Origin: Candidatus Omnitrophota bacterium
GTDB taxonomy: Bacteria; Omnitrophota; Gorgyraeia; Zapsychrales; Fredricksoniimonadaceae
DNA length: 64,000 nucleotides
Direction: 5' to 3'
Assembly: GCA_016201795.1 (NCBI GenBank)
Contig: JACQCF010000027.1
Coordinates: 113,161-177,160, forward strand
Shown here: piece after piece, positions 1-64,000 of the stretch
How positions within the stretch are numbered: the first letter of the stretch is position 1
Layout: every line of letters begins with the position of its first letter
Translations under genes and position numbers: made by a program
The notes under the pieces: generated by a model
What the model was told of the DNA's origin: nothing
The model's database searches: none
Seen by the model: the letters and a program-made list of their open reading frames with translations, nothing else

Positions 1-99
1 ATTAATCTTATTATATTGCAGTCAAAATTCCTTTCCGTTAATATAATGATAAGTGAAAAGAATTTCAGCCAATCGTAATTCAACCTAGGTTTTTTCCCC

Positions 100-591
100 A
101 TGAAAATCCATTTTGCCAGTAAAACTCTTGAGGAATATTTAGACCGGCTTTCCCGTAAAGAGCCGGTGCCGGGCGGTGGTTCTGCGGCGGCGCTCACAGC
201 GGCGCTGGGGGCCGGCCTTGTGTCCATGGTCACTCATTATTCTATTGGACGCAAAGCCAACACCAAGGCCATTGACCACAAGCTCAATAGTATCCTCAAG
301 CAAAGCGAGACGATCCGCAAGCGTCTTTTAGAACTGACCAGTTTGGATTCCGAGGCTTATCTGAAAGTTTCTACGGCGCGTACTCTGGACAAGAAAGCTC
401 AAAAGCAGGCAGCTAAAGCAGCCCGTAACGTACCTCTGGAAGTTTGTAAGCTTTGTTATAAGGCGATTGATTTAACGCCTTTTTTAGTCTCAAAAGGTAA
501 TCCTTATTTACTCTGCGACGTGCAGGTGGCTGTTGAACTTCTGAGAGCCGGATTTAAAGGCGCTTCGGTCATGGTGAGGGTCAATTCATGA
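100..591 (+). CDS. Cyclodeaminase/cyclohydrolase family protein (FTCD C-terminal domain, FchA-like methenyl-THF cyclohydrolase)
   Basis: 163 aa, helical, Gly-rich PGGGSAAALTAALGAGL motif typical of formiminotransferase-cyclodeaminase C-domain proteins; 4-bp overlap with downstream folD as in fchA-folD pairs. Confidence 0.6.
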   Translation: MKIHFASKTLEEYLDRLSRKEPVPGGGSAAALTAALGAGLVSMVTHYSIGRKANTKAIDHKLNSILKQSETIRKRLLELTSLDSEAYLKVSTARTLDKKAQKQAAKAARNVPLEVCKLCYKAIDLTPFLVSKGNPYLLCDVQVAVELLRAGFKGASVMVRVNS

Positions 592-1433
592 GCATTATTC
601 TCGATGGAAAAATTCTGGCTGCCCAGCTCAAAGAGGATTTATCCAAAGAAATCGCCTCTTTAAAAGGTCAGCATCACCCCACACCTCGTATTATGAGTAT
701 TGCCTTTGGTCAATCGGCGGCCAGCCAGTCCTATATTACCAGTCAACAGAAAACCGCCCAGAGCGTGGGTATTCATTACGCTCTTCAAGTGCTGGATGAA
801 AAATTGCCGCAGCAGGAAGCGATTAATTTTATTCAAAAAGTTAATAGTTCCCCTGACGTGCATGGCATCATCGTGAATAAACCTATTCCGGCTTCCATTG
901 ATTTTTATACGCTTATTAATGCTATTGCTCCTGGCAAAGACATCGAGGGGATGAACTTGGCCAATTTAGGAGCGTTACTTATGAATAAAAGTCATCTGTG
1001 GCCGTGCACGCCAGCGGCGGCTCTGGCGTTGCTGAAATCTTGTGGGCTTTCTCTGCAGGGTAAACACGCAGTGATCATCGGCCGCAGTGAAATTGTAGGT
1101 AAACCCATGGCCTTACTGTTGCTTAAAGAAGATATGACGGTGACGCTGTGCCATTCGAAGACGGTTGATTTAGAAGATCACCTTCGAGGAGCTGACGTGG
1201 TGGTGGCGGCGCTCGGCAAGCCATTGTTTGTCAAAGGTGATTGGATCAAAGAAGGAGCGGTAGTTATTGATGTTGGAATCAATCAGCATGAGGGTAAAAT
1301 CGTTGGTGATGTGGATTTTGATTCAGCGAAAGATAAAGCCAGCTATATCAGTCCTGTACCCGGTGGCGTGGGGCCTGTCACTGCGGTCATCTTGATGAAA
1401 AACGCACTGGAGGCATTTAAACAAAGTTTATGA
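588..1433 (+). CDS. folD: Bifunctional methylene-THF dehydrogenase / methenyl-THF cyclohydrolase
   Basis: 281 aa; N-term MSIILDGK..LAAQLKEDL and C-term PVPGGVGPVTAVILMKN are FolD signatures. Confidence 0.9.
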   Translation: MSIILDGKILAAQLKEDLSKEIASLKGQHHPTPRIMSIAFGQSAASQSYITSQQKTAQSVGIHYALQVLDEKLPQQEAINFIQKVNSSPDVHGIIVNKPIPASIDFYTLINAIAPGKDIEGMNLANLGALLMNKSHLWPCTPAAALALLKSCGLSLQGKHAVIIGRSEIVGKPMALLLLKEDMTVTLCHSKTVDLEDHLRGADVVVAALGKPLFVKGDWIKEGAVVIDVGINQHEGKIVGDVDFDSAKDKASYISPVPGGVGPVTAVILMKNALEAFKQSL

Positions 1434-2470
1434 GTAAAATTTTGGTGGTGGGAAATTCTTCTGTAGTGACAAAGACCATTGAAACTATCCGTCAAAACGA
1501 TCAGCAATCCACCATTACCTTATTTTGTACTGAAAGTTTTTTGCCTTATGACCGTTTAGCTTTGCCGTCTTTGGTCGCCGGGCAGATGAAGGAAACCCAA
1601 ACACATTCTTTAGCCAACAATTTTTTTAGCCAGCATCAGGTGGATCTGATCGCCAATGAAAAATTGGCGCGCATCAGTTTCAAACGTAAGCATCTGACCA
1701 CCGAGAATAAAGTCCAAATTGACTATGATCAATTGATGATTGCGGATTTGGGCCTTTTGATGCCGCTGACGATTAAAGGTCATCAAAAAAAAGGCGTATT
1801 CGATTGCGCACGGCTTTCATCGGTGAAGGAGCTCATTAAATATTTGCCATTGGTGGATACTGTTTTTGTCATGGCCACTAACATTCAGGGACTCAATATG
1901 GCTTGCGCTTTGCATGGAGTTGGTAAAGAAGTGGTCATCGTATCTTCCGGTCATGGGCTTTTGCCGGATATTTTCGATGAGGAAACGAGTTCTTTGCTCA
2001 AACAAATTCTGGAAGGAAAAGGTCTGCGTGTGCTGACGGGAAATACGATCGAGGAAATTTTAGGTGACGCTGAAGTGAAAGCGGTACGTTTGGACAGTGG
2101 TAAAGTGATGGCGGCGCAGATGGTGATGGCAGATTTTATGCCTCTGGATTGGCGTTTGGTCACCCAACAGACCGGTTACCAGAAAATTGACGATGATTAT
2201 TTTCACACCGATCTGCCTTTGAAGCCTTCGCATTTTGGATTTAAAGTGGTGCAAGGGTTTTGCATGGGCTTTACCAAATTCCCTGAGGGCGGACGTGAGT
2301 ATTTAAAATTCGATGGTCCACAAAACGTCTTTAAAAAGATTTTTGCACAAGGGCAATATCTGGTGGGAGCGGTGTTATTTAACGCGCCTTCTCATGAGGC
2401 GAAGTTGTTGAAAACCATTGCCGAGCGCATTCCTGTAGCAGGTCAAGAAGAAGCTTTGTTAGGAGGCTAG
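1430..2470 (+). CDS. Pyridine nucleotide-disulfide oxidoreductase-like protein (degenerate dinucleotide-binding motifs)
   Basis: 346 aa; two-Rossmann-domain layout like NADH oxidase / rubredoxin reductase, but first motif reads VVGNSSVV rather than GxGxxG. Confidence 0.4.
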   Translation: MSKILVVGNSSVVTKTIETIRQNDQQSTITLFCTESFLPYDRLALPSLVAGQMKETQTHSLANNFFSQHQVDLIANEKLARISFKRKHLTTENKVQIDYDQLMIADLGLLMPLTIKGHQKKGVFDCARLSSVKELIKYLPLVDTVFVMATNIQGLNMACALHGVGKEVVIVSSGHGLLPDIFDEETSSLLKQILEGKGLRVLTGNTIEEILGDAEVKAVRLDSGKVMAAQMVMADFMPLDWRLVTQQTGYQKIDDDYFHTDLPLKPSHFGFKVVQGFCMGFTKFPEGGREYLKFDGPQNVFKKIFAQGQYLVGAVLFNAPSHEAKLLKTIAERIPVAGQEEALLGG

Positions 2471-2472
2471 GG

Positions 2473-3012
2473 ATGAAAAGAATAGAATTATTCTTTTTGT
2501 GTTGGGTGTGTCTGATGAATATCGGCTGGGTCTGGCATAAAAATCCTAAAGTCGATGATTATATGCAAAAAGGCTATCATGCCTGGCAGGTGGGAAATTT
2601 GACCGAGGCGATGAGTAATTATAAACAGGCCTTAATACTTCAACCCGCTCAAACCGACGCGCTTAATTTCCTGGGTGTGATTTACGAAGAAATGGGCCTG
2701 CCCCAAAAAGCTGAAGAACAATATTTGGCTGCCATTAGCGTGGATACAAAGTTTTTACCGGCCTATTCCAACCTCGGCATTTTATACTGGAATCAGGGGG
2801 ACATTGACAAATCCATTTTCTATTTTCAAAAACGTGTAGAATTAGGCAGTGCCCATGACCCCTGGACAGTTAAAGCAGAAAAAGCTTTAGAAAATATGCA
2901 TGCCGACAAAGCCGTAGATCGTCAAAGCTTGATTCAACAGGCTATAGACCAAGCTCATCAGCAAATGTCTCAATCTCAAAAAATCAAACAACAGGCTGTG
3001 CATGGCCAATAA
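2473..3012 (+). CDS. Tetratricopeptide (TPR) repeat protein
   Basis: 179 aa; N-terminal hydrophobic segment then tandem 34-residue TPR-like repeats (YKQALILQP..ALNFLGVIYEEMG..AEEQYLAAI..AYSNLGILYWNQGD); AGGAG SD before ATG. Confidence 0.6.
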   Translation: MKRIELFFLCWVCLMNIGWVWHKNPKVDDYMQKGYHAWQVGNLTEAMSNYKQALILQPAQTDALNFLGVIYEEMGLPQKAEEQYLAAISVDTKFLPAYSNLGILYWNQGDIDKSIFYFQKRVELGSAHDPWTVKAEKALENMHADKAVDRQSLIQQAIDQAHQQMSQSQKIKQQAVHGQ

Positions 3013-3018
3013 TCTCCC

Positions 3019-5376
3019 ATGTCCCATCAGAAGGTTTTTTTAATCGACGCGCACGGCATCTGTTACCGTGCTTTTTATGCCGTCAGAACCCTGGCGAATT
3101 CGAAAGGCCAGCCGACCAATGCGGTATTTGGTTTCTGTAATGCTTTGAGGAAACTCATGCGTGATTTTGAGCCCCATTACATGGCCGCTTGTTTTGATGT
3201 AGGCAAAAAAACGCATCGTCAGGAAAAATATGCAGAGTATAAAATTCAGAGACAAGCCATGCCCGAAGATTTACGCAGTCAAATTCCAGTGATCAAGGAC
3301 ATTCTAAGAGCCTACCATATTCCTATTTTTGAACAGGAGGGCTATGAAGCTGATGACGTGATCGCCACGTTAGCCGCGCGTTTAAGCACCAAGAAAGCAC
3401 CAGTGGTCATTGTCAGCGATGATAAAGATTTAAGCCAGTTGATGGACCAACATATTCAAGTATACAGTCCGCGCCAGGAGAAGATGTTGACGGACAAAGA
3501 TATCCAGGAGAAATTGGGGGTGCCTTCGTCTTTGATTGTTGATTTCATTGCCTTGGCAGGGGATGCTTCGGATAATATTCCTGGTGTTGAAGGCATTGGT
3601 CAAGTTTCAGCTGTCAAATTGCTTAAAGCGTACGGATCTTTAGAAAAGGTCTATCAGCACCTGGATGAGATTACACCACCCGGCCTTCAAGAAAAATTAA
3701 AAATGGGTAAGCCCCAAGCTAAACTCAGTCAGGAACTAGCGTTGGTGAATGCGCATGTGCCTATTCAGGCCACTTTGGAGGATTTAAAATTGCAGCCACC
3801 CAATGGGAAACGTCTCTATGAGATTTTTAGCGAGTTAGAGTTTCGTAAATTCGCACAGGAATTAACCGACCAGACAGGAGCACAATTAGCATCCGGCGAA
3901 AAGGACTCTGCTCAAAAGCTGGATTCTGTACAGATCAAAGATGAAGGGGGGAAGGTGACGGTTGTTGATGATCTAAAAAGTTTACGCAAAAAATCCCATC
4001 AACCTCTCCAGGGAAAAGTTTTTGATATTTTTTTGGCCCAATATCTTTTAGCCGGCGGCTTCAATCGCGCCCAGGCCGATCGGCCTTCATCGGGAAAAGA
4101 TTTTCGGCGATTATATCAGGAATTAAAAAAAGAGATTCACCAGCAAAAATTGGATTTTTTGTTTTATGACGTAGAAATGCCTTTGGCCGATGTTCTTTAT
4201 GAGATGGAAGAAAACGGCGTGCAATTAGACGTGCAGGTTTTAAAAAAATTATCCTCTGAGGGCACAAAGAAAATCAACGAAGTGCAGGATTCTTTGTTTA
4301 AAATTGCTGGTTTCGAGTTTAATGTTAATTCCCCCAAACAGCTTAGCGAAGTACTTTTTGAACGTTTGAAGCTGCCGGTGGTTAAAAAGATCAAGACAGG
4401 ATTCTCGACGGATGAAGAAGTGCTCACTAAACTTGCGGCCAAACACCCTTTACCGGCCTTGATTTTAGAGTACCGCCAGATCGCTAAACTTAAATCCACT
4501 TATATTGATGCTTTGCCACAGATGGTCGATGCCCAAAGCCGGGTGCATGCGAGCTTCAATCAAACCGGTACGGAAACCGGCCGCTTAAGTTCCAATAATC
4601 CGAATTTACAGAATATTCCGGTGCGTACGGATTTAGGCCGTCAGATCCGTAAAGCTTTCGTGCCTTATGCCAAGGGGCATGTGCTTTTATCCGCGGATTA
4701 TTCTCAAATTGAATTGCGTCTTTTGGCGCATTGTTCCAATGATGAGAATTTAAGTAAAGCTTTTAAAGCAGATGCAGATATCCACCGTTATACCGCTTCC
4801 TTAATATTTGAGGAGCCCGAGGGGAAAGTGGATGAGAGCATGCGCCAGACGGCCAAACGTATTAACTTCGGGATTATTTACGGCATGAGCGCTTTTGGTT
4901 TAGCCAAAGATTTAAATATTTCTCAAGTTCAGGCTCAGGATTTTATCGATAAATATTTTTTGCGTTATCCCAAAGTGCGCCAATTGATGGATCATTCCAT
5001 TGCCCAGGCGCAAGCCCAAGGGTTTGTGGAAACTTTATTTCATCGTCGGCGTTATTTGCCGGATATTAAAAGCGCCAATATGGGTCTTCGACAATTTGCC
5101 CAGCGTCAGGCGATCAACGCGCCCTTGCAGGGGACAGCCGCGGATTTTATTAAACTCGCCATGGTCAATATCAACCGGGCCATGAAAAGTAGGAAGTTAT
5201 CATCAACGATGATTTTAACCGTCCATGATGAATTGGTTTTTGATGTCCCTTCCAGAGAGCAAAAAGATATGGCGCATCTGGTGTGTCACCATATGGAAGG
5301 TGTGATGAAATTATCGGTGCCGCTGAAAGCCAGTTTAAAAGTCGGGCCTAATTGGTTGGAGATGGATTCCTTATGA
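3019..5376 (+). CDS. polA: DNA polymerase I
   Basis: 785 aa; N-terminal 5'-3' exonuclease (MSHQKVFLIDAHGICYRAFYA) and C-terminal family A polymerase motifs (DYSQIELRLLAH, QGTAADFIKLAM, HDELVF); short enough that the 3'-5' exo domain is reduced. Confidence 0.9.
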   Translation: MSHQKVFLIDAHGICYRAFYAVRTLANSKGQPTNAVFGFCNALRKLMRDFEPHYMAACFDVGKKTHRQEKYAEYKIQRQAMPEDLRSQIPVIKDILRAYHIPIFEQEGYEADDVIATLAARLSTKKAPVVIVSDDKDLSQLMDQHIQVYSPRQEKMLTDKDIQEKLGVPSSLIVDFIALAGDASDNIPGVEGIGQVSAVKLLKAYGSLEKVYQHLDEITPPGLQEKLKMGKPQAKLSQELALVNAHVPIQATLEDLKLQPPNGKRLYEIFSELEFRKFAQELTDQTGAQLASGEKDSAQKLDSVQIKDEGGKVTVVDDLKSLRKKSHQPLQGKVFDIFLAQYLLAGGFNRAQADRPSSGKDFRRLYQELKKEIHQQKLDFLFYDVEMPLADVLYEMEENGVQLDVQVLKKLSSEGTKKINEVQDSLFKIAGFEFNVNSPKQLSEVLFERLKLPVVKKIKTGFSTDEEVLTKLAAKHPLPALILEYRQIAKLKSTYIDALPQMVDAQSRVHASFNQTGTETGRLSSNNPNLQNIPVRTDLGRQIRKAFVPYAKGHVLLSADYSQIELRLLAHCSNDENLSKAFKADADIHRYTASLIFEEPEGKVDESMRQTAKRINFGIIYGMSAFGLAKDLNISQVQAQDFIDKYFLRYPKVRQLMDHSIAQAQAQGFVETLFHRRRYLPDIKSANMGLRQFAQRQAINAPLQGTAADFIKLAMVNINRAMKSRKLSSTMILTVHDELVFDVPSREQKDMAHLVCHHMEGVMKLSVPLKASLKVGPNWLEMDSL

Positions 5377-6761
5377 AAATAGTTTTTTGCGCTTCCGAAG
5401 TTGTGCCTTTTGCCAAAACAGGAGGGCTGGCTGATGTTTGCGGCTCCCTGCCGCCGGCGCTGGAGGCCTGTGGGCATGAGATTGTGGTCATTACACCCCG
5501 CTATAAAACATCCAAAGTCAATGCCCCTTCACCGGTGGTACGCATCGGTAAAAAAGTACGAGTCTATTTTATCGAGCACGGTCATTACTTCGGCCGCGAA
5601 GGGCTTTACGGGGATACCGATGGCGATTATCAGGATAATTTAGAACGTTTTTCCCACTTTTGTCATCACAGCCTTAAACTTTTAAAAAATATTCGTTACA
5701 AGCCGGATATTATCCACTGCCATGACTGGCATACGGCGCTCATTCCCGTGCTGCTTAAAACTAAATATCAAAAAGAATCTTTTTTTAAAAATACCAAAAC
5801 GGTTTTGACCATTCATAATTTAGCTTATCAAGGCGTTTTCCCTTGGGAGCAGTATTCTACTTTAGGTGTGGAAGGTCACTTATTTCACACTCAAGGGTTG
5901 GAGTTTTATCGTCAAATCAACCTTCTTAAAGGGGGTATTATTTTTAGCGATGCCGTCACCACCGTTTCTCCCCGTTATGCCAAAGAAATTCAAACCCCTG
6001 AATTTGGCTGCGGATTGGAGGGGGTTTTAAGAAACCGTTCCAATGATATTTATGGCATCCTCAATGGCCTGGATTATGATGCTTGGAATCCACAGGATGA
6101 TCCGTTTTTGGCTACACCGTTTTCGTCTCATCAATGGGAGGGCAAGGCGCACAATAAGGCCTTTTTGCAGGATTTTTTAGGAATGACGATGGATGAGAGA
6201 CGTCCGGTATTTGGCTTTGTGGCTCGTTTGTGTCATCAAAAAGGGGTAGATCTTCTTGTGCAAGTCGTTGATGATATTATCCGTCTGGGAGGGCAAATAG
6301 CTTTAACCGGTATCGGTGAACGTAAATACCATCGTATGCTTGAGCAATGCGCCAAAGATCATCCCAAACATGTCGGTATTCATTTAAAATTCGAAGAGCG
6401 CCTGGCGCATCAAATTTATGCCGGCTCCGATTTCTTCTTAATGCCTTCGGCGTATGAGCCTTGTGGTTTGGGACAAATGATTGCTTTACGTTACGGCAGC
6501 ATTCCTGTGGTGCATAAAACCGGCGGACTTTCTGATACGATTTCTTTGTATGATTCTATTCATTACACGGGCAACGGATTTTTATTCACGGAATATACCA
6601 AAGAGGCGTTTGTCAAAGCCATCGCAGAAGCCATCAAAGTTTATAAGGATCCCAAACAAATGGACTTTTTAGTACCTCAGGCTATGCGGTATCGTTTCTG
6701 GTGGGATAAATCCGCCAAAGAATACATCAGGGTCTATCAAAAATGCTTATCATCGGCGTAA
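5373..6761 (+). CDS. glgA: Glycogen (starch) synthase, ADP-glucose type
   Basis: N-term MKIVFCASEVVPFAKTGGLADV (KTGGL motif); ATGA overlap with polA stop; the track's 5352 start is an upstream TTG in the same frame. Confidence 0.85.
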   Translation: MKIVFCASEVVPFAKTGGLADVCGSLPPALEACGHEIVVITPRYKTSKVNAPSPVVRIGKKVRVYFIEHGHYFGREGLYGDTDGDYQDNLERFSHFCHHSLKLLKNIRYKPDIIHCHDWHTALIPVLLKTKYQKESFFKNTKTVLTIHNLAYQGVFPWEQYSTLGVEGHLFHTQGLEFYRQINLLKGGIIFSDAVTTVSPRYAKEIQTPEFGCGLEGVLRNRSNDIYGILNGLDYDAWNPQDDPFLATPFSSHQWEGKAHNKAFLQDFLGMTMDERRPVFGFVARLCHQKGVDLLVQVVDDIIRLGGQIALTGIGERKYHRMLEQCAKDHPKHVGIHLKFEERLAHQIYAGSDFFLMPSAYEPCGLGQMIALRYGSIPVVHKTGGLSDTISLYDSIHYTGNGFLFTEYTKEAFVKAIAEAIKVYKDPKQMDFLVPQAMRYRFWWDKSAKEYIRVYQKCLSSA

Positions 6762-7348
6762 CCGGAAGTTTTGGCTCAGGTAAAACCACTGTCGCTAGCA
6801 TGTTCAAAGATTATGGGGCACTGACCATTGATGCGGATGCCATCACCCGACAGCTTTTGGCCCCAGGTGGAAAATGTGTAAAAACAGTGGTAAAAATTTT
6901 TGGACATGCTATACTTAATATAAATAAGATAAACCGTGTTGCTCTAGCCAAGATCGTTTTCCAAGATCCGCGTGAACTCAAAGTACTCACCAATATCCTT
7001 TATCCGGTTGGCTTAAAAGAAGTCAAAAAACAAATTGCTGTACATAAAAATGCGAAATTGATTATTTTGGATGTGCCTTTGTTATTCGAATCCGGCTGGG
7101 ATCAACTGGCGGATGTGAGCATTGTCGTACAATCAAATCAAACCACACAGATTAAACGATTGCAAAAATATCTAGGGCTTTCTAAGGGCGATATCTTGCG
7201 CCGTATCAAATGCCAGATGCCATTGAAGGAAAAGTTACCAAGAGCGGATATCGTCATCGATAACCGCGGTTCATTAGCACAAACGCGCGCCCAGGTAGCG
7301 GCGATAGTTCATAGATTGATGATGAGTCGGAAATGTTCCGACAATTAA
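6743..7348 (+). CDS. coaE: Dephospho-CoA kinase
   Basis: 201 aa; P-loop [14 protein letters not shown] at N-terminus, CoaE length and layout. Confidence 0.8.
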
Positions 7349-7370
7349 CAAGCAAAACCAGGAGAAATAC

Positions 7371-8708
7371 ATGAGCAGGGCAGAGACAAAACAAGAAAAA
7401 GAAGAAAAGAATGACAACGGCAATGGTGATTATAAACCCGCCAATCCATCGGGCAAGACCGTCAATATCGAAGATCTCAAAGAGATGAAAATGGCGGAGC
7501 TAACCAAATTGGCCCATGACATGGATGTACAAGGTACCAGCGGTCTTAAAAAACAGGAATTGATTTTTAAAATCCTCCAGGCCCAGGCGGAAAAAGAAGG
7601 GCTGATGTTTGGTGAAGGGACTCTGGAAATCCTCTCCGAAGGTTTTGGGTTTTTACGTTCAGCCAAATACAATTACCTACCGTGTCCTGATGATATTTAT
7701 ATCTCTCCTTCTCAAATACGCCGTTTCGATTTAAAAACGGGGGACACCGTTTCCGGTCAAATACGTCCTCCCAAAGAAGGCGAAAAATATTTCGCGCTTC
7801 TAAAAGTTGAGGCGGTCAATTTTGAAAATCCCGAAAAATGTAAAGATAAAATCTTTTTTGACAACCTCACACCGCTTTATCCTAAAGAGCGTCTGAATTT
7901 GGAGACCACCCAGCAGGAGGTGTCTACGCGGATTATTAATCTGCTGACACCCATCGGCAAGGGCCAACGCGCTTTGATTGTGGCGCCTCCCTATAGCGGT
8001 AAAACCGTTTTGCTGCAAAAAGTGGCCAATGCCATTGTGCAGAACCATCCGGAAGTTATTCTCATTGTACTTTTGATTGATGAGCGTCCGGAAGAAGTTA
8101 CCGATATGCAAAGAAGCGTCAAGGGCGAAGTGATCGCTTCCACCTTTGATGAGCCTGCGGAACGCCACGTACAGATTGCCGAAGTCGTGATCGAAAAAGC
8201 CAAACGTTTGGTGGAGCATAAACGCGATGTGGTGATCCTATTGGATTCGATTACTCGTTTAGCGCGTGCTTATAATACCGTTGTACCGCATTCGGGCAAA
8301 ATTCTCTCCGGTGGTGTGGATTCCAATGCCCTGCATAAACCTAAGCGCTTTTTTGGAGCGGCGCGCAACATTGAGGAAGGCGGTTCTTTAACAATTATCG
8401 CAACCTCATTGGTTGATACCGGCAGCCGCATGGATGAAGTTATTTTCGAAGAGTTTAAAGGTACCGGCAACATGGAATTGCAGCTGGACCGTAACCTCTT
8501 CCAGCGTCGTATTTATCCGGCCATTGACATCAAACGTTCCAATACCCGCCATGAAGAATTATTGGTTCCTGAAGGAGATCTTCAGCGCGCCTGGCTTTTG
8601 CGTAAGGCCTTTAATGACCTTAACGCAGCAGAGGCTATGGAGCTTTTGATCGATAAAATTTCCAAATTTAAGACCAACTCAGATTTCCTGCAGAATATGA
8701 ATAAGTAA
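7371..8708 (+). CDS. rho: Transcription termination factor Rho
   Basis: 445 aa; N-terminal RNA-binding domain ([12 protein letters not shown]), Walker A ([17 protein letters not shown]), Rho Q/R loops; short low-complexity N-terminal extension. Confidence 0.9.
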
Positions 8709-8736
8709 GGTAAGGATTAGAGGTAACAAAGCTTAC

Positions 8737-8765
8737 TTGCAAAATATGAACAAATAAGGTATTAT
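8737..8765 (+). promoter_or_regulatory. sigma70-like promoter for rpmE-prfA-prmC (TTGCAA-17-TATTAT)
   Basis: -35 TTGCAA at 8737-8742, 17-nt spacer, -10 TATTAT at 8760-8765, about 60 nt upstream of the rpmE ATG. Confidence 0.4.
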
Positions 8766-8824
8766 ATCGCCCTTTGATTAATAAGGTAATCCTTCGCTCC
8801 CGCAATGAAGGAGGTTAAAAGTTC

Positions 8825-9028
8825 ATGAAAGCAGAGATTCATCCACCCTACGAAGAAACCACCATCACCTGCGCTTGCGGGAATGTGATTCATACGCGGG
8901 CCACTAAAAAAAATATTCGTGTGGAAATCTGTTCCCAGTGTCATCCTTTTTTTACAGGATCCAAGAAGCTCGTGGATACGGCCGGCCGTATTGAACGTTT
9001 TAATAAACGGTATGCTAAAGGCAAATGA
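8825..9028 (+). CDS. rpmE: 50S ribosomal protein L31 (Zn-ribbon type A)
   Basis: 67 aa [25 protein letters not shown]; strong GAAGGAGG SD. Confidence 0.9.
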
Positions 9029-10082
9029 TCAAACCAAATTGGTCAAGGCCCAAGAACGTTATCTCGAGCTTGAAAAACTCTTGGCTGACGAAAAGGTTAT
9101 TTACGATCAAAATCAGTACGGTAAATTAGCCAAAGAATTTGCCGGGCTGGCCAATCTGATTGAACTTTACCGAACCTACCAAAAGACCGCTTCTAATATC
9201 AAAGAACTGCAGGAAATTCTCAAAAGCAAGACCGAGGCTGATTTAAAAGAATTGGCCCAGTCGGAGTTGGTGGATTTACAGCCCCGGCTGGAACAATATG
9301 CCCGGCAGTTGACGGATTATTTAGACCCTTCCAAAAACGAACCGGATAAAGATATTATTATAGAAATCCGTGCCGGCACCGGTGGCTTAGAAGCCAGTTT
9401 ATTTGCGGTTGATTTATATCGCATGTATTCTAAATACGCGGATCTCAAGGGTTGGAAATTGGAATTAATGTCCTATGCTCATACCGAAGCCGGAGGAGCT
9501 AAGGAAGTTATTTTTTCTCTAAGTGGTAAAGAATGTTCCAAGCGTCTCAAATGGGAAAGCGGAATACATCGCGTTCAGCGTGTACCCACCACCGAGGCCT
9601 CAGGGCGTATCCATACTTCGGCGGTTACCGTGGCTATTTTATTTGAGCCGCAAGAAATTGATTTGCAGATTGATCAGAAAGATTTGAAGATTGATGTCTA
9701 CCGTTCTTCAGGCCCGGGCGGGCAAAGTGTGAACACCACTGATTCAGCAGTGCGTATTACGCATTTACCATCGGCAACGGTAGTTGTTTGCCAGGATGAG
9801 CGTTCACAGTTAAAGAACAGGGCCAAAGCCATGCGTATTTTGCGTGCGAGGATTTTGGATAAAATGCAGCAGGATGCTTTTGTCAAGGAAGCGGCCTTGC
9901 GTAAATCCCAAGTCGGTTCCGGCGACCGCAGTGAAAAAATTCGCACTTACAATTTTCCCGATCGGCGCGTGACCGATCATCGTATTGGCTTTACCAGCCA
10001 TCGGCTGGAGATGATGTTAAACGGGGATTTGGATGAATTAACCAATGCCCTTATAGCCGCCGAGAAAGAATTGAAAGAATAA
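9012..10082 (+). CDS. prfA: Peptide chain release factor 1
   Basis: RF1-type PxT tripeptide ([14 protein letters not shown]) and GGQ motif ([12 protein letters not shown]). Start placed at the MLKANDQ ATG overlapping the rpmE 3' end; the upstream part of the track ORF is read-through. Confidence 0.85.
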
Positions 10083-10109
10083 ACGGCGGCCGGTTAATAG
10101 CAGATGGTT

Positions 10110-10155
10110 AATGGTAAATGGTTGAAGAGTTTTTTACTATTAACCATTGACCATT
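10110..10155. repeat. Imperfect 14-bp inverted repeat (AATGGTAAATGGTT / AACCATTGACCATT) between prfA and prmC
   Basis: Arms at 10110-10123 and 10142-10155 (13/14 complementary) with an 18-nt T-rich loop; flanked by reiterated GGTTAAT and ACTATT half-sites. Confidence 0.4.
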
Positions 10156-10171
10156 CACTATTGACTAAACC

Positions 10172-11011
10172 ATGACCGAAGATGAATTAATCCTGACTTC
10201 TATTCTTCAATGCCCCCACAGCGATCTTTATCTTCGAAAGCCCTCCTTAACAGCTCAACAGCAAAAGCAGTTTGAATCTTACAAAGTCCGTCGTGAAAAT
10301 GGCGAGCCTTTGCAGTACCTTCTAGGCTGTTGTGAATTTTATGGGTTGAAATTTAAAGTTGATCAATGTGTGCTGATTCCGCGACCGGAGACAGAAGTGT
10401 TGGTAGAGACAGCTATACAGCGGGTGACCAAGGCAGGAACAGGACCCTGCGTACTTGATTTAGGTACAGGTTCCGGCAATATCGCCATAGCCTTGGCTAA
10501 ACATCTTGCCGGGGTACGCATAACGGCGATGGATATTTCCCAAGAAGCTCTGGATGTGGCCCGTGACAATGCGGTAAGACATGGGGTTGATGGGCGTATT
10601 GAGTTTATTCAGATGGATATGCTTGTGTCATTGCGAACCGAAGGTGAAGCAATCTTTTTAAGAGATTACTTCGTCACAAAAGGCGTTCCTCGCCATGATA
10701 CCGGTTTTGATCTGATTATTTCCAACCCACCATATATTCCAACAGAGCAAATGAAAACTTTGCCTGCCGATGTTCAGAAAGAACCGAGACTAGCTTTAGA
10801 AGCAGGAGAAGACGGTTTAAAGTTTCATAAATATATTATAAAATACACTCCGTTCTTGCTAAGAGCTGGTGGTTATCTTATGATGGAGTTTGGCGACGGT
10901 CAGGGCCAGGCTGTCAAAGAGTTAATCTTACAACAGCAAGTGTTTTCAAACATTCAAATCCTCCAAGACTTAGCCGGTAAAGATCGCATCATTTGTGCAC
11001 AAAATTTTTAA
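10172..11011 (+). CDS. prmC: Release factor glutamine N5-methyltransferase
   Basis: 279 aa; SAM-binding LDLGTGSGNIA and catalytic NPPYIP motif; classic prfA-prmC linkage. Confidence 0.8.
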   Translation: MTEDELILTSILQCPHSDLYLRKPSLTAQQQKQFESYKVRRENGEPLQYLLGCCEFYGLKFKVDQCVLIPRPETEVLVETAIQRVTKAGTGPCVLDLGTGSGNIAIALAKHLAGVRITAMDISQEALDVARDNAVRHGVDGRIEFIQMDMLVSLRTEGEAIFLRDYFVTKGVPRHDTGFDLIISNPPYIPTEQMKTLPADVQKEPRLALEAGEDGLKFHKYIIKYTPFLLRAGGYLMMEFGDGQGQAVKELILQQQVFSNIQILQDLAGKDRIICAQNF

Positions 11012-11024
11012 GGAGATTTAATTT

Positions 11025-12284
11025 ATGGAAAAGTTTGTCATTGAAGGCGGCAGGGCGCTCAAAGGCGAAGTAAAGATCAGCGGATCCAAAAATGCGACTT
11101 TGCCTATTTTAGCCGCGACTTTGCTCACGGACGGCATCTGCGAAATTCGTAATGCGCCTAAACTGCAAGATACGCGGACGATGTGCAAACTGCTTAAGAC
11201 TTTGGGCAAGACGGTTGAGATGAACGGCAATCAAGTGACTGTTTCAGGCAGTGTCCATACTCACGTGGCAGACTATAAATTGGTCTCGACCATGCGCGGC
11301 TCGTTTTGCGTGCTAGGGCCCTTGTTGGGCAAATTAGGTAAAGCCAAAGTGTCCATGCCCGGCGGATGCGTGATTGGTGTTCGGCCCATTGATTTGCATT
11401 TAAAAGGCATCATTGCTCTGGGGGCCAGAGCGGATTTTGAGGCGGGTAATGTGATTGCCAGCGCTGCTAAACTCAAAGGGACTCAAATGTATTTGGGAGG
11501 CATGTTTGGATCATCGGTATTGGCTACGGCCAACGTCATGATGGCGGCTGTTTTGGCTCATGGCGAAACGATCATCGAAAGTGCCGCCTGTGAACCAGAA
11601 ATTGAAGATTTAGGAAATTTTCTTAGTGCTCTGGGTGCCAACATCGAGGGCCACGGCACCCCGCGCATTGTTATTAACGGCGTTAAGAAACTCAATGGGG
11701 CCAGCTACAGAATAGGGGCTGACCGTATCGAAGCCGGTACGTTTTTGCTCATGGCGGGGGCGGCTAAAAGCGATATGCTTATCCGAGATGCGCATTACAA
11801 CCATTTGTTAGTGCTCATTGATAAACTGCATTATGTCGGTGTGGATGTGCAAAAAGATGGCAATGATATCCGGGTTCGTTGTAAAAAGACGTTACGCCCG
11901 GCCAATGTGGTGACCCATCCGCATCCTGGTTTCCCGACGGATTTGCAGGCGCAGTATATGGCGCTTATGGCCATTACGCCGGGAGTTAGTATTGTGACCG
12001 ATCGTGTTTTCCCGGATCGTTTTATGCATATTGCCGAGCTTAACCGTATGGGGGCTCAAATCCGCCGCGACGCCGGAAGTGCAATTATCGAAGGAGTCAA
12101 ACATTTGTACGGCGCACCAGTCATGGCTTCCGATTTACGCGCTTCGGCAGCTTTGGTGATTGCAGGGCTGGTCGCTAAAGGCAAAACCGAAATTCACCGC
12201 ATTTATCACTTGGACCGCGGTTATGAAGATTTGGATCAAAAATTAATCCAGTTGGGCGCAAAAGTATTCAGAGAAAAGGAGTAA
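11025..12284 (+). CDS. murA: UDP-N-acetylglucosamine 1-carboxyvinyltransferase
   Basis: 419 aa; N-term MEKFVIEGG..L.G.V.ISGSKNA.LPILAA typical of MurA/EPT family. Confidence 0.9.
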   Translation: MEKFVIEGGRALKGEVKISGSKNATLPILAATLLTDGICEIRNAPKLQDTRTMCKLLKTLGKTVEMNGNQVTVSGSVHTHVADYKLVSTMRGSFCVLGPLLGKLGKAKVSMPGGCVIGVRPIDLHLKGIIALGARADFEAGNVIASAAKLKGTQMYLGGMFGSSVLATANVMMAAVLAHGETIIESAACEPEIEDLGNFLSALGANIEGHGTPRIVINGVKKLNGASYRIGADRIEAGTFLLMAGAAKSDMLIRDAHYNHLLVLIDKLHYVGVDVQKDGNDIRVRCKKTLRPANVVTHPHPGFPTDLQAQYMALMAITPGVSIVTDRVFPDRFMHIAELNRMGAQIRRDAGSAIIEGVKHLYGAPVMASDLRASAALVIAGLVAKGKTEIHRIYHLDRGYEDLDQKLIQLGAKVFREKE

Positions 12285-12285
12285 A

Positions 12286-12360
12286 GCGGGTGGCCGAGAG
12301 AGGGGCTCCCCATCGACCGCAGGGACGAGGACGATGGGGAAACTCGAGGACAGGACCCGC
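12286..12360 (+). promoter_or_regulatory. GC-rich structured leader element upstream of trpG (candidate cis-regulatory RNA)
   Basis: Closing stem GCGGGT (12286-12291) / ACCCGC (12355-12360) encloses an 8-bp stem CCCCATCG (12308-12315) / CGATGGGG (12332-12339). GC content is far above surrounding DNA; no U-tract follows, so it is not a simple terminator. Confidence 0.3.
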
Positions 12361-12367
12361 TTAGGAG

Positions 12368-12940
12368 ATGTCTATGATTTTAATGATTGATAACTACGAT
12401 TCGTTTACGTACAACCTCGTGCAGTATTTTGGCGAGCTTAAAAGCGATATGAAAGTTTTTCGCAATGACGCTCTGACCATTACGGATATCCGCCGCATGA
12501 AACCTCAAAAGATTGTTATTTCCCCCGGGCCGGGCCGTCCGGAAAATGCGGGTATTTCCGTGGATATTATCAAAAAATTAGCCGGTGAGATTCCCATTCT
12601 CGGCGTCTGTTTGGGTCATCAAGGCATAGGCTATGCGTACGGTGCTAAAATCATCAATGCCAAAAGCCTCATGCACGGTAAAACATCCATGATTGAGCAT
12701 ACGGGCAAGGGCCTTTTTAAAGGTCTTTCGCATCCGTTTGAAGCCACCCGTTATCATTCGCTGGTGATTGACCGTCAAACCTTGCCTGATTGCCTTGAGT
12801 TGACCGCCTGGACTACCGATGACGGGGAGATCATGGGCGTGCGCCATAAAACGTTGCCTGTGTGGGGCGTGCAATTCCATCCGGAATCGATTCTAACTAA
12901 GGAAGGTAAACAAATCCTTAAGAATTTTCTTTCACTCTAA
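12368..12940 (+). CDS. trpG: Anthranilate synthase component II / aminodeoxychorismate synthase glutamine amidotransferase
   Basis: 190 aa class-I glutamine amidotransferase; catalytic GVCLGHQ and C-terminal His/Glu (VQFHPES). Confidence 0.8.
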
Positions 12941-13953
12941 TGCGCGATTATATTGACAAAATTCAAAGTCGGCATAATTTGACCCATGAAGAAATTACGG
13001 TGGTCATGGAACTCATTATGGCCGGCCACGTCTCGGTGGATGAAATCCGCGACTTTCTATTAGCGTTAAATGCCAAAGGCCCAACGGTCGAGGAGATCAC
13101 TGCCTGTGCTTTGATTATGCGTAAATTCGTGATACCGGTTAAAACTAAACACAAAGTTGTTTTAGATACCTGCGGCACTGGCGGAGATCATAAAGGGACT
13201 TTCAACATTTCAACCACGGCGGCTTTAGTGGTGGCTTCTTGCGGGGTAGCGGTGGCCAAACACGGCAACCGTTCGGTTTCCAGCCAATGCGGCAGCGCGG
13301 ATGTGCTGGAAGCTTTAGGCATTAATGTGCATTTAAAAGAGTCTTTAGTCGGTGATTGCTTAGATAAAGTCGGCATCGCGTTTTTGTTCGCTCAACAGCT
13401 TCATCCGGCGATGAAAAATGTGGCCCCGGTGCGCAAAGCACTGGGGGTTAAGACCATCTTTAATATTTTGGGGCCTTTAACGAATCCTGCCCGGGCTACT
13501 CATCAAATGGTAGGGGTTTACAGCCGTGATTTGGTGGAGCCCATGGCTCATGTCCTGATGAATTTGGGATTAAAGCGCGCTTTGGTGGTACACGGCCATG
13601 ACGGCCTGGATGAAATTACAACCACGGGACAAACATTTATTAGCGACTATAACGGCCAAGAAGTGATCTCTTATGATATTGATCCTCAAGAGTTGGGGAT
13701 TGCGCCAGCGAAGATTGAAGATTTTGACGGCGGCGACAAGGATATGAATGCGGATATTGTGCGCTCTATTTTACAATCTCAAAAAGGCCCTGGGCGGGAC
13801 ATTGTGCTGGTCAATGCCGCCTACGGCCTTTATACCGCCGGGGCTGTACAGAACGTTTCTGACGGGCTTCGCATGGCCCAACATGCCATCGACTCCGGCC
13901 GGGCTTATCAAAAATTGGAAGAATTAAGGGAGTTTACTAATCGTGTCCGGTAA
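12940..13953 (+). CDS. trpD: Anthranilate phosphoribosyltransferase
   Basis: 337 aa; DTCGTGGD, NISTTAA, KHGNRSVSS motifs; TAATG overlap with trpG. Confidence 0.85.
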   Translation: MRDYIDKIQSRHNLTHEEITVVMELIMAGHVSVDEIRDFLLALNAKGPTVEEITACALIMRKFVIPVKTKHKVVLDTCGTGGDHKGTFNISTTAALVVASCGVAVAKHGNRSVSSQCGSADVLEALGINVHLKESLVGDCLDKVGIAFLFAQQLHPAMKNVAPVRKALGVKTIFNILGPLTNPARATHQMVGVYSRDLVEPMAHVLMNLGLKRALVVHGHDGLDEITTTGQTFISDYNGQEVISYDIDPQELGIAPAKIEDFDGGDKDMNADIVRSILQSQKGPGRDIVLVNAAYGLYTAGAVQNVSDGLRMAQHAIDSGRAYQKLEELREFTNRVR

Positions 13954-14725
13954 TTTTTTAAACGCAATAGCCGATTATAAGTCGGAAACTCTCAAAACCA
14001 AGACAGCCTATTATGAGAATTTAAAAAAGAACATGAAATCCAAGGCTCATCGGCGTTATGAGGTTTTCAAAAAAGCCATTTCTAAGCCAGGACAGGTTAA
14101 TTTGATTGCGGAAATAAAAAAGGCTTCTGTCTCGGCAGGAGTGATTCGTGAAGATTTCGACGTGATGCAAATTGCCCGAACTTATGTGGCCCATCAAGCG
14201 GCGGCAATTTCTATATTGACGGAAGATAAGTATTTTTTAGGAAAATTGTCGTATTTAAAAAAAGTCAGCGACGAATTTAACCTGCCCACTCTCATGAAGG
14301 ATTTTATCGTTCACGAGTATCAAATTTACGAGGGTGCCTTTTATGGAGCTTCGGCTGTTTTATTGATGGTGGCGATGCTTTCCGATCCTCAAATGAAAGA
14401 TTTGATGAATGTGGCCCATGCGTTGGGTTTGGATTGTCTGGTGGAAGCGCACGACGAAAGAGAAATTGAACGGGCGCTAAAAGTAGATGCCCAAATTATC
14501 GGCGTCAATAACCGTGATTTACATTCGTTAGACGTCGATTTAGCCAATTGCCTGCGCCTGATTCCGCGTATTCCAAAGGGCAAAATCATTGTGGCGGAAA
14601 GCGGGCTTAAAACGCATCAGGATGTCAAAAGTGTGCAAGAAGCGGGAGCGCATGCGGTTTTAATCGGCGAGACATTCATGCGTGCGCCGGACATCGGTGG
14701 GAAGATTAAAGAAATTATGGGATAA
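13943..14725 (+). CDS. trpC: Indole-3-glycerol phosphate synthase
   Basis: 260 aa; LIAEIKKAS.S.G.IRE, IGVNNRDL, FLIGE-like motifs; probable GTG start overlapping the trpD end. Confidence 0.8.
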   Translation: MSGNFLNAIADYKSETLKTKTAYYENLKKNMKSKAHRRYEVFKKAISKPGQVNLIAEIKKASVSAGVIREDFDVMQIARTYVAHQAAAISILTEDKYFLGKLSYLKKVSDEFNLPTLMKDFIVHEYQIYEGAFYGASAVLLMVAMLSDPQMKDLMNVAHALGLDCLVEAHDEREIERALKVDAQIIGVNNRDLHSLDVDLANCLRLIPRIPKGKIIVAESGLKTHQDVKSVQEAGAHAVLIGETFMRAPDIGGKIKEIMG

Positions 14726-14732
14726 TAGTTGG

Positions 14733-14749
14733 GTGTCATTGCGAAGGAG
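14733..14749 (+). repeat. Solitary copy of 17-mer GTGTCATTGCGAAGGAG (half of the 17280-17375 palindrome) spanning the trpF Shine-Dalgarno
   Basis: Exact match to the left arm of the menG-menF palindrome; its AAGGAG serves as the trpF SD, 8 nt before ATG 14758. Confidence 0.6.
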
Positions 14750-14757
14750 TCTAGTTG

Positions 14758-15408
14758 ATGGTTAGAATTAAAGTCTGTGGAATCACTAATGAAAAAGATG
14801 CTTTAAAGGCCGCCAGTTTAGGCGCGTGGGCTTTGGGTTTTATTTTTTATAAGAAAAGCCCGCGCTTTATCAGTCCCTATAAAGCCAAAAAAATCATTGA
14901 GCTTCTTCCCCCTTTTGTGACGCCCGTTGGTGTTTTTGTCAATCACAATCTAGGCGCTATGCGCGATATCATTGGCCACTGCGCTCTACGGGCGGTGCAG
15001 CTGCACGGGGATGAAGATCATCATTTTTGCCATCGTCTAAGACGATATCAGGTCAAAATTATTAAAGCCTTTCGGGTGGGCAGTGATTTTACACCGGCTA
15101 CTGTTGAGCCTTATAAAGTCGATGCCTATTTGTTTGACTCCTTGAACAAGGATGCTTATGGCGGTACAGGGGTCAGTTTCGACTGGACTTTGCTGAAAGA
15201 AATTAAGTCCACCAACGTACCTATCATTCTTTCAGGCGGACTCAACAGTCAAAATGTCATCGAGCCGGTCAATGACCTCAAGCCTTATGCCGTGGATGTC
15301 AACAGCGGGGTGGAAGAGACCACGGGTAAAAAAGACCACGCCAAGATGAAAGTTTTTATTGATATCGTCAACTATATTACAGGGCCGAAAGTCAAAGAAC
15401 ATCTCTAG
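14758..15408 (+). CDS. trpF: Phosphoribosylanthranilate isomerase
   Basis: IKVCGIT..A...GA.A.GFIF N-terminus and C-terminal ILSGGL motif; ATG 8 nt after AAGGAG (the track start is the in-frame TTG at 14755). Confidence 0.85.
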   Translation: MVRIKVCGITNEKDALKAASLGAWALGFIFYKKSPRFISPYKAKKIIELLPPFVTPVGVFVNHNLGAMRDIIGHCALRAVQLHGDEDHHFCHRLRRYQVKIIKAFRVGSDFTPATVEPYKVDAYLFDSLNKDAYGGTGVSFDWTLLKEIKSTNVPIILSGGLNSQNVIEPVNDLKPYAVDVNSGVEETTGKKDHAKMKVFIDIVNYITGPKVKEHL

Positions 15409-15411
15409 CGC

Positions 15412-16482
15412 ATGCGCACGTATATCCCCCAAGCTGATATCCCTATTATTATTCACTCGAGCGGTGAAGAAATACGCCAGTTTCTCTCTTTAGCCAGCCC
15501 TGATGATTTTAGAGGTGAGGCCAAGTCCGCCATTAAGTTATACCGCAAGGACCCCTATCTTTTTAGTGATAAGCACCTGGTGGAATACGGCAATAACATT
15601 GAACAGGCCATTAATAACCCCATGCGCATTGAGGTCAGGCATGCCTCACAGGCGGGGGCAGCGCAAGTGGTGGCCAAGGGTGTGTGGGGAGCAACCACCC
15701 GCCAGGAGGTCATCAAAAGGCTTAGAGAGGAGTTGACTAAGGTTGATAAGCGCATTGAGGTGCGTTTGGCTGGCTCTTCTTCGTTTGAATTTAACGTCAA
15801 AGGAGTTAATAAAGCATGTTCTATTCGTTTTTTACGGCACACGTGGCCTGATGTGTTGGCGCAGATGAATTATACTCCCGGCCCTTTTATTGACAGTCGA
15901 AAGACGCATACCATCATTAGCGCTGATGGCGACGGTACCATTTATGACGGTCCCAAAGCAGGGCAAGCGTTGCCGACCATGGCCCAGAGCCAGGCGAGAA
16001 GTGCTTTAATAGGTTGGCTTGAGGCTGGAGGGGTGTTTATGCTCAATTCCGGCAATGAGCTGGGCCGCAATGTCTTTAGACTTAAAGACGGTTTGCCGGC
16101 GCATTTGTTTGGTCGTATTTTAGTTTCCGGTAATGGCGGGGCCGATTTGGTATGTTTTGACGCCCAGCAAAATCCGGTGTGGATCAAAGGTTTTAGCGAA
16201 TTGGCGTTGTCCAACGTCATAGCCAAATATACGTTGGATATTGTTTATATCGGCGATGATGGCAGTGAAGACGGTAATGATTGGGCCGCCTTTGAGGAGG
16301 TGGGATTTGACCGTTCGGTGCTGGTGGCTAAAGATTTTAAACGAAGCTATGACGCGCGTTTGAGGACCGGCTATGCGGGGCATTTAGTCCGCGGTACCAA
16401 GACCTATTTGGAAATTGCCACCATCAAAGCCAAAAATAACCACCGCGGCAAACCCTTCCTTTCGGCCTGGGCGGTGATTTAG
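15412..16482 (+). CDS. Hypothetical protein with C-terminal HAD-IIB-like hydrolase motifs
   Basis: 356 aa; internal DGDGT (DxDGT-like motif I) and downstream GDDGSEDGND (motif IV-like). The N-terminal ~170 aa has no recognisable family; assignment is tentative. Confidence 0.3.
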   Translation: MRTYIPQADIPIIIHSSGEEIRQFLSLASPDDFRGEAKSAIKLYRKDPYLFSDKHLVEYGNNIEQAINNPMRIEVRHASQAGAAQVVAKGVWGATTRQEVIKRLREELTKVDKRIEVRLAGSSSFEFNVKGVNKACSIRFLRHTWPDVLAQMNYTPGPFIDSRKTHTIISADGDGTIYDGPKAGQALPTMAQSQARSALIGWLEAGGVFMLNSGNELGRNVFRLKDGLPAHLFGRILVSGNGGADLVCFDAQQNPVWIKGFSELALSNVIAKYTLDIVYIGDDGSEDGNDWAAFEEVGFDRSVLVAKDFKRSYDARLRTGYAGHLVRGTKTYLEIATIKAKNNHRGKPFLSAWAVI

Positions 16483-16488
16483 AAAATT

Positions 16489-16537
16489 TGTGACAGGAAC
16501 TAATTTTTGATTGGCCACAGGAAAGTTGTGCCTGTCA
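16489..16537. repeat. 8-bp perfect inverted repeat GTGACAGG / CCTGTCAC with 33-nt spacer upstream of ubiE
   Basis: Seen directly; overlaps a possible extended -10 (TGTTACAAT at 16546-16554). Confidence 0.35.
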
Positions 16538-16560
16538 CGGATTATTGTTACAATGTGCGC

Positions 16561-17271
16561 ATGTCTGTGAGTATTTCCAAAACCGAATCCTGGAAAATGT
16601 TTGACCAAATCGCCAAACGGTATGATTTCTTAAACCGCCTTTTGTCGTGGGGGCAAGATACGGCCTGGCGCCGGGAAATGAGACAGCATTTGCCCTGCAA
16701 AGAAAATTTAGATCTTTTGGATATCGCCACCGGCACAGGAGATGTGGTTTTAGCGCTGGTGAGAGATAACCCTCGTGTTCATATGGCCTACGGGGTGGAT
16801 TTAGCCGAAGGGATGCTTGAAATTGCCCAAAGGAAAATCAAAAACGAAGAGCTGCATTCTAAAGTTATGCTTCAAAAAGCTGATGCCCAGGCCCTGCCGT
16901 TTTTGGAAGGGACTTTTGATGCGGTGACGATCGCTTTTGGTATCCGCAATATTCCGGATTTGCGTCTGGCTCTTTTAGAAATGTACCGGGTGTTAAAAAA
17001 AGGCGGGAGAGTGGTGATCCTGGAATTTTCTTTGCCCGAGAATCCTCTGTTAAGAGCCGGGCACTGGGTTTATTTAAACTCTATTGTGCCTTTGGTGGGA
17101 CTTTTATTTTCGGGTCATAGCAGCGCGCATCGCTATTTGGCTCAAACGGTTGAATCTTTTCCTTATGGGACACGTTTTTGTAAAATTTTAAGACAGATGG
17201 GATTTATGAACATCCACGCCAAGCCTTTGATGGGCGGGGTCGCAACGGTTTATTGGGCGGATAAAGAATAA
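16561..17271 (+). CDS. ubiE: Demethylmenaquinone / ubiquinone C-methyltransferase
   Basis: MFDQIAKRYDFLN..LS.G.D..WR N-terminal signature of UbiE/MenG; SAM motif LDIATGTGD. Start at the MSVSI ATG inside the track ORF. Confidence 0.85.
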   Translation: MSVSISKTESWKMFDQIAKRYDFLNRLLSWGQDTAWRREMRQHLPCKENLDLLDIATGTGDVVLALVRDNPRVHMAYGVDLAEGMLEIAQRKIKNEELHSKVMLQKADAQALPFLEGTFDAVTIAFGIRNIPDLRLALLEMYRVLKKGGRVVILEFSLPENPLLRAGHWVYLNSIVPLVGLLFSGHSSAHRYLAQTVESFPYGTRFCKILRQMGFMNIHAKPLMGGVATVYWADKE

Positions 17272-17279
17272 GATTACAC

Positions 17280-17375
17280 GTGTCATTGCGAAGGAGCGAA
17301 GCGACTGAAGCAATCTCTTAAAGGGTAAAAGATTGCCACGTCGTCGCTAAAATGCGCTCCTCCTCGCAATGACAC
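17280..17375. repeat. ~96-nt imperfect palindromic element (REP/MITE-like or structured RNA) between ubiE and menF
   Basis: Left arm GTGTCATTGCGAAGGAGCGAAGCGACTGAAGCAATCT pairs with right arm AGATTGCCACGTCGTCGCTAAAATGCGCTCCTCCTCGCAATGACAC. Helices of 12, 7, 6 and 7 bp are separated by small internal loops; the 17-mer recurs at 14733. Confidence 0.6.
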
Positions 17376-17381
17376 AAGAAA

Positions 17382-18743
17382 ATGTCTATGCCGGAAGAAG
17401 AAATCATCGACTTTATAAAGGCCAAAAAAATGATGGCCAAGAGGATTCAAGAGGGCGCCCTTCACAGCACCCCCAAGAGCGTTTTTCGTATTGAAATTAA
17501 AATCCATCCCATCGATGAAATCGCCTGGATTGCCCGGCAGAAATCTGATGTTAAAATTTTTGGCGCCAATCAAGATAATACCGCTTGCATTGCCGGTATC
17601 GGCCAGGCCGCTGGTGTCAAGGGTCGTCGAATCACCAGTCTAAAAAAAGTCTTTTCGAGGTTAAGACATTATTTAAGAGAGGAATACCCTTATTTGCAAT
17701 GGTACGGCGGCCTTTGTTTTGATCCAAAACGGCCATCTAAAATATGGCAGGACTTTGGCGCCTATCGTTTTGTGTTGCCGCGTTTTGAATTGGCATCGGA
17801 CGCCAGTGCCATGATTTTTTGCTGTAATATGGTCGGGAAAATTTCATCCAAACAGACCAAAGAGATTTTAAAACAGTTGGATGCTCTTTCCTTAAGGATT
17901 TCAAAAGTTAATGATAAGATGCAAAAAGCCGGTCAACGTAGCGATGTTCCTTCCAAAAAACAATGGGATAAGAACGTTGCAACGGTCTTAAAAACAATTT
18001 CTCAAGGAGGACTCGAAAAGATCGTTTTAGCCCGCCAGACAAAACTCAAATTTGCCAACAAGCTTGATGCATGGAATATTTTACGTCGTCTTTTTGAAGT
18101 GACGCCTAATAGTTACCATTTTTGTTTTGAATTCGGCCAAACCGTTTTTTTAGGTGCCTCCCCCGAGCGGCTTTATCGCAAAGTGGGGCGTTCTATGATC
18201 AGCGAAGCAATTGCCGGCACATCCTCCAGGGGCCAGGGAGTTTCTAAGGACAATGAATTAAAAGAAAAATTGCTGGTCTCGGTGAAAAACAATCGTGAGC
18301 ATAGCTTGGTGGTTAAAGCCATTGATGAGGCGTTGCAAAGGCTTTGTGGGGATCATCAGCACAGCGAAAGGCCGCAGATTTTAACCTTGGGCAATGGCCA
18401 TCATTTAATCACCTCTTTTGAAGGTAAACTCAAAGGTCATATTTTTGATGAAGATATTCTCAAGGCCTTGCATCCAACCCCGGCGGTTGCAGGTGTTCCT
18501 CAAAGACAGGCTTTGAATACCTTAGCTCGTTTAGAAGGTTTTGAGCGCGGCTGGTACACGGGGCTGATTGGTTATGTGGGGCTTGAGTGGAGTGAGTTTG
18601 TGGTGGGTATTCGCTCGGCGCTGATCAAAGCCAAAGAAATGAGCGTGTATGCCGGTGCGGGCATTGTGCAAGGCTCAGACGCTGACGGCGAATGGCAGGA
18701 AATCGAACATAAAATCAGCAACTTTATTAAATTGATTCAATGA
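17382..18743 (+). CDS. menF: Isochorismate synthase (menaquinone-specific)
   Basis: 453 aa chorismate-binding enzyme; C-terminal GWYTGLIGYV...AGAGIVQGSDADGEWQE motif of MenF/EntC. Confidence 0.8.
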   Translation: MSMPEEEIIDFIKAKKMMAKRIQEGALHSTPKSVFRIEIKIHPIDEIAWIARQKSDVKIFGANQDNTACIAGIGQAAGVKGRRITSLKKVFSRLRHYLREEYPYLQWYGGLCFDPKRPSKIWQDFGAYRFVLPRFELASDASAMIFCCNMVGKISSKQTKEILKQLDALSLRISKVNDKMQKAGQRSDVPSKKQWDKNVATVLKTISQGGLEKIVLARQTKLKFANKLDAWNILRRLFEVTPNSYHFCFEFGQTVFLGASPERLYRKVGRSMISEAIAGTSSRGQGVSKDNELKEKLLVSVKNNREHSLVVKAIDEALQRLCGDHQHSERPQILTLGNGHHLITSFEGKLKGHIFDEDILKALHPTPAVAGVPQRQALNTLARLEGFERGWYTGLIGYVGLEWSEFVVGIRSALIKAKEMSVYAGAGIVQGSDADGEWQEIEHKISNFIKLIQ

Positions 18744-20467
18744 ATACGTCTAATATCAATTATTGCTGGGGAAGTTTAATCGTCCAAGAGCTGGTGCGCT
18801 GCGGGGTGGATTACTTTTATATAGCCTCGGGCTCGCGTTCATCGCCTCTGACGGTTTCTGCCGGGCAAAATAAAAGGGTCAAAACTTTGGTGCATTTTGA
18901 TGAACGGGCTCTGGCTTTCCATGCTTTGGGTTATGCCTCTGTTTCTAAAAAACCGGTAGTACTTATTTGTACTTCGGCAACAGCTGCGGCCAATTTTTTT
19001 CCCGCCATTATTGAGGCATCCAAGAAAAAACTGCCTTTGATTGTACTGACGGCAGACAGGCCGCCGGAATTGCGTCAAACCGGGGCCGTACAGACCATTG
19101 ACCAGGCGGGACTCTTTGGTAAATATGCGAAACACTTCGTTGATCTTCCGTGCCCAGATTTAAACATCAAGCCAGAATTTGTTCTAACCACCATCGATCA
19201 AGCCTGGTATCAGGCCGTTCGTCATCCTGGTGGGGTGGTGCATATCAATTGTATGTTCCGTGAACCGTTAGCCCCTATCAAAACTAAAGATGATTTAGCT
19301 TCTTACACGAAAAGCCTTTCGCGTTGGCTCAAATCTAATAAACCTTACACGCAATATATGAATAGTGAAGTATCCGGCTTAAAAGATACCCGGGACATCA
19401 TCCGCAGGATTAATGGCGCTAAAAGTGGCGTGATGGTGGTTGGTAAGATGGCTCAAGGGGATCAAAAAGAAGTTTTACTTTTGGCCGAAAAGTTAGGCTG
19501 GCCGATTTTTGCTGACCTAACTTCAGGTCTTAGGCTAGGGTGTCAGCATCCTTTGGTGATTCATTATTTTGACCAAATTTTATTATCTCAACAGCCGACT
19601 TTTGACGGCGTTTTACATTTAGGAGGCAGGATCACTTCCAAGCGTTATTATGAGTTTATCGAAAAGATTAAACCTAGCGAGTATATCACGGTGCTGAATC
19701 ATCCTTTGCGCAATGACCCTACCCATCAAGTGAGTTTAAGGGTAGAGTCATCCGTAGGTAATTTTTGCAAAATAATGAGGCCGTTACTTAAAAAACGTAC
19801 CCCCACCACCGTTCTAAAGAAACTGTTCAAATTTAATGGTCAGATGGATAAAGCTATTGAAGATTTCCTTAAAGAAGATGCACCTATCAATGAAATTACT
19901 GCTGCTCGTCTGGTTTCCCAACTGATTCCCAGAGGTTCGGGATTATTCGTAGCTAATAGCATGCCCATTCGCGATATGGATTTTTACGCAGACTTCAAGG
20001 GGAGTAGTGTTATTGTCGCTGGTAACCGGGGAGCCAGCGGCATTGACGGCACCATCGCCTCTGCCGCAGGATTTGCCAGAAGCTTAGGTCAACCGGTAAC
20101 ACTTATGATCGGTGATTTAGCGGCTTTGCATGATGTAAATTCGCTGGCTATGCTGCGGGATTTATTGGTACCTTTGGTCATCGTCGTCTTAAATAATGGT
20201 GGAGGGGGGATCTTCTCCTTTTTGCCTATGGCCGAGCACAAAGACGTGTTCGAAAAATATTTCGGCACTCCGCACAGTTATACCTTCGCCAATGCCGCGG
20301 CCATGTTCGAGCTTAACTATGTCCAGCCCATGGACACCAAATATTTTACCAAAGTTTACACCCAGGCTTTAAAATCACCTACTTCAACGGTTATTGAAGT
20401 TGTCACCAGCCGGCAAGAGAATGTAAAGATTCACAAATTATTACAACAAAAATTATCTTCACACTAA
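18740..20467 (+). CDS. menD: 2-succinyl-5-enolpyruvyl-6-hydroxy-3-cyclohexene-1-carboxylate synthase (TPP-dependent)
   Basis: 575 aa; N-term NYCWGSLIVQELVRCGV.YFYIASGSRSSPL and TPP-binding GDLAALHDVNSL..VLNNGGGGIF typical of MenD. Confidence 0.85.
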   Translation: MNTSNINYCWGSLIVQELVRCGVDYFYIASGSRSSPLTVSAGQNKRVKTLVHFDERALAFHALGYASVSKKPVVLICTSATAAANFFPAIIEASKKKLPLIVLTADRPPELRQTGAVQTIDQAGLFGKYAKHFVDLPCPDLNIKPEFVLTTIDQAWYQAVRHPGGVVHINCMFREPLAPIKTKDDLASYTKSLSRWLKSNKPYTQYMNSEVSGLKDTRDIIRRINGAKSGVMVVGKMAQGDQKEVLLLAEKLGWPIFADLTSGLRLGCQHPLVIHYFDQILLSQQPTFDGVLHLGGRITSKRYYEFIEKIKPSEYITVLNHPLRNDPTHQVSLRVESSVGNFCKIMRPLLKKRTPTTVLKKLFKFNGQMDKAIEDFLKEDAPINEITAARLVSQLIPRGSGLFVANSMPIRDMDFYADFKGSSVIVAGNRGASGIDGTIASAAGFARSLGQPVTLMIGDLAALHDVNSLAMLRDLLVPLVIVVLNNGGGGIFSFLPMAEHKDVFEKYFGTPHSYTFANAAAMFELNYVQPMDTKYFTKVYTQALKSPTSTVIEVVTSRQENVKIHKLLQQKLSSH

Positions 20468-20473
20468 TTCCAA

Positions 20474-21796
20474 ATGGCTTCTCAACAACCTATCAATTTC
20501 TTGGAGCTCGATTTTAACGATGAATTCGTTTCTGCCTTTGATGCTCTGGAAAACTCCCCTCGGCATTTGTTTGTCACTGGCAAGGCGGGGACGGGAAAAT
20601 CGACCCTTCTGCAGTATTTCCGTCATAAAACCACCAAAAACATTGCCGTATTAGCGCCCACCGGAGTGGCGGCCGTTAACATCAAAGGCCAGACTATTCA
20701 TTCGTTTTTCCAATTTAAACCCGATATTACGCCGGAAGCGGTTAACGATATCATGGTGCGCAAACGCAAACAAAAAATGTACGCCACCTTAGATGCTATT
20801 GTGATTGATGAGGTTTCCATGGTTCGCGCGGATTTGCTCGATTGTATTGATAGTTTCTTACGTCGCTTCGGTCCGGATTATTCCAAGCCTTTTGGTGGAA
20901 TTCAAATGATTTTATTTGGGGATTTGTTTCAATTACCGCCGGTGGTCTCCAAGAACGAAGAAGAGATTTTTCGCAGCGTCTATACCAGCCCCTATTTTTT
21001 TTCCGCTAAAGTTTTCAAACACATTGACCTTAAAATTTTGGAATTAAAAAAGATTTACCGCCAGAGAGACGAAAATTTTATCCATTTACTCAATGCGGTA
21101 CGTCATAATCAATTACAGGACCATCATGTACATGCTTTCAACAGCCGCCATCATAGTAAGGTAAATTTTAAAAGGGATGATTTTTATATCACTTTGACGA
21201 CTACCAACGCGATAGCCGAGGCGGTCAATACCAGTCGGCTTAAAGAATTACCGGGTCAGGAATATGTGTATCAGGGAATCGTTTCCGGTGAGTTTGAGCG
21301 TAAAAGTCTAGCGACTCAGGAAGTGCTTTGTTTTAAGAAGGACGCTCAGGTGATGATGCTCAACAATGACGTTGACAAACGCTGGGTGAACGGCTCTTTG
21401 GGGGTGATCAGCGATGTGCATCAGAATCAGGGCGATGATATTATTCTGGTGAAACTGGAAAACGGCCAGACGGTGGATGTGAAAAAATATACCTGGGAAA
21501 TTTATCAGTATTATTTCGATACCGTCTCTAAGAACCTTGCCTCCAAGGTCATTGGTTGTTTTACGCAATATCCTTTCAAACTGGCCTGGGCGGTCACCAT
21601 TCACAAATCGCAGGGGCAGACCTTTGAACGCGTGATGATTGATATGGGCTATGGTGCCTTTGCCCACGGGCAAATGTATGTGGCTTTAAGCCGCTGTACG
21701 TCTTTGGAAGGAATCATTCTTAAAAAACTTATCGCCAAAAATCATGTTCTTATGGATAATCGTATCCATGAGTTTATGGATAGATGCTTAATATGA
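20474..21796 (+). CDS. Pif1-family (RecD-like SF1B) DNA helicase
   Basis: 440 aa; Walker A GKAGTGKST, LAPTGVAA, DEVSMV (motif II), and C-terminal HKSQGQTF..ALSRCTSLEGI characteristic of bacterial Pif1 helicases. Confidence 0.7.
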   Translation: MASQQPINFLELDFNDEFVSAFDALENSPRHLFVTGKAGTGKSTLLQYFRHKTTKNIAVLAPTGVAAVNIKGQTIHSFFQFKPDITPEAVNDIMVRKRKQKMYATLDAIVIDEVSMVRADLLDCIDSFLRRFGPDYSKPFGGIQMILFGDLFQLPPVVSKNEEEIFRSVYTSPYFFSAKVFKHIDLKILELKKIYRQRDENFIHLLNAVRHNQLQDHHVHAFNSRHHSKVNFKRDDFYITLTTTNAIAEAVNTSRLKELPGQEYVYQGIVSGEFERKSLATQEVLCFKKDAQVMMLNNDVDKRWVNGSLGVISDVHQNQGDDIILVKLENGQTVDVKKYTWEIYQYYFDTVSKNLASKVIGCFTQYPFKLAWAVTIHKSQGQTFERVMIDMGYGAFAHGQMYVALSRCTSLEGIILKKLIAKNHVLMDNRIHEFMDRCLI

Positions 21797-23694
21797 AAAA
21801 GATTTTTTTAGCATTTTTAACTGTTTTGTTCTGCGCGCCTGCGTGGGCACAGAATAAACCGCTGACCTGGGAAGAAAAAAATGCGGATCAGCCTTATATC
21901 GTGCTATTAAGCGAGTATCAAACAATCCTTCATCCTGATTGGTCCTATGAGGAAACCTATCATGCCCGTGTGAAAATTCAAAAAGAAGCCGGCAAAGAGT
22001 TAGGCCAGTGGCCGGTTTATTACAATAAATCTCGCGAAGAAGTCAGTGACATACAGGCGCATGTGGAAACTCCCGACGGTCATCAGTATCCGGCCACCAA
22101 CATTCAAGACTTGCAGGTTTACAATGATGCACCGATGTATTCGGACATGAGAATGAAAGTGGTCACCATGCCGCAGGTCAATATCGGTTCAGTCATTGAG
22201 GTGAAGGTCAAGAGTAAAATTGTTCACAAAGAAATTGTCCATCAATTCTGGGATGATATCACGTATCCATTCATTCCCACCAAACACGCCAGCCACGTGT
22301 ATATCTTTCCGGAGGATAAACCCATTCCATTTCAAGCGTATAAGAGCGATTACAAACCAACGCTAGAAAAAACACAAGGACAAATAAAATACACTTTTGT
22401 TTTCAATGAAACCGGCCCGATCGGTGATGATGAAGAATTGATGCCGCCACTACAGGAAGCGCTGGGCGGTCTTTATCTATCCTCCATCAAGGACTGGAAA
22501 ATGATCGCCGATTGGTACCGTGATTTGATTCATAAAAATACGGTGAGTGATGTAGATATCGCCCTCAAGGCGCTTGAGCTGACTAAAGATAAAACCACTC
22601 AAAAAGATAAAGCGCGCGCGATTTTGGAATTCCTTCAGGATAATTTTCGTTACGTGGCTTTAAATTTCGGCAACAATACCGTTGAGCCGCATCCGACCAA
22701 TGAAGTGTTTAAAAATCGTTATGGCGACTGCAAAGACCTTTCCTTGCTGGCCAAACAAATGCTCAAGGTGGCTGATATTGATGCGAATATCTGTCTTTTC
22801 AGCGGTGAATTTAACGGTAACCCTCAAAGCGGTCTGCCTAATCCATCAGTGTTTGATCATATCATTTTGCAGATAAACCTGGACGGGCAGAATTATTTCG
22901 TCGATCCACAAATCAAAGGCTTTGATTTCGGCCAATTTCCATCCAGCTATGACAATGCTTATGTGATGAGCATTGATGAGACAGGGTATAAATTTGATAA
23001 TTTACCCGTGGCTTTTGAAGAAGATCATTCCTTGACGAGCCGGGCAGATATTACTGTTAACGGCGATGGTTCCGCGGTGTTTGGGGTGCATGTCAAATTG
23101 CCTTTGGAAGCCAGCCAAAATTTTAAACAATCTTGGAGCTCTTCTACCAATAAAGATAAAGATAAATTCTTTGAGAATTTGGAACAGAATTTTGCCCAGG
23201 GCGGCAAAATGCTGGATCGCAAGGTACAGGGAATTGAGAATCGTTATGGACCGGTTGAATTTGATCTCAAATATGAATCACCCACGGCTTATCCTATTGT
23301 CAATGACATGATATTAATTAAAGAGGAAAATCAGTCCAATATCCCTGATTTTTCTCAAGAGCACCGCAGGTATCCAATTTTTGTTCCCGGTAATTCCGTA
23401 GTTAAAAATATTAATATTTACCATATTCCTGATGGTTTTAAGGTGAATTTTATGCCGTCGAATTATGCCTTGACCATTGATTTGATGGATGTGTCAGCCA
23501 ATTATTTGAAAAAAGATAATACCGTTGGGGTGGATAGTACCTATCGTACTAAAAGATCTATCGTAGCGGTGAATCGTTACCAGCAGGTGAGAGATTTTCG
23601 CAAAGAACTGTTTAAAAAGAATGATCAATATGTGGTTTTGAAAAAAACCTCCAGCCTGCCCCCTGAAGCCAAGGATTGGATTAAAAACCAATGA
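21793..23694 (+). CDS. Secreted DUF3857 / transglutaminase-like domain protein
   Basis: Signal peptide MKKIFLAFLTVLFCAPAWAQ; transglutaminase-like Cys motif YGDCKDLSLLAKQML; ATGA overlap with the helicase stop. Confidence 0.55.
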   Translation: MKKIFLAFLTVLFCAPAWAQNKPLTWEEKNADQPYIVLLSEYQTILHPDWSYEETYHARVKIQKEAGKELGQWPVYYNKSREEVSDIQAHVETPDGHQYPATNIQDLQVYNDAPMYSDMRMKVVTMPQVNIGSVIEVKVKSKIVHKEIVHQFWDDITYPFIPTKHASHVYIFPEDKPIPFQAYKSDYKPTLEKTQGQIKYTFVFNETGPIGDDEELMPPLQEALGGLYLSSIKDWKMIADWYRDLIHKNTVSDVDIALKALELTKDKTTQKDKARAILEFLQDNFRYVALNFGNNTVEPHPTNEVFKNRYGDCKDLSLLAKQMLKVADIDANICLFSGEFNGNPQSGLPNPSVFDHIILQINLDGQNYFVDPQIKGFDFGQFPSSYDNAYVMSIDETGYKFDNLPVAFEEDHSLTSRADITVNGDGSAVFGVHVKLPLEASQNFKQSWSSSTNKDKDKFFENLEQNFAQGGKMLDRKVQGIENRYGPVEFDLKYESPTAYPIVNDMILIKEENQSNIPDFSQEHRRYPIFVPGNSVVKNINIYHIPDGFKVNFMPSNYALTIDLMDVSANYLKKDNTVGVDSTYRTKRSIVAVNRYQQVRDFRKELFKKNDQYVVLKKTSSLPPEAKDWIKNQ

Positions 23695-25685
23695 GAAGCC
23701 TTTGGAAGGACAAAGAAGCCCGACGCTGCGGTCAAGATCATTTAAAGTTACGTGTTTATACCTCACGCCTGTTAGGCCGCGAGCCGTCGTTGGTTTTACA
23801 TAGAGGCGGCAACACATCGCTCAAAACTACGCTGAAAGATTTCTTCGGCCAATCTCAAGAGGTGCTTTACATTAAAGGCAGCGGCTGGGATTTAGCCACC
23901 ATTCCAGCCGAGGGCTTTGCTGCCGTTAAATTGGATGCTTTAAAGCGTATGGCTGCTTTGCCCAAGCTCTCTGACAGCGACATGGTTTTAGGCCAAAGGG
24001 CCGCCATGCTCAATCCCAACGCCCCCAATCCATCCGTGGAAGCTATTTTGCATGCCATCATTCCTTATTCATTCGTCGACCATTCTCATGCTGATGCGGT
24101 GGTGGCCATGACCAATACGCCCAAAGGGCCTTGGTACATGAAAGAAATTTATGGCCCCCGGGTTTTGATAGTTCCTTATGTGATGCCGGGTTTTGTGCTG
24201 GCCCGCCAAGTCTATGAAATGACCCGCGGCCTTAACTGGGGCAAATGTGATGGAATAGTTTTACTCAATCATGGATTATTTACTTTTGGCGACGATGCCA
24301 AGGCCAGTTATGAAAATCATATTCGTTTAGTCACAAGGGTTGAAAATTTTATCCGCCGGGCAAAGATTAAAATTGCTAAGGGCCGGCTTCTTTCAGAAAA
24401 CCTTTTAGATTTAGCGCGTCTGCGCCAGGCCGTATCTAAAGTAGGAGGCGCTGCGGTAGTGGCTTGTTTGAAAAATGACAGCGCATCGTTAGGATTTGCC
24501 AATATTGCTCATGTCAACTTCATTGCCACCCGAGGCCCATTGACACCCGATCACGTTCTTCGCACGAAACCAGTGCCGGTGGTGATCCGTCAAGAGCCGG
24601 CCCATGATGTTTTAACTTATGCCAAGAATTACAAATCTTATTTTGACCGTCATAACGATGGGAATCTTAAATGTATGGATTTAGCACCTCGCTGGGCGGT
24701 GTGGCCTTTGCAGGGACTGGTGACTTTTGGCCGCTCTTACAAAGACGCACAGATCGTTTCTGATATCGTGGATCACACGATTGTCGCCATTCAATGGGCT
24801 GAAAAGTTGGGCGGTTGGAAGGTTTTGTCCGAGAAAGATATTTTTGAGGTTGAATACTGGGAGCTGGAGCAAGCCAAGTTGTCTAAAAACCCCAAGCCGC
24901 TAGCGCTGCAAGGAAAAATTGCTTTGGTGACAGGAGCCGCCAGCGGTATAGGCAAAGCGTGTGTGGAATGCTTGGCGGCCCAGGGTGCTCATGTAGCAGG
25001 GCTGGATATTAAGCATTTATCATTCCCGAATGTCCGCCCTTCGGGCGAGACCTCGCCAAAGCGGGTTTCTAACATATTAGGTATCGTTGCTGATGTTACC
25101 AAAGATTCCGATTTACAAAAGGCGGTCGAAACGACTGTACGTCATTTCGGCGGTTTGGATATTGTGGTGAGCAATGCCGGTATTTTTCCACCCAGTGAAA
25201 CCCTTTCAGATATGAACCCTAATACATGGGATCGCAGCGTCAAGATTAATCTAACTAGCCATCAGCGTTTAATGAAAGCCGCCATTCCTTATTTGGCCCA
25301 CGGCATTGACCCCACTTTTATTATGATAGGCTCCAAAAATGTGCCGGCTCCTGGAGTTGGAGCGGGAGCGTATTCTGTCGCCAAAGCAGGCCTGACCCAG
25401 TTGGCCAGGGTAGCGGCGTTGGAATTAGCAAGTAAGGGCATTAGAGTCAATGTACTTCATCCTAATCAAGTGTTTGATACGGCCATTTGGACCAAAGAAG
25501 TGTTGGAAAAACGCGCCCAGCATTACGGCCTTTCGGTGGATGAGTACAGGAAAAGCAACTTGCTCAAAACAGAAATCACTTCCAAGAATGTGGCGGATTT
25601 AGTAGGCGCTTTAGCCGGCCCTGTTTTTGCCAAAACCACCGGCGCCCAAATTCCCATCGATGGGGGAAACGAACGCGTTATCTAG
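23691..25685 (+). CDS. Bifunctional class II aldolase / short-chain dehydrogenase (RhaD-like)
   Basis: 664 aa; N-terminal aldolase/adducin-type domain (LVLHRGGNTSLK) fused to SDR domain (ALVTGAASGIGKA, YSVAKAG). Confidence 0.75.
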   Translation: MRSLWKDKEARRCGQDHLKLRVYTSRLLGREPSLVLHRGGNTSLKTTLKDFFGQSQEVLYIKGSGWDLATIPAEGFAAVKLDALKRMAALPKLSDSDMVLGQRAAMLNPNAPNPSVEAILHAIIPYSFVDHSHADAVVAMTNTPKGPWYMKEIYGPRVLIVPYVMPGFVLARQVYEMTRGLNWGKCDGIVLLNHGLFTFGDDAKASYENHIRLVTRVENFIRRAKIKIAKGRLLSENLLDLARLRQAVSKVGGAAVVACLKNDSASLGFANIAHVNFIATRGPLTPDHVLRTKPVPVVIRQEPAHDVLTYAKNYKSYFDRHNDGNLKCMDLAPRWAVWPLQGLVTFGRSYKDAQIVSDIVDHTIVAIQWAEKLGGWKVLSEKDIFEVEYWELEQAKLSKNPKPLALQGKIALVTGAASGIGKACVECLAAQGAHVAGLDIKHLSFPNVRPSGETSPKRVSNILGIVADVTKDSDLQKAVETTVRHFGGLDIVVSNAGIFPPSETLSDMNPNTWDRSVKINLTSHQRLMKAAIPYLAHGIDPTFIMIGSKNVPAPGVGAGAYSVAKAGLTQLARVAALELASKGIRVNVLHPNQVFDTAIWTKEVLEKRAQHYGLSVDEYRKSNLLKTEITSKNVADLVGALAGPVFAKTTGAQIPIDGGNERVI

Positions 25686-25694
25686 GAGAATTGC

Positions 25695-28400
25695 ATGCCT
25701 TCATTTGATCAAAATTCCGTCCGAAAAATTTTAAACGTCGGTTCCGCCAAGTACACCATTTATTCCTTACCCCAATATACCAAAACCGCAGGCGTGGATT
25801 TATCCAAGCTACCGTTTTCCATTCGTGTGTTGTTAGAAAGCGCGCTTCGTAGCTACGATAATTATCAAGTCACCCTGAAGGACATTGAAAAAATTGCCGG
25901 ATGGAAACCCAATGAACACAAGGAAGAAATTGCTTTTAAACCAGGCCGGGTCATTTTGCAGGATTTTACCGGCGTACCGTGCGTGGTGGATCTGGCGGCC
26001 ATGCGCGATGCCATGAAACGTTTAGGGGGCGATCTTAAAAAAATTAATCCTCAGGTGCAGTGCGATTTGGTTATTGATCACTCCGTGCAGGTGGATGCTT
26101 TTGGCACCGACAAGGCCCTGGCTCAAAACGTCCGATTGGAATTTGAACGCAACCGAGAGCGTTATGAATTCCTCAAATGGGGCCAAAGCGCTTTGCAGAA
26201 TTTTCGTGTGGTGCCGCCGGCTACCGGCATCGTCCATCAGGTCAATCTCGAATATTTGGCCAAAGGCGTTTTAAAAAAGAAAATTGGTCAAGAAATAGTC
26301 GCCTATCCGGATAGTGTGGTGGGAACAGACTCGCACACGACCATGATTAACGGTCTTGGTATTGTTGGCTGGGGGGTAGGCGGCATCGAAGCTGAGTCTG
26401 TCATGCTGGGGGAACCCATTTACATGCTTTTACCGGAGGTTGTCGGTTTTCGTCTGAAAGGTCGTTTACAGGAAGGCGTCACGGCCACGGATCTGGTTTT
26501 GACCGTCACTCAAATTTTACGCCAAAAAGGAGTGGTGGAAAAATTTGTGGAATTCTTCGGGGAAGGATTGAAACATTTGTCCCTGCCGGATCGCGCCACC
26601 ATTGCCAACATGGCTCCGGAATATGGAGCTACCATTGGTTTATTTCCGGTGGATGAAGAGGCTCTGCATTATTTAAAACTTTCCGGACGTACGTCTGCTG
26701 AGGTGGCTTTGGTAGAGAAGTATTATCAAGACCAGGGGATGTTTTATACCACCCAAACGCCGCCGTGCGTTTATTCGGATGTGGTGGAACTGGATTTATC
26801 GACGGTGGAGTCGTCTCTGGCCGGGCCTAAACGGCCGCAGGATCGGGTGGCACTCAAAGATTTGAAGACCACTTTTTATCAGACTTTAACTATGGATATC
26901 AAATCCCGCGGTTATGGTTTGAGCCAGGCAGATTTAGGCCGCACCGCCGTTGTACATAACGGCACCAGAGAAAGTATTGGCCATGGGGTGGTAGTGATTG
27001 CGGCCATTACCAGTTGTACCAACACTTCAAACCCGTCGGTGCTCATGGGGGCCGGTCTTGTAGCGAAAAAAGCGGTAGAGAAGGGCTTGAGTCCGCCTAG
27101 TTTTGTTAAAACATCCTTTGCTCCTGGCTCACAGGTGGTGGAGGAGTATCTCAAATCCGCCGGGCTTATGAAATATTTACAAAAGTTAGGGTTTAATATC
27201 GTCGGATACGGCTGTACCACGTGTATTGGTAATTCCGGTCCTTTACCCGAACACGTGGCCAAAGCGGTGACCGAGGGGAATTTGGTAGCGACGGCGGTGT
27301 TATCGGGAAACCGTAATTTTGAAGGCCGTATCAATCCTCTGACTAAAGCCAGCTTTTTAGCTTCTCCGCCGTTGGTGGTGGCTTATGCTCTGGCAGGACG
27401 AGTGGACATCAATTTGATTAAGGAACCCCTTGGCCATGATCAAAAGGGCCATCCGGTGTATTTGAAAGACATTTGGCCCACCCAGGAAGAAATTAACAAA
27501 CTATCAGGTAAATTTGTCAAGGCTTCCATTTTCCGTCAACGTTATAAAAATGTGAACAAGGGCAATAAAAACTGGAATGCCATCAAAGAAACCGGGTCGG
27601 ATTTATTTGATTGGGATCGGCAAAGCACATATGTCCAAGAGCCGCCTTATTTTTTAGATATGAAATTAAAGGTGGATCCGATTCAATCCATTGGCAGGGC
27701 GCGTTGTTTGGTAATGGTGGGTGATTCGATTACTACCGATCATATTTCTCCGGCAGGCGCCATTGCCAAGGACAGCCCGGCTGGAAAATACCTCATGGAG
27801 CAGGGTATTGCACCTAAAGATTTCAATAGTTATGGCGCTCGACGGGGTAATGACCGTGTGATGACCCGAGGGACTTTTGCCAATATCCGTTTGCGTAATC
27901 TCATTGCCCCCGGCACGGAAGGTCCGTGGACCACCTATTGGCCAACGAAGGAAAAAATGTTTATTTATGACGCTTCTTTAAAATATAAAGCGGATCATAC
28001 GCCGCTGATTGTTTTAGCAGGTAAAGAATATGGTGCCGGTTCCAGCCGCGATTGGGCCGCCAAAGGCGCAACGCTTCTAGGAGTTAAAGCGGTCATTGCG
28101 GAGAGTTTTGAACGTATCCATCGCAGCAATTTGGTCGGGATGGGCGTCTTGCCGTGCCAGTTTAAACCAGGGGAGAATGCCGCCGCGCTTGGTTTAAAAG
28201 GCGATGAGGTTTTTGATTTCGTGGATTTGAATGATGGTTTAAAGCCGCGGCAAGAATTGACGGTGACAGCCGCATCCGCCGATGGCAGCAAAAAACAATT
28301 TAAAGTTTTAGCCCGGGTGGATACACCGGTGGATATTGATTATCTTCGTAACGGTGGTATTTTGCAGATGGTGTTGCGGAAGTTCACCAAAGCATTATGA
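25695..28400 (+). CDS. acnA: Aconitate hydratase A
   Basis: 901 aa; Fe-S ligand regions ([17 protein letters not shown]) and swivel domain; AcnA/IRP length. Confidence 0.9.
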
Positions 28401-28885
28401 AAAAGAAGCTGGATTTTAAACCTCATCAAAAAGTCCTTTTGCCTAACGGTAAAACTATTCGTATCAGTTTTATCAATCATCCTGGAGCAGTGATTGTAGC
28501 CCCGCTTTTGAATCAAAAGACGATTGTGATGATACGGCAATTCCGTCCCGCGTTGGGACGATACATTTATGAGCTTCCCGCCGGCACTATTGATGTTCCA
28601 GAGCAGCCGCTGACTTGCGCTAAACGGGAACTGCTGGAGGAAACCGGATTTTGCGCCAGGCGATTTCAAAAATTGGGCGAGATTTATCCGGTGCCCGGTT
28701 ATTCCACCGAGGTCATTCATATTTTTAAAGCTGAAGGTTTAACCCATAAAGATGCCACGCCCGAAGAATATGAGGTGATCGAGAATATGCACATAAGTAA
28801 AGCACGGGTTAGAAATTACTTTCGCCACGGTAAAATCATGGATGGTAAGACCATTTGTGCTTTGGCGCATATAGGGTGGTTATAA
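28397..28885 (+). CDS. NUDIX hydrolase (ADP-ribose pyrophosphatase-like)
   Basis: 162 aa; Nudix box [23 protein letters not shown]. Confidence 0.75.
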
Positions 28886-28904
28886 AGGTTTGCTTCAAAA
28901 AGCA

Positions 28905-28933
28905 TTGCGGGGCTAACGGTTAGATAATATAAT
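28905..28933 (+). promoter_or_regulatory. sigma70-like promoter for gltA (TTGCGG-17-TATAAT)
   Basis: -35 at 28905-28910, 17-nt spacer, consensus -10 at 28928-28933, 25 nt upstream of the gltA SD. Confidence 0.4.
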
Positions 28934-28958
28934 AAAGGCCATTTGAGAGGGAGTTCTT

Positions 28959-30251
28959 ATGCCAGAGACTGTTCAAATTCGTTTAGACGGTAAAGTGCTG
29001 GAATGCCCGGTGATTGTTTCCACCGAAAACGAAAAAGCCATTGATATTAGCAAATTGCGTTCGACAACGGGCTACATCACCCTGGATCCCGGTTTCGGCA
29101 ACACTGGTTCCTGCCAGAGCGCCATCACGTATCTCGATGGGGATAAAGGCATTTTGCGCTACCGGGGCATTCCCATCGAACAATTGGCCGAGCAGTCCAC
29201 TTTTGTGGAAACCTGTTATCTTCTTATTTACGGCAGGCTCCCCAACAGTAAAGAACTTGATGCTTTTTCAACCGCCTTTAATGAGCACTCCATGATTCAT
29301 GAGGATATGAAAAATTTTTTTAACATGTATCCCTCTTCGACGCATCCGATGGCGGGTCTCTCGGCCATGGTCTGTTCTATGTCCGCTTATTATCCGGAGC
29401 TGATTAAGGAAGACCCCACCGAAGAAGAAATTAACCGCATCGCGGTGCAATTGCTTTCCAAGGTCCGCACCATTTGCGCGTTTTCCTATAAAAAATCCAT
29501 CGGTGATCCCTTAGTAGACCCTCGTCATGACTTGCGTTATGTCCCCAATTTTTTAAACATGATGTTTTCTTCTCCGACCAAGCCGTACAAAATTATTAAT
29601 GAGGTGGTGCGTGCCCTGGAAGTACTATTGATTCTGCATGCCGACCACGAGCAGAACTGTTCCACCTCCACGGTGCGTTTGGTGGGAAGCTCGCATGCCA
29701 ACCTTTATGCTTCCATCTCAGCGGGGATTTGCGCTCTGTGGGGACCGCTGCACGGCGGGGCTAATCAAGCCGTCATTGAAATGCTCGAGATGATTCAAAA
29801 AGACGGTGGTAACGTGGCTAAATACATTGCCAAAGCCAAGGATAAAAATGACCCTTTTCGCCTCATGGGTTTCGGCCATCGGGTGTATAAAAATTTTGAT
29901 CCGCGGGCCAAAATTATCAAACAATGCGCGGATGATCTCTTAAAAAAATTGGGTATTCGTGATCCGCTGTTGGATTTAGCTAAACGCATGGAAGAGGTGG
30001 CGCTCAAAGATGAATATTTCATCAGCCGTAAACTCTATCCGAATGTCGATTTCTACAGCGGCATTATTTATCGGGCTATAGGCATTCCTTTAAATATGTT
30101 TCCGGTCATGTTTGCTATCGGGCGCATGCCGGGTTGGATTGCCCACTGGAAAGAAATGATTGAAGACCCGGCTACTAAAATCGGCCGGCCGTTTCAAATT
30201 TACACGGGTCCCACCAAACACGATTATGTACCTATAGAACAACGCTCATAG
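28959..30251 (+). CDS. gltA: Citrate synthase (type II)
   Basis: 430 aa; GFGHRVYK and catalytic His/Asp context (LHADHEQN, MGFGH) typical of citrate synthase. Confidence 0.9.
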   Translation: MPETVQIRLDGKVLECPVIVSTENEKAIDISKLRSTTGYITLDPGFGNTGSCQSAITYLDGDKGILRYRGIPIEQLAEQSTFVETCYLLIYGRLPNSKELDAFSTAFNEHSMIHEDMKNFFNMYPSSTHPMAGLSAMVCSMSAYYPELIKEDPTEEEINRIAVQLLSKVRTICAFSYKKSIGDPLVDPRHDLRYVPNFLNMMFSSPTKPYKIINEVVRALEVLLILHADHEQNCSTSTVRLVGSSHANLYASISAGICALWGPLHGGANQAVIEMLEMIQKDGGNVAKYIAKAKDKNDPFRLMGFGHRVYKNFDPRAKIIKQCADDLLKKLGIRDPLLDLAKRMEEVALKDEYFISRKLYPNVDFYSGIIYRAIGIPLNMFPVMFAIGRMPGWIAHWKEMIEDPATKIGRPFQIYTGPTKHDYVPIEQRS

Positions 30252-30261
30252 AAAGGTTATT

Positions 30262-31656
30262 GTGATGATTTCTTTTCGTCCTAAAGCAAAATACGACCAA
30301 GAATCCAGTGTTGTTTTATTGACCTCCCAGCAAAAAGACAAACGCCTTAAAAAAGAGCTCGAGAAGGGCGAGGTGTTTCCTGTTTTTGAAGGCCAGAGGC
30401 TTGTGCTTTTTGTCGGCTTAGGCAAAGCTGATCAATTAACGCTGACTGATTTGCGTATTCAAGTACGCAAAGCTTTATTGTCTTCGTATTTAAAGAAAAT
30501 CAAAAATGTGGAACTGATTCCTCACACCAAAGAGGAGGAAGCGGTTAAAGCCGTTATCGAGGGAGTTCTCATCGGCACCTATACCTGGGATAAGTATAAG
30601 AGCAAGGAGAAAGACGATAAAACGGTCAAAGATAAACATATTACGATTGCCGTGGATCCTAAAAAAGAGTATGAACAAACGGTAGTGATTTGCGAAGGTC
30701 TCCAATTAACCCGCGACTTGGTGAATGATAACGCGGATTTGATTACCAGCGAATATTTGGAAAAAATCGTCAGGGATTTAATTAAAGGACACAAAAATAT
30801 TTTTTTAGAAGTTCTCAATAAAAAAGAGCTGAAGGCCAAAGGGCTTTACTTGCATTTGGCGGTCAATCAAGGCAGCACCAAAGAGCCGAAGCTCATCATT
30901 GTTAAATACGCCAGTGGAAAAAAAGATGAAGGCTATACCGCTATCGTTGGCAAAGGTATGACTTTTGACACAGGGGGGATCAATTTAAAGTCGACCAATC
31001 ATATTGAGACGATGAAAATTGATATGAGCGGGGCAGGGGCCGTGTGCGGGATTTTAAAAAATGTTTTAAAGCTGAGGTTAAAAAAGAACCTGCTATTAGT
31101 TTTAAGTATTGCCGAAAACGCCATCGGCTCCAAGGCCTATAAACCTGGCGATGTGATTGTCGGTTATGCCGGCAAATCCGTTGAAATCGGTAATACGGAT
31201 GCCGAAGGCCGTCTGGTCTTAGCCGATGCGTTTAGTTATGTGTTCAAAAACTATAAACCTACCAAGATGATTGACATAGCCACCTTAACAGGCGCTTGTG
31301 TGATCGCTTTAGGGTTCGATTATTCAGGACTTTTCTCTAATAGTGATGAACTAGCTAAAGATCTTTTAGCTTCCGCTGATAAAACCGATGACCGCGCCTG
31401 GCGTCTGCCGATTTATCCGGAAATTAAGGAATACATCAAATCTCCCATCGCGGATTTGAAAAATATCAGTTCTATCCGCGGCGCCGGCGCCTGTACGGCC
31501 GCCGAGTTTTTACATCAGTTTGTGGATGGTACCACCTGGGCGCATTTGGACATCGCCGGCAGCGCCTATGCGGAGTCCCAAGGCCGCCTTTATTATGGTC
31601 ATGGCGCTACCGGTGCGGGGGTTCGTTTGCTGACAGATTATTTATTAAATAACTAG
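30262..31656 (+). CDS. pepA: Leucyl aminopeptidase (M17)
   Basis: 464 aa; NTDAEGRL signature, metal ligands (VGKGMTFDTGG). Confidence 0.85.
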   Translation: MMISFRPKAKYDQESSVVLLTSQQKDKRLKKELEKGEVFPVFEGQRLVLFVGLGKADQLTLTDLRIQVRKALLSSYLKKIKNVELIPHTKEEEAVKAVIEGVLIGTYTWDKYKSKEKDDKTVKDKHITIAVDPKKEYEQTVVICEGLQLTRDLVNDNADLITSEYLEKIVRDLIKGHKNIFLEVLNKKELKAKGLYLHLAVNQGSTKEPKLIIVKYASGKKDEGYTAIVGKGMTFDTGGINLKSTNHIETMKIDMSGAGAVCGILKNVLKLRLKKNLLLVLSIAENAIGSKAYKPGDVIVGYAGKSVEIGNTDAEGRLVLADAFSYVFKNYKPTKMIDIATLTGACVIALGFDYSGLFSNSDELAKDLLASADKTDDRAWRLPIYPEIKEYIKSPIADLKNISSIRGAGACTAAEFLHQFVDGTTWAHLDIAGSAYAESQGRLYYGHGATGAGVRLLTDYLLNN

Positions 31657-31677
31657 GACATCGGGAGATTAATATCC

Positions 31678-33069
<1,392 letters not shown>

Positions 33070-33105
33070 AAAGATTTGGGTTAGGTTAAGGATTAAAAAT
33101 TACTT

Positions 33106-33134
33106 TTGACGTTAAGAATCCCTAAAGTTAGAAT
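33106..33134 (+). promoter_or_regulatory. sigma70-like promoter (TTGACG-17-TAGAAT) for the PilZ-HEAT-Rieske-cyt b-cyt c operon
   Basis: -35 at 33106-33111, 17-nt spacer, -10 at 33129-33134. The predicted TSS is ~7 nt downstream, essentially at the PilZ ATG 33143, so the mRNA may be leaderless. Confidence 0.4.
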
Positions 33135-33142
33135 TGTTTCCT

Positions 33143-33511
33143 ATGAGTTTAAAAAAATATCAAGATTTTGAGGAACATCGTGACAGCGTACGTGCCAAGC
33201 GTATGATTACGGTGCGGCATCATCTGGTAAAGCATAAAGGACGTAACCTCGATAGTCCCTGGCAGGTATCTGTTACCGAGGATATGTCTTTAAGTGGGCT
33301 CTTGTTTGTCAGCGCGATTGCCTATCAGCCGGGGGATTGGTTGGAATTACAGGTAGTGATGTCCGGCGTTTTGGATATTTTTAAAGGTTACGGCGAGGTG
33401 GTGCGTTCAGTGCGCCGTAAAGGCGGCCATTATCAGGTGGCCGTTAAATATGTGGATTTAAAGCTTAAATCTCGCCCTGTCAAAAGTTTTCTAAAGCACT
33501 CTTCGAATTAA
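33143..33511 (+). CDS. PilZ domain protein (c-di-GMP binding motifs intact)
   Basis: RDSVR (RxxxR) and DMSLSG (DxSxxG) motifs; start moved to the ATG at 33143 because the track's TTG at 33134 would lie inside the predicted -10. Confidence 0.6.
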   Translation: MSLKKYQDFEEHRDSVRAKRMITVRHHLVKHKGRNLDSPWQVSVTEDMSLSGLLFVSAIAYQPGDWLELQVVMSGVLDIFKGYGEVVRSVRRKGGHYQVAVKYVDLKLKSRPVKSFLKHSSN

Positions 33512-33515
33512 CATC

Positions 33516-34388
33516 ATGCCTTACGATCCTTCCATTGACGATGCGAATCCCGATAAAAAAAGCGTCTTTGGGGTCATTGTGCATTCGTTTTTTGTGATCC
33601 CGTTTTTGCTGGCGATTTTTAGCGTTTTATTGCTGGTGTCGGTGCGTATTTTGACGATGGAAAAACGCGATGTGAATGATTATCTGGAAGATGTCAAAAC
33701 CGGCAGTTTAACCAAACGCTGGCAATCGGCTTTTGAACTCTCACGTATTCTTTCGAATCCTACTATGGTGCCGCATGATGAAAAATTTACCCGTCACATG
33801 ATGATGGCGTTTGAAAAATCCAAAAATGATGATGACCGTGTGCGTCAATACCTGGCTTTGGCCATGGGAAAAAGCGGCATCCAGGATTTTGTGGATGTTT
33901 TGATGAAAGCCGCACCAGAGGAAAAAGACGAAAACTTATATGCAATTATTACGAGCCTTGGTATACTAAAAAACAATAAGGCCATACCTGTTCTTTTAAA
34001 TGTTCTTAATAACGATAACGCACATTTGCGTTTGGTAGCTGTGATTGCATTGGGCAATATCGCTGATGGGCGAACCATTGCACCTTTAAAACACATGCTC
34101 AATGACCCACAGCCCAATGTCAGCTGGGATGCCGCGATTGCTTTAGCCAAAATGGGGAATAAATCAGGGAAAGCTATTATTTTGAATTTGCTTGACCGTC
34201 ATTATTTGGATCAAATTCCGCACCTCAATCCTCAAGAGCAAAGCCGTATCATGATGGTGGCGATTTCAACCACAGCAACCTGGCATGATGCTGATATTAA
34301 AAACATTTTAAAAGAACTTTTTGATAATGATAAAAATATGAACGTTCGTACTTTAGCGCGTCGCGTTTGGGAAGAATCTCATGGCTGA
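33516..34388 (+). CDS. HEAT / PBS-lyase-like repeat membrane-anchored protein
   Basis: 290 aa; N-terminal TM (VIVHSFFVIPFLLAIFSVLLLV) then repeated AL..LG...D.RA...L..AL helical pairs; 8-bp overlap with the Rieske gene. Confidence 0.55.
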   Translation: MPYDPSIDDANPDKKSVFGVIVHSFFVIPFLLAIFSVLLLVSVRILTMEKRDVNDYLEDVKTGSLTKRWQSAFELSRILSNPTMVPHDEKFTRHMMMAFEKSKNDDDRVRQYLALAMGKSGIQDFVDVLMKAAPEEKDENLYAIITSLGILKNNKAIPVLLNVLNNDNAHLRLVAVIALGNIADGRTIAPLKHMLNDPQPNVSWDAAIALAKMGNKSGKAIILNLLDRHYLDQIPHLNPQEQSRIMMVAISTTATWHDADIKNILKELFDNDKNMNVRTLARRVWEESHG

Positions 34389-34926
34389 TCAAAAACTTCC
34401 AGTCGCAGCGAATCAACCTCATTCTTCTAATAATGTATCCGGTGAAATGGACCGGCGATCCTTTATTAAATGGTCGCTCATCGGCTGGGGAGCTTTTGTA
34501 GCGGCCGTTGGCGGTTATGGTTCCATGGTCGTACGCTTTCTTTTTCCCAATGTGCTTTTTGAACCCGTACAGACATTTCGTGTGGGAACACCGGAAGAAT
34601 ATGAGGTGGGTGTTTCCGAGCAGTTTAAGGAAAGATATGGCGTTTGGATCGTACGTGACAGTGAAAAAATTTTTGCGCTTTCGACCGTCTGCACGCATCT
34701 GGGCTGCACACCTAATTATTTAACTGCCGAACAAAAATTTAAATGCCCCTGCCATGGCAGCGGCTTTTATATCAGCGGCATTAATTTTGAAGGTCCAGCA
34801 CCACGTCCTCTGGAGAGGTTTAAAATTTATCTCTCTGATGAAGGGGAAATCATCGTCGATAAAACTAAGAAATTTCAGCAGGAAAAAGGAGAGTGGTCAG
34901 ACTCTGATTCATTTATAACCGTATGA
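34381..34926 (+). CDS. Rieske [2Fe-2S] subunit of a cytochrome bc-type complex (Tat signal)
   Basis: Twin-arginine motif DRRSFIKW; Rieske boxes CTHLGC and CPCHGS. Confidence 0.8.
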
Positions 34927-35720
34927 GCATAGATCCTAACAAATTTTCTTTGTTTGAAAAATTCAAAAATACCCAATTTTACCGCTCCGTTTTTCGTACC
35001 GGCGTGCCGGTGGTCTCCCACCGTCAGCGTATGATGATCATGCTTAACAGTGTTTTTTTGCATTTGCACCCGGTGCGTTTGCCCAAACACGCGGTGAAAG
35101 TTCGTTACACCTGGTGCATGGGAGGCTTATCGTTTTTTATCTTTTTAGTGTTAACCGTTACGGGAATTCTTTTAATGTTTTATTATCGGCCGACCATTGA
35201 ATATGCCTATGGCGATGTCCTCGATTTAAGCCAGCAGGTACCTTTAGGGATTATGCGTGAAATCCACCGTTGGGGTGCGCATTTGATGGTCATTACCGTG
35301 TGGCTGCATATGTTCCGTGTTTTTATGACGGGCTCTTATAAACCGCCGCGAGAATTTAACTGGGTCATTGGTGTGTGCCTCCTGGTTACAACCATGCTTT
35401 TGAGTTTTACCGGTTACCTGCTGCCCTGGGATCAATTAGCTATTTGGGCGATTACCGTGGGTTCTAATATGGCTGGGGCTACACCGTTTTTAGGCATGAA
35501 CGGCCCGGGATCCTCTCTGTTAAGTATAGGGGATGTAAATTTTATCACTTCCGTTTCAGACGCGCGTTTTGCTCTGTTGGGCGGCCGTTTTGTAGGGGAA
35601 GCCGCTCTGCTTCGTTTTTACGTCTTACACTGCATAGGTTTACCGTTTATTATCATGATTTTTATGATTGTCCATTTCTGGCGTGTCAGAAAAGACGGAG
35701 GAATTTCCGGTCCTACTTAA
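34923..35720 (+). CDS. Cytochrome b, N-terminal (b6-like) half
   Basis: 265 aa, 4 TM helices with conserved haem-ligand His context ([20 protein letters not shown]). Confidence 0.8.
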
Positions 35721-35721
35721 T

Positions 35722-36840
35722 ATGATGGACGCTATTAAACATTTCATCAATTTTATCGCGGCCCCCAAAATTCTTTTTAACGTGATTTTGCTGTCTTACC
35801 TGATCATTTTCCCACCGATTAAACCTTTTCAAATTATCCATAATACCCTGGGCGTGGACCGTCTGTGGACCAAAAAAGGGGGGATTTTTATTTTCAGTTT
35901 GATGTTTTTGGCGTTTGGTTTTGGTTTGACCGATCCCAATTTTCGTCTGATTGTTCTTAAACCCGATAATGTGCCGATTGTCGCCTTGTTATTTTTAGTG
36001 GTTTTCTTTTTATGGTTTGCTTTAACCCAGGCCAAAGCCAATGATGAAGCGATCGCCAAGGGTGGCAAACCCAAGGAATGGGCAGAGTCCCGTGAAAAAG
36101 TTTTAGTCTTTCCGGATTTAGTTTATATCGAATTTATCGCTTTAATTGTCGCCGCGGCTTTGCTGGCCGTATGGGCCATTGCCCTGCAGGCACCGCTGGA
36201 ACAGCCAGCCAATCCCACGGTTTCACCGAACCCTTCCAAAGCACCCTGGTATTTCCTGGGTTTACAAGAAATGCTGGTGTATTTTGATCCATGGATTGCG
36301 GGGGTAGTTTTTCCGACGGTGATTATTTTAGGGATGATGTGCATTCCTTATTTGGATAAGAACCGCAAAGGTTTGGGCTATTACACCTATCAAGACCGCA
36401 AAATGGCCATTAATATTTTTATGTTTTTCTGGCTGGTGTTGTGGGTGTTTTTGATTTCCATTGGTACCTTTTTACGCGGTCCCAACTGGAATTTTTTTGG
36501 TCCCTTTGAATACTGGGATCACGATAAATTGGAGGTACTCAATAACGTCAATCTTTCAGAATATGTCTATATGATCGGTTTAAAGCAAGGGCTGCCTTCT
36601 AATATTTGGCTGCGCGAGGCACCGGGTTTTGCGGTGTTGATTGTTTATTTTGGACTGTTGCCGGCGATTTTAGCCAAAACAGCCTTCAAAGACGTGTACC
36701 AGCGTCTAGGCGTTGTGCGTTACAGTATTTTTGTGGTGCTTTTGCTCATGGCTCTGGCATTACCGATTAAGATGTATTTGCGCTGGCTGTTTAACATCAA
36801 ATACATTGTCGCCATACCGGAATACTTTTTTAACATATAA
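35722..36840 (+). CDS. Cytochrome b C-terminal half / subunit-IV-like protein with extra N-terminal helices
   Basis: SKAPWYFLGLQEMLVYF (PEWY-like motif) and multiple TM helices; starts immediately after the stop of the N-terminal half (split b6/SUIV arrangement). Confidence 0.65.
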   Translation: MMDAIKHFINFIAAPKILFNVILLSYLIIFPPIKPFQIIHNTLGVDRLWTKKGGIFIFSLMFLAFGFGLTDPNFRLIVLKPDNVPIVALLFLVVFFLWFALTQAKANDEAIAKGGKPKEWAESREKVLVFPDLVYIEFIALIVAAALLAVWAIALQAPLEQPANPTVSPNPSKAPWYFLGLQEMLVYFDPWIAGVVFPTVIILGMMCIPYLDKNRKGLGYYTYQDRKMAINIFMFFWLVLWVFLISIGTFLRGPNWNFFGPFEYWDHDKLEVLNNVNLSEYVYMIGLKQGLPSNIWLREAPGFAVLIVYFGLLPAILAKTAFKDVYQRLGVVRYSIFVVLLLMALALPIKMYLRWLFNIKYIVAIPEYFFNI

Positions 36841-36843
36841 TTT

Positions 36844-39843
36844 ATGCCTGCTCAACTGCCCCCTGAATCACATTACGATCCAAAAAATTTAGGAAAAATC
36901 TTCGCTCTGGTGGCGGTGGTTTTGTTGCTGTCGATCATCGGCATTTTTGTCAAAGATTATTCCCGTCAGTGGAAAGATTATCAACGTCAGTTTCATGCGT
37001 TAGAGGTTGAAAAGACCAGAATAAAACTAGATGAGCAAGAGAATGATTTAGCCAAGAATAATGAGTATCAGAAACTTCTTAAAGACCTTGAAGAGGCTCA
37101 AAATAAATTACACGAGCAGGATTCAAAGATGAATCTGATCAATGGGCAAATCAAAGCCGTAGATACTGTTAAGAGAATCCACACCAAAGAAGCGCAATTT
37201 GCCAAGGCTCAGTATGGCGCTTTGAAGTATCGTTACGAGAAAGCGCTGCATGAATCCCAGATGGATGCCAGTCAGTTGAAAAATCGATTGGATGATTTGG
37301 TCTTAAAGATTGAAAAATTACGTCTGCTTCTTGAAGCTGACGATGCGGATATGAAAGCTAAAGAAAATATGATGGCGGCCCTTCAAAAAAATTTTAAAGA
37401 ATTGGATAAAAAACGGTCTGCTTTTACCAAAAAAACTGAAGTCATCAAACGCAAATTAAAGAAAACGGACTTAGCGCAAATGAGCGCGGCCAATCAGGCG
37501 GCGGATATGGTGCGGGATTTGCCGTTTATCGAATTGGCTAATCCCAATTATAAAATCCATCAAATTGTGCTCAAAGACATTCCCGAAGATATCAATTTCA
37601 TGAAGACCCAAAGGGTGGACCGCTGCACCACCTGCCATTTAGGTATTGATAATCCCGACTTTCAAAACGCGCCCCAGCCGTTTACTACCCATCCACATTT
37701 AGAACTTTTTATGGATAAAAATTCGCCGCATCCTCTGGAAGAGTTTGGTTGCACCACCTGCCATATGGGACGCGGGCGGGGTACTGATTTCATTTCTGCG
37801 GCCCATACGCCCCGCGATGCAGAGCAGAAAAAAGAGTGGGAGAACAAATACAGCTGGTATGAACTGCATCACTGGGATCAGCCCATGCTGGCAGGGCCTT
37901 TAACCGAGGCTGGATGCTTTAAATGCCATGAAAACCAGACAGTCATTAAGGGAGCTGAAAAGTTAAACTTAGGGCTTAATTTGATTGAACGCGCCGACTG
38001 TTATAATTGCCATACGATTACAAAATATCAAGATTGGCCAAAATCCGGACCCAATTTGGAATTTATAGCCTCTAAGTCCACCAGAGAATGGGCTTATCAT
38101 TGGATCGATGACCCCAAATCCATTCGTTTTAACACTTGGATGCCGTCCTTCTTTCATCAATCCAATAACAACGACGCTGAATCGACCAAACGGGGTCAGC
38201 AGGAAGTACATGCCATTGTTGAGTATCTGTTTGCTAATAGCAAACCGTTTAGAGTAGATGCCATTCAATCTACCAGCCCCAAGTTGGGGGATGAAAAAAT
38301 TGGTAAAGAGCTGGTGGCTTCTTTAGGATGTTTGGCCTGTCATCAAGTGGAAAATCAAAAGACTAAGACGCCCCGCACACGGGATTCTTTACACCGCGAG
38401 TTTGGGCCTAATTTAATCGGTTTGGGCAGCAAAACCACCAAAGAATGGCTGTATCAGTGGCTTAAAGATCCTAGCCAATATCATCCTGGTGGCCGCATGC
38501 CTAATATGCGCTTATCCGATAAGGAGACTGCCGATATCGCGGCTTATCTTATTCAAGATAAATCATCACTGGTTAATAAACCTATTCCACCGGTGGATAA
38601 TAAAGTTCTTAATGCTATTGTCATGGATTTCTTAAAGAAATCTTCAACACTGAACGAATCTCAAGATCAGGTTAAAAGTATGAACCAGGAAGACAAATTG
38701 GTTTTTGCCGGTAAACGTTTGATTAGAGAATACGGTTGTTATGGTTGCCATCAAATTCCCGGCTTTGAAAATGAGAAGCCTATTGGTACGGAGTTAAGCG
38801 AAGAAGGATCCAAAGACCTGGAACGCTTGGATTTTGGTTTTATTAATATTGAGCATAGCAAACAGGCCTGGTTTAAACAGAAGCTGATGAATCCGCGTAT
38901 TTTTGATAAACAGAAGGTCAAGCAGCCGTTGGATAAACTCAAAATGCCTAATTTTAATTTCACCAGCGATGAGGCTGATGCTATCACCACCGCTTTGATG
39001 GGCTTTGTCAAAGATCGTCCTGGTCATGCGAAGATGGCGGATCAGAGTATGAAAACCGCTTTTATTAATGAGGGCGCCAAAACCATCCGTCAGCTTAATT
39101 GCCAGGGCTGTCATATGATTGATGGCGAGGGTGAGGCCATTCAAAGTACCGTTACCGATTGGCTGGTGGCGTACCAGGCTAGAGACCTTAATGATGCCCA
39201 GGCCGTCACTAAAAGTTTTTCACCGCCCAATCTTGTCGGTGAAGGACAAAAGGTGCAGGCCCAGTGGCTGTTTGAATTCTTGCATGGGCCCACACCCATT
39301 CGTCCTTGGCTTCATGTGCGTATGCCCACCTATAGTTTTCATGCTTCACAAATCAATTCCATTATCAAATATTTTAATTATTTGGATGATCAGGAATTTC
39401 CCTTTACTGATATTTATCATCCTAATTTGGCCAAAGAAGACCTCGAAGCAGCGGAAAAATTATTCTCTAAAGATTATTTTGGCTGCGCCTCCTGCCATAT
39501 CGTAGGCCATCAAATGCCCGGCGGATCCGCCGACAGCTGGGCTCCGGATTTTGCCCTGGCGGCCAAACGTTTAAAACCAGAGTGGATTGTCAAATGGATT
39601 ACCAATCCGCAGGATTTGTTGGTCGGCACAAAAATGCCGACGTATTATGATCCCAATAACTTTAATGCCTCAGCCCCGAGTAATATTTTAGGAGGAGATG
39701 CCAAACGTCAAATTCAAATTTTGCGTGATTATTTATTGACGATTTCTGAACATCCACCGCAGGTTAAGCCTGCTCCAGTAAAAGTGGAAGATAAAACTAA
39801 CCAGGCACCAGAAGACCACACACAAACCAATCAGAGCAAGTAG
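36844..39843 (+). CDS. Membrane-anchored octahaem c-type cytochrome with long N-terminal coiled coil
   Basis: 999 aa; N-terminal TM, ~170-residue K/E/Q-rich heptad region, then eight CxxCH motifs: CTTCH, CTTCH, CFKCH, CYNCH, CLACH, CYGCH, CQGCH, CASCH. Confidence 0.75.
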   Translation: MPAQLPPESHYDPKNLGKIFALVAVVLLLSIIGIFVKDYSRQWKDYQRQFHALEVEKTRIKLDEQENDLAKNNEYQKLLKDLEEAQNKLHEQDSKMNLINGQIKAVDTVKRIHTKEAQFAKAQYGALKYRYEKALHESQMDASQLKNRLDDLVLKIEKLRLLLEADDADMKAKENMMAALQKNFKELDKKRSAFTKKTEVIKRKLKKTDLAQMSAANQAADMVRDLPFIELANPNYKIHQIVLKDIPEDINFMKTQRVDRCTTCHLGIDNPDFQNAPQPFTTHPHLELFMDKNSPHPLEEFGCTTCHMGRGRGTDFISAAHTPRDAEQKKEWENKYSWYELHHWDQPMLAGPLTEAGCFKCHENQTVIKGAEKLNLGLNLIERADCYNCHTITKYQDWPKSGPNLEFIASKSTREWAYHWIDDPKSIRFNTWMPSFFHQSNNNDAESTKRGQQEVHAIVEYLFANSKPFRVDAIQSTSPKLGDEKIGKELVASLGCLACHQVENQKTKTPRTRDSLHREFGPNLIGLGSKTTKEWLYQWLKDPSQYHPGGRMPNMRLSDKETADIAAYLIQDKSSLVNKPIPPVDNKVLNAIVMDFLKKSSTLNESQDQVKSMNQEDKLVFAGKRLIREYGCYGCHQIPGFENEKPIGTELSEEGSKDLERLDFGFINIEHSKQAWFKQKLMNPRIFDKQKVKQPLDKLKMPNFNFTSDEADAITTALMGFVKDRPGHAKMADQSMKTAFINEGAKTIRQLNCQGCHMIDGEGEAIQSTVTDWLVAYQARDLNDAQAVTKSFSPPNLVGEGQKVQAQWLFEFLHGPTPIRPWLHVRMPTYSFHASQINSIIKYFNYLDDQEFPFTDIYHPNLAKEDLEAAEKLFSKDYFGCASCHIVGHQMPGGSADSWAPDFALAAKRLKPEWIVKWITNPQDLLVGTKMPTYYDPNNFNASAPSNILGGDAKRQIQILRDYLLTISEHPPQVKPAPVKVEDKTNQAPEDHTQTNQSK

Positions 39844-39846
39844 AAC

Positions 39847-40620
39847 ATGCTCGTCAAATTATTATTTTTAAGCTTACTCATTTTTGGCGTTACTTACCCG
39901 TTGTGTTTTTGGATATCCTTCAAAGACCCTATTAAAAACCATTTCCTACGATTTCATTTAGGTTGTCCTGTTTTTTTAGTAGGCTTAGCGCTTATGGGAT
40001 TACAATTCTTTAACATTGACGGGCATTTGAAATTATGGTTATGGGTTTGGTTTATCTGTGCCTTGTTGTTGATGGCTTATTTTTGGAACAAAGAAACCGT
40101 GCATTTAGGCCTTGTGACGCTGCTTTGTTGGTGGGGCATTAAGCTCTATACTTTATTTTACAGCTCTTGGGTGGGCCCTTCATTCCAAGAGATTGCGGTG
40201 AGCATTTTAGCGGGGTTAATTTTGTCAGCGGTGTTTTATGCCATGAACCTGGGGCATTTTTATTTGAATGTTCATGGGCTTAAACTGTATCATTTGAAAA
40301 ATGCCGTGATGGTTTTTGGAACATTGGTGCTGCTTCGCCTGTTGTGGAACATTTATGGAATAATGGCTTTTAAGACCATGTACGGGGGAGAACAGGTCAC
40401 TTTAAGGTATTTTATGACCACCACAGAAGGGACTTTTTTAGGAGTGGCTTTATTTTTTGGTGTTTTATTTCCTTTTGGTTCTTTGTATTTTATTTTTGGC
40501 ACCTTAAAGCTTAAAAATACGCAGGCTACCACCGGTCTTTTGTATGTTATTTTAAGCGCGGTGTTATTGGGGGATTTGGCGTATAAATATTACCTTTTGA
40601 GACACTCCATACCTTTATAA
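39847..40620 (+). CDS. Polytopic integral membrane protein (hypothetical, operonic with bc complex)
   Basis: 257 aa, ~8 predicted hydrophobic helices, starts 4 nt after the cytochrome c stop. Confidence 0.4.
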   Translation: MLVKLLFLSLLIFGVTYPLCFWISFKDPIKNHFLRFHLGCPVFLVGLALMGLQFFNIDGHLKLWLWVWFICALLLMAYFWNKETVHLGLVTLLCWWGIKLYTLFYSSWVGPSFQEIAVSILAGLILSAVFYAMNLGHFYLNVHGLKLYHLKNAVMVFGTLVLLRLLWNIYGIMAFKTMYGGEQVTLRYFMTTTEGTFLGVALFFGVLFPFGSLYFIFGTLKLKNTQATTGLLYVILSAVLLGDLAYKYYLLRHSIPL

Positions 40621-40622
40621 TT

Positions 40623-41033
40623 ATGCCGACGATTTCCCGTTTTTGTCCACAATGTAAGAAATATGCCCGTCTAAACGTCTTAGATGATAAAGCTTTGATT
40701 TGCCCTCACTGTCAAAACCAGTGGGGAAAGATTACAAAGCTAGAGACTATTTTTGAGCGTTGTCCTATATGTACCTGCCGGCAATTTTATACCGATAAAG
40801 ATTTTAATCAGGTTTTAGGGTTTTTAGTTATGGCGGTGGGTGTCGTGCTAGTGCCGCTGACCTATGGGTTAAGCCTAGCGGTTTTTGCTTTGATTGATTG
40901 GCTCATTTACCGCAAAGTCGCTAAACTGGTGGCCTGTTACCGCTGCGGGGGCGAATTTCGGGGGTTTAATATTCCTTCCCAACTCAAAGGCTTCATGCAC
41001 CATATCGGATTAAAATACGATAAATACCGTTAA
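40623..41033 (+). CDS. Double zinc-ribbon membrane protein (hypothetical)
   Basis: 136 aa; CPQC..CPHC and CPIC..CYRC pairs flanking two TM helices. Confidence 0.4.
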   Translation: MPTISRFCPQCKKYARLNVLDDKALICPHCQNQWGKITKLETIFERCPICTCRQFYTDKDFNQVLGFLVMAVGVVLVPLTYGLSLAVFALIDWLIYRKVAKLVACYRCGGEFRGFNIPSQLKGFMHHIGLKYDKYR

Positions 41034-41057
41034 TTTGATGTTAAATCAAAATATTAC

Positions 41058-41085
41058 TTGACATTTGAAAACGTTCTGCTAATAT
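41058..41085 (+). promoter_or_regulatory. sigma70-like promoter (TTGACA-16-TAATAT) heading the T4SS-like cluster
   Basis: Consensus -35 at 41058-41063, -10 TAATAT at 41080-41085, within the only sizeable (150-bp) intergenic gap of the region. Confidence 0.35.
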
Positions 41086-41192
41086 CCTTTGTAGATTTAT
41101 CAATTAAAAAAATTCATTTGGGATTCCCCCCATCCCAACAGTAGTGGCAGCAAATACTTTACTCATTTCCCCTACCCTTAAGATTGTTTTCG

Positions 41193-42389
41193 ATGGACAT
41201 TTTTGGATTGACATCCATTGATACCGCTTTAGCCACCTGGGGTTTAAACAGCGCACAAAAACTCACTGTGTTTTTATTTATACAAACTCCTGCAGGTATT
41301 GCCGCTTTTGCCACAGGTTTTCTTTGGAGTCTGTGGCAGTCTGTCCAAGAAAGTAATTTTAAGTATTTCGCTGTTTTCATTTTTATTTCTTTAACGGGTA
41401 TCCTGCTTTTGATAACACCCCAACGCCCAGAACCCGCCATTAAAAGCGCCATGGAAGCGTATGGCACAAACAGTGGTATCACAGCTAAATCTCTGAAAGA
41501 TTCTCAAACCAATGAACATCGTATGCCAGTGGTGTTGTCTTTCATTGGACAAATGTTCGATGCCATGAACATAGGCGCCATTTCTATTTTTGATAGCACT
41601 TTAACTGGTAACACTCGTTTTCTGAGTAATCCCTTTGGCCTTCAAAAGATTTCTTTGCAGGCCAACTACATTGTTAATAGCTCCATTGCTGATGTGCGTC
41701 TTAAAGAAGATTTGGATGATTTTATTTATGCCCATTATCTGCCTTCTCTCATGATGTATAAGAACGACGCCAGCTCTTTAAGTGATTTTTATTCTCTTTG
41801 GCCCGGGCATACGAAGATTCTTGGCTATTATTCCTCCAACGAGCGTAGTCAATGGGACGATCTTAAAAGCCGTCTAACACGTTTGATCAATGACCCTCAA
41901 GGTCCATGGCCCAAAATTAAAAATATATTAAAACAGATGAATACTCAAAATGATAATTTAGATGACCAAATCATGGCCTCTATCATTCAAGGGCAGTCGC
42001 ATCATTCTACTGGTCGTTGGTGGCTTTATTGGACAGGGTGGGTACAAACTTTTTTCCCTTATATTTACGGCGCGGGTAATTTTTGTCTATATGCCGGATT
42101 CCCTATGTTGATGCTGGCTATGATGATTATGCGGCGTATGAGTTTATTTTTAAGATATGCTGAAATGTTTATCTGGATTAAATCTTGGGCCTTGACAGCT
42201 GCCATGAGTTATTACATTTCGCTGATGGTCGCCGGTCTGCAGGCACAGACTTCATCCCAGGCAAATTGGTTTTGGGATTATCCCTATTATGTGGTTGTCG
42301 CCAGTATTCTTTTATGTTTAATACCCATTTTAACTTTGGTAAGCATTCATTATAGTTTTCAACTGATCAACAATCATTCTTTTACCTAA
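41193..42389 (+). CDS. Polytopic membrane protein with VirB6/TrbL-like topology (tentative)
   Basis: Two N-terminal TMs, ~200-aa hydrophilic loop, 3-4 C-terminal TMs (WWLYWTGWVQTFFPYIYG...). Assigned by topology and context only, with no diagnostic motif. Confidence 0.3.
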   Translation: MDIFGLTSIDTALATWGLNSAQKLTVFLFIQTPAGIAAFATGFLWSLWQSVQESNFKYFAVFIFISLTGILLLITPQRPEPAIKSAMEAYGTNSGITAKSLKDSQTNEHRMPVVLSFIGQMFDAMNIGAISIFDSTLTGNTRFLSNPFGLQKISLQANYIVNSSIADVRLKEDLDDFIYAHYLPSLMMYKNDASSLSDFYSLWPGHTKILGYYSSNERSQWDDLKSRLTRLINDPQGPWPKIKNILKQMNTQNDNLDDQIMASIIQGQSHHSTGRWWLYWTGWVQTFFPYIYGAGNFCLYAGFPMLMLAMMIMRRMSLFLRYAEMFIWIKSWALTAAMSYYISLMVAGLQAQTSSQANWFWDYPYYVVVASILLCLIPILTLVSIHYSFQLINNHSFT

Positions 42390-42399
42390 GGAGGAGGGT

Positions 42400-42678
42400 A
42401 TGTTTAAAAAGAAAGTATTCAACATCATAGTTAGTACAGGATTGTTCTGGTTAATCAAAATATCTAATGTTTGGGCGGATGACCCCATGGCTACAACTAC
42501 TGATTTCTCAACAAAGATGATAGATATTATTAAAGGTCCTGTTTTAAAATTATCAGCCGCAGTTGTACTTTTGGTGGGCGCCGTTGGACTGTTGCGCGGT
42601 CGTCATAGGCTAGCCATTTCTTGCGGTTTGGCTTTCTTGCTTCTTTTATTTTTACCCATTTTATTAAGTCATGTTTAA
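42400..42678 (+). CDS. VirB2/TrbC/TraA-like conjugative pilin
   Basis: 92 aa: signal peptide (..ISNVWA), then two hydrophobic helices separated by the basic RGRHR turn, which is the hallmark architecture of T4SS pilins; strong AGGAGG SD. Confidence 0.5.
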   Translation: MFKKKVFNIIVSTGLFWLIKISNVWADDPMATTTDFSTKMIDIIKGPVLKLSAAVVLLVGAVGLLRGRHRLAISCGLAFLLLLFLPILLSHV

Positions 42679-42692
42679 GGAAAGAATTCATT

Positions 42693-43007
42693 ATGAATCG
42701 AAAATGTCCACGTACCCTGGATAAACCGCTTCTATTGTTTGGACTAGAGGGGGAGGATGTTGCCCTATTAGCGCTAGTAGGGGGAGTAGGCAGTATTCTT
42801 TTTGGTCCTATTATTCCAGGGACATGCGCCATTGTCGGCTGGATTGTCTTAATGCAGTTTAAAAAGGATAAACCATCAGGGTATTTATTACACTGGCTTT
42901 ACGCCCAAGGGATTGATTTCCCTGGACTTATTCCACCCATCAAAAAAGTTGAGCGATACGGTATTTATGGAACAACCCCTTATGTCAAAAAATTCGCCGT
43001 TTGTTGA
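42693..43007 (+). CDS. TraL-like (F-type) / VirB3-class small T4SS membrane protein
   Basis: ~104 aa; P.TLD...L.FGLEGED...ALVGG hydrophobic core and downstream WLY motif resemble the TraL family; RBS AAGGAAAG. Confidence 0.45.
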   Translation: MNRKCPRTLDKPLLLFGLEGEDVALLALVGGVGSILFGPIIPGTCAIVGWIVLMQFKKDKPSGYLLHWLYAQGIDFPGLIPPIKKVERYGIYGTTPYVKKFAVC

Positions 43008-43572
43008 ACGATGGTCGAGGGCAGAGGTTGTTAATGCCAAATTAGGAGTCACGCTCATGGTTATAGGATTGATATGTCTGAGCCTAACGACCACCTTAAT
43101 CTATATCATCACCAAAGCACAGCCAATTTACTATGTACCGGGCGCCTCGTCTGCAGGTATAGCTTATGCTCAAACCACCTCTAAAACGACTGTAGCGATT
43201 TTCACCTCTTCCTGGGTATTGAACTGGTCGAATTTCACCCCTGCCACCGTCGAGGATGTGTACAAACATGCCGAACGGTTCATGTCTCCGCATTTATTAG
43301 CCCAAACAAGGACAAGGCTCAAAAAAGACCTTGAGCAGGTTAAAAATAACCATATGTCTTCCTTATTTTCTTTAAATCAGGAGCCTTTGGTGCAGGAAGA
43401 TCAACAGGGGTTTAATGTCACCATCCAGGGAGATAAAGGCATTTATATGGGCAAAGAAGAGATTAAGCTGCAAAAAATGATTTATCACCTACATTTAAGG
43501 TTATCGCCAGCAACGGATTGGAACCCGTATGGCTTGATTATTGAGGATATTTCTCAGGAGGTGGTGGGATGA
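42982..43572 (+). CDS. TraE / VirB8-like bitopic protein
   Basis: Short cytoplasmic N-terminus, one TM (LGVTLMVIGLICLSLTTTLIYII) and ~150-aa periplasmic domain; position after TraL-like matches the F-type order. Start uncertain because it overlaps the TraL-like 3' end. Confidence 0.4.
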   Translation: MSKNSPFVERWSRAEVVNAKLGVTLMVIGLICLSLTTTLIYIITKAQPIYYVPGASSAGIAYAQTTSKTTVAIFTSSWVLNWSNFTPATVEDVYKHAERFMSPHLLAQTRTRLKKDLEQVKNNHMSSLFSLNQEPLVQEDQQGFNVTIQGDKGIYMGKEEIKLQKMIYHLHLRLSPATDWNPYGLIIEDISQEVVG

Positions 43573-44252
43573 AAAGGATCATTTTTCTTATATTACTGTT
43601 AGCAGGGCTTTCTTCATGCGTTTTGCCAGCTAGCGCTTCTAATTTCAAGGACCAGGGTAAGCCAATAGATATTCAAGTGGAAGTGGGCAAAGTTACGGAA
43701 GTGGTTTTTCCAGCCAAGGTGGCTAAGGTGGTTAAAGGCGGGGCTGTCGATTCGGTGCTTGTCGAGGTGTTGGATAATTCTGTTTATATGTTGCCCAAAA
43801 CAGATGACCCCTCGGACATTTTTGTGATGACGACTTCGGGCAACAGCTACCCGTTAAATCTTCATATCAGTAGGGAACACGATATTAAAGTGCAGATAGG
43901 ATCTTTCAATCATCAGCCTAAGTTTTCTGCAGGTGTTTATGGGGATGTGATGGATTTGATGAAAGATTTACTTTTACAGAAAGAGCCGGCAGGGGCTACC
44001 GCTTTGCCGGGGGGCAATCAGGTGCTTTTGGCTAATCGACAAATTCAATTAAAAGTTGATAAGGCTTATGAGCTGGCAGGTTGGAAAGCCTATGTGTTAA
44101 CTGCTCGGAATCTTATGAACAATGCCGTCATTATTCCTATTGAACAAATGACGTTGCCTAATCTTTTGGCGGTTAGTTCTGATCAAGATATGTTAGCCGC
44201 CAAAGGCCAGCAGGGCGACGCCGCCAAAGTGTATGTGATTATGAGTAAATAA
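43569..44252 (+). CDS. TraK / VirB9-like secretin-N-domain protein
   Basis: Signal/lipobox LLLLAGLSSC; beta-rich N-domain with a DIFVMTTSGNSYPLNL-type strand pattern as in the VirB9/TraK/CagX N-terminus. Confidence 0.5.
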   Translation: MKRIIFLILLLAGLSSCVLPASASNFKDQGKPIDIQVEVGKVTEVVFPAKVAKVVKGGAVDSVLVEVLDNSVYMLPKTDDPSDIFVMTTSGNSYPLNLHISREHDIKVQIGSFNHQPKFSAGVYGDVMDLMKDLLLQKEPAGATALPGGNQVLLANRQIQLKVDKAYELAGWKAYVLTARNLMNNAVIIPIEQMTLPNLLAVSSDQDMLAAKGQQGDAAKVYVIMSK

Positions 44253-44253
44253 A

Positions 44254-45384
44254 ATGAATTTACAACCATTGCAAGATTTTATTAAGAAACAGCCTTTGGT
44301 CGTTGGGATAGGAGGCTTATTAGTTTTAGCGGTATTAGGATTATGGATGATGCATCAACCATTTAAGAAAGCTTCTTCAATAGCATCCGGGGCCAATGCT
44401 TCTAAAGATATTGGAATTTCCATCGGTGGAGCGGATCAACAGGCGTACATGGCCCGTCTGGAAAAAAATTATTATGACTTTGAAGAGCGGGTTAAAGATG
44501 TGGAAACTCAGCTCAAGAGTATGCAATCCACGGCGCAAGAGCTTAAAAATTCTCAAAAGGATATTGCGCAGACGGTTCTTAAACTGGATCAGGGTTTAGG
44601 AGTCAAGATGGACCAGCACCTTGAGGAATTCAAAACCAGCTTGGAGTCTGCTCAAAACAATGCTCCAGAGGAGTCTCCAGAGAAGGATGTGGAGTTATCG
44701 GTGGCAGATATCAATCCAACAGCCCAGGAGGATTGGGTGTATTTGCCCATCGGCAGTTTTTGCCAGGGAACTTTACTGACCGGCGTATATGCGGCGGCGG
44801 ATGCCAGTAATCCTTTACCGGTTTTAATTTCCTTAGATGAGGCTTTTTACGGGCCTAATAAAACCCGCATTCCACTTAAAGGGGCATTTGTGTTAGGTAA
44901 AGCCTACGGTGATTTAACCTCTCAGAGGGCGCTTATGCAAATTGTGGCCGTATCCGCTGTTTTACCCAACGGCCATGCGTTTGAAAATGAGCAGGATTTA
45001 GGCTATGTCACCGATGAGTTTGGGGAGCTTGGTATCAAAGGTCAGGTGGTTTATAACACGGGCCGCCAGCTGGCGATTTCTTTGTTGGGGGGATTTGTCT
45101 CTGGAGGGTCTCAGGCTGTTGCGGACAGTCAGGTGACCACGCATAAAACTTTGCAGGGAGATACGAGTAAAGACGTGACGGGTAGTCCCTCTAAAAATTT
45201 ACTGTTTTCAGGGCTGGCTCAAAGCGCGGGTAAGTTAGCCGAATTTTATCAAAAACAGGCTGAGGACCTGGTGCCTGCGGTGCATATTAAAAACGGTGCT
45301 AAAGTATTTTTCATTGTCCAAAAAGGAGTGACGATCAATGGGTTGGCTAAGAGCAATTTTAATCATCAGCGTTTTATGGATTAA
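44254..45384 (+). CDS. TraB / VirB10 (TrbI domain) protein
   Basis: 376 aa; N-terminal TM, coiled-coil linker, C-terminal TrbI-like domain (LPIGSFCQGTLLTGV...PVLISLDEAFYGPNKTRIPLKGAFVLGKAYGDLTSQRALMQI...LPNGHAF). Confidence 0.7.
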   Translation: MNLQPLQDFIKKQPLVVGIGGLLVLAVLGLWMMHQPFKKASSIASGANASKDIGISIGGADQQAYMARLEKNYYDFEERVKDVETQLKSMQSTAQELKNSQKDIAQTVLKLDQGLGVKMDQHLEEFKTSLESAQNNAPEESPEKDVELSVADINPTAQEDWVYLPIGSFCQGTLLTGVYAAADASNPLPVLISLDEAFYGPNKTRIPLKGAFVLGKAYGDLTSQRALMQIVAVSAVLPNGHAFENEQDLGYVTDEFGELGIKGQVVYNTGRQLAISLLGGFVSGGSQAVADSQVTTHKTLQGDTSKDVTGSPSKNLLFSGLAQSAGKLAEFYQKQAEDLVPAVHIKNGAKVFFIVQKGVTINGLAKSNFNHQRFMD

Positions 45385-45760
45385 CGGTTGCACTTCCAGT
45401 AAGGCCGTTCAAAAAAATAAAGTACAGCCTCTAACGATGATGGACATTTACGCCCAAAGCGCGGGGCAAGCGCAAAAAGACGTAACTAAGTTTATCGAAA
45501 ATAATCTTAAAGAAGAAAAAACCTTTGGGTATGTCAAACCTTATATACCTGTGATGAATGATCCGGTGGTACGCAAGGTGTGGATTCCCGATCATAAATC
45601 TGAAGATAATCCCGATGTGATGATCGCCGGCCACTGGAGCTATGTGATGATTCAACCGCCCACGTGGTTTATCGATGGAAAAACCGTTGAAGCTCAATTA
45701 CCGGTGATTGTTCCTTCAGAATCCTCTATCCACAGCCAATCGCAGAAGCCAAACCATTAG
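45338..45760 (+). CDS. TraV-like / VirB7-class lipoprotein (tentative)
   Basis: 140 aa; lipoprotein-type signal LWINGC. Position directly after the VirB10-like gene matches F-type TraV; overlaps the TraB-like 3' end by 47 nt. Confidence 0.35.
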   Translation: MGWLRAILIISVLWINGCTSSKAVQKNKVQPLTMMDIYAQSAGQAQKDVTKFIENNLKEEKTFGYVKPYIPVMNDPVVRKVWIPDHKSEDNPDVMIAGHWSYVMIQPPTWFIDGKTVEAQLPVIVPSESSIHSQSQKPNH

Positions 45761-45951
45761 GTGTACCGCAAATGATAGATTCTCTGACCATCGTTGAAAT
45801 TCTTCCTAAATAGTTTATAATTAATACCAATACTTGTTGGTAGTAAACCCCCTTGGCGGGAATTGAAAAAATCGATATACATTCTGGTAATATTTTGTAT
45901 AATCAATTTTCAATTTTTTTATCGAGAAAATAATTGTAGAAGGTAAAATCA

Positions 45952-46024
45952 GGGACATTAGCTCATCCGGTAGAGCATCTGACTCTTAATCAGAGGGTGG
46001 CTGGTTCGAGTCCAGCATGTCCCA
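45952..46024 (+). tRNA. tRNA-Lys (anticodon CTT)
   Basis: 73-nt cloverleaf folded by hand: acceptor GGGACAT/ATGTCCC, D-arm GCTC..GAGC, anticodon stem TCTGA/TCAGA with loop CTCTTAA, T-arm GCTGG-TTCGAGT-CCAGC; CCA not encoded. Confidence 0.85.
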
Positions 46025-46050
46025 TATTACAATCGTTGAGGATTCTTAGC

Positions 46051-46872
46051 GTGCTAAAACAATCTCTTGATCTTAAAAAGTTAGCTGCCTTAGCTCCTCA
46101 ATTCCGTCGGGAAATCCTGGAAACTTTAGAAATAGCAGGTTCCGGTCATCCGGGCGGGTCTTTGTCCGGGGTTGAGATCATGTTGGCGTTATATGGCCAT
46201 GCCATGCGCTATGATCCTAAGAATCCTGGTTGGGAAGAGCGTGACCGTTTGATTGTCTCCAAAGGCCATGCAACACCTCTGGTCTATGTGACCCTGAGCA
46301 ATTTCGGCTATTTTCCCAAAGAAGAATTAAAGACCTTCCGTAAATTCGGCTCCCGCTTGCAAGGTCATGTGCATACTAAAGCCCCCGGAGTTGAATTTAA
46401 TACCGGCTCTTTGGGACACGGGCTTTCCTTTGCCAATGGCGTGGCTTTAGGCGCGAAAATACGCGGCAAAAATTTTAAAGTGTATTGTCTTTTGGGCGAC
46501 GGGGAAAATCAGGAGGGGTCGGTGTGGGAAGCGGCCATGAGCGCGGCGCATCATAAATTAGATAATCTCTGCGCGATTATCGACTATAATAAGGTGCAGG
46601 AAAATGGGCCGACGAATGAAATTAAAAATCTAGAGCCGCTGGCTAAAAAATGGGAAAGCTTTGGCTGGCATGTGTTTGAGGTAGATGGTCATAATATCAA
46701 AGAACTGGTTAGCGCCTTTGATGAATTAAAAAACATTCAAGGTAAACCCACGGTGATCATTGCACATACGGTTAAAGGCAAAGGCGTTTCTTTTATGGAA
46801 GGCAAAAGCAACTGGCATGGCAAGGCGCCCAATAAAGAACAGTTGGCTCAGGCTTTGGCGGAGTTAAAATAA
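46051..46872 (+). CDS. Transketolase, N-terminal (TPP pyrophosphate-binding) subunit
   Basis: GSGHPGGSLS and GDGE.QEG motifs; GTG start chosen downstream of the tRNA (in-frame TTG at 46036 is also possible); the track ORF start overlaps the tRNA and is rejected. Confidence 0.8.
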   Translation: MLKQSLDLKKLAALAPQFRREILETLEIAGSGHPGGSLSGVEIMLALYGHAMRYDPKNPGWEERDRLIVSKGHATPLVYVTLSNFGYFPKEELKTFRKFGSRLQGHVHTKAPGVEFNTGSLGHGLSFANGVALGAKIRGKNFKVYCLLGDGENQEGSVWEAAMSAAHHKLDNLCAIIDYNKVQENGPTNEIKNLEPLAKKWESFGWHVFEVDGHNIKELVSAFDELKNIQGKPTVIIAHTVKGKGVSFMEGKSNWHGKAPNKEQLAQALAELK

Positions 46873-47820
46873 ATGGAATTAAAACCTATTCCAACCCGTG
46901 ATGGTTTTGGTGAAGAGCTGGTGGCTTTAGGGAAAACCAACCCTGATATAGTGGTGCTTTCCGGCGACCTGGAAGATGCCACCCGCACGGAACATTTCAA
47001 AAAAGAATTCCCGGAGCGATTTTTTAATTTAGGAATCGCCGAGCAAGATGTGATTGGAACCGCCGCGGGCTTAAGCACTCAAGGCTTTATACCATTTGCC
47101 ACTTCTTTTGCCGTATTTATGACCAACCGTGCCTATGACATGATCCGTTTGGATATATGTTATAACAACACCAACGTTAAACTGGTCTGTTCCCACGGCG
47201 GGGTTACCGTTGGGGAAGACGGAGCCAGTGCCCAATGTTTGGAAGATTTTGCCATCATGCGCGTGTTACCGAATATGAGAGTGATTTGTCCCATGGATTA
47301 TTTGGAAGCCAAAAAAGCCACCCGCGCCATCACCAATACCACGGGTCCTTTTTATATGCGCACCTCCCGTGCGCCGCTGCCGGTGTTGACCAAAGAAAGC
47401 GATCCGTTTGAAATCGGCAAAGCCAATGTGATGCGTAAAGGCACAGATGCGACCGTCATTGCCTGTGGGGTGATGGTTGCAGAAGCACTTGCAGCCGCCG
47501 AAAAATTAAAAACCGAAGGCATTGAACTTAAAGTGGTCAATATGCATACGATTAAACCCATTGATGTGCGGGCCATTATGGATTCCGTCAAGGAAACCGG
47601 TGCTATTGTGACTGCCGAAGAACATCAGATTTATGGCGGTTTGGGTTCAGCAGTAGCAGAGGTAGTGGCGCAGCATTATCCGTGCCCGCTGGAAATGGTG
47701 GCAGTCAAAGATAGTTTTGGCGAAAGCGGCACCCCGGCACAATTGCTGGCGCATTACGGCCTTAAAGATGTTAATATTATAGAAGCTGTTAAAAAAGTTG
47801 TAAAAAGAAAGCATGCCTAA
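46873..47820 (+). CDS. Transketolase, C-terminal (pyrimidine-binding) subunit
   Basis: 315 aa; begins 1 nt after the N-terminal subunit stop; split two-gene transketolase. Confidence 0.85.
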   Translation: MELKPIPTRDGFGEELVALGKTNPDIVVLSGDLEDATRTEHFKKEFPERFFNLGIAEQDVIGTAAGLSTQGFIPFATSFAVFMTNRAYDMIRLDICYNNTNVKLVCSHGGVTVGEDGASAQCLEDFAIMRVLPNMRVICPMDYLEAKKATRAITNTTGPFYMRTSRAPLPVLTKESDPFEIGKANVMRKGTDATVIACGVMVAEALAAAEKLKTEGIELKVVNMHTIKPIDVRAIMDSVKETGAIVTAEEHQIYGGLGSAVAEVVAQHYPCPLEMVAVKDSFGESGTPAQLLAHYGLKDVNIIEAVKKVVKRKHA

Positions 47821-48916
47821 AACTGTTTTGCATGAATTAGCCAATTTAGGTCAAAGCCTTTGGCTGGATAATATCAGCCGGTCCATGATTACCCGCGGCC
47901 AGTTAAAAGGGTTAATTGACCAGGGACTTCGCGGGCAGACATCGAATCCTACCATTTTTAAACAAGCCATTTCATCCAGTAGCGATTATGACCAAAAAAT
48001 TTTGGAACTGACCGAATCTGGCCGCTCAACATTTGAGATTTATGATGAACTGACCATTAAAGATGTGCAGGATGCGGCGGATCTATTCCAAGGAGTGTAT
48101 GAACACACCAAAGGTCTTGACGGTTATGTGAGTCTGGAAATCAATCCCCAACTCGGCCATGAGCTGCAGGAGCAGTTTAGCGAAGGGTTACGTCTTTGGA
48201 AAAAAGTCAACCGTCCCAATGTGATGATTAAAGTGCCAGGCACCAAAAATGGCTTGAGTGTCGTTGAACGTTTGATCGCTCAAGGTGTCAACGTGAATGT
48301 GACGTTGGTTTTTTCCGCTGAGCAATACCAGCAGGTGGCTTGGGCGTATATGAAAGGCTTAGGCCATTTGAGCGAAAATGGTGGGGATTTAAGCAAGGTT
48401 AGGTCGGTCGCCAGCATTTTTGTCAGCCGCATTGATACAGCCGTTGACAAATGGCTTGATGAGCACAATAAGAAGGATTTAAGAGGGCAGGCGGCGATCG
48501 CTAATTCTCAAATTATTTATCATAAGTTTCAACAGGTATTTGCCTCTTCTGATTTTAAACTTTTGCAGGCCAAGGGCGCCCATGCGCAAAGGGTGCTGTG
48601 GGCGTCCACAGGCACCAAAGATCCTCAATACAGCGATATTAAGTATGTGACGGAATTGATAGCCCAAGATACCGTCAATACGTTGCCGGATAAAACATTG
48701 CAGGCCGTGTTGGATCACGGGATCGCCAAGCTAGCTTTACCGGGGGATATCGCCGGCGCTCAGCAAATGATCAATCGTTTGCGTGAAGCAGGTATAGACA
48801 TTGGGATTGTCTGCAACAAACTTTTGGAAGACGGCCTTGGGGCATTTAAAAAATCTTTTGAAGAGCTGATGGTTTCTGTTGAAGATAAATCCAAAAAGCT
48901 TTGCGCAAAATTTTGA
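47813..48916 (+). CDS. tal: Transaldolase
   Basis: 367 aa; LWLDNISR N-terminus and TSNPTIF motif. Confidence 0.85.
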   Translation: MPKTVLHELANLGQSLWLDNISRSMITRGQLKGLIDQGLRGQTSNPTIFKQAISSSSDYDQKILELTESGRSTFEIYDELTIKDVQDAADLFQGVYEHTKGLDGYVSLEINPQLGHELQEQFSEGLRLWKKVNRPNVMIKVPGTKNGLSVVERLIAQGVNVNVTLVFSAEQYQQVAWAYMKGLGHLSENGGDLSKVRSVASIFVSRIDTAVDKWLDEHNKKDLRGQAAIANSQIIYHKFQQVFASSDFKLLQAKGAHAQRVLWASTGTKDPQYSDIKYVTELIAQDTVNTLPDKTLQAVLDHGIAKLALPGDIAGAQQMINRLREAGIDIGIVCNKLLEDGLGAFKKSFEELMVSVEDKSKKLCAKF

Positions 48917-48968
48917 TTGTATTTTTCTAGAATTTACTGGTATTATTAAGCCTTTGGTTGGGATATTG

Positions 48969-49163
48969 ATGCTTGCCTATGAACGTTTTTCTCGATTTTT
49001 GTTTGGTATGCTTTTAATAGGATCATATTTTACTAGGTGGGGCCAATGGATAGCATTAAGTTTAGGTATTTTATTGTTGGCTTCATCCTTGCACGGAGTG
49101 TGTATCAGCTGTAAGTGTAAGCAATTTTTAAAAACTATTAACCCCAACAAGGAGGAGAAGTAA
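48969..49163 (+). CDS. DUF2892 (YgaP-like) small membrane protein
   Basis: ERFSRFLFGMLLIG...LHGVCISCKC matches DUF2892 pattern; start moved to the ATG downstream of the transaldolase stop. Confidence 0.35.
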   Translation: MLAYERFSRFLFGMLLIGSYFTRWGQWIALSLGILLLASSLHGVCISCKCKQFLKTINPNKEEK

Positions 49164-49402
49164 TGAACAGGACATTAGCAGTATTCTTAACAGCAGTTTT
49201 AGGATTCGGTGTGGCCACCTTTGTATTTGCTCAGGAAGCCATCAAAGCTAATCAGACCAAAGAGGAAGTAAAGAATACGGAAACGATTAACAATGAGGAA
49301 ACAAACACCGAAACTAATAGCATGACCGATACCGTAACCAATGCCGTAACGAATCAAGAAGCAGCTCCCGCTATACCAGCTACCGGTACAAATAAGTGGT
49401 AA
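49163..49402 (+). CDS. Small secreted low-complexity (T/N/E-rich) protein
   Basis: 79 aa; signal peptide MNRTLAVFLTAVLGFGVATFVFAQ; strong AAGGAGGAG SD; followed by an intrinsic terminator. Confidence 0.4.
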   Translation: MNRTLAVFLTAVLGFGVATFVFAQEAIKANQTKEEVKNTETINNEETNTETNSMTDTVTNAVTNQEAAPAIPATGTNKW

Positions 49403-49495
49403 GTCATTGACCCTTCGGGGAGTTTTCCTCCTCGGGATCATCCTGAGTGAACTCGTAGAGCGAATCGAAGGATCTCTTGCGGTTTGGGAAAATAA

Positions 49496-49526
49496 GAACC
49501 CCGTCTTTAAGGCGGGGTTCTTTTTT
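49496..49526 (+). terminator. Rho-independent terminator
   Basis: 10-bp GC-rich stem GAACCCCGTC / GGCGGGGTTC with TTTAA loop followed by TTTTTT. Confidence 0.75.
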
Positions 49527-49576
49527 ATTAGGAATTTTCTGGAAGGGGCAGGGAGGATATATTAAACTACTCGTAT

Positions 49577-51058
49577 ATGAATCCATGGAACTCTATTACC
49601 TTATTGTCTTATGCTAAAATTAAAAATTTGCAAAATGAACGACTACGTTCTTTCATCAACAACCACGTTTATCCCTTCAGTCCTTATTACCGCAAACTTT
49701 TCGACGATCACAAGATTAATCCTAAACATATTCGAAGTACCAAGGATTTAAAATATATCCCGCTCACAAGCAAGCTTGATTTTATTGTCAAAGATAATCC
49801 GCAAAAATATAGGGATTTTGTCCTTCAACCGGATCAAGATAAAATCCGAAAGTTTTGGCCTAAAAATAAACTGCTCAAGTTAGCCCTTCAGGCCTTGGTG
49901 AAGGGAGAAGCCTCGATTCAGGAGACTTTAAGTCAAGAATATCGTCCAATTTTTATGACCTTTACAACAGGGACAACGAATTCCCCGGTGCCGTTTCTCT
50001 ATAGCCGTTATGATTTGAATAATCTCAAGCTCTCCGGAAACCGTATGGTAAGTCTTTTTAATATTCAACCTGACCAGCGGATTATGAATATTTTTCCCTT
50101 TGCCCCGCATTTGGCGTTCTGGCAGACTTTTTTCGGTGCGCTGGAGGCGGATGTTTTTGCCCTCAGTACCGGAGGCGGTAAAGTGATGGGCACCGAGGGG
50201 AATTTAACCGCTTTGGTTCGTATTAAACCATCGGTAATTTTGGGAGTTCCCAGTTATATTTATCATCTGCTCCGTCTGGCACAAGAACGCAAGCAGGATT
50301 TATCGTTTCTAAAAAATATTGTCCTTGGAGCGGCCAAAGTGACCGTACCCTATAAACAAAAGCTAGCGGAAATGTTAAAAGATTGTGGGGCACAGGAAGT
50401 TTTTATTTTTGGCACCTACGGGTTTACGGAGGCGCGCTCTGCCTGGGCGGAATGTCCGACGCAAAATCATATCTCCAGCGGCTATCATTTGTATCCGGAT
50501 AAAGAAATTTTTGAAATCATTGATCCAGCCACCGGCCAGGTCAAAGGGGAGGGTGAAGATGGAGAGCTGGTGTACACCGCTTTAGATTCCCGCGCCAGTG
50601 TAGTTTTGCGTTACCGCACCGGTGATTTTGTCCAAGGCGGTATCACCCATGGACCCTGTCCGCATTGCGGTCGTATGACGCTGCGTTTATCAAATGATAT
50701 TTCACGTCTGTCGGATACTAGGGATTTTAACTTTTCTAAAATCAAAGGGACGCTGGTGAACTTAAGTCATTTTGAAGAAGTGCTCAACGATATTGCTGAT
50801 ATCGATGAATGGCAGATCGAAATCCGCAAACACAACAATGACCCCTTTGACAGCGACGAACTGGTTATTTATATCACGCCTAAAAAGCCAGTTAATGAAT
50901 CGTCCTTCACGCAAATGGTCAAGGATAAAATTATCAGTGCGACCGAAGTTGGGCCCAATGAGATCAAACTGATCCCCTTGGATGAAATGGTCAGACGTTT
51001 AGAGTTGGAAACAGCCAATAAAGAAAAAAGGATCTTGGATATTCGCCCCCAAGGATAA
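49577..51058 (+). CDS. Phenylacetate-CoA ligase-like adenylate-forming enzyme (PaaK / F390 synthetase family)
   Basis: 493 aa; N-terminal domain and overall length like the PaaK/CapK family with adenylation core; assignment by family resemblance. Confidence 0.5.
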   Translation: MNPWNSITLLSYAKIKNLQNERLRSFINNHVYPFSPYYRKLFDDHKINPKHIRSTKDLKYIPLTSKLDFIVKDNPQKYRDFVLQPDQDKIRKFWPKNKLLKLALQALVKGEASIQETLSQEYRPIFMTFTTGTTNSPVPFLYSRYDLNNLKLSGNRMVSLFNIQPDQRIMNIFPFAPHLAFWQTFFGALEADVFALSTGGGKVMGTEGNLTALVRIKPSVILGVPSYIYHLLRLAQERKQDLSFLKNIVLGAAKVTVPYKQKLAEMLKDCGAQEVFIFGTYGFTEARSAWAECPTQNHISSGYHLYPDKEIFEIIDPATGQVKGEGEDGELVYTALDSRASVVLRYRTGDFVQGGITHGPCPHCGRMTLRLSNDISRLSDTRDFNFSKIKGTLVNLSHFEEVLNDIADIDEWQIEIRKHNNDPFDSDELVIYITPKKPVNESSFTQMVKDKIISATEVGPNEIKLIPLDEMVRRLELETANKEKRILDIRPQG

Positions 51059-51061
51059 GGT

Positions 51062-52336
51062 ATGGAACGTATTGCTATTGTCGATGGTATTCGCACTCCT
51101 TTTTGCAAGATGGGTACAAGTTTTAATGACTTAAGTGCGCAGGAGTTGGGACGTATTGCTGCACGGGAGCTTATTGAACGCACTAGTTTAGATGTTAAAA
51201 ATATTGATGAGGTCATCTTCGGCTGCGTGGGTCAGCCGGCGGATGCAGCTAACATCGCGCGCGTGATCACTTTGTTGGCAGGGATTCCTAAAACCACGCC
51301 AGCTTTTACGGTTCATCGCAATTGTGCTTCCGGTATTGAAGCGGTGGTCAATGCCGCTATTAAAATTCAGGCCGGAGAAGGTCGATGTATCCTGGCTGGC
51401 GGCACGGAATCTATGAGCAATATCCCATTTTTATTTTCTAAAGCGGCGCAGGAAATTTTTATGGAACTTGGCCGCGCCAAAACGACCACGGCCCGTTTAC
51501 AGGCGTTTTTAAAATTTAGACTTCAACATTTTTCCCCCCGTATCGGCTTGCAATTGGGTCTGACAGATCCTGTCTGCGGCTTGAACATGGGTCAGACCGC
51601 GGAAGTATTGGTCAAAGAGTTTGGTATTACCCGACGAGAGCAGGATGAGTTTTCTTTGCTCAGCCACCTGCGGGTCATTGCCAACCGCGCTATCTTACGT
51701 GAAGAAATTGTGCCGGTGATTCCAGGGCCAAAATACAAAGAAGCGATCGTGGATGACAATGGTCCGCGCGAAGGTCAGACTTATGATGCTTTAGCCAAAT
51801 TAAAACCGTTTTTTGAACGGGAGACGGGGACAGTCACTGCCGGTAACTCCAGCCAGATTACCGATGGAGCAGTAGCTCTTTTGGTAATCTGTGAAAGCCG
51901 GGCCAGAGAGCTTGGTTTCAAACCGCTGGGGTTTATCCGTGCCTTTGCTTTTGCCGGGGTTGAGCCTCATCGTATGGGGATAGGTCCGGCGCACGCCATT
52001 CCTAAAGTGCTTAAAAAAGCTGGTTTAAAATTGTCTGACATGCAAGCGATTGAAATTAACGAGGCTTTTGCCGCGCAGGTATTGGCCTGTTTAAAATCAT
52101 TGGCCTCGGATAAATTTACTAAGGACTTTGGCTACGAAGGTTATACCGGCGAAATTGACCCCGCCAAACTCAATGTCAATGGCGGTGCCATTGCCCTGGG
52201 ACATCCGGTAGGCGCCACCGGAGCACGCCTGATCCTTACCATGCTCAAACACCTCAACCGCCACAACTTTAACCTTGGATTAGTGTCGTTGTGCGTCGGC
52301 GGCGGCCAAGGGGCAGCGGTTATCCTTGAGCGTTAG
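51062..52336 (+). CDS. Acetyl-CoA C-acyltransferase (thiolase)
   Basis: 424 aa; active-site NCASGIEAV, C-terminal GHPVGATGARL and CVGGGQGAAV thiolase signatures. Confidence 0.85.
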   Translation: MERIAIVDGIRTPFCKMGTSFNDLSAQELGRIAARELIERTSLDVKNIDEVIFGCVGQPADAANIARVITLLAGIPKTTPAFTVHRNCASGIEAVVNAAIKIQAGEGRCILAGGTESMSNIPFLFSKAAQEIFMELGRAKTTTARLQAFLKFRLQHFSPRIGLQLGLTDPVCGLNMGQTAEVLVKEFGITRREQDEFSLLSHLRVIANRAILREEIVPVIPGPKYKEAIVDDNGPREGQTYDALAKLKPFFERETGTVTAGNSSQITDGAVALLVICESRARELGFKPLGFIRAFAFAGVEPHRMGIGPAHAIPKVLKKAGLKLSDMQAIEINEAFAAQVLACLKSLASDKFTKDFGYEGYTGEIDPAKLNVNGGAIALGHPVGATGARLILTMLKHLNRHNFNLGLVSLCVGGGQGAAVILER

Positions 52337-52344
52337 TCGAGGCA

Positions 52345-52373
52345 TTGACATTGCGCTCATCCCACCTTATAAT
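52345..52373 (+). promoter_or_regulatory. Consensus sigma70 promoter (TTGACA-17-TATAAT) upstream of leuC
   Basis: Perfect -35 (52345-52350) and -10 (52368-52373) hexamers with a 17-nt spacer. A 7-bp hairpin GAAGGGT..ACCCTTC follows in the leader (~52388-52413). Confidence 0.5.
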
Positions 52374-52435
52374 TAAATTTCAATTTTGAAGGGTCGTGTA
52401 CCAACAACCCTTCATCCCGAGGAGGCAGGTGTTTG

Positions 52436-53839
52436 ATGGCTAAGACATTATATGAAAAAATCTGGGATGATCATTTGGTGCGTGAGTCCCAAAATGATAC
52501 GTCTATTATTTATATTGACCTGCATTTGGTGCATGAGGTCACAAGCCCTCAGGCTTTTACTGCCTTACGTCAGACCAAACGCAGCGTGCGTGCGCCGCAA
52601 AAGACATTTGCGACCGTGGACCATAATGTGTCCACCCGCACCAAAGACATCACCAAGGTGGAGGCGACCTCCCGTATTCAGATGGAGGCTTTGTCGAAAA
52701 ACTGTCAGGATTTTGGCATCAAATTATACGATTTTGCCGATGAGAATCAGGGTATTGTACACATCATCGGTCCGGAACAGGGCTTGACTTTGCCCGGGAT
52801 GACTATTGTCTGCGGTGATTCACACACCGCCACCCATGGCGCTTTCGGCGCTTTAGCGTTTGGTATTGGCACTTCAGAAGTCGAGCATGTGTTGGCTACA
52901 CAAACTTTACAACAAAATAAAGCCAAGACCATGCTCATTAACGTCGATGGTCAACTGACTACCGGTGTTACCTCTAAAGATATTATTTTGTATATTATCG
53001 GTTTAATCGGAACCGCCGGCGCTACGGGCTATGTGATTGAATATGCCGGCTCCACTGTCCGTGCTCTGAGTATGGAAGCGCGCATGACCATTTGCAATAT
53101 GTCCATTGAAGCCGGTGCGCGTGCAGGGATGATTGCGCCCGATGAAGTGACGTTTAATTATATCAAGGGGCGTGATTTTGCTCCTCAAGGAACGGACTGG
53201 GATAAAGCGGTCGCTTATTGGAAAACTTTATCCAGCGACAAGGATGCCAAGTTTGATAAAGTCATCAATATTAAAACTGAAGATATGAAACCTATGGTGA
53301 CCTGGGGAACAAGCCCGGGGCAGGTGACCACCATCGATGGACTCGTGCCTGATCCGGAAAGTTTTGCTAATTCCGTTGATAGAACCGCGGCCCGCAATGC
53401 TCTGGCTTACATGGATTTGAAACCAGGCACTAAAATGACGGATATCAAAATTGATAAAGTCTTTATCGGCTCCTGTACCAATGCGCGCATTGAAGATTTG
53501 CGTGCCTCGGCGCAGATAGTGATCGGTCGTAGAGTTTCTCCGGATGTTTACGCCATTGTTGTTCCGGGCAGCGGCCGCGTGCGCCATCAGGCACAAAAAG
53601 AGGGATTGGATAAAATTTTTACCCAGGCAGGGTTTGAATGGCGTTATGCCGGTTGTTCCATGTGTTTAGGCATGAACGATGACCAATTAAAAAAAGGTGA
53701 ACGTTGCGCATCATCGAGCAATCGCAACTTCGAAGGCCGTCAGGGGCCGGGGGGACGCACGCATCTGATGAGCCCTGAAATGGCCGCTGTCGCGGCTTTG
53801 GAAGGTAAAATTGCAGATATTAGGAAATATAAAAAATAG
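52436..53839 (+). CDS. leuC: 3-isopropylmalate dehydratase large subunit
   Basis: N-term [12 protein letters not shown]; Fe-S ligands ([20 protein letters not shown]). Confidence 0.85.
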
Positions 53840-53840
53840 C

Positions 53841-54458
53841 ATGCAACCGTTTAAAACACACACAGGTATTGCAGCGTCGCTGGAACGCGTCAACGTGGAC
53901 ACCGATGCCATTGTGCCTAAACAATTTTTAAGAAAAATTGAAAAGACCGGTTTCGGTAAACATTTGTTCCACGAATGGCGTTATCTCGACTATGAAGGGA
54001 CCAAAGAAAACCCGGATTTTGTTTTAAACCAAGAACCCTACCGTAAGGCCACGGTATTGTTAACCCGTGATAATTTTGGTTGCGGCTCCAGTCGTGAACA
54101 CGCGCCGTGGGCGTTGGCGGATTTTGGGTTTAAAGTCATTATTGCGCCCAGCTTTGCGGATATTTTCTACAATAACTGTGTTAAAAATGGTATCTTGCTG
54201 GCGCAACTGAAATCCGGTGAGGTTGATGAACTATTCCAATACGCCGCAAAAAACAGAGGCGCAACCATCACCGCGGATTTACCATCGCAAAGGGTGACGG
54301 CAGGCGGCAAGAAATATGTATTTCCCATCGATGCATTCAACAAGGAATGTTTATTAAAAGGTTTGGACAGTATAGGCTGGACCATGCAGTTTAACGATAC
54401 AATTGTGGAGTATGAACAAAAAATTCAATCCAAACACCCGTGGTTAATAAGGAAATAA
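53841..54458 (+). CDS. leuD: 3-isopropylmalate dehydratase small subunit
   Basis: Start 2 nt after the leuC stop; LeuD length and motifs ([16 protein letters not shown]). Confidence 0.85.
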
Positions 54459-54460
54459 TT

Positions 54461-56143
54461 ATGTCAGATATACGCAAATATTCTTCCATTGTTACCGATG
54501 GTGATGACCGCGCGCCTGCAAGATCGATGTTGCGCGCCGTCGGATTTAAAGATGAAGACTTTAGCAAGCCGCAAATCGGTATTGCCTCCACCTGGGCCAT
54601 GGTGACGCCTTGCAACATGCACATCGACCAGTTGGCTAAAAAAGCCGTGGAGGGAGTGGACGGCTTTGGCGGCAAGGCTGTCATTTTTAATACCATTACG
54701 GTCTCGGATGGGATTTCCATGGGTTCCGAGGGGATGAAGTATTCACTGGTCTCTCGCGAGGTGATTGCGGATTCCATTGAAACGGTGATGGGTTGTGAAG
54801 GATTTGACGGGTTGGTGGCTATTGGTGGATGTGATAAGAATATGCCGGGTAGTATTATCGCCATGGCGCGCTTAAATCGCCCATCGGTATTTGTATATGG
54901 CGGCACGATCTTGCCCGGCTGTTACCATAATCAAAATGTGGATATTGTTTCGGTTTTTGAAGCGGTGGGCAAACACGCGGCTCAAAAGATTTCTGATCAG
55001 GAATTAAAAGAAGTGGAAAGCTGCGCGATTCCGGGTCCCGGTTCCTGCGGAGGAATGTATACCGCCAACACCATGGCCAGCGCCATTGAAGCATTGGGCA
55101 TGAGTTTACCGAATAGCTCCATGCAAATTGCCATTTCCAAAGAAAAGGAAACGGACTGCGTCAATGCCGGCAAGGCGGTGTTAAATTTGTTGAAACTCAA
55201 TATCAAACCGCTCGACATCCTGACCAAGAAGGCGTTTGAAAATGCGATTACGGTGGTCATAGCCTTAGGTGGATCTACCAATGCGGTGTTGCATTTATTA
55301 GCTATTGCGTATACGGCCGGTGTTAAGCTTTTTATTGATGATTTTACGCGCGTTGGCAAAAAAGTGCCGGTACTAGCTGATCTTAAACCCAGCGGCCGTT
55401 TTGTCACGGCTGAACTGGCAGCCATCGGCGGCCTGACCCCGCTGATGAAAATGCTGCTGGATAGGGGATTATTGCACGGTGATTGTTTGACTGTCACCGG
55501 CAAAACTGTCCGCGAAAATTTATCTGAAGTTAAACCGTATCCAGCGGGTCAAGAAATCATCCGTTTTTTTAACAAGCCGATTAAAAAAGAAGGTCATATT
55601 ATTATTCTTTATGGCAATTTGGCCCCCACGGGGGCGGTAGCCAAGATCACTGGCAAAGAGGGATTAAGTTTTACAGGCAAAGCCCGGGTGTTCGATTCGG
55701 AAGAGACAGCCTTAAAGAAAATTTTAGACGGAACAGTCAAAAAAGGTGATGTGGTGGTTATCCGCTATGAAGGCCCCCGTGGGGGCCCTGGTATGCGTGA
55801 GATGTTATCACCCACCTCCGCTATTACGGGCAAAGGCTTAAGCAAAGACGTGGCTTTGATTACCGACGGACGTTTCTCCGGCGGCAGCCATGGATTTGTG
55901 GTTGGGCATATCACCCCCGAAGCCTATAACGGCGGGCCGCTGGCTATTGTCAAAAATGGCGACATCATCACCATCGATGCCGTCAAACATGAAATCAATT
56001 TGAATTTAAGCGCTGCCGAAATAAAAAAACGCCTCAAAGCTTGGAAACAACCAAAACCAAGATATACCCGCGGTGTTTTAGCAAAATATGCTAAACTTGT
56101 TACTAGTGCCTCGCAAGGAGCGGTCACAGATAAGGATATATAA
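54461..56143 (+). CDS. ilvD: Dihydroxy-acid dehydratase
   Basis: N-term [37 protein letters not shown] motifs. Confidence 0.9.
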
Positions 56144-57210
56144 TGGCTGGGAATTCATTCGGACAACTGTTTAGGATTACTACCTTTGGCGAAAGCCATG
56201 GGCCTGCCATTGGCGTAGTCATTGATGGTGTGCCGCCTCAAATGTCTTTAACAGAGGCGGATATTCAAACAGATTTAGACCGCCGTCGGCCGGGCCAAAG
56301 TAAAATCACGACCCAAAGACAGGAAGCAGATAAAGTGGAAATCCTCTCCGGTGTCTTTGATGGTAAAACCACTGGCGCGCCGCTGGCGATTCTCATCCGT
56401 AACGAAGACCAGCGCTCCAAAGATTACGACAATGTCAAATTTGTTTTTCGTCCCGGCCATGCGGATTACAGCTATTTTGCCAAATATGGCATCCGTGATT
56501 ACCGTGGTGGTGGCCGTTCTTCAGGACGTGAAACTGCCGCGCGTGTGGCTGCGGGTGCCGTGGCCAAAAAAATTCTAGGCAAACATAATATCCAGGTCAT
56601 TGTCTACACGCTGGCGGTGGGGGGCATTGTGGCTAACAATATTGATTTTAGTGTCATTGAGCAAAACATGGTGCGCACGGCCGATGCTAAAGCCGCCGAA
56701 GCCATGATCGCCAAAATCGAAGAGGTGCGCAAAAACGGCGATTCCCTCGGTGCCATTTTGCAATGTGTAATTAAAGGCTGCCCTGCTGGTTTAGGTGATC
56801 CGTGCTTTGATAAACTCAATGCCCGCCTGGCCCAGGCGCTTATGTCGATTGCCACCGTCAAAGGTGTAGAATTCGGCGACGGTTTTGGTGTGGCGCAATT
56901 GACCGGATCTGTCAACAATGACCGTTTCGTCCTTAAAGGCAAAAGGGTAGGCACAGCCACCAACCATGCCGGCGGGATTATGGGCGGGATTTCAACCGGG
57001 GAAGACATTAACATCCGCATGGCGTTAAAACCACCGTCCTCGATTCCCAAACCGCAAAAAACGCTCAACGAAAACTTACAAGAAGTCGAAGTGGTGGTCA
57101 AGGGCCGTCATGATCCCTGTCTGGCCCCGCGGGTTGTTCCCGTGGCAGAAGCTATGATCGCCCTCACTTTGGTTGATGCTTTAATGATTCAAAAATCCAC
57201 GCAGGTGTAA
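56143..57210 (+). CDS. aroC: Chorismate synthase
   Basis: 355 aa; GNSFGQLFR.TTFGESHG N-terminal signature. Confidence 0.9.
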   Translation: MAGNSFGQLFRITTFGESHGPAIGVVIDGVPPQMSLTEADIQTDLDRRRPGQSKITTQRQEADKVEILSGVFDGKTTGAPLAILIRNEDQRSKDYDNVKFVFRPGHADYSYFAKYGIRDYRGGGRSSGRETAARVAAGAVAKKILGKHNIQVIVYTLAVGGIVANNIDFSVIEQNMVRTADAKAAEAMIAKIEEVRKNGDSLGAILQCVIKGCPAGLGDPCFDKLNARLAQALMSIATVKGVEFGDGFGVAQLTGSVNNDRFVLKGKRVGTATNHAGGIMGGISTGEDINIRMALKPPSSIPKPQKTLNENLQEVEVVVKGRHDPCLAPRVVPVAEAMIALTLVDALMIQKSTQV

Positions 57211-58082
57211 TGACCCCTCATGATACGCAAAAAGTGATTCTGATTACCGGAACCTCCAGCGGTTTTGGATTATTGACCTCGGCACGTTTAGCATCCCGGG
57301 GTCATTTTGTTTATGCCACCATGCGCGACCTTGCCAAACAACAGCCATTGCTAGATGAAGTAACCAAACGCGCAGGGCAGGTACAGGTGCGCGAACTGGA
57401 CGTGACCAAACCAGCAACGATTAAAAAAGTTATCGATGAAATCAAAAACCGCCATTATCATATCGATGTTTTAATTAACAACGCCGGTTTTGGTTTAGGC
57501 GGATTTTTTGAAGATTTATCCGAGGATGAAATCCGCCAACAGATGGAAGTGAATCTCTTTGGGGTACAAAATGTCTGCCGCCAAGTGATTCCTTTGATGC
57601 GTGAGCGTAAGCAGGGAAAAATTATCAATCTATCTAGCATCGCCGGGCAAACAGCCAGCCCTTGTTTTAGCGCCTATAACGCCAGCAAATGGGCCTTGGA
57701 AGGTTTTAGCGAAAGCCTGCATCATGAAATGAAATTGTTCGGTATTGATGTGGTGTTGGTGGAACCTGGCAGTTATCCGACAAAAATATTTTTTGAGAAT
57801 GCCCGTTACGGCAAAAACTTCGATAATTCCCAAAGCCCTTATTATGCTTTAAACCAGCAGCTTCAAAAAATGACGCTGGATTACGTCCGCCAGCTTAAAA
57901 GAGACCCCCAAGAAGTGGCCGCGCTGATCGAGAACATTATTAATACGAAAAACCCCAAATTGCGTTATATTTCTAATTTTTCTTCGTGGCTGCACGTCTT
58001 TTCACGTAAAATTTTGCCAGAATCTATTTATGGCTATTTCTTGAGGAGGGTACTTTATGGAAACAAACCCAACGCCCTATAA
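57210..58082 (+). CDS. Short-chain dehydrogenase/reductase family oxidoreductase
   Basis: ILITGTSSGFG (TGxxxGxG), NNAG, and YxxxK (YNASKWA) motifs. Confidence 0.75.
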   Translation: MTPHDTQKVILITGTSSGFGLLTSARLASRGHFVYATMRDLAKQQPLLDEVTKRAGQVQVRELDVTKPATIKKVIDEIKNRHYHIDVLINNAGFGLGGFFEDLSEDEIRQQMEVNLFGVQNVCRQVIPLMRERKQGKIINLSSIAGQTASPCFSAYNASKWALEGFSESLHHEMKLFGIDVVLVEPGSYPTKIFFENARYGKNFDNSQSPYYALNQQLQKMTLDYVRQLKRDPQEVAALIENIINTKNPKLRYISNFSSWLHVFSRKILPESIYGYFLRRVLYGNKPNAL

Positions 58083-58344
58083 ACGCCAAATCTTTGTCTG
58101 CACCAATGACCGTAAAGGCGAAAGTGCCAGCTGCGGCGATCACCAAGGGGAAGAAGTTTTCCGTCGATTACGTGAGATTGCCAAAGAACGCAAATTGCAT
58201 CCTACCATCCGTGTGACGCAGGCCAAATGCCTGGGGCAATGTGCCAAGGGGGTCAACATTATGATTTATCCGAAGAATGTTTGGTACAGTGCTGTGCGTT
58301 TGGAAGACGTTTCTAAAATTGCAGATGAATGTATTAAAGTTTAG
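58057..58344 (+). CDS. Thioredoxin-like [2Fe-2S] ferredoxin
   Basis: 95 aa; Cys ligands in the spacing C(15)..C(26)..C(59)..C(63), typical of the TRX-like ferredoxin family. Confidence 0.55.
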   Translation: METNPTPYKRQIFVCTNDRKGESASCGDHQGEEVFRRLREIAKERKLHPTIRVTQAKCLGQCAKGVNIMIYPKNVWYSAVRLEDVSKIADECIKV

Positions 58345-58413
58345 TATTAAAAGGGATTGGAAAGACAAATTTTGCGTTATAATAATAACAACAACTAAAC
58401 AAGGAGGCGTGTT

Positions 58414-58695
58414 ATGACTACGTACTTTTTAATTGGTAAATACTCTCAAGAGGCGCTCAAACATGTCAGTTCCCAACGGACCAAAAAAGCCTATCAAATC
58501 ATTCAAAAATTGGGAGGAAGAGTCAAGTCCATTCATGCGCTCTTAGGCGAGAAGGACTTAATTATTCAGGCCCAATTCCCCGGCAGTAAACAGGCTATGA
58601 ATGCTTCATTGGGATTAACAAAAATAACCGGCATCGGATTTTCCACCTCCGAGGCCATCTCCATTGAGGAATTTGACAAATTAGCGAAGGTATAA
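58414..58695 (+). CDS. GYD domain protein
   Basis: 93 aa; MTTYFLIGKYS...ALLGEKDLIIQAQFP matches the GYD family consensus (..Y.m..k.t....v....GeyD.v.i.e.pd). Confidence 0.6.
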   Translation: MTTYFLIGKYSQEALKHVSSQRTKKAYQIIQKLGGRVKSIHALLGEKDLIIQAQFPGSKQAMNASLGLTKITGIGFSTSEAISIEEFDKLAKV

Positions 58696-58706
58696 AAGAT
58701 ATCCTT

Positions 58707-60551
58707 ATGAGCATGTTCGATAAGAATATCAGCCAAGAGAAGTTAAAGTCCCTAGAATTTGCCGAAGCCGCCCGTGAACAGGAATGGACATCCCCCAGTT
58801 ACGCCCTTCAGTTATTCCACGGAGCCCTTGACTTTAATCTTATTTCCCCTTTTCCTGAGCAAAGCGCCTCAGAGAAGAAAATAGGGGATGAGTATTTAGT
58901 TAAGATAGAAAAATTCTTGCGGGAAAACCTCGATCCTGATGAAGTTGACCGTACGGGTATCATTCCTGATGCCGTGTATAAAGGGTTAGCCGAAATGGGG
59001 GCCTTTGCTCTTAAAATTCCCGAAGAATACGATGGTATGGGCTTTAGCCAGTACAATTACAACCGTATCATGCATTTGGTTTCCAGTTATTGTGGTTCAA
59101 CGGCAGTGCTTCTGTCCGCCCATCAAAGTATCGGCGTGCCTCAGCCGTTAAAACTGTTCGGAACGCCCGAGCAGAAAAAAAAATATTTGCCCCTGTTTGC
59201 CAAAGGGGCTATATCGGCGTTTGCTTTGACAGAACCGACGGCAGGTTCTGATCCACGGCAAATGCTGACCACTGCCACTCCTATTGAAGACGGTCAATAT
59301 TTTCTACTTAATGGGGAAAAACTCTGGTGTACCAATGGTTTGATCGCGGATGTCATGGTGGTGATGGCGGTTACGCCTCCTAAAATTGTTAAGGGTAAAG
59401 AAATGAAACAAATTACCGCCTTTATTGTGGAAAATAGTTGGCCGGGTATTGAAAAGGCGCATCGTTGTCAATTTATGGGATTGCATGGTATTCAAAATGG
59501 CTTCATGCGTTTTCATAATGTGAAAGTTCCTAAGGAAAACATTATTCTTGGCGAGGGGGAGGGGCTGAAGCTGGCGCTGATGACTTTAAATACCGGCCGT
59601 TTGACCTTGCCGGGTGGTTCCGCCGGTATTGGTAAATGGTGTTTGTATGTGGCCCGTCAATGGGCCGCCAAACGCCAGCAATGGGGGGCTCCTATCGGTG
59701 AACATGAAGCGATTGCTTTAAAACTTTCGTATATCGCCAGCCACAGCTTTGCGATGGATGCCGTTACCTGGCTGGCTTCAGCCATGGCTGATGATAAACA
59801 CCGCGACATTCGTCTGGAAGCGGCCATTGCGAAATATTTTTGTACGGAAGTTTCCTGGAAAATCGTGGATGAGACTTTACAGATTCGCGGCGGCTGCGGT
59901 TATGAAACTTCTTTATCTTTACGACAACGCGGGGTGGATTATTGGCCGGTGGAACGCGTCTTGCGTGATGTACGCATCAATCGTATTATCGAGGGAACCA
60001 GTGAAATTATGCATTTATTTATCGCCCGCGAAGCATTGGATCCTCATTTATCTAAAATTAAGCCGTTGTTGAGTGGTCGCACGCCCATCGGTGCCAAAAT
60101 TGCCGCCGCGTTTAATATGTCTGTCTTTTATGCGGTATGGTATCCCAAACTTTGGTTTCCTTCTTTACCAAAAACTCATCTCGTTCCTGTATTAAACGAG
60201 CACATGCATTATGTTCAATTAGCCAGCAAACGCTTGGCGCGCCACACATTTCATCAAATGATCAAATACCAGCAGAAGCTGGAGAGTAAACAAAGCATCC
60301 TCAACCGCATCGTGGACATAGGCACAGACCTTTTTATTATTTCTGCCGTATGTTCGTATACCGCCATGCTCAAAAAGAAAGGCCAGGCTAACGCGATGGA
60401 TTTAGCCGACAGTTTCTGTCACCAAGCCCGTCAGCGCATCGAGGCCGCCTTCAAAGAAAGCTGTTGCAATGACGACCGGGCCAATTTAAAAATCGCCAAA
60501 AATGTTTTGGCGGGCGAGTTTGAGTGGATGGAAAACGAGATCATCAAATGA
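58707..60551 (+). CDS. Acyl-CoA dehydrogenase family protein (long form with C-terminal extension)
   Basis: 614 aa; FALTEPTAGSDP and the ACAD middle and C-terminal domains, plus a ~180-aa extra C-terminal region. Confidence 0.8.
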   Translation: MSMFDKNISQEKLKSLEFAEAAREQEWTSPSYALQLFHGALDFNLISPFPEQSASEKKIGDEYLVKIEKFLRENLDPDEVDRTGIIPDAVYKGLAEMGAFALKIPEEYDGMGFSQYNYNRIMHLVSSYCGSTAVLLSAHQSIGVPQPLKLFGTPEQKKKYLPLFAKGAISAFALTEPTAGSDPRQMLTTATPIEDGQYFLLNGEKLWCTNGLIADVMVVMAVTPPKIVKGKEMKQITAFIVENSWPGIEKAHRCQFMGLHGIQNGFMRFHNVKVPKENIILGEGEGLKLALMTLNTGRLTLPGGSAGIGKWCLYVARQWAAKRQQWGAPIGEHEAIALKLSYIASHSFAMDAVTWLASAMADDKHRDIRLEAAIAKYFCTEVSWKIVDETLQIRGGCGYETSLSLRQRGVDYWPVERVLRDVRINRIIEGTSEIMHLFIAREALDPHLSKIKPLLSGRTPIGAKIAAAFNMSVFYAVWYPKLWFPSLPKTHLVPVLNEHMHYVQLASKRLARHTFHQMIKYQQKLESKQSILNRIVDIGTDLFIISAVCSYTAMLKKKGQANAMDLADSFCHQARQRIEAAFKESCCNDDRANLKIAKNVLAGEFEWMENEIIK

Positions 60552-62584
60552 CCGCACTGCCGTCATTCTTTAATAAGCTTGCCGTTATCAAACAAACCCC
60601 CATCTTCGAGGGGTTGAATTGGTTTGAACTGAATCGCATTGCCAGACGGGTGGAATTGGTTGAATTTAACAAAGGCGATGTGATTTGCCGTCAGGGAGAT
60701 CCGGCGGACGCATTTTATGCCCTGATCTCTGGCCGGGTTTATTCCTACACCTTAAACTCTGCCGGACAAAAAGAAGAAGTGGATTTTATTTTGCGCGGGA
60801 TGCATTTCGGGATCATTTCCACGCTTACCGGTGAAAACCATTCCCACACCTATGAAGCCATCAATGATTCGGCGGTGATCAAAATCAAAAAGGATGATTT
60901 TGCGCATCTATTGAAAGTCACTCCCAAGTTAGCGGTTGCTTTAAGCCAGAGCCTTTCCCATAGAATTAGAAGTCATGTCACAGGAGCCCGGGACACCCAG
61001 GAAAGCACCATTATTGCCGTCTATGCATCGGTGAAAGGTTCCGGTAGTTCCACCTATGCGGCTAATTTAGCGTTGACCCTGAAGGCTCAAACGGATAAAA
61101 AAGTGTTGTTGTTAAGACTTTCTTCGGATCTTGGTGACTCCTTGGTGAATTTAGCAGATATTGTTTATGATCATGACAAAATCATTGAATCGATTATCAA
61201 GAATAAATTACCCATCGATGTCCTGGGGGTCAAATTCGATGCCGCGGATCACGCCGTTTTAGACAGAATCAGTCCATTTGTCAGTGCTCCGGTCAATGAC
61301 TATAGCTACATTGTTTTTGATTTACCCAATCAAATGGATGATGTGGTCATGAAAACATTAGTTCAAAGCGATCTGATACACTTGGTGACTGTTGAACGTG
61401 AATATGATTTGGAATTGACACGTCATGTGATCGACCGGCTTTCCGAACAGTTAAAAGACAGATTCCAAACCGAAAAAGTCCAAATCATTATCAGCGGGGT
61501 TCAGGATGATAGCGGTTTAAAACCGGACGAGATCAAAAAAATTCTCAATTACGATGTCTTTTTAAGACTGCCGCATTTAAAGCCCCAAGAGTTTCAAAAT
61601 GAAAACGTCTATGACGGATTTTTTATGGTCAAAGTTGATCCTGCCAGTGAATATGCTTTTTTTCTAAAGCGTTTAAGCCGACAAATTAGCGGATCTTTGA
61701 TTGGTTTAGTATTAGGAGGGGGAGCAGCCTTAGGGATGGCCCATATTGGCGTACTGCGCGTCTTGGAGCAAGAAGGTATCCCTATTGACATCGTGGTGGG
61801 TAGCAGTATGGGAGCTTTGATGGCCAGTCTCTGGGCTAGCGGCTATACGGCTGATGATATAGAAAAATTTGGCCGTGAATTTGGAAAAAAAACGTCCGTC
61901 TGGAAATTATTTGATTTAAACTGGCATTTGTTTTCCGGTCCGGTGGGGGGGGAGGCTATCAAACGCTGGCTGAGAACCAAAATAGGAGATAAAACTTTTC
62001 ATGATGCCAAAATTCTATTAAAAATAACCGCCTATGATCTTTATCATCGGCAAGAAATCATTATCGATCAAGGGCCTTTGGTAGAAGCTGTACGTAAAAG
62101 TGTCGCTATCCCTGGCGTTATCAAACCTGTGATGTACAAAGATCAAATGATTATCGATGGAGGCGTTTTAAATCCTTTACCTACCAATGTGTTGGTGCAT
62201 ATGGGAATTAAAAAAATTATTGCCGTTAACGTTTTGCAGTCTCCAGCGGATGTATTTTATGGAGCTGAATTAGAAAAAGAAAGGTTGCATCAACAGTACC
62301 ATGTCCCTTTTACCAAACATCCCTTCCAATATGTGAAATTCCGCTTTATTCGTTTTTGGGCGAGTGTCTTTACACCCAATGTGGCGGATATCATTGTACG
62401 CACCCTGCAAGCCACCGAATATGTGCTTGCCGAACAAAGTAGCAAACAGGCGGATGTGATTATTCACCCTGATCTTAAAGGGATCAACTGGTTTGAATTA
62501 TACGAAGTCAATCAGCTTATCAAACGTGGTCAAGAGGCCACCCTCAAACATCTGCCGTCTATTAAAGCTCTGGTCAAACGATAA
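60548..62584 (+). CDS. Cyclic nucleotide-binding domain + patatin-like phospholipase
   Basis: N-terminal cNMP-binding fold (FNKGDVICRQGDPADAFYALISGRV); C-terminal patatin motifs GGGAALGMAHIGV (oxyanion), GSSMG (GxSxG), DGGV; ATGA overlap with the upstream gene. Confidence 0.75.
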   Translation: MTALPSFFNKLAVIKQTPIFEGLNWFELNRIARRVELVEFNKGDVICRQGDPADAFYALISGRVYSYTLNSAGQKEEVDFILRGMHFGIISTLTGENHSHTYEAINDSAVIKIKKDDFAHLLKVTPKLAVALSQSLSHRIRSHVTGARDTQESTIIAVYASVKGSGSSTYAANLALTLKAQTDKKVLLLRLSSDLGDSLVNLADIVYDHDKIIESIIKNKLPIDVLGVKFDAADHAVLDRISPFVSAPVNDYSYIVFDLPNQMDDVVMKTLVQSDLIHLVTVEREYDLELTRHVIDRLSEQLKDRFQTEKVQIIISGVQDDSGLKPDEIKKILNYDVFLRLPHLKPQEFQNENVYDGFFMVKVDPASEYAFFLKRLSRQISGSLIGLVLGGGAALGMAHIGVLRVLEQEGIPIDIVVGSSMGALMASLWASGYTADDIEKFGREFGKKTSVWKLFDLNWHLFSGPVGGEAIKRWLRTKIGDKTFHDAKILLKITAYDLYHRQEIIIDQGPLVEAVRKSVAIPGVIKPVMYKDQMIIDGGVLNPLPTNVLVHMGIKKIIAVNVLQSPADVFYGAELEKERLHQQYHVPFTKHPFQYVKFRFIRFWASVFTPNVADIIVRTLQATEYVLAEQSSKQADVIIHPDLKGINWFELYEVNQLIKRGQEATLKHLPSIKALVKR

Positions 62585-62606
62585 ACCCTTCTTTATAATA
62601 ACCTTC

Positions 62607-64000
62607 ATGTTTTCGTCTATCAAAATAGGTTCCCGTCAAAGCCGTTTGGCCAAAATTCAGGTGCAAGAGGTCTTATCGATGGCAAGGGAGGTGCCCTTAC
62701 CCTATGAATTGATTACTTTTACGACCCGGGGCGATGTGGATCAAATAACTTCTTTAACCTCCAAGCCTGCCGATGATTTTTTCACGAATACCTTGGATGA
62801 AGCGCTTCTGAACAAACAAATTGACGTAGCGGTGCATAGCGCCAAAGACCTGCCGCAAAAACTGTGCCAGGGATTGAAGATTTTCGCCTTAACCAAAGCT
62901 TTAGACGAGACAGACTGCTTGGTATCGAACTATTCTTTAGAAAATTTACCTCAACGGGCTAAAGTTGGCACCAGCAGCCTGTTGCGGGGACAGATGTTCA
63001 AAGCCTTAAGGCCGGATGTAGCTCTCATTGATATTCGAGGCCCTATTGAGGAACGTTTGGATTTGCTGCCTAAGAGGCAGGTGGATGGTTTGATAGTAGC
63101 TACCTGCGCACTCAAACGCCTTGGTTTAGAAAAACATATTAAAAGTATTTTACCCTGGGAAGCTATGCCTTTGCAGGGACAGCTGGCTGTTGTTGGCCGC
63201 CAGGGGGATGGGGAATTAGAAAAAATTTTTGAACCTATGGACGTGCGCCGTCATTATGGTCAGGTATTTTTGACAGGAGCAGGCCCAGGAGATCCTGGAT
63301 TAATTACACTCAAAGCCATTGAAGTTTTAAAAAATGCGGATTGTGTATTCTATGATTATTTAGTGGATGCCTCGCTGTTAAGATATGCTCCAATGGCGGA
63401 ATATATTTATGTAGGCAAACGAAAAGGAGTGCATACGCTGCCTCAAGCGGAGCTTTCACGCCAGCTCAAAGACAAAGCCATGCAGGGCAAAAAAGTGGTA
63501 CGTTTAAAAGGGGGAGACCCTCTTATTTTTGGCCGAGGCGCGGATGAGATTACCTATTTGCGTTCTTATCATATTCCGGTAGAAGTGATCCCTGGTATTA
63601 GCTCAGCCACCGGTATTCCGTCGCTGTTGGGAATACCTTTGACGGCCAGGGGAGTTTCTTCTTCAGTAGCTTTCCTCAGCGGCCATGGGGAATCTGAAGA
63701 CAACGTTCATCCCCAAGAGATCATTATTCCTCAAGCCGATACGATCGTGTTTCTGATGGGATTAACCAAACTTGGTTCAATTGTGCATTCTTTGCTTAAA
63801 GCCGGCTGGAGTGAAACCAAACCCATCATGATCATTGCTAACGGCACAAAGCCTAATCAGACCATTGTACATGGAACTTTAGCTGATATTGAAACACTGG
63901 CATTGTCGCACTCTTTAACAGCGCCTGCCTTGATTGTGGCAGGGGAAACGGTCAATTTCTATCAGAAAAGCCCTCAAAAAATCTTTTTGCACTGCGGCAC
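62607..64000 (+). CDS. Fusion of hydroxymethylbilane synthase N-terminal domains (HemC domains 1-2) to uroporphyrinogen-III C-methyltransferase (SUMT); partial, runs off the window
   Basis: Not in the ORF track because no stop falls inside the window. N-term KIGSRQSRLAKIQ, VHSAKDLP, KVGTSSLLR, ALKRLGL are HemC signatures; from ~aa 215 VFLTGAGPGDPGLITLKA...VVRLKGGDPLIFGRG...IPGISSA are SUMT (CobA/CysG) signatures. Confidence 0.7.
   Translation, partial: MFSSIKIGSRQSRLAKIQVQEVLSMAREVPLPYELITFTTRGDVDQITSLTSKPADDFFTNTLDEALLNKQIDVAVHSAKDLPQKLCQGLKIFALTKALDETDCLVSNYSLENLPQRAKVGTSSLLRGQMFKALRPDVALIDIRGPIEERLDLLPKRQVDGLIVATCALKRLGLEKHIKSILPWEAMPLQGQLAVVGRQGDGELEKIFEPMDVRRHYGQVFLTGAGPGDPGLITLKAIEVLKNADCVFYDYLVDASLLRYAPMAEYIYVGKRKGVHTLPQAELSRQLKDKAMQGKKVVRLKGGDPLIFGRGADEITYLRSYHIPVEVIPGISSATGIPSLLGIPLTARGVSSSVAFLSGHGESEDNVHPQEIIIPQADTIVFLMGLTKLGSIVHSLLKAGWSETKPIMIIANGTKPNQTIVHGTLADIETLALSHSLTAPALIVAGETVNFYQKSPQKIFLHCG

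Follow-up and report, generated by a model that had tools for sequence, protein, structure and literature searches.

A 96-nt palindrome lying between ubiE and menF, in the 64-kb stretch of Omnitrophota DNA analysed here (the window), is probably a non-autonomous hairpin repeat, a reading to which we assign a probability of roughly 70%. The palindrome, which we call copy A, would be the gene-less miniature of an Ssn-type nuclease unit, recognised as single-stranded DNA (ssDNA) by a nuclease encoded elsewhere and spread or maintained by way of that enzyme. Copy A is neither a local regulator nor a new regulatory device; it is ordinary in kind, and both its phylum and its repeat type are absent from the accessible text of PMC3733652 and PMC11893778.

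Copy A and other family sites in the window

Copy A (GTGTCATTGCGAAGGAGCGAAGCGACTGAAGCAATCTCTTAAAGGGTAAAAGATTGCCACGTCGTCGCTAAAATGCGCTCCTCCTCGCAATGACAC) is predicted to form a long interrupted hairpin on either strand, with an outer stem of 12 bp, a 2-nt bulge, a stem of 7 bp and then stems of ~6–8 and 7 bp. Its RNA MFE is −47.1 kcal/mol on the forward and −53.5 kcal/mol on the reverse strand (z = −7.4 and −8.9), a stability reached by 0 of 200 shuffled sequences, which bears out the original prediction of a ~96-nt four-segment hairpin between ubiE and menF; folded as ssDNA, the two strands give z = −8.3 and −9.8. The element begins 8 nt downstream of the ubiE-like stop codon (17269–17271), and its 3′ end lies 6 nt from the first ATG (17382) and 12 nt from the ATG that aligns with the menF start of a syntenic relative (17388). 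No T run follows the stem, which gives way to AAGAAAATG, and a terminator scan made no call at copy A. Rfam returned one tRNA only for the window, and a relaxed scan of copy A yielded chance matches (E > 3).

Both arms carry the TGTC head, and both match an arm profile derived from 308 arms of the family found in sequences outside the window (E = 6e-6 for 17281–17316 and 5.5e-5 for 17374–17330 on the reverse strand). Since the variable segment of the right arm is the longer one, copy A is a heterodimer. The 17-mer GTGTCATTGCGAAGGAG with which it starts occurs exactly at 14733–14749 and 17280–17296 and with 3 mismatches at 17359–17375 on the reverse strand; these three matches compare with 0.14 expected in the window, so that the exact recurrence at 14733–14749, claimed beforehand, was confirmed by pattern search. 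The first 38–39 nt of copy A are identical at loci from Anaerolineaceae (L236), Anaerolinea (L299) and Methylomirabilis (L315). Over the whole 64 kb, the arm profile finds two dimers and one fragment.

Table 1. Family sites in the window and the corresponding junctions in the syntenic relative.
Feature	Position in window	Strand	Location or state in window	State in relative	Basis
Copy A, full gene-less dimer of the GTCATTGCGAG...CTCGCAATGAC repeat family	17280..17375		ubiE–menF spacer		folds; both arms match arm profile
Copy A, left arm: head (T)GTCAT, box TTGCGA, variable segment AGGAGCGAAGCGACT, box GAAGCAATC	17280..17316	+			
Copy A, right arm: longer variable segment	17330..17375	−			fold; arm profile
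Copy B, decayed in-frame insert of 26 codons (VSLRTEGEAIFLRDYFVTKGVPRHDT)	10625..10702	+	in prmC, directly before FDLIISNPPY		sequence; translation; arm profile
Terminal 17-nt left-arm fragment	14733..14749	+	in 29-nt insertion between trpC and trpF		exact 17-mer
ubiE–menF junction			110 nt to first ATG, 116 nt to aligned menF ATG	2 nt	
trpC–trpF junction			29 extra nt including the 17-mer	TAA-CAT-ATG	
prmC linker			with copy B	shorter, without element (L171)	
rho–rpmE leader			hairpin 8791–8814	similar length, own hairpin	

The relative used for comparison is an Omnitrophota genome, represented by an ENA contig (L171) and by GCA_021783915.1 (L172), in which the gene order from folD to menF is the same as in the window. 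Its PrmC is ~65% identical to that of the window, and exact insertion boundaries are thus unreadable from the comparison. The relative holds empty sites at ubiE–menF, at trpC–trpF and within prmC; compared with it, the window sites are insertions, by which the family has reshaped three junctions of a conserved gene cluster in the source genome. Copy A itself splits a gene pair that is tightly joined in the relative. In a folded transcript, the closed stem would leave ubiE and menF only ~20 nt apart, which may be why the insertion was tolerated.

Copy B, the third family copy in the window, lies inside prmC and had been overlooked in the original prediction. The 9-mer TCATTGCGA recurs at 10628, leading to GTGTCATTGCGAACCGAAGGTGAAGCAATCTTTTTAAGAGATTACTTCGTCACAAAAGGCGTTCCTCGCCATGATAC within the 279-aa PrmC ORF, and the left arm (10626–10655) matches the arm profile with E = 5e-5. 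This old copy adds 26 residues to a surface linker of PrmC. Among 30 aligned Omnitrophota-like PrmC proteins, many run from ‘DM’ to ‘FDLIISNPPY’ with nothing inserted; others have family inserts of differing sequence, starting with VSLR... and ending with ...RNDT, at the codon where copy B sits. The prmC DNA of one of these orthologues (L173, 925–1055) contains a complete element nested in the remnants of an older one, still in frame; this insert begins after the same codon as copy B, with which it has a central GAAGCAATCTTTTTAAGAGATTGCTTCG in common. The inserts at this one codon may stem from a single old insertion with turnover or from repeated insertion. Other Omnitrophota PrmC inserts, seen as peptides only, resemble other tagged-repeat families (alignment columns ~125–165 and 225–290): HSRESGNP and SFPNV..GNP, which mark a second hot spot downstream of the AIK helix, suggest the ATTCCCGC type, and ILSAAKDL...SPQNDS suggests the ATTCTGAG type.

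The fragment between trpC and trpF matches the arm profile at 14734–14746 with E = 0.3, over the first 13 profile positions only. Its AAGGAG at 14744–14749 ends 8 nt upstream of the trpF ATG (14758), which aligns with the start codon in L171, and by this placement the trpF Shine–Dalgarno (SD) sequence is likely an exapted remnant of a repeat arm. The proposal that AAGGAG serves as the trpF ribosome-binding site therefore agrees with its position, but what it describes is an exapted fragment and no general feature of the family. Folding of the copies, suggested beforehand as a check, is strong for copy A, but the outer stem of copy B is lost (ssDNA z = −1.5) and no hairpin forms at 14733–14749 in ssDNA folding.

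The hairpin before rpmE, put forward as a relative of copy A, is not a family member. It scores at background level against the arm profile (E = 2.2), its fold is no better than that of shuffled sequences (z = −1.35), and the rpmE leader of L171 has its own, different hairpin before the SD; since that leader is of similar length, the rpmE hairpin is not an insertion. The small hairpin in the window leader (8785–8826) pairs with part of the SD, and L171 has a CTCCCTTAGGGAG hairpin at 8700–8730 instead; the leader hairpin may be a conserved L31 leader structure unrelated to the repeat family.

Some further sites in the window were noted along the way. An A+T-rich palindrome at 10093–10158, unrelated to the repeat family and single-copy in the window, lies in the 89-nt prfA–prmC spacer (ssDNA MFE −17.2 kcal/mol, z = −4.9); because prfA and prmC overlap in L171, it too looks like an insertion. 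Within a 901-aa ORF (25695–28400), the weak arm-like match GTCATTGCGGAG...GCAGCAATT at 28092–28130 (E = 0.48) could be due to chance or be what remains of a very old arm. A perfect 15-nt inverted repeat, GGCCCCCACGGGGGC at 55621–55635 and GCCCCCGTGGGGGCC at 55773–55787 in the ORF 54440–56143, is most likely a coding coincidence; its arms translate to LAPTGAV and EGPRGGPGM, which we take to be akin to dihydroxy-acid dehydratase motifs.

Architecture and distribution of the repeat family

The family follows the plan Y-GTCATTGCGAG-x-GAAGCAATC...GATTGCYNC-x-CTCGCAATGAC-R, in which GAAGCAATC(C/T) is followed by a variable stem-loop, GATTGC(TTC/CAC/CGC), a variable segment and CTCGCAATGAC-R. Each arm consists of the head Y-GTCAT, the box TTGCGAG, a variable segment and the box GAAGCAATC, and two such arms stand inverted with a short loop between them. 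Every arm contains GTC-AT-TGC...GCA-AT-C, so that the stem starts with complementary A-T; within an arm only ATTGC and GCAAT pair (5 bp), enclosing GAG, a variable segment of 5–24 nt and GAA. Arms frequently end in GCAATCCAG and also commonly in GCAATCTC, the form found in the window.

Scanning viral contigs for the perfect 10-nt ends GTCATTGCGA and TCGCAATGAC placed 50–80 nt apart gave 144 elements with conserved boxes and variable inserts on at least 120 contigs. C or T precedes the head in 135 of 143 copies, and G or A follows the tail in 139. None of these 143 copies shows a target-site duplication, another footprint of transposition or shared flanks beyond positions −2 and +2, and some flanks extend the palindrome. 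Variable segments are most often 7 nt (GCGAAGC) or 13 nt (GGAGCGAAGCGAC) long, and the segments of the two arms are mutually non-complementary in 106 of 130 dimers, implying that most dimers are heterodimers with a bulged stem. Folded whole as ssDNA, 69 of 130 elements are plain hairpins and the rest have one or two side hairpins; a general model of a four-way junction with two side hairpins was dropped, as three hairpin loops are present in 16 of 130 only. What looked like widely spaced solo arms (L109, L077) proved to be separate dimers around ordinary genes. At one locus (L202, ~1183–1260), just upstream of a gene start, we observed a mixed-family dimer with GTCATTGCGAG...GCAATCT on the left and AGATTTCTCGCTCCGCTCGAAATGAC on the right.

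The family ranges over viral contigs, alphaproteobacterial megaplasmids and MAGs labelled as at least 12 phyla, with hundreds of copies sampled. A consensus query located copies in replicons of Novosphingobium (at least 40 places in plasmid pSA1), Methylosinus and Methylobacterium, and one Brocadiaceae MAG has copies on at least nine contigs. The exact 17-mer was found in at least 115 stretches among species-representative genomes, of which at least 73 belong to the family by a strict automated rule and ~95 by reading the sequences, while 17 are clearly unrelated. Among the hosts of the family are five Omnitrophota MAGs, Brocadiaceae, Chloroflexota, Nitrospirota, KSB1, Elusimicrobia and CPR groups, as well as Methylomirabilota, Verrucomicrobiota, Bacteroidota, Firmicutes and Proteobacteria. 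Unrelated matches in Bacillaceae (L225, L242, L246, L257, L280, L303, L314) share one coding context, ...VIAKEFGVSKSTVHKDL..., which resembles SpoIIID, a coincidence that serves as a warning for counts based on the 17-mer. A text search of the literature for the 10-mer ends returned primer coincidences only.

The suggestion of a REP/MITE-like repeat was accordingly right in kind, as hundreds of sampled copies and the empty site in the relative attest, but propagation through an SD is not supported. GGAG, present in 124 of 308 arms of a sample that was itself enriched for GGAG, is one of several variants of the paired segment; CTCC is its pairing partner in full copies, where it stands 60 nt or more away from the 3′ end, and only the truncated fragment at trpF is suitably placed.

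Pairing with a clade of GIY-YIG nucleases

In line with the published account, tagged hairpins flank the Ssn homologues sampled from viral contigs, and most of these hairpins are of the ATTCCCGC type. At one locus (L161), a GTCATTGCGAG...GAAGCAATCT arm on one side and AGATTGCCGCG on the other enclose the nuclease gene, and three complete family dimers surround it; genome loci picked by the 17-mer contain six further GIY-YIG genes (from Chloroflexota, Methylomirabilis, Draconibacterium and a Clostridiaceae MAG). The GIY-YIG genes of these element-selected loci are flanked by family arms in seven of seven cases, and all encode PF01541 proteins. The seven proteins share REKQIK[AGS]GSRxKKIxLI, where aligned homologues flanked by NTS-type repeats have REKQLKKWNRxWK. 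We refer to them as the AGSR clade (‘KAGSR’); its proteins are ~95 aa long and share 39–44% identity with a homologue on a viral contig that has NTS-type flanks.

We then sampled the AGSR clade in metagenomes by protein alone, which gave 63 loci with enough flanking sequence, and scored GTCATTGCGA or TCGCAATGAC with at most one mismatch within 200 nt of the gene. Family ends were present on both sides at 50 of the 63 loci, on one side at 10 and on neither side at 3; other repeat types were seen at these loci three times. Control clades had family ends on both sides at 0 of 39 loci and on one side at 1 of 39, with the ATTCCCGC type on both sides at 16 of 39. The gene was placed between an open left and a closing right arm at 22 of 54 AGSR-clade loci and between complete dimers at 11 of 54. 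The family is hence specifically paired with one Ssn-like clade, in whose full-length units the gene stands between or beside the same arms. Clade members with an N-terminal extension start with family peptides, for example MSLRGAQRRSNP...ARNDT. A protein collection holds at least 8000 members (E ≤ 1e-15 for 7999 of the 8000 candidates scored), named ones including Roseiflexus castenholzii, Desulfomonile, Hormoscilla and Aerophobetes; no NCBIfam model was found for these proteins.

Searches in the other direction returned little. The 64-kb window has no GIY-YIG ORF, no GIY-YIG gene was present in the five Omnitrophota loci examined, and no member labelled Omnitrophota was among the named top matches to the clade. 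A GIY-YIG regular expression found nothing over the first 122 loci, where phmmer gave one unrelated case, and locus searches starting from a single protein led to the query's own contig or to one locus only. The DNA pattern ‘left arm, 315–345 nt, GATTGC’, tried as a finder of nuclease units, was rejected, with one real unit among 39 viral matches.

Other nucleases of this kind lie beside other repeats. Those of N. aromaticivorans and of a Sphingobium plasmid have flanking CGTC repeats of other families, the N. aromaticivorans locus carrying the different repeat CGTCGCCCCGTGCTTGACACGGGGC, which at a guess is CGTC-2 of Di Nocera et al. At the loci L026 (10560–11000) and L169 (320–740), Ssn-like genes are flanked by other CGTC-tagged hairpins (CGTCAGCCCGGGCTTGACCCGGGC and CGTCGCCCCGTGCTTGACACGGGGC), the gene of L026 being apparently frame-shifted.

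Since the gene often lies between two arms, the 96-nt copy A looks like a gene-less miniature of such a unit. Full-length relatives carry the ~95-aa Ssn-type nuclease with its REKQIK[AGS]GSRxKK motif between or beside the arms; the AGSR-clade enzyme, made elsewhere in the source genome, would recognise the arms of copy A as ssDNA, and this interaction would bring about the spread or maintenance of gene-less copies. By analogy with Neisseria SsnA, we infer that the enzyme acts on family arms; its action would lead to copying of the repeats, and the source genome would be expected to encode a member of the clade.

Known repeat systems and competing explanations

Classical MITEs such as the Neisseria Correia elements are short, gene-less derivatives of longer units with terminal inverted repeats; the window family differs in having no target-site duplication and, as its parent unit, a nuclease instead of a DDE transposase. 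Palindromic elements of Rickettsia were reportedly described by Ogata et al. in 2000 and 2002. As in those elements, a palindromic repeat sits in frame in a housekeeping protein gene with the frame kept (copy B in prmC), but phylum and sequence are different. In the accessible text of PMC3733652, only RPE-4 and RPE-6 are of the CGTC type.

That study (Di Nocera, De Gregorio and Rocco 2013, BMC Genomics 14:522), as far as its accessible text goes, divides REPs into GTAG- and CGTC-tagged superfamilies. Members of the latter have an unpaired CGTC/TGTC (or CCTC) head, a stem starting with AT, plain and 8–9 bp long, with a 4–5-nt loop, and a tail near CCA. They occur mostly as inverted dimers, often heterodimers, in many dispersed copies per genome and in several phyla, intragenic copies adding 20–30 residues; among them are Neisseria dRS3 and Rickettsia RPE-4/-6, and no known transposase or linked RAYT is reported there. 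The window family resembles this superfamily in its CGTC/TGTC head followed by AT, its inverted dimers and its intragenic copies, and possibly in its ATCC(A) tail; by head and inverted-dimer layout, and perhaps by tail, it appears to belong with the CGTC/TGTC-tagged REPs. Its arms, however, are without the simple 8–9-bp stem of the four published families, and its unit ATTGCGAG...GAAGCAAT may be distinct from CGTC-1 to CGTC-4; its hosts, Omnitrophota and many candidate phyla, are absent from the accessible text.

In Neisseria, the partner of the NTS repeat (CGTCATTCCCGCG...GGGAATCC) is SsnA, a ~100-aa GIY-YIG nuclease that cuts ssDNA only, and not RNA, a few nt 5′ of the CGTC head (Nat Commun 2025, 16:2388; PMC11893778). 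According to that study, ssnA is flanked by repeats in an IS-like layout and has homologues with related repeats in many bacteria. The window family shares with it the protein family and a single-domain GIY-YIG gene set between inverted tagged hairpins whose head is CGTCAT, an arrangement present for the family as a whole (50/63 against 0/39) but not within the window. It differs in belonging with a separate clade (KAGSR versus KKWNR), in its mostly gene-less dimers and in lying outside the published SRM motif: HGTCWYN(0-2)YYVSBRHN(0-5)WNVSBRGN(0-2)RNCYNB matched 0 of 159 family elements and no arm in the window, while the NTS control matched.

These comparisons bear on what else copy A could be. 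It might be a strict REPIN, that is, a REP doublet mobilised by a RAYT, an IS200/IS605-like Y1 transposase. REPINs (Bertels and Rainey 2011) share the layout of two inverted REP-like units forming a ~100-nt hairpin, are likewise non-autonomous and are matched with a low-copy, flanked enzyme gene. They bear a GTAG tag, however, depend on an HUH Y1 transposase and are mostly vertically inherited, whereas the head here is Y-GTCATT, the gene recurring beside or between the arms encodes a GIY-YIG nuclease, near-identical arms cross phyla, and CGTC repeats have no linked RAYT in the accessible text of PMC3733652, all of which makes a REPIN very improbable. An RNA element would be closer to the original prediction: copy A could control translation, or stabilise or terminate the ubiE–menF transcript, as part of an SD-sequestering class. 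Its transcript hairpin is strong, the genes on either side of it run in the same direction, with the aligned menF ATG 12 nt beyond its end, and the accessible text of PMC3733652 argues for transcription of many REPs and a possible function as RNA. Against this stand the missing T tract and terminator call, the empty site in the relative with the genes 2 nt apart, the ssDNA rather than RNA specificity of Neisseria SsnA (PMC11893778) and the rpmE hairpin, the supposed second example, which is outside the family. Copies of the same family occur, moreover, in frame in coding sequence such as prmC and in phage-like contigs, and a translational-control hairpin class, as once suggested, is not supported; we regard a role as RNA as quite unlikely.

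A further explanation accepts the nuclease but makes the arms recognition sites that the host keeps so that Ssn can police incoming ssDNA, as proposed for Neisseria NTS, the copies being immobile themselves and arising by recombination or gene conversion. Limiting transformation is indeed the only role demonstrated for an Ssn–repeat pair, in Neisseria, and the same study shows Ssn-driven transposition for no family (PMC11893778); the lack of target-site duplications in 143 copies and the near-identity of arms across phyla, which fits protein recognition, would also agree with it. Host-kept sites sit poorly, though, with insertions at new sites relative to the syntenic genome, one of them inside an essential gene, with the nested insertion at L173, with a gene-between-arms layout resembling an insertion sequence and with the frequency of copies in viral contigs, and on balance we think this explanation unlikely. 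A non-autonomous hairpin repeat, dependent on a nuclease encoded elsewhere, is the reading that we prefer for copy A.

For annotation, repeats of this type should be masked, since they are a source of spurious ORFs, odd peptide inserts (VSLRG..., ...ARNDT) and false ‘regulatory hairpins’. Reported for Neisseria in 2025, the association of repeat and nuclease now also covers a second repeat type, paired with a separate clade of nucleases in many phyla, and the recurrence of gene-between-arms alongside gene-less layouts lends support to the idea that these nucleases may propagate their own repeats. We tentatively propose, as a possibility rather than an expectation, that GTCATTGCGAG-type dimers and the AGSR-clade gene form a transposable system in which a GIY-YIG single-strand nuclease, not a transposase, copies hairpin DNA, crossing phyla partly via phages and inserting in frame into essential genes such as prmC. 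If true, this would offer a tractable nuclease–repeat pair outside the published SRM motif, with cultured hosts such as Roseiflexus castenholzii.

Follow-up and report, generated by a model that had tools for sequence, protein, structure and literature searches.

A PilZ gene with a probable leaderless promoter lies in front of a conserved HEAT-led Rieske/cytochrome b cassette in Omnitrophota, a likely case of recent operon fusion

In the genome of a Candidatus Omnitrophota bacterium, a gene for a PilZ protein, a predicted c-di-GMP receptor, is followed almost without a gap by a gene for a membrane-anchored HEAT-repeat protein and by the genes of a Rieske/cytochrome b (bc) complex, and this locus raises the question whether the complex is under dedicated c-di-GMP control or whether two separate units have merely come to lie next to each other. 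We analyzed a stretch of 64,000 nucleotides of contig JACQCF010000027.1 (the window) together with related loci. When the window was re-examined, the coordinates and sequence features given in a preliminary description of this DNA were all confirmed. The PilZ gene (33143..33511, + strand) ends with a TAA stop codon at 33509-33511, followed by CATC and the ATG of the HEAT gene at 33516 (33516..34388, + strand), giving the reported gap of 4 nt. The ATG of the Rieske gene at position 34381 lies within ATGGCTGA, and this start overlaps the end of the HEAT gene (34388) by 8 nt, again as described. An in-frame ATG at 34447 (M23), right before the twin-arginine motif DRRSFIK, could serve as an alternative Rieske start, and the equivalent of M23 is the annotated start in some homologues; the start at 34381 is favored because the alignment with the close relatives L007 and L008 extends over the 22 N-terminal residues. 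From PilZ onward, eight genes on the + strand span roughly 7.9 kb (33143-41033) and appear to form one transcription unit, and the co-transcription of PilZ, HEAT and the bc genes is likely in this genome. An Rfam scan of positions 32800-41300 found no riboswitch, including those of the c-di-GMP type, and no other RNA.

The first gene encodes a stand-alone protein of 122 aa that matched the Pfam PilZ family (PF07238) with an E-value of 1.5e-7 and 32.1 bits, above the curated cut-off of 22.5, and that is identical to the annotated protein of a Candidatus Omnitrophica MAG (P0121). Both c-di-GMP-binding motifs that had been attributed to it are indeed kept; the RxxxR motif is HRDSVR (R13..R17) in the N-terminal loop, the DxSxxG motif is DMSLSG (D47, S49, G52) on the barrel, and residues R13, R17, S49 and G52 were invariant in a family alignment of 34 sequences. 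The search for homologues returned 314 proteins, with lengths of 110-136 aa among the 120 matches listed. An AF2 model showed a six-stranded antiparallel beta-barrel (pLDDT 71 overall, about 85-90 in the core), and the top Foldseek matches of this model were all PilZ domains (probability 1.0, TM about 0.5), among them those of MotI/DgrA, BcsA, VCA0042 and Alg44. These motifs and this fold are the canonical ones, and they point to a predicted c-di-GMP receptor. Known stand-alone or adaptor receptors, namely MotI/DgrA of Bacillus subtilis (5vx6), VCA0042/PlzD (2rde), PA0012 (8u0i) and MapZ/PA4608 (5y4r), as well as the PilZ domains of Alg44 and BcsA, share with the window protein the Pfam PilZ match, the RxxxR and (D/N)xSxxG motifs and the six-stranded beta-barrel, and like PA0012 and MapZ the window protein is small and carries no other domain. 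Identity to solved PilZ structures is only 13-18%, and a sequence profile gave no true match in the PDB (matches to RIPK3 kinases, with E-values of 0.014-0.15, were spurious and were discarded). Unlike the known receptors, the window protein ends in a basic tail that is conserved (K107, R111, K114), its gene has its own promoter of leaderless type, and the neighbors of this gene include no consistent motility or polysaccharide partner.

The putative promoter consists of a -35 hexamer TTGACG (33106..33111, + strand) and a -10 hexamer TAGAAT (33129..33134, + strand) separated by 17 nt, matches the consensus at 10/12 positions and ends 8 nt upstream of the PilZ ATG, so its reported place next to the start codon holds. 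Within the usual range of start sites, the A of this ATG is the sole purine. Since 13 promoter-like sites were observed in the region compared to 7.0 +/- 2.4 expected, a lone consensus match is weak evidence. A second such site with a 10/12 score, GTGACA-16-TATGAT at 33180-33207 inside PilZ, was treated as a coding coincidence because it coincides with the part of the gene that encodes the conserved motif RDSVRAKRMI. The comparison across loci is more telling. The arrangement TTGAC(G/C)-16/17-TA(G/A/C)AAT, ending 6-9 nt before the PilZ ATG, was found in 17/27 loci as well as in L115 and L116 (19/29), and hexamers, spacer length and distance to the ATG are kept behind at least six different upstream genes while the sequence of the spacer drifts. 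PilZ starts with ATG in 27/27 loci examined, and in most of the loci with the conserved promoter this ATG is the sole start codon between the in-frame stop and the RxxxR motif. No Shine-Dalgarno-like 4-5-mer is present at -20..-3 of the PilZ ATG. Among 52 rough genes of the window, PilZ is the only one with a promoter of at least 9/12 abutting its start, and no conserved promoter geometry was found before HEAT in other lineages.

Leaderless bacterial genes, among them lambda cI and Tn1721 tetR and a large number in Actinobacteria and Deinococcus, have a -10 element about 7 nt before the start codon. PilZ resembles them in its ATG start, its lack of a Shine-Dalgarno sequence and the position of its -10 hexamer, and it differs in that the arrangement appears to be specific to this gene and not genome-wide (1/52 window genes). 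There is another way to read the same region, in which TTGACG...TAGAAT is not a working promoter, PilZ and the bc genes are read mainly from a promoter further upstream through fumC, and PilZ is translated from an internal start without a Shine-Dalgarno sequence. No terminator was found in the gap between fumC and PilZ (33069-33143), so read-through from fumC is possible; the bc operons of L035 and L036 do without the promoter and abut fumC, and in L002, L013 and L014 PilZ nearly touches fumC and has no promoter element. SD-independent initiation also seems to be common, since only about 38% of the window genes show an SD-like motif. However, this reading does not account for a geometry that is conserved in 19/29 loci whatever lies upstream and that occurs at no other gene in the window, and we regard it as decidedly unlikely. 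The conserved distance from the -10 hexamer to the ATG supports a leaderless PilZ mRNA, and the leaderless first cistron of the preliminary description thus gains strong comparative support at the level of sequence; with the start placed from promoter geometry, the PilZ mRNA is probably leaderless.

Behind PilZ, seven genes follow in the order HEAT, Rieske, cytochrome b6-like subunit, subunit-IV-like protein, octahaem cytochrome c, 257-aa membrane protein and Zn-ribbon membrane protein. The Rieske [2Fe-2S] protein (34381..34926, + strand; 181 aa; Pfam Rieske) carries CTHLGC at residue 104 (CxHxGC) and CPCH at residue 122 (CxCH) in addition to the twin-arginine motif. The next gene (34923..35720, + strand; 265 aa; Pfam Cytochrome_B) encodes the N-terminal half of cytochrome b; its best PDB relatives are cytochrome b6 (4e-43), and its TWCMGG sequence aligns with FYCLGG of b6, which places a Cys at the haem ci-binding position. 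It is followed by an extended protein similar to subunit IV, i.e. the PetD-like C-terminal part of cytochrome b (35722..36840, + strand; 372 aa from the ATG at 35722; Pfam Cytochrom_B_C), whose homologues measure 368-385 aa. A 999-aa cytochrome c with eight CxxCH motifs (36844..39843, + strand) comes next, for which no PDB relative was found by sequence. The last two genes encode a conserved 257-aa protein that looks like a polytopic membrane protein by sequence and belongs to no Pfam family (39847..40620, + strand; also present after the cytochrome c in L007, L008, L030-L034 and L117), and a protein of 136 aa that contains a hydrophobic stretch and matches zinc ribbons weakly (40623..41033, + strand), with a gene for 132-136 aa at the same place in L030 and L032. 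Its gene closes the tightly packed part of the operon and is followed in the window by a gap of 160 nt.

Menaquinol:cytochrome c reductases of the b6 type, with a split cytochrome b and haem ci, occur in Firmicutes. The window cassette is like the b6f and Firmicute type in its Rieske CxHxGC and CxCH motifs, in its cytochrome b split into separate Cytochrome_B and Cytochrom_B_C genes, and in the Cys aligned with that of haem ci, features that assign it to the b6 type. It has neither cytochrome f nor a mono- or dihaem partner of the c1 type, and the 999-aa protein with eight CxxCH motifs takes this place. In addition, subunit IV, at about 372 aa, is an extended form compared with that of b6f, and there are three extra conserved genes, for the HEAT protein with its transmembrane (TM) helix, the 257-aa membrane protein and the 136-aa Zn-ribbon membrane protein. 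By its gene content and motifs, the cassette is a variant architecture that is neither canonical b6f nor canonical bc1.

The tie between the HEAT gene and this operon, which had been claimed from the window alone, was borne out in every locus with enough downstream DNA. Rieske directly follows HEAT in 84/84 such loci, and the order HEAT-Rieske-cytochrome b-subunit IV-multihaem cytochrome c was found in 77/77 testable metagenome and look-up loci (L030-L114) as well as in L007, L008, the P0007 contig, L115 and L116, and in L117, a high-G+C contig of 5.3 Mb. Upstream of HEAT, the neighbors vary and include ATP synthase, NUDIX and tRNA-Leu genes, a 390-aa gene that recurs in marine loci, and others. 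Our literature searches on the HEAT-led b6-like cassette found no description of it, and those on Omnitrophota Rieske proteins, PilZ with bc1, HEAT with b6 operons, leaderless PilZ and c-di-GMP in Omnitrophota returned nothing relevant; in the PDB, no solved structure of a Rieske/cytochrome b complex with such a HEAT partner was found.

The HEAT protein itself (290 aa) matched Pfam HEAT_2 (1.5e-20) and HEAT_PBS (PF03130; 4.2e-10), and its AF2 model (pLDDT 89.5) showed a TM helix at residues 17-47 and about 7 helical hairpins. Its homologues share an invariant motif in the TM helix, H23-S-F-F-x-x-P-F (IVHSFFxxPF), and the motif KRWQxAFELS; the sole invariant His lies inside the TM helix, and there is no conserved Cys or catalytic signature. 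Beside the helix, the mean number of K+R residues is 1.8 on the N-side compared to 2.2 on the C-side (positive-inside rule). A fold search of the PDB with the model returned generic solenoids only. A 291-aa HEAT-repeat chain in PDB entry 10lk was considered as a homologue from a solved respiratory complex and was judged unrelated because no 10lk chain appeared among the PDB matches of the cytochrome b or cytochrome c proteins. Compared with CpcE/CpcF (5n3u), MTH187 (1te4), YibA (1oyz) and designed alphaRep proteins, the window protein is like PBS-lyase-type proteins in its HEAT_2/HEAT_PBS repeats of ~31 residues and its alpha-solenoid of ~7 hairpins, and unlike them in its strictly conserved N-terminal TM helix and KRWQxAFELS motif; its invariable genomic partner is a Rieske/cytochrome b operon and not phycobiliproteins. 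By analogy, this likeness suggests that the single thioether bond between haem ci and the b6-like subunit might be made by the HEAT protein, acting as a cofactor-inserting lyase or chaperone of the HEAT_PBS type and not as a passive subunit. CpcE (5n3u) is among its closest natural structures, with a sequence-profile match of 7.8e-7 and a Foldseek value of 2.3e-5 (TM 0.55-0.60), and the HEAT_PBS match, the Cys kept on the cytochrome b subunit and the constant first position of HEAT in the cassette would all fit. However, the resemblance to CpcE is that of generic repeats, the designed alphaRep and consensus repeats scoring far better (1e-50 to 1e-68), and a lyase would have to work here with neither a conserved Cys nor a catalytic signature, which makes such an activity very unlikely. 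Its conservation and predicted fold make a dedicated role, as accessory subunit or as assembly factor, the most likely one for the HEAT protein.

PilZ has other neighbors in most genomes. Across the phylum it lies downstream of a citrate synthase/leucyl aminopeptidase/(Band_7)/fumarase cluster, which precedes most of the 29 PilZ genome loci, and only L007 and L008 among these run on into the HEAT-bc genes. Elsewhere, the genes on the 3' side of PilZ are a convergent three-gene cluster resembling PntAB transhydrogenase (by sequence only), large membrane proteins accompanied by a YgjP-like peptidase, or else a small gene similar to TrmH-type methyltransferases. PilZ followed by HEAT was seen in 3/30 PilZ-anchored loci and altogether in six lineages that form one clade (the window, L007, L008, the P0007 contig, L115 and L116), and a PilZ-family HMM gave no match in the 85 HEAT-anchored loci. 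The preliminary description had called for a check of the PilZ-HEAT-Rieske arrangement in related genomes, where absence of the PilZ and HEAT genes from the operon in all of them would speak for chance adjacency; the locus counts and the losses described below show such absence for PilZ outside one clade and not for HEAT, so that the HEAT-Rieske half of the arrangement stood (84/84) and the PilZ half did not (3/30 and 0/85).

Losses have occurred on both sides. In L035, whose HEAT protein is 91% identical to that of the window, a PilZ remnant is left with 40 nt from the 5' end and about 70 nt from the 3' end, the middle of PilZ and the promoter are deleted, and the bc operon is intact. In L036 (HEAT 86% identical), the fumC stop is followed after 4 nt by the HEAT ATG, PilZ is completely gone and the bc operon is again intact. 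Conversely, L014 has PilZ followed by a small TrmH-like gene, and L015 has PilZ overlapping the start of a gene for a 573-aa cytochrome c that is like the C-terminal part of the 999-aa protein, both without the HEAT, Rieske and cytochrome b genes. Because the partners were lost independently, the juxtaposition would give co-expression and no obligatory link between c-di-GMP and the bc complex. Together with the locus counts, these losses mean that c-di-GMP control as a built-in property of the bc complex, as proposed in the preliminary description, is not supported by the comparison of sequences.

Within the clade, the PilZ-HEAT junctions of at least six diverged lineages are tight (TAATG or 1-8 nt; gaps of -1 to 8 nt), although HEAT has diverged to 72-79% identity and PilZ to 58-68% across the kept junction. 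Tightness over such divergence goes beyond a passing coincidence and is compatible with a functional link specific to this clade, in which c-di-GMP-loaded PilZ would bind HEAT or the bc core and tune its assembly or activity. Stand-alone PilZ proteins elsewhere are protein-binding adaptors, and MotI/DgrA is among the matches of the window protein; the overlap of PilZ with the cytochrome c gene in L015 and a gene for a GAF + HD_5 protein (HD-GYP-type) directly upstream of PilZ in L008 also agree with such coupling. As for c-di-GMP machinery in relatives besides the L008 gene, L015 encodes a GGDEF protein and is the only one among loci L001-L114 with a GG(D/E)EF motif, and none was found in the 64-kb window. 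Against coupling, the same PilZ with the same motifs and promoter stands beside unrelated genes in 27/30 PilZ-anchored loci, no HEAT-anchored locus has it, and it was deleted in the two closest relatives and outlived the bc genes in L014 and L015. We therefore consider a clade-specific coupling unlikely. The more definite version, that the leaderless PilZ was recruited in this clade as a c-di-GMP-dependent regulator of the new b6-like complex via the HEAT subunit, is an improbable one; if true, a Rieske/cytochrome b complex would for the first time be seen to take input from a second messenger.

Overall, these results favor, with a probability of roughly 0.7, the reading that the eight-gene unit is a recent fusion of a PilZ unit and a HEAT-led bc cassette that brings co-expression without an obligatory functional link. 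The first unit would be the older PilZ gene 3' of the citrate synthase-to-fumarase cluster, with its own sigma-70-type promoter from which transcription would start no more than about 3 nt from the AUG and yield a leaderless mRNA. The second would be the seven-gene b6-type Rieske/cytochrome b cassette with HEAT always first, where the TM helix of HEAT may attach to the core in the membrane and its alpha-solenoid may offer a surface for binding other proteins. In one clade, that of the window, the cassette would have come to lie directly behind PilZ, where the PilZ promoter presumably drives it and HEAT may be translated by termination-reinitiation; after the fusion, either partner could be lost independently.

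The PilZ part of the locus offers a clean and datable operon fusion, in which a promoter-bearing signaling gene would have captured a respiratory operon and either was then lost, as well as a comparative case for a conserved leaderless gene in a phylum without transcript maps; it is no proof that c-di-GMP controls respiration. The universal presence of a HEAT partner is more notable than the PilZ link. The solid result is that uncultured lineages hold a widespread version of the Rieske/cytochrome b complex that always comes with a dedicated gene for a membrane-anchored HEAT protein, and also with an octahaem cytochrome c and two more conserved genes for membrane proteins. The HEAT partner suggests that an enzyme at the core of bioenergetics has a new accessory subunit or assembly factor, which structural studies or heterologous expression could target precisely.

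The PilZ and HEAT proteins of the window were 100% identical to annotated proteins of a Candidatus Omnitrophica/Omnitrophota MAG, and the coordinates in the preliminary description of this locus were all correct. A −35 element TTGACG (33106-33111) and a −10 element TAGAAT (33129-33134), which together match at 10/12 positions across a 17-nt spacer, end 8 nt upstream of the ATG of the PilZ gene (122 aa; 33143-33511; PF07238, 32.1 bits against a cut-off of 22.5). The PilZ stop codon, the 4 nt CATC and the ATG of a gene for a transmembrane (TM) plus HEAT-repeat protein (290 aa; 33516-34388; HEAT_2, 1.5e-20; HEAT_PBS, 4.2e-10) directly follow one another, and this gene overlaps by 8 nt the Rieske gene (181 aa; 34381-34926), whose ATG lies within ATGGCTGA. 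An alternative Rieske start is present at 34447, immediately 5' of the twin-arginine motif; 34381 is the more likely start, since the first 22 residues that it adds can be aligned in the homologous loci L007 and L008. The cytochrome b6-like gene (34923-35720), an extended subunit-IV-like gene (35722-36840), a 999-aa cytochrome c gene with eight CxxCH motifs (36844-39843), a gene for a 257-aa protein with the appearance of a polytopic membrane protein (39847-40620) and a 136-aa zinc-ribbon membrane protein gene (40623-41033) follow with intergenic gaps of −4 to +3 nt, all on the plus strand. The next gap is 160 nt, so the tightly packed unit comprises eight genes, 33143-41033. All 52 roughly called genes of the window (at least 110 aa) are on the plus strand, and Shine-Dalgarno-like 4-5-mers precede only about 38% of them and no gene of the bc operon. 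Directly after the operon, a small F-type conjugation/T4SS-like cluster (41184-45384; TraE, TraK, TrbI/TraB and a weak TraG_N match) is flanked by respiratory genes on one side and by pentose-phosphate genes (transketolase, transaldolase) on the other.

A search with the HEAT protein returned 1119 matches, and 85 HEAT-anchored loci (L030-L114; 80 from metagenomes at 41-91% identity and five by look-up) were surveyed, eight of which end within about 200 nt of the HEAT gene. In 77/77 loci of sufficient extent, HEAT was followed in the same order by Rieske, b6, subunit IV and a large cytochrome c, and the identical order was found in L007, L008, three further homologous loci (L115, L116 and the P0007 contig) and, with a 264-aa gene at its end, in L117 (7001-14762; Rieske protein of 313 aa), an ENA contig of 5.28 Mb from a high-G+C organism. 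In NCBI, a relative of the L117 HEAT protein carries the label Spirochaetaceae, and the cassette may extend beyond typical Omnitrophota. The coupling of HEAT to the Rieske/cytochrome b operon, first noticed in the window, is therefore real and general. The upstream neighbour of HEAT varied between clades: most frequently it was an ATP synthase operon (some 25-30 loci, counted by eye), elsewhere a recurrent 390-aa gene, a transporter-like membrane protein gene or a NUDIX gene. The NUDIX-family gene adjoins HEAT in distant lineages (L030:6451-6999, L032:6440-7000 and L117:6498-6926, minus strand), in some cases divergently oriented, in others co-directional with HEAT and preceded by the ATP synthase operon, and may be another partner in loose linkage. 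Four loci of the marine clade were checked, and in each a tRNA-Leu(TAG) lies just 5' of HEAT (L083:3879-3961, L087:3880-3963, L096:3850-3934, L113:3871-3954), so that the cassette begins with HEAT directly after the tRNA; the tRNA-Leu 3'-end sequence also precedes HEAT in several other marine loci. Given the constant downstream order and the varying upstream neighbours, HEAT heads a cassette that is conserved and mobile. In L107 (3168-7499), a truncated subunit IV gene is followed by an inverted duplication of Rieske and cytochrome b, which is probably an assembly artefact.

The AlphaFold2 model of the HEAT protein (pLDDT 89.5) shows one TM helix at residues 17-47 and, after it, some seven helical hairpins. 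The TM helix (H23, S24, F25, F26, P29 and F30 invariant) and the following KRWQxAFELS motif are the most conserved parts, which argues that the helix may make a specific intramembrane contact. Searches by sequence and by fold recovered generic HEAT solenoids only, the nearest natural protein being the bilin lyase subunit CpcE. A lyase-like role in haem ci attachment is an appealing but tentative alternative, consistent with the retention of the haem ci-attachment Cys by the b6-like subunit; the HEAT protein is best read as an accessory subunit or assembly factor dedicated to the complex. The complex itself is b6-type: it shares the split cytochrome b and the haem ci Cys with cytochrome b6f, and the best PDB relative of its b6-like subunit is b6 (4e-43). 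Unlike cytochrome b6f, it has no cytochrome f, an octahaem cytochrome c without a solved relative in a PDB sequence search taking its place, and it has three extra conserved genes.

A scan with the PilZ alignment, covering one genome per species, yielded 29 loci, all from Omnitrophota-type MAGs. As in the window, most of these have citrate synthase / leucyl aminopeptidase / fumarase genes on the 5' side of PilZ. L007 and L008 were the only ones in which HEAT-Rieske-cytochrome b came next. The genes downstream of the other PilZ loci were variable and included large membrane proteins together with a YgjP-like peptidase, a small gene resembling a TrmH-type methyltransferase (L014) and, in L002, L010, L012 and L024-L026, among them the most distant orthologues, three convergent genes that by their sequence resemble PntAB transhydrogenase. 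The full series LAP, Band_7, FumC, PilZ, HEAT and Rieske was found in the P0007 contig, L115 and L116 (HEAT identity 72-76%), and a PilZ-family HMM detected no PilZ on either strand of the 85 HEAT-anchored loci. Thus, HEAT-Rieske is conserved across related genomes, and PilZ-HEAT-Rieske marks out a single clade, which has at least six lineages.

Within this clade, either partner was lost independently. L035, the closest relative of the window (HEAT 91% identical), retains a PilZ remnant at 686-812, in which the first ~40 nt of PilZ are joined to the last ~70 nt, with the middle and the promoter deleted, leaving an 18-codon ORF (MSLKQHQDFKERRGGFKV*) upstream of an intact HEAT-Rieske. In L036 (86% identical), the fumC stop is separated from the HEAT ATG by 4 nt, with no PilZ between. 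Conversely, L014 and L015 keep PilZ with the N-terminal clade signature, and the HEAT, Rieske and cytochrome b genes are absent. In L015, a gene for a 573-aa cytochrome c (5501-7222) begins with a 1-nt overlap with PilZ. Its product starts with a signal-peptide-like sequence of its own, matches residues 366-970 of the window's 999-aa cytochrome c at 57% identity, and is either a remnant of bc-operon deletion or a paralogue. This pattern of loss is expected if two autonomous units were fused by position, and not if PilZ were a receptor dedicated to the bc complex.

At a threshold of 9/12 or better, TTGAC(G/C)-16/17-TA(G/A/C)AAT ended 6-9 nt 5' of the PilZ ATG in 17/27 loci and in the same geometry in L115 and L116. 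The geometry was kept whether the preceding gene was fumC, a 367-aa gene, a glycosyltransferase-like gene or another, with drift of the spacer sequence. In most promoter-bearing loci the ATG is the sole start codon between an in-frame stop (in many cases the TAG within TAGAAT) and the RxxxR motif; no Shine-Dalgarno-like sequence was found 5' of PilZ, and in the window no purine other than the A of the ATG lies at the usual distance for a transcription start. No other of the 52 window genes has a promoter abutting its start in this way. Based on these features, leaderless expression of PilZ, which had been raised as a possibility, is plausible and, by comparison, well supported. In the distant orthologues L024 and L026 the leader is longer, and L026 has a GAGG. 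Read-through from fumC is possible, since no terminator was found between fumC and PilZ in the window, and L035 and L036 evidently manage without the PilZ promoter. Most likely, the PilZ promoter would drive all eight genes in this clade, and HEAT would be translated by termination-reinitiation, since the PilZ/HEAT junctions are TAATG or 1-8 nt and have no Shine-Dalgarno sequence.

PilZ belongs to a small, highly conserved family: 314 homologues were returned, the 120 listed being 110-136 aa long and 61-75% identical to the window protein, and the mean column identity was 69% among 34 aligned sequences. Both c-di-GMP-binding motifs, RRDSVR (RxxxR) and (D/N)MSLSG, are kept, with R13, R17, S49 and G52 invariant. 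The AlphaFold2 model is a six-stranded barrel whose best PDB fold matches (MotI/DgrA, BcsA, VCA0042, Alg44, MrkH, PA0012 and YcgR; probability 1.0, identity 13-18%) are all c-di-GMP-binding PilZ domains. The protein has no further domain, only a conserved basic C-terminal tail, and resembles stand-alone adaptors such as MotI/DgrA, PA0012 and MapZ. Turnover domains are encoded near PilZ in two relatives: a GGDEF protein in L015 (11051-11950) and, between fumC and PilZ in the PilZ-HEAT-bc locus L008 (2526-4001), a gene that ends 12 nt 5' of the PilZ ATG and encodes a candidate c-di-GMP phosphodiesterase of 491 aa with GAF and HD_5 (HD-GYP-type) domains. Motifs, fold and nearby turnover domains make c-di-GMP binding by PilZ likely. 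Since the coupling of PilZ to the bc operon is clade-specific and dispensable (confined to one clade, absent from the 85 HEAT loci and lost in L035/L036), the data do not support the suggested control of this complex by c-di-GMP.

In a literature search of limited coverage, no paper linked HEAT-repeat or PilZ proteins to Rieske/cytochrome b complexes, and none concerned a HEAT-bc cassette in Omnitrophota. A b6-type complex whose dedicated partner is a TM+HEAT protein is a variant not met in the literature searched, and the weight of the result rests on the HEAT-bc cassette and the clean history of operon fusion, rather than on the second-messenger hypothesis.

Follow-up and report, generated by a model that had tools for sequence, protein, structure and literature searches.

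A probable two-locus, minimal F-like type IV secretion system on the chromosome of an uncultured Omnitrophota bacterium

Introduction

The tra operon of the F plasmid begins with the genes for the pilin, TraL, TraE, TraK, TraB, TraV and TraC, in that order. The ComB system of Helicobacter pylori, which serves in DNA uptake, comprises VirB2, VirB3, VirB4 and VirB6-VirB10, lacks VirD4 and VirB11, and is encoded in two loci, the ATPase operon being separate from the B6-B10 genes. In the host-dependent Rickettsiales, the genes of the functional rvh type IV secretion system (T4SS) are scattered over several chromosomal islets that are not linked. The Omnitrophota are abundant, uncultured, ultra-small bacteria, which are thought to be predators or parasites.

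The outer-membrane core complex of the F system is described as being built by TraK, TraV and TraB (PMC8770708). In the published Omnitrophota genomic surveys that were searched, T4SSs are not mentioned; Tad and type IVa pili, giant proteins and ATP/ADP translocases are discussed. The locus analyzed here lies in a stretch of 64,000 nucleotides (the window) from a Candidatus Omnitrophota bacterium (GCA_016201795.1, JACQCF010000027.1:113161-177160). An earlier, sequence-only reading had proposed an F-type-like envelope module without ATPases, representing either a split T4SS or a stand-alone channel or pilus.

Results

Gene content and identity of the cluster

Seven intact, coupled genes occupy positions 41193-45760 of the + strand, in the order traG_N, pilin, traL, traE, traK, traB and traV. 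Successive genes are separated by 10 nt and 14 nt, overlap by 26 nt and 4 nt, are separated by 1 nt and overlap by 47 nt, respectively. All of the tightly packed or overlapping frames were present as the sequence-only reading had described them, and it was right that the gene order is F-like and that the surroundings are housekeeping genes. The features are as follows.

41035..41049, +: operator-like palindrome TTGATGTTAAATCAA (TTGAT-N5-ATCAA), immediately 5' of the -35 box
41058..41085, +: sigma-70-type promoter TTGACA-16-TAATAT, its -10 box preceded by TG (consensus scan)
41193..42389, +: traG_N-like gene, 398 aa, for a polytopic VirB6 analogue of the inner membrane (annotated by NCBI as hypothetical protein HY209_07495)
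42400..42678, +: VirB2/TrbC-type pilin precursor, 92 aa (hydropathy profile, alignment, Pfam TrbC)
42693..43007, +: traL, VirB3-like, 104 aa (Pfam TraL 1.5e-7, above the gathering score; TIGR02762 8e-6)
42982..43572, +: traE, VirB8-like, 196 aa, with a single N-terminal TM segment
43569..44252, +: traK, VirB9-like, 227 aa, secreted (NCBI name 'type-F conjugative transfer system secretin TraK')
44254..45384, +: traB, VirB10-like, 376 aa, with a TM segment, a coiled coil and a TrbI domain
45338..45760, +: traV, VirB7-like lipoprotein, 140 aa, with the lipobox INGC
45952..46024, +: tRNA-Lys(CTT) (ARAGORN, Rfam), a boundary marker outside the system

The homologues of TraL (VirB3), TraE (VirB8) and TraB (VirB10) characteristic of MPF-F systems were recognized from the window proteins themselves, as previously assigned. 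In addition to the TraL matches listed above, the traE product matched Pfam TraE at 1.3e-10 (above the gathering score) and TIGR02761 at 4e-12, and its start at 42982 agrees with the NCBI protein MBI3602720. The traB product matched Pfam TrbI/VirB10 at 5.8e-21 (above the gathering score) and the NCBIfam F-type TraB model at 5e-20. Among 272 TraB homologues, those with an organism name were from Omnitrophota or an unclassified 'bacterium'.

The other four window proteins gave T4SS-family matches below threshold, which were upheld by a scan of 127 orthologues from related loci. TraK (Pfam TraK_N and TraK_C, 5e-4 each) has orthologues matching TraK_N in 14 of 35 cases (best 1.5e-5) and TraK_C in 12 of 35 (best 3e-6), and TraV (Pfam TraV, 0.015) has matching orthologues in 28 of 33 cases (best 1e-6), together with an aligned, conserved Cys and the motif GYVKPY..VRKVW.P.H..GHW. 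Both outer-membrane-core components of MPF-F, TraK and TraV, are therefore identified by family-level matches and the NCBI name of TraK, despite the sub-threshold scores of the window proteins. The small lipoprotein previously placed at the TraV/VirB7 position was thereby confirmed, as was the TraK identity; the lipobox ascribed to TraK was not, since its Cys shows no conservation across the family. A profile of the TraK alignment gave a marginal TrwF match alone (E 0.16) among PDB sequences.

The first gene product, read earlier as VirB6/TrbL-like, is a polytopic VirB6 analogue, but of the F-type TraG_N family rather than TrbL/VirB6 itself. It matched Pfam TraG_N at 2.7e-4, as did 12 of 31 orthologues (best 2.8e-14); its start codon, the ATG at 41193, is conserved, and the product contains hydrophobic segments. 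This protein and its orthologues (341-462 aa) match TraG_N alone, and full-length TraG, with N and C domains, was not found among them. In the pilin (Pfam TrbC/VirB2, PF04956, 2.7e-3; 20 of 28 orthologues, best 1.8e-6), a conserved Ala closes the leader, and two hydrophobic helices follow. The VirB2/TrbC architecture first described thus stands; F-type TraA gave no match to the pilin, PF04956 being matched instead.

Residues conserved in each family were kept at 92-100% in the seven window proteins, at or above the family median in six of them; retention in the pilin (0.92) was slightly lower than its family median (0.96). These values bear out the intact, undecayed state noted earlier. The cluster of seven genes thus does specify the envelope parts of an F-plasmid-like T4SS in an uncultured Omnitrophota bacterium.

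Promoter and operator-like site

The promoter recognized in the earlier reading was borne out: its -35 box and the adjacent palindrome are both invariant in an alignment of eight genomes. The TTGAT-N5-ATCAA palindrome has a single match in the whole 64 kb, and of 34 related loci scanned, 22 have a related palindrome within 200 nt 5' of traG_N. The 5' UTR of traG_N is ~107 nt long and contains a conserved ATCAAT element at 41099-41104; no Rfam family matched it.

The same promoter architecture was found 5' of traC, the gene for the motor ATPase, in two relatives. The closest relative (R) has the homologous promoter and 5' UTR with traC directly behind, and in an unsplit relative (L051) a second operator-promoter copy lies in the 155-nt spacer between traV and traC. 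From R and L051, a promoter copy would also be expected 5' of traC in the window's own genome.

Position of traC and the break in the operon

In total, 47 related loci were fetched, of which 38 extend beyond traV. In all 38, traV is followed by traC, which encodes the VirB4 ATPase, and in 31 of the 35 loci measured the two genes overlap or lie at most 5 nt apart. The normal order is traG_N, pilin, traL, traE, traK, traB, traV and traC, followed by a gene for a TraV-paralogous lipoprotein and a set of type IVa-pilus genes (secretin, assembly and ATPase genes). In five lineages the lipoprotein and the secretin form a single fusion protein, with the lipoprotein at the N-terminus. By this synteny, the seven genes of the window are the 5' (promoter-proximal) half of an operon that is widespread in Omnitrophota.

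Among the ~40 lineages examined, the window's alone has a break between traV and traC. The tRNA-Lys gene, which starts 191 nt after the traV stop (about 190 bp in the earlier reading), sits where all relatives have traC. In agreement with the sequence-only reading, no ATPase, relaxase, T4CP or integrase was found in the 64 kb: Pfam assigned only housekeeping functions to all other ORFs of at least 150 aa, no VirB4-family TraC being among them, and in tblastn, the TraC, T4CP, secretin and T2SSE sequences of Omnitrophota gave no match even at E<5.

The T4SS proteins of R are 81-93% identical to those of the window. R, at ~86% nucleotide identity, keeps traC plus a block that takes in at least the end of traG_N and the genes up to and including traK. 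In R, traC is found not after traV but behind the promoter following the bc-complex operon, and the tRNA-Lys of R is inverted relative to the window. If the arrangement in R is a true split, the split predates the divergence of the two lineages, and yet both halves persist.

A search for VirB4/TraC beyond the window yielded a candidate, MBI3601277.1 (P0130), an intact protein of 843 aa with Walker A and Walker B motifs, encoded on a 13.8-kb contig. It shares 85.5% identity with the N-terminus of the R TraC, to which other TraCs are at most 67% identical, and in its identities with other TraCs it follows the profile of the window TraB best (r=0.94). It belongs to the same accession block: traV is gene number 1505 of the MAG (HY209_), and MBI3601277.1 precedes it by 1,446 accessions. 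Assignment to the same MAG relies on this phylogenetic fit and on accession arithmetic, which is borderline in requiring at most 58 non-CDS genes before gene 1505. MBI3601277.1 is most probably the TraC of this lineage, its gene lying elsewhere in this genome, and traC has most probably been relocated rather than lost. The apparent 'T4SS without ATPase' was an effect of the 64-kb window size.

The uniqueness of the break would be in keeping with an orphaned remnant, in which the split disabled the system and left seven genes heading for decay. Such a fate appears quite unlikely, considering that all seven frames are intact with their conserved residues retained, that the native promoter and operator-like site are kept, and that R also keeps both the block and traC.

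A stand-alone envelope channel or pilus without a dedicated VirB4, driven by a type IV pilus ATPase or not powered at all, would accord with the ATPase-free 64 kb and with seven intact, conserved genes behind their own promoter. This second proposal of the sequence-only reading is nevertheless very improbable: traC adjoins traV in 38 of 38 related loci, mostly with translational coupling, the same accession block includes a TraC that fits the lineage and has intact motifs, and R has traC under the same promoter. To our knowledge, moreover, no T4SS functions without VirB4. The same synteny, cognate TraC and shared promoter support the other proposal, that of a split T4SS with its ATPase encoded elsewhere.

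Flanks and junctions

The adjacent tRNA gene, the tra-like genes and the slightly lower GC content over traG_N, pilin and traL (0.385-0.40) could be taken to indicate a fragment of an ICE or genomic island inserted beside tRNA-Lys. There is scant likelihood of this. The GC content of the cluster falls within the window's range, the cluster is on the 5' side of the tRNA rather than at its 3' end, no flanking direct repeats were found, and the 64 kb contain none of the relaxase, coupling-protein or integrase/replication functions that mark a conjugative element. Moreover, the same cluster is chromosomal in one closed genome, and dozens of species carry it on large chromosome-like contigs with conserved neighbours. 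A T4CP and a weak Replic_Relax match (E 4e-5, below the cut-off) occur in the Velamenicoccus clade only.

The junction traV-tRNA-Lys-transketolase was recovered at 100% identity over 3.2 kb in independent Logan assemblies of two runs. The upstream join (136-aa gene-promoter-traG_N) is less certain, the Logan contigs ending at 41086 and restarting at 41142. The bc-complex operon precedes the promoter and traG_N in the window, and in R traC fills the position of traG_N, such that the contig may reflect variation within the population or a join mediated by a repeat. Least probable of all is a chimeric contig concealing an unsplit operon: some genomes carry the promoter region twice, the Logan graphs show branching within it and R has a different partner behind it, but the downstream junction recurs in independent single-run assemblies, and an upstream join, even if wrong, would not put traC back beside traV.

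Discussion

The most likely explanation, and a fairly confident one, is a minimal F-like chromosomal T4SS encoded at two loci, probably co-regulated, the operon having been broken between traV and traC. We infer that one machine would be assembled from both loci. TraV, TraK and TraB would form the outer-membrane core, TraE, TraL and TraG_N together with TraC hexamers the inner-membrane complex, and the VirB2-type pilin a pilus or conduit; copies of one promoter with a putative TTGAT-N5-ATCAA operator may keep both halves in step. Since neither a coupling protein nor a relaxase is encoded at the locus in this clade, the system is likely to serve an interaction that depends on contact with a host or prey cell (by pilus, effector or exchange of nucleic acids) and not plasmid conjugation.

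Within the Omnitrophota literature searched, a widespread, chromosomal, relaxase-less F-like system appears to be undescribed in this phylum. More tentatively, and rather improbably as a whole, the chromosomal, phylum-wide, relaxase-less minimal F-like T4SS, probably inherited vertically, might be coupled to the type IVa-pilus machine in a composite contact device. The genetic link would be a single operon running from the tra genes into the secretin and PilB-like genes, and a possible physical link is the TraV-paralogous lipoprotein encoded after traC. Through such a device, ultra-small predators or parasites would pass macromolecules into larger cells or take them out. The window would then show that the envelope half can be separated from its ATPase, the duplicated operator-promoter presumably keeping the two in step.

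Predator intron RNA has been reported within dead archaeal prey of Candidatus Velamenicoccus archaeovorus, in a study of predator-to-prey transfer of molecules (PMC13153191). A stripped-down, conserved F-like T4SS in a pilus cluster is a candidate conduit for such transfer. The window offers a natural experiment in which the structural genes stand apart from the ATPase gene. Duplication of a promoter with a conserved operator-like site suggests a way of splitting an operon while coordination is kept, and the site itself provides a handle for finding the regulator.

Comparison with known systems

The complete genome of V. archaeovorus (CP019384, 601-622 kb) contains orthologues of all seven genes in unchanged order, and its TraB is 42-43% identical to that of the window. 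In contrast to the window, traC (TraC_F_IV) stays adjacent, a T4CP-like ATPase and the weak Replic_Relax-like gene are inserted after traG_N, and no TTGAT-N5-ATCAA palindrome lies 5' of traG_N.

The likeness to the Tra (MPF-F) systems of F and pED208 resides in the order pilin-L-E-K-B-V-C, the same as at the start of the F operon, and in HMM membership of TraL, TraE, TraK, TraB, TraV and TraC_F_IV. The Omnitrophota system differs in its VirB2/TrbC-type pilin, in place of TraA, and in having TraG as an N-terminal domain only. TraW, TraU, TrbC, TraN, TraF and TraH were not seen among the window ORFs or, for V. archaeovorus and L051, in precomputed Pfam lists covering 10 kb to each side, and the window's clade has no relaxase or TraD at the locus. 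Whereas F is plasmid-borne, the Omnitrophota system is chromosomal, widespread and set inside a type IVa-pilus cluster.

In composition, the locus plus TraC would fit a minimal T4CP-less T4SS of the ComB or Ptl kind, with equivalents of VirB2, B3, B4 and B6-B10, and, as in ComB, the ATPase gene stands apart from the B6-B10 equivalents. However, the ComB proteins are VirB-type and those of Omnitrophota F-type, and the Omnitrophota split is lineage-specific, not the family norm. The rvh system, in turn, is P-type (VirB/D), with VirD4, VirB11 and duplicated components, whereas the window lineage has one break, which separates the structural genes from traC.

The seven genes and their products

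The cluster, recognized in the sequence-only reading as an F-type-like envelope module, consists of seven closely packed ORFs, with distances between consecutive genes, from ORF1 to ORF7, of +10, +14, -26, -4, +1 and -47 nt. All seven products matched T4SS families in Pfam and NCBIfam HMM scans, three of them (TraL, TraE and TrbI) above the Pfam cut-off.

Features of the cluster region and HMM matches of the seven products
41193-45760, + strand: seven ORFs, traG_N to traV (ORF scan)
45952-46024: tRNA-Lys(CTT)
ORF1: TraG_N, E 2.7e-4, below cut-off
ORF2: TrbC/VirB2 pilin, E 2.7e-3, below cut-off
ORF3: TraL, E 1.5e-7, above curated cut-off (HMM scan)
ORF4: TraE, E 1.3e-10, above curated cut-off (HMM scan)
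ORF5: TraK_N and TraK_C, E 5e-4 each, below cut-off
ORF6: TrbI/VirB10, E 5.8e-21, above Pfam cut-off; F-type TraB (NCBIfam), E 5e-20, 71.8 bits, below the 504-bit equivalog cut-off
ORF7: TraV, E 0.015, below cut-off

The weak matches were followed at the family level by an HMM scan of 127 orthologues from related loci. The TraV HMM was matched by 28 of 33 orthologues, the TrbC pilin HMM by 20 of 28, TraK_N and TraK_C by 14 and 12 of 35, respectively, and TraG_N by 12 of 31 (best E 2.8e-14). Judged by these profiles, the putative assignments of TraG_N, pilin, TraK and TraV hold for the family. The predicted topologies were consistent with hydropathy and lipobox checks, with one exception to the original description: the lipobox cysteine of TraK is not conserved in the family alignment, so that TraK is probably secreted rather than lipidated. 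PDB profile searches based on the alignments of TraK, TraV and the pilin were uninformative, with TrwF (E 0.16) the top match.

The window TraB is identical (100%) to MBI3602722.1, from a "Candidatus Omnitrophica bacterium" MAG (200,936-bp contig), and traV is HY209_07525, gene number 1505 of that MAG. NCBI names were given to TraK and TraB, the remaining five proteins being "hypothetical" there.

The remaining window ORFs with a length of 150 aa or more all occupy the + strand, and Pfam assigned them to housekeeping functions, including folate enzymes, PolA, Rho, RF1, tryptophan and menaquinone genes and TCA-cycle enzymes. Directly upstream of the cluster lie the genes of a Rieske/cytochrome b/cytochrome c complex, and directly downstream those of a split transketolase and a transaldolase. 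The reported lack of an ATPase, relaxase or integrase in the 64 kb was borne out: Pfam detected no VirB4, VirB11, VirD4, relaxase or integrase among the window ORFs, and tblastn of the window with TraC, T4CP, secretin and PilB-like proteins of Omnitrophota as queries gave no match even at E<5. No remnant of TraC, secretin or T2SSE was found 3' of traV.

Every credible gene in window 1-64000 lies on the + strand and the cumulative GC skew climbs throughout. The stretch seems to consist entirely of leading-strand sequence, with an extreme gene-strand bias. A PIF1/RecD-like helicase of 440 aa (20474-21796; PIF1 3e-33, AAA_30), located between menaquinone genes and a transglutaminase-like gene, carries no relaxase domain and has no evident T4SS link. 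The longest ORF of the transketolase N-terminal subunit (45997-46872) has a GTG start inside tRNA-Lys; the real start is 46051, in agreement with the 273-aa MBI3602724 and the Logan gene call.

The conserved operon in relatives

A TraB alignment scan of one genome per GTDB species yielded 47 loci, to which exact look-ups added two. The 47 were nearly all from Omnitrophota, with some labelled "uncultured Planctomycetales". By tblastn synteny the relatives share one gene order: traG_N, pilin, traL, traE, traK, traB, traV, traC. Their TraC proteins are about 840 aa long and carry TraC_F_IV and P-loop domains. Downstream of traC come genes for a lipoprotein of 135-165 aa, a secretin and three or four small proteins, then T2SSE-/T2SSF-type genes. 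In L051, a relative with an unsplit operon, type IV pilin genes precede the cluster. The same cluster occurs in the closed genome of Ca. Velamenicoccus archaeovorus.

In all 38 loci with sequence past traV, traC follows traV, and in 31 of the 35 loci measured the pair overlaps or is separated by no more than 5 nt. The window is the exception, traV being followed by tRNA-Lys and transketolase. That the module envisaged in the sequence-only reading lacks an ATPase is very probably an effect of the 64-kb window size. The traV-tRNA-Lys-transketolase junction was reproduced at 100% identity over 3.2 kb in two Logan single-run assemblies, and a binning or assembly chimera at this point was thereby ruled out.

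The operon seems to tolerate interruption, as a 3-kb insertion separates traB from traV in one locus (L004:11187-14043; ORFs judged by eye only as glycosyltransferase-like, radical-SAM-like, AbrB-like and PIN-like) and the traV-traC spacers of L014 and L016 measure ~550 nt. The Velamenicoccus clade differs from the others in an insert between traG_N and the pilin gene, which encodes a T4CP-like ATPase of 754 aa and a protein of 254 aa that matches Replic_Relax weakly (E 4e-5; L001:3700-6725, with equivalents in L017, L018, L020, L023, L024, L025, L033, L042 and L044); in V. archaeovorus it also holds NYN and Imm_superinfect genes. In this clade, DNA or RNA transfer may be possible.

Three MAGs contain two diverged clusters each, L017 and L028 in PCRK01 (TraBs 86% identical), L036 and L040 in JADFWS01 (56%) and L021 and L041 in CAYOMI01 (75%), representing either paralogous systems or mixed bins. 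A full cluster labelled Candidatus Elulimicrobium sp. (L038, DYOU01000021.1; Patescibacteria group in NCBI taxonomy) reflects either a system reaching beyond Omnitrophota or a label from unsettled taxonomy.

The gene immediately 3' of traC encodes a lipoprotein paralogous to TraV (hhalign probability 97%, E 1.3e-10; L051:10462-10866, L001:14109-14561), and in five lineages the conserved core of this paralogue is fused to the N-terminus of a PilQ-type secretin (probability 99.3%), as listed below. These observations hint that the T4SS and the pilus secretin may be physically linked.

Fusions of the TraV-paralogue core to secretin
L026:8351-9763
L031:8163-9722
L032:13719-15380
L035:8154-9797
L037:7555-9141

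A candidate TraC on another contig

The best non-self match to the TraC of L003 (the 69% relative that served as query) was P0130 (MBI3601277.1), a protein of 843 aa from a 13,847-bp contig with Walker A (GASGAGKS) and Walker B-like (LLIDE) motifs. By accession number it stands 1,446 places before traV (gene 1505); for it to belong to the window MAG, the non-coding or pseudogene entries ahead of traV must number 58 at most, so that membership is plausible but borderline by this arithmetic. A protein search with a concatenated query of four products encoded 3' of traC gave two irrelevant matches. The identities of P0130 to 18 other TraCs, set against those of the window TraB to the partner TraBs, gave the best correlation (r=0.94), and P0130 is consistent with the general TraB/TraC identity regression. 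The first 193 residues of TraC from R, the closest relative of the window genome, share 85.5% identity with P0130 and no more than 67% with any other TraC; the T4SS proteins of R and the window share 81-93% identity. From these comparisons P0130 is very likely the window genome's own TraC.

The idea that the window cluster is a partial duplicate of a complete second cluster was rejected: no second TraB of the MAG was present among the listed homologues, and P0130 occupies the phylogenetic position expected for the partner of the window cluster.

A shared promoter and the separation of the two halves

The 160 nt upstream of traG_N were aligned between the window and seven relatives whose TraBs are 61-73% identical to that of the window. 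The palindrome TTGAT-N5-ATCAA (window 41035-41049) and the -35 box TTGACA (41058-41063) are invariant in all eight sequences, each of which has a -10-like box 3' of the -35 (TAATAT at 41080-41085 in the window); a second ATCAA(T) element follows this box. Of the 34 related loci scanned, 22 have a related palindrome 5' of traG_N, including relatives with a TraB identity of only 40%; the Velamenicoccus clade lacks it there. No Rfam family matches the 5' UTR of traG_N.

R was recovered from a groundwater metagenome (ERZ978390 / ERR2108712 / GCA_900206355.1) and is 83-88% identical to the window in nucleotide sequence. In four independent assemblies its bc-complex operon (cytochrome c, 280-aa and 136-aa proteins) leads into this promoter and 5' UTR, with homology to the window extending to the ATG, where the next gene is traC and not traG_N (L060:2598-2745, also L061-L063). 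The end of traG_N through traK is found on a separate contig. The suggestion of a split T4SS with its ATPase encoded elsewhere is thus strengthened both by P0130 and by R, in which traC stands apart from traV behind the same promoter. R retains tRNA-Lys upstream of transketolase, the tRNA being 100% identical and inverted (L059:86-158).

In the unsplit L051, the 155-nt traV-traC spacer contains a second full operator-promoter module (L051:7789-7943, and L052:3171), comprising TTGATTTTTAATCAA, TTGACA, a -10 box and ATCAA. Hence, traC can carry a separate copy of this regulated promoter, which makes traV|traC a natural break point and supplies two repeats able to recombine. We infer that in the lineage of the window genome and R each half forms a transcription unit of its own, with both subject to the same control, and that the two genomes differ by a rearrangement through the promoter copies.

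The bc-complex operon (window 33516-41033) begins with a HEAT-repeat protein, Rieske and cytochrome b (split N and C), and continues with a multi-haem cytochrome c (999 aa), a membrane protein (257 aa) and a Cys-rich membrane protein (136 aa), the last two matching no Pfam family. Metagenome loci L053-L055 and L057, as well as R, show this gene order; L056 and L058 are shorter contigs covering its 3' end only. In the metagenome scan with the upstream cytochrome c, the operon always ended at the 136-aa gene. Genes past this point are not conserved in more distant relatives, such that the scan does not show which half moved. The join between this operon and traG_N in the MAG contig is provisional, as the Logan contigs of the window runs end at 41086 and restart at 41142.

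State of the half-operon

A decaying remnant is argued against by the condition of the genes. All seven frames are intact, and of the positions that 85% or more of the relatives conserve, 92-100% are kept (TraB 86/88, TraE 32/34, TraG_N 28/29, TraK 16/16, TraL 27/27, TraV 18/18, pilin 11/12). Six of the proteins are at or above the family median, with the pilin slightly below (0.92 versus 0.96). Furthermore, R keeps the block (at least the traG_N end through traK) and has traC at a distance from traV. Both halves therefore seem to have been retained from before the two genomes diverged, which also speaks against decay. Insertion of the block as an integrative island at tRNA-Lys is likewise disfavoured, since no flanking direct repeats were found, its GC content is within the range of the window and the tRNA is on the wrong side for a typical island.

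Proposed role and comparison with known systems

A host-dependent or predatory lifestyle has been proposed for Omnitrophota (PMC10066038), and intron RNA of V. archaeovorus was reported within dead archaeal prey (PMC13153191). In this light, a contact-dependent role in host interaction would be the most plausible.

The searchable Omnitrophota papers are without mention of T4SS, VirB4 or tra genes, and the supplements of two papers contain no Tra or T4SS entries; Seymour et al. 2023, who used TXSScan, likewise do not mention a T4SS. The gene family is not unknown, since its genes are partly named in GenBank. What appears to be new is a putative F-like T4SS that is minimal and chromosomal and lies within a pilus cluster; here it takes a split form with two promoters.

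The F-type inner-membrane complex is composed of TraE, TraL, a VirB6-like protein and VirB4 hexamers, and a VirB2-type pilin forms the pilus. The outer-membrane core complex consists of TraV, TraK and TraB (PMC8770708). By analogy, TraV, TraK and TraB of the Omnitrophota system would form the outer-membrane core complex, TraE, TraL, the VirB6-like protein and VirB4 hexamers the inner-membrane complex, and the VirB2-type pilin the pilus. The system is minimal, with equivalents of VirB2, 3, 4, 6, 7, 8, 9 and 10 only. No TraW/U/F/H/N/TrbC was found in the window or, for two relatives, in the 10 kb flanking the locus on each side, and no relaxase or coupling protein in the locus outside the Velamenicoccus clade. 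Such a composition argues against classical conjugation in the window's clade, and resembles that of ComB and Ptl, which are T4SSs lacking a T4CP.

Follow-up and report, generated by a model that had tools for sequence, protein, structure and literature searches.

A HemC'-CobA-HemD triple fusion in Omnitrophota whose hydroxymethylbilane synthase module lacks the cofactor-bearing domain 3

Canonical hydroxymethylbilane synthase (HMBS, HemC) is considered dependent on a dipyrromethane primer that the enzyme makes for itself and that is linked to a cysteine and held by domain 3. Whether a HemC lacking this domain can still be a working enzyme is the question raised by a gene at the end of the DNA analysed here, a stretch of 64,000 nucleotides from a Candidatus Omnitrophota bacterium (the window). 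Translation of the + strand, started at ATG 62607, reached the window end after 464 codons with zero stops. A preliminary description of this DNA had taken the gene to be truncated by the window edge, and this was correct: a database protein of 675 aa (P0001), from a contig of 200,936 bp of a Candidatus Omnitrophica MAG, was 100% identical across all 464 window residues. The only Pfam matches of the window ORF were PF01379 and PF00590, which are beyond chance because their E-values lie near 1e-50. For P0001, the order was PF01379 (aa 5-205), PF00590 (aa 220-428) and PF02602 HEM4 (aa 474-673; E 4.7e-33, 114.7 bits against a cutoff of 27.5). Since the C-terminus of P0001 is HemD, the product of the window gene is a triple rather than a double fusion, in which a HemC module without domain 3 (hereafter HemC') is followed by CobA (SUMT) and HemD (UroS). 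It had been described as a HemC-CobA fusion, as opposed to the common HemD-CobA form; HemC' does run into SUMT, but the CobA-HemD pair is itself included, and the hemD for which a search of the genome had been suggested is encoded in the same polypeptide. The parts of the gene are the following.

62607..64000, + strand: 5' part of the fusion gene (464/675 codons), HemC' (domains 1-2)-SUMT-UroS, cut at the window end
62619..63248, + strand: short-form hydroxymethylbilane synthase module (HemC domains 1 + 2), aa 5-214, from PF01379, NF002202, TIGR00212 and AF2
63222..63263, + strand: conserved HemC'/SUMT junction, aa 206-219, ...IFEPMDVRRHYGQ..., at the start point of canonical domain 3
63258..63959, + strand: SUMT/CobA domain, aa 218-451, with the GAGPGD SAM-binding loop, from TIGR01469, PF00590 and PDB matches
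63960..64000, + strand: start of the linker toward the HemD domain, which itself lies beyond the window (P0001 aa 474-673)

The gene upstream of the fusion encodes a cNMP-binding/patatin protein and ends at 62584.

The N-terminal ~215 residues had been assigned to HemC, and the profile searches agreed. PF01379 (Porphobil_deam), which is the HemC "dipyrromethane cofactor binding domain" and corresponds to structural domains 1 and 2, matched aa 5-205 with an E-value of 2.3e-51 over profile positions 1-206/207. TIGR00212 (hemC; 178.6 bits) was covered at profile positions 1-217/293 only, and NF002202 was the top-scoring HemC model for the fusion (190-191 bits, profile 20-234/241). The alignment to HemC structures that had been suggested upheld the absence of domain 3: the matches with B. 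megaterium 4mlq, V. cholerae 5h6o, E. coli 1pda/1ah5 and the human enzyme ended at chain residue ~200-220, and residue ~220 of the solved structures is the end of domain 1. In the AF2 model of the fusion (pLDDT 86.9, pTM 0.67), HemC' had the periplasmic-binding-protein-like fold of HemC domains 1-2, with an rmsd of 1.8-2.5 A to 1ah5 and 1pda over 218-225 columns in Foldseek (1.8 A over 218 columns for 1ah5).

The direct passage from HemC' into SUMT was likewise borne out. TIGR01469 (SUMT) started at aa 218 and extended to aa 451, covering profile positions 1-236/238 with 257.8 bits against a cutoff of 185, and PF00590 (TP_methylase) matched aa 220-428 with an E-value of 2.4e-48. GAGPGD at aa 224-229, the GxGxGD SAM loop, was invariant among 44 fusions, and the PDB matches of this part were CysG, NirE and SUMT, with E-values of 1e-45 to 1e-53. 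In the AF2 model, strand β1 of SUMT begins only ~4 residues past the last HemC' helix, indicating that SUMT is tethered where domain 3 normally starts. Because the gap between HemC' and SUMT is at most ~10 residues, there is no space for a domain 3 of ~90 residues.

Domain 3 was not found at any other place that was searched. Full-length P0001 had no PF03900 (domain 3) match at a threshold as lax as E<=1, and the region after SUMT, where a domain-3-like segment might have overturned the description, is occupied by HemD in the complete protein. The E. coli HemC query was checked to be identical to 1ah5_A at 313/313 residues; with it, tblastn against the window and the related loci L001-L005 returned the domain 1-2 match in the window and no domain 3. 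A scan of the same sequences for the GGCxxP motif found none. A domain-3 HMM built from three species (E. coli, V. cholerae and B. megaterium; E 1e-22 for the positive control) had zero matches when the window and ten related loci, 233 kb in total, were translated in all six frames. Thus, as the sequence had first been read, the protein has neither domain 3 nor an equivalent of the cofactor cysteine, Cys242 of E. coli, and no other frame supplies the domain.

An architecture as odd as this one might be the product of a frameshift, an indel or a chimeric assembly that deleted domain 3 and merged hemC with cobA, and apart from the oddness nothing speaks for such an origin. The triple-fusion architecture, with the same junction and lengths, occurred in more than 100 Omnitrophota proteins. 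The best 120 homologues were all from Omnitrophota and had the same three Pfam domains, with 644-717 aa in the full-length proteins, the others being fragments; the homologues, at 58-87% identity, came from NCBI, JGI, ENA and Logan assemblies. In an alignment of 44 fusions from independent assemblies, D212, R214 and G218 of the junction were invariant, and both tblastn and the six-frame HMM indicated that no frame encodes domain 3. In the wider clade described below, the D-x-R motif was conserved as well, with 122/147 and 107/147. The conservation of the junction in the 44 homologues excludes an indel or assembly artefact, which we rejected and to which we assign a negligible probability; the concern that an indel hides a separate hemC and cobA is thereby removed. 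The triple fusion is common in Omnitrophota and is under-annotated. Current automatic annotation names the 675-aa protein only 'uroporphyrinogen-III C-methyltransferase' or 'methyltransferase/synthase', and pathway reconstructions of Omnitrophota will therefore wrongly score hemC as missing.

A HemC-CobA fusion without domain 3 had been called unusual. The absence of domain 3 is real, but it is not confined to this fusion: it defines a large clade that includes stand-alone proteins of Chlamydiae. An exhaustive HMMER search of 1.84 billion cluster representatives, with aa 1-216 as the query, gave 262 matches below 1e-30, and among the best 150 of these 262 there was no canonical HemC of ~310 aa, all being without domain 3. 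The clade contained 24 stand-alone proteins (212-245 aa), ~47 proteins of 400-470 aa, two of which were scanned with Pfam and were HemC'-HemD of Omnitrophota, and ~54 triple fusions, together with HemA-HemC' and SirC-HemA-HemC' fusions of Planctomycetota and one HemC'-sulfite-reductase-like-TusA protein. The domain-3 HMM detected no domain 3 among 393 clade proteins, and the column of E. coli C242 was a gap in 147/147 aligned clade sequences. When the search was seeded with a stand-alone protein, proteins of 214-241 aa with PF01379 only and the source name hydroxymethylbilane synthase were retrieved from Chlamydiales, Waddliaceae, Chlamydia sp. and Aerophobetes. At one stand-alone locus, the gene order is rnc-radA-hemC'-hemD-sodA-accD-dut-ptsN, which we take to be typical of chlamydiae; there, hemC' (for 216 aa) and hemD (for 215 aa) are separate but overlapping genes. 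Several of the stand-alone short HemC genes were on megabase contigs.

The clade proteins scored best against NF002202, "hydroxymethylbilane synthase", whose profile ends at the domain 2/1 end, and the stand-alone chlamydial-type proteins reached 200-245 bits. The clade-wide absence and this model indicate that the loss of domain 3 is a trait of the clade and not an accident of one gene. Annotation pipelines already accommodate a domain-3-less HMBS, though silently.

What the module has kept bears on what it does. Three codons of HemC' are needed for this comparison.

62847..62849, + strand: codon GAC of Asp81, the counterpart of catalytic Asp84 in E. coli HemC, conserved in 44/44 fusions and 144/147 clade members
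62982..62984, + strand: codon TTG of Leu126, at the position of E. coli Arg131, Leu in at least 90% of fusions
63105..63107, + strand: codon TGC of Cys167, at the position of E. coli Ala172, the sole well-conserved HemC' cysteine of the triple-fusion class

The equivalents of R11, S13, Q19, F62, K83, D84, S128, S129, R132, R149, R155, A170, R176, Q198 and G199 were invariant or conserved to at least 97% across 44 fusions and across 147 members of the clade, which points to strong purifying selection on the catalytic cleft. E. coli Arg131, which is presumably required for the assembly of the dipyrromethane cofactor, was retained in 21/24 stand-alone proteins and 32/46 HemC'-HemD proteins, whereas only 7/54 triple fusions have kept it. 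Where canonical HemC has the lid-loop motif GKGLFVKE, the fusion has DDFFT. The loss of Arg131 in the triple-fusion class could equally be a signal of decay of the deaminase.

The genes around the fusion were compared in related contigs. In 5/5 of them (L001, L005, L008, L009 and L010), the fusion was followed by hemB (PF00490, ALAD) and hemL (PF00202, Aminotran_3), and the three genes were tightly spaced or overlapping irrespective of the genes upstream; for the window itself, the genes downstream of the fusion are inferred from these relatives, at 58-73% identity. Upstream, the window shared leuCD, ilvD, aroC, an SDR gene, an acyl-CoA dehydrogenase gene and the patatin gene with L001, L005 and L010. 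No second hemC or PF03900 gene was present within 10 kb of the fusion in the related contigs.

That HemC' is catalytic is favoured by the invariance of its catalytic residues and by the operon in which it lies. We consider it fairly probable, judging from sequence and gene order, that HemC' is a working porphobilinogen deaminase and that the fusion polypeptide takes porphobilinogen to precorrin-2. This reading is supported by the pathway, which needs this step: porphobilinogen is supplied by hemB, and hydroxymethylbilane is what HemD requires. It is also supported by the repeated, independent fusion of the short module to enzymes of the same pathway and by the annotation of the short form as HMBS in reduced chlamydial genomes. 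A dead HemC' is hard to square with its recurrence in fusions (with HemD, HemA, SirC-HemA and a sirohaem-type reductase) or beside hemD.

HemC' might instead be no synthase at all. It would then bind porphobilinogen or bilane, for channelling or regulation, and hydroxymethylbilane would be made by a canonical HemC encoded elsewhere in the genome. Apo-HMBS binds preuroporphyrinogen, and a role in binding would fit a module from which domain 3 and the cofactor cysteine are gone and in which, in the triple-fusion class, Arg131 has been replaced. However, the general-acid Asp and all of the substrate-binding Arg, Ser and Gln residues are invariant across 147 diverged proteins, the fusion-hemB-hemL operon has no other hemC, and proteins of this short form carry the name hydroxymethylbilane synthase in the small genomes of chlamydiae; to our knowledge, C. 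trachomatis has a single hemC. We therefore regard a binding-only HemC' as unlikely.

If HemC' is a deaminase, the place of its primer has to be considered. Cys167 sits two residues past the equivalent of E. coli Ala170, which we assume to be a cofactor-contacting position. It was present in 39/44 fusions and in 49/51 representatives of the triple class, and the other clade members had Ala. The pairs at positions 131 and 172 were R/A in 60 cases, nonR/C in 58, R/C in 10 and nonR/A in 8, and thus Cys167 co-varies with the loss of Arg131. This raises the alternative that the dipyrromethane is still bound covalently, either on a domain-3-like protein acting in trans or, in the triple-fusion class, on a residue at a new position, for instance Cys167; the nearness to Ala170, the frequency of the cysteine and its appearance where Arg131 is lost (58 and 60 pairs of the two consistent types against 18 mixed) all fit a relocated carrier. 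But Cys167 is not invariant: it was replaced by Ala or Ser in 5/44 fusions, and one fusion, P0018, had zero cysteines in the HemC' module. Ala occupies the site in the rest of the clade and in canonical enzymes. No cysteine was invariant anywhere across the 675-aa protein family, none was conserved throughout the clade, and cysteine was wholly absent from four stand-alone proteins and one HemC'-HemD protein. The covariation may merely mirror phylogeny, and for a carrier in trans, no domain-3-like ORF occurred within ~10 kb in six contexts. Covalent attachment at a new place thus appears improbable to us.

The short HemC' proteins, namely the triple fusion, the HemC'-HemD and HemA-HemC' fusions and the stand-alone proteins of chlamydiae, may form a mechanistically distinct class of HMBS that has no covalent Cys-linked dipyrromethane, a cofactor taken until now to be universal in HMBS, and that might use a non-covalent primer or no primer. 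We put this forward tentatively, at somewhat less than an even chance; in such a class, the tethered or adjacent UroS has possibly taken over the role of domain 3. In a sub-variant, the triple-fusion class would have re-invented covalent attachment at Cys167. A cofactor-free mechanism of HemC' is itself conjectural. The genome may also encode a canonical HemC or a domain-3 protein at another place, and either would change the interpretation.

For HemC' as a working deaminase, the following course can be proposed. The fusion gene, hemB and hemL would form one operon leading from glutamate-1-semialdehyde through ALA and porphobilinogen to precorrin-2, which would be the entry to sirohaem, sirohaem-dependent haem or corrinoids. 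Porphobilinogen would be bound and deaminated in the usual cleft by the equivalents of Asp84, Arg11, Arg132, Arg149, Arg155, Lys83 and Gln19/198. The bilane would be built without a thioether-linked dipyrromethane in cis, either on a non-covalent primer or directly on the first porphobilinogen; in the primer-free option, tetramerisation in the cleft would need room for four rings only. The product would be handed to UroS and SUMT, which are tethered a few residues from the usual site of domain 3. As for its origin, the fusion most likely arose when a short hemC' was joined to an adjacent cobA-hemD in an operon of the hemC-D-B-L type.

Several known systems resemble the fusion in part. Canonical HemC (1PDA/1AH5 and human HMBS) has the same two-lobed domain 1-2 fold as HemC', and the E. 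coli enzyme is ~40% identical to it, with the catalytic Asp and nearly all of the Arg, Ser, Gln and Lys residues of the cleft in common. The fusion differs in having neither domain 3 nor Cys242, in having Leu for Arg131 and in carrying two extra enzymes. The short chlamydial HMBS (NF002202/PRK01066) is truncated at the same point as HemC' and shares its C-terminal I-D-x-R motif, and members of this type are ~44% identical to the HemC' of the fusion; with 190-191 bits against the equivalog cutoff of 251, the fusion is a relative and not an equivalog. Moreover, the chlamydial protein is stand-alone, lies next to a separate hemD and keeps Arg131, whereas the Omnitrophota protein is fused and has lost Arg131.

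The C-terminal 460 residues of the fusion have the same order, SUMT then UroS, as CobA-HemD of Desulfovibrio vulgaris, and the N-terminal HemC' is found only in the fusion. The bifunctional UroS/SUMT of D. vulgaris has been linked to the sirohaem-dependent haem route (PMC3004389). Against NF005524/PRK07168 (474 positions), the fusion scored 181.5 bits compared with a cutoff of 603, and the SUMT half alone aligned. Trifunctional CysG is another functional relative. An HmbS-UroS fusion of Leptospira interrogans (Guegan et al. 2003) is cited in PMC8698207. Like the Omnitrophota fusion, it joins HMBS to UroS, the enzyme of the next step. The Leptospira protein presumably has a complete HemC, including domain 3, and no intervening SUMT. 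The Omnitrophota fusion thus combines the idea of the Leptospira HmbS-UroS with that of the Desulfovibrio UroS/SUMT, with a truncated HMBS. Because domain 3 and Cys242 are missing and the scores lie below the equivalog cutoffs, we did not count it as a member of canonical HemC, NF002202 or NF005524. A full-text literature search of incomplete coverage found no description of a domain-3-less HMBS or a HemC-CobA-HemD fusion, and we know of no biochemical precedent for an HMBS without domain 3.

The main interest of these results is that the cofactor-bearing domain has been lost throughout a clade, well past one locus. A large natural clade retains the catalytic cleft of HMBS without domain 3 or a conserved cysteine, and in Omnitrophota, Planctomycetota and Chlamydiae the short HemC' lies in haem and sirohaem operons. 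Activity of these enzymes would mean that HMBS can dispense with the covalent cofactor, and that its chemistry and its counting of chain length need a second solution. If a canonical hemC exists elsewhere, the finding would shrink to an ordinary gene fusion.

Haem itself is in demand in this organism, as the window also encodes haem proteins. Among its haem-related genes were those of a Rieske protein (34381-34926) and a cytochrome b (34923-35720), and positions 36844-39843 encode a cytochrome c of 999 aa with eight CxxCH motifs (octahaem).

The short HemC proteins that consist of domains 1 and 2 only, without domain 3 and its cofactor cysteine (HemC'), were aligned as one clade, and two alignment positions were located in the HemC' part of the HemC'-CobA-HemD fusion gene as follows:

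62982-62984, + strand, codon for E. coli position 131 (Leu126 of the fusion)
63105-63107, + strand, codon for E. coli position 172 (Cys167 of the fusion)

These two positions covaried strongly across the clade. Arg131 was accompanied by Ala172 in 60 sequences and a non-arginine residue by Cys172 in 58, while 18 were mixed. When Cys167 was missing from a fusion, a cysteine was present at position 159 instead in four of five cases. The covariation and the Cys159 replacement may reflect either function or phylogeny.

HemC' was also found in fusions of other kinds. The related protein P0236 (841 aa), encoded outside the window, combined HemC' with a nitrite/sulfite-reductase 4Fe-4S/sirohaem domain and, at its C-terminus, a TusA domain, indicating that a tetrapyrrole-synthesis module has been joined to a sirohaem-using enzyme. 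SirC (NAD_binding_7)-HemA (GluTR)-HemC' and HemA-HemC' fusions were represented by P0235, P0266, P0225, and P0136, some of which were labelled Planctomycetota. HemC' formed the extreme C-terminus of these four proteins, and thus domain 3 cannot come after it.

On L006, a related contig with a stand-alone hemC', the gene order is one that we take to be chlamydia-like, and hemC' was adjoined by hemD as follows:

10001-11295 of L006, stretch with a HemD (PF02602) gene, 215 aa, overlapping the stop of the short hemC'

hemD is often reported to be absent from chlamydial haem pathways. The hemD on L006 may represent an overlooked UroS.

The window itself carries a respiratory gene cluster at 34381-39843 (+):

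34381-34926, +, Rieske 2Fe-2S protein
34923-35720, +, cytochrome b
35668-36840, +, 390-aa ORF with no Pfam match
36844-39843, +, cytochrome c, 999 aa, with eight CxxCH motifs

This cluster shows that both haem b and haem c are required by the organism. Other genes surrounding the cluster or lying next to the fusion gene were:

25695-33069, +, TCA-cycle gene stretch: aconitase (901 aa), NUDIX protein, citrate synthase, M17 leucyl aminopeptidase, and class II fumarase
42913-45384, +, TraE-like (PF05309) and TrbI-like (PF03743) proteins on either side of an unannotated 227-aa ORF
60524-62584, +, 686-aa protein with cNMP-binding and patatin phospholipase domains, immediately upstream of the fusion gene

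The TraE-like/TrbI-like stretch, which has the cytochrome cluster on one side and metabolic genes on the other, may be what is left of a conjugation or type IV secretion module. The cNMP-binding/patatin gene overlapped the end of an acyl-CoA dehydrogenase gene by 28 nt, and in four relatives (L001, L005, L009, and L010) the same pair was conserved ahead of the haem operon. Across the window (1-64000), 52 ORFs reached a length of 150 aa or more. Of these, 49 were on the + strand, and the three on the - strand each overlapped longer + strand ORFs. All plausible genes are on the + strand, and a co-directional run of 64 kb is unusually long.

The submitters' taxonomy labels of the relatives disagree. 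The L010/L011 contig (CAZOXU010000002.1), with a 70-71% identical fusion and the same synteny, was titled 'uncultured Planctomycetales bacterium', and the closest proteins (P0001 and P0006 compared) were labelled Candidatus Omnitrophica/Omnitrophota.
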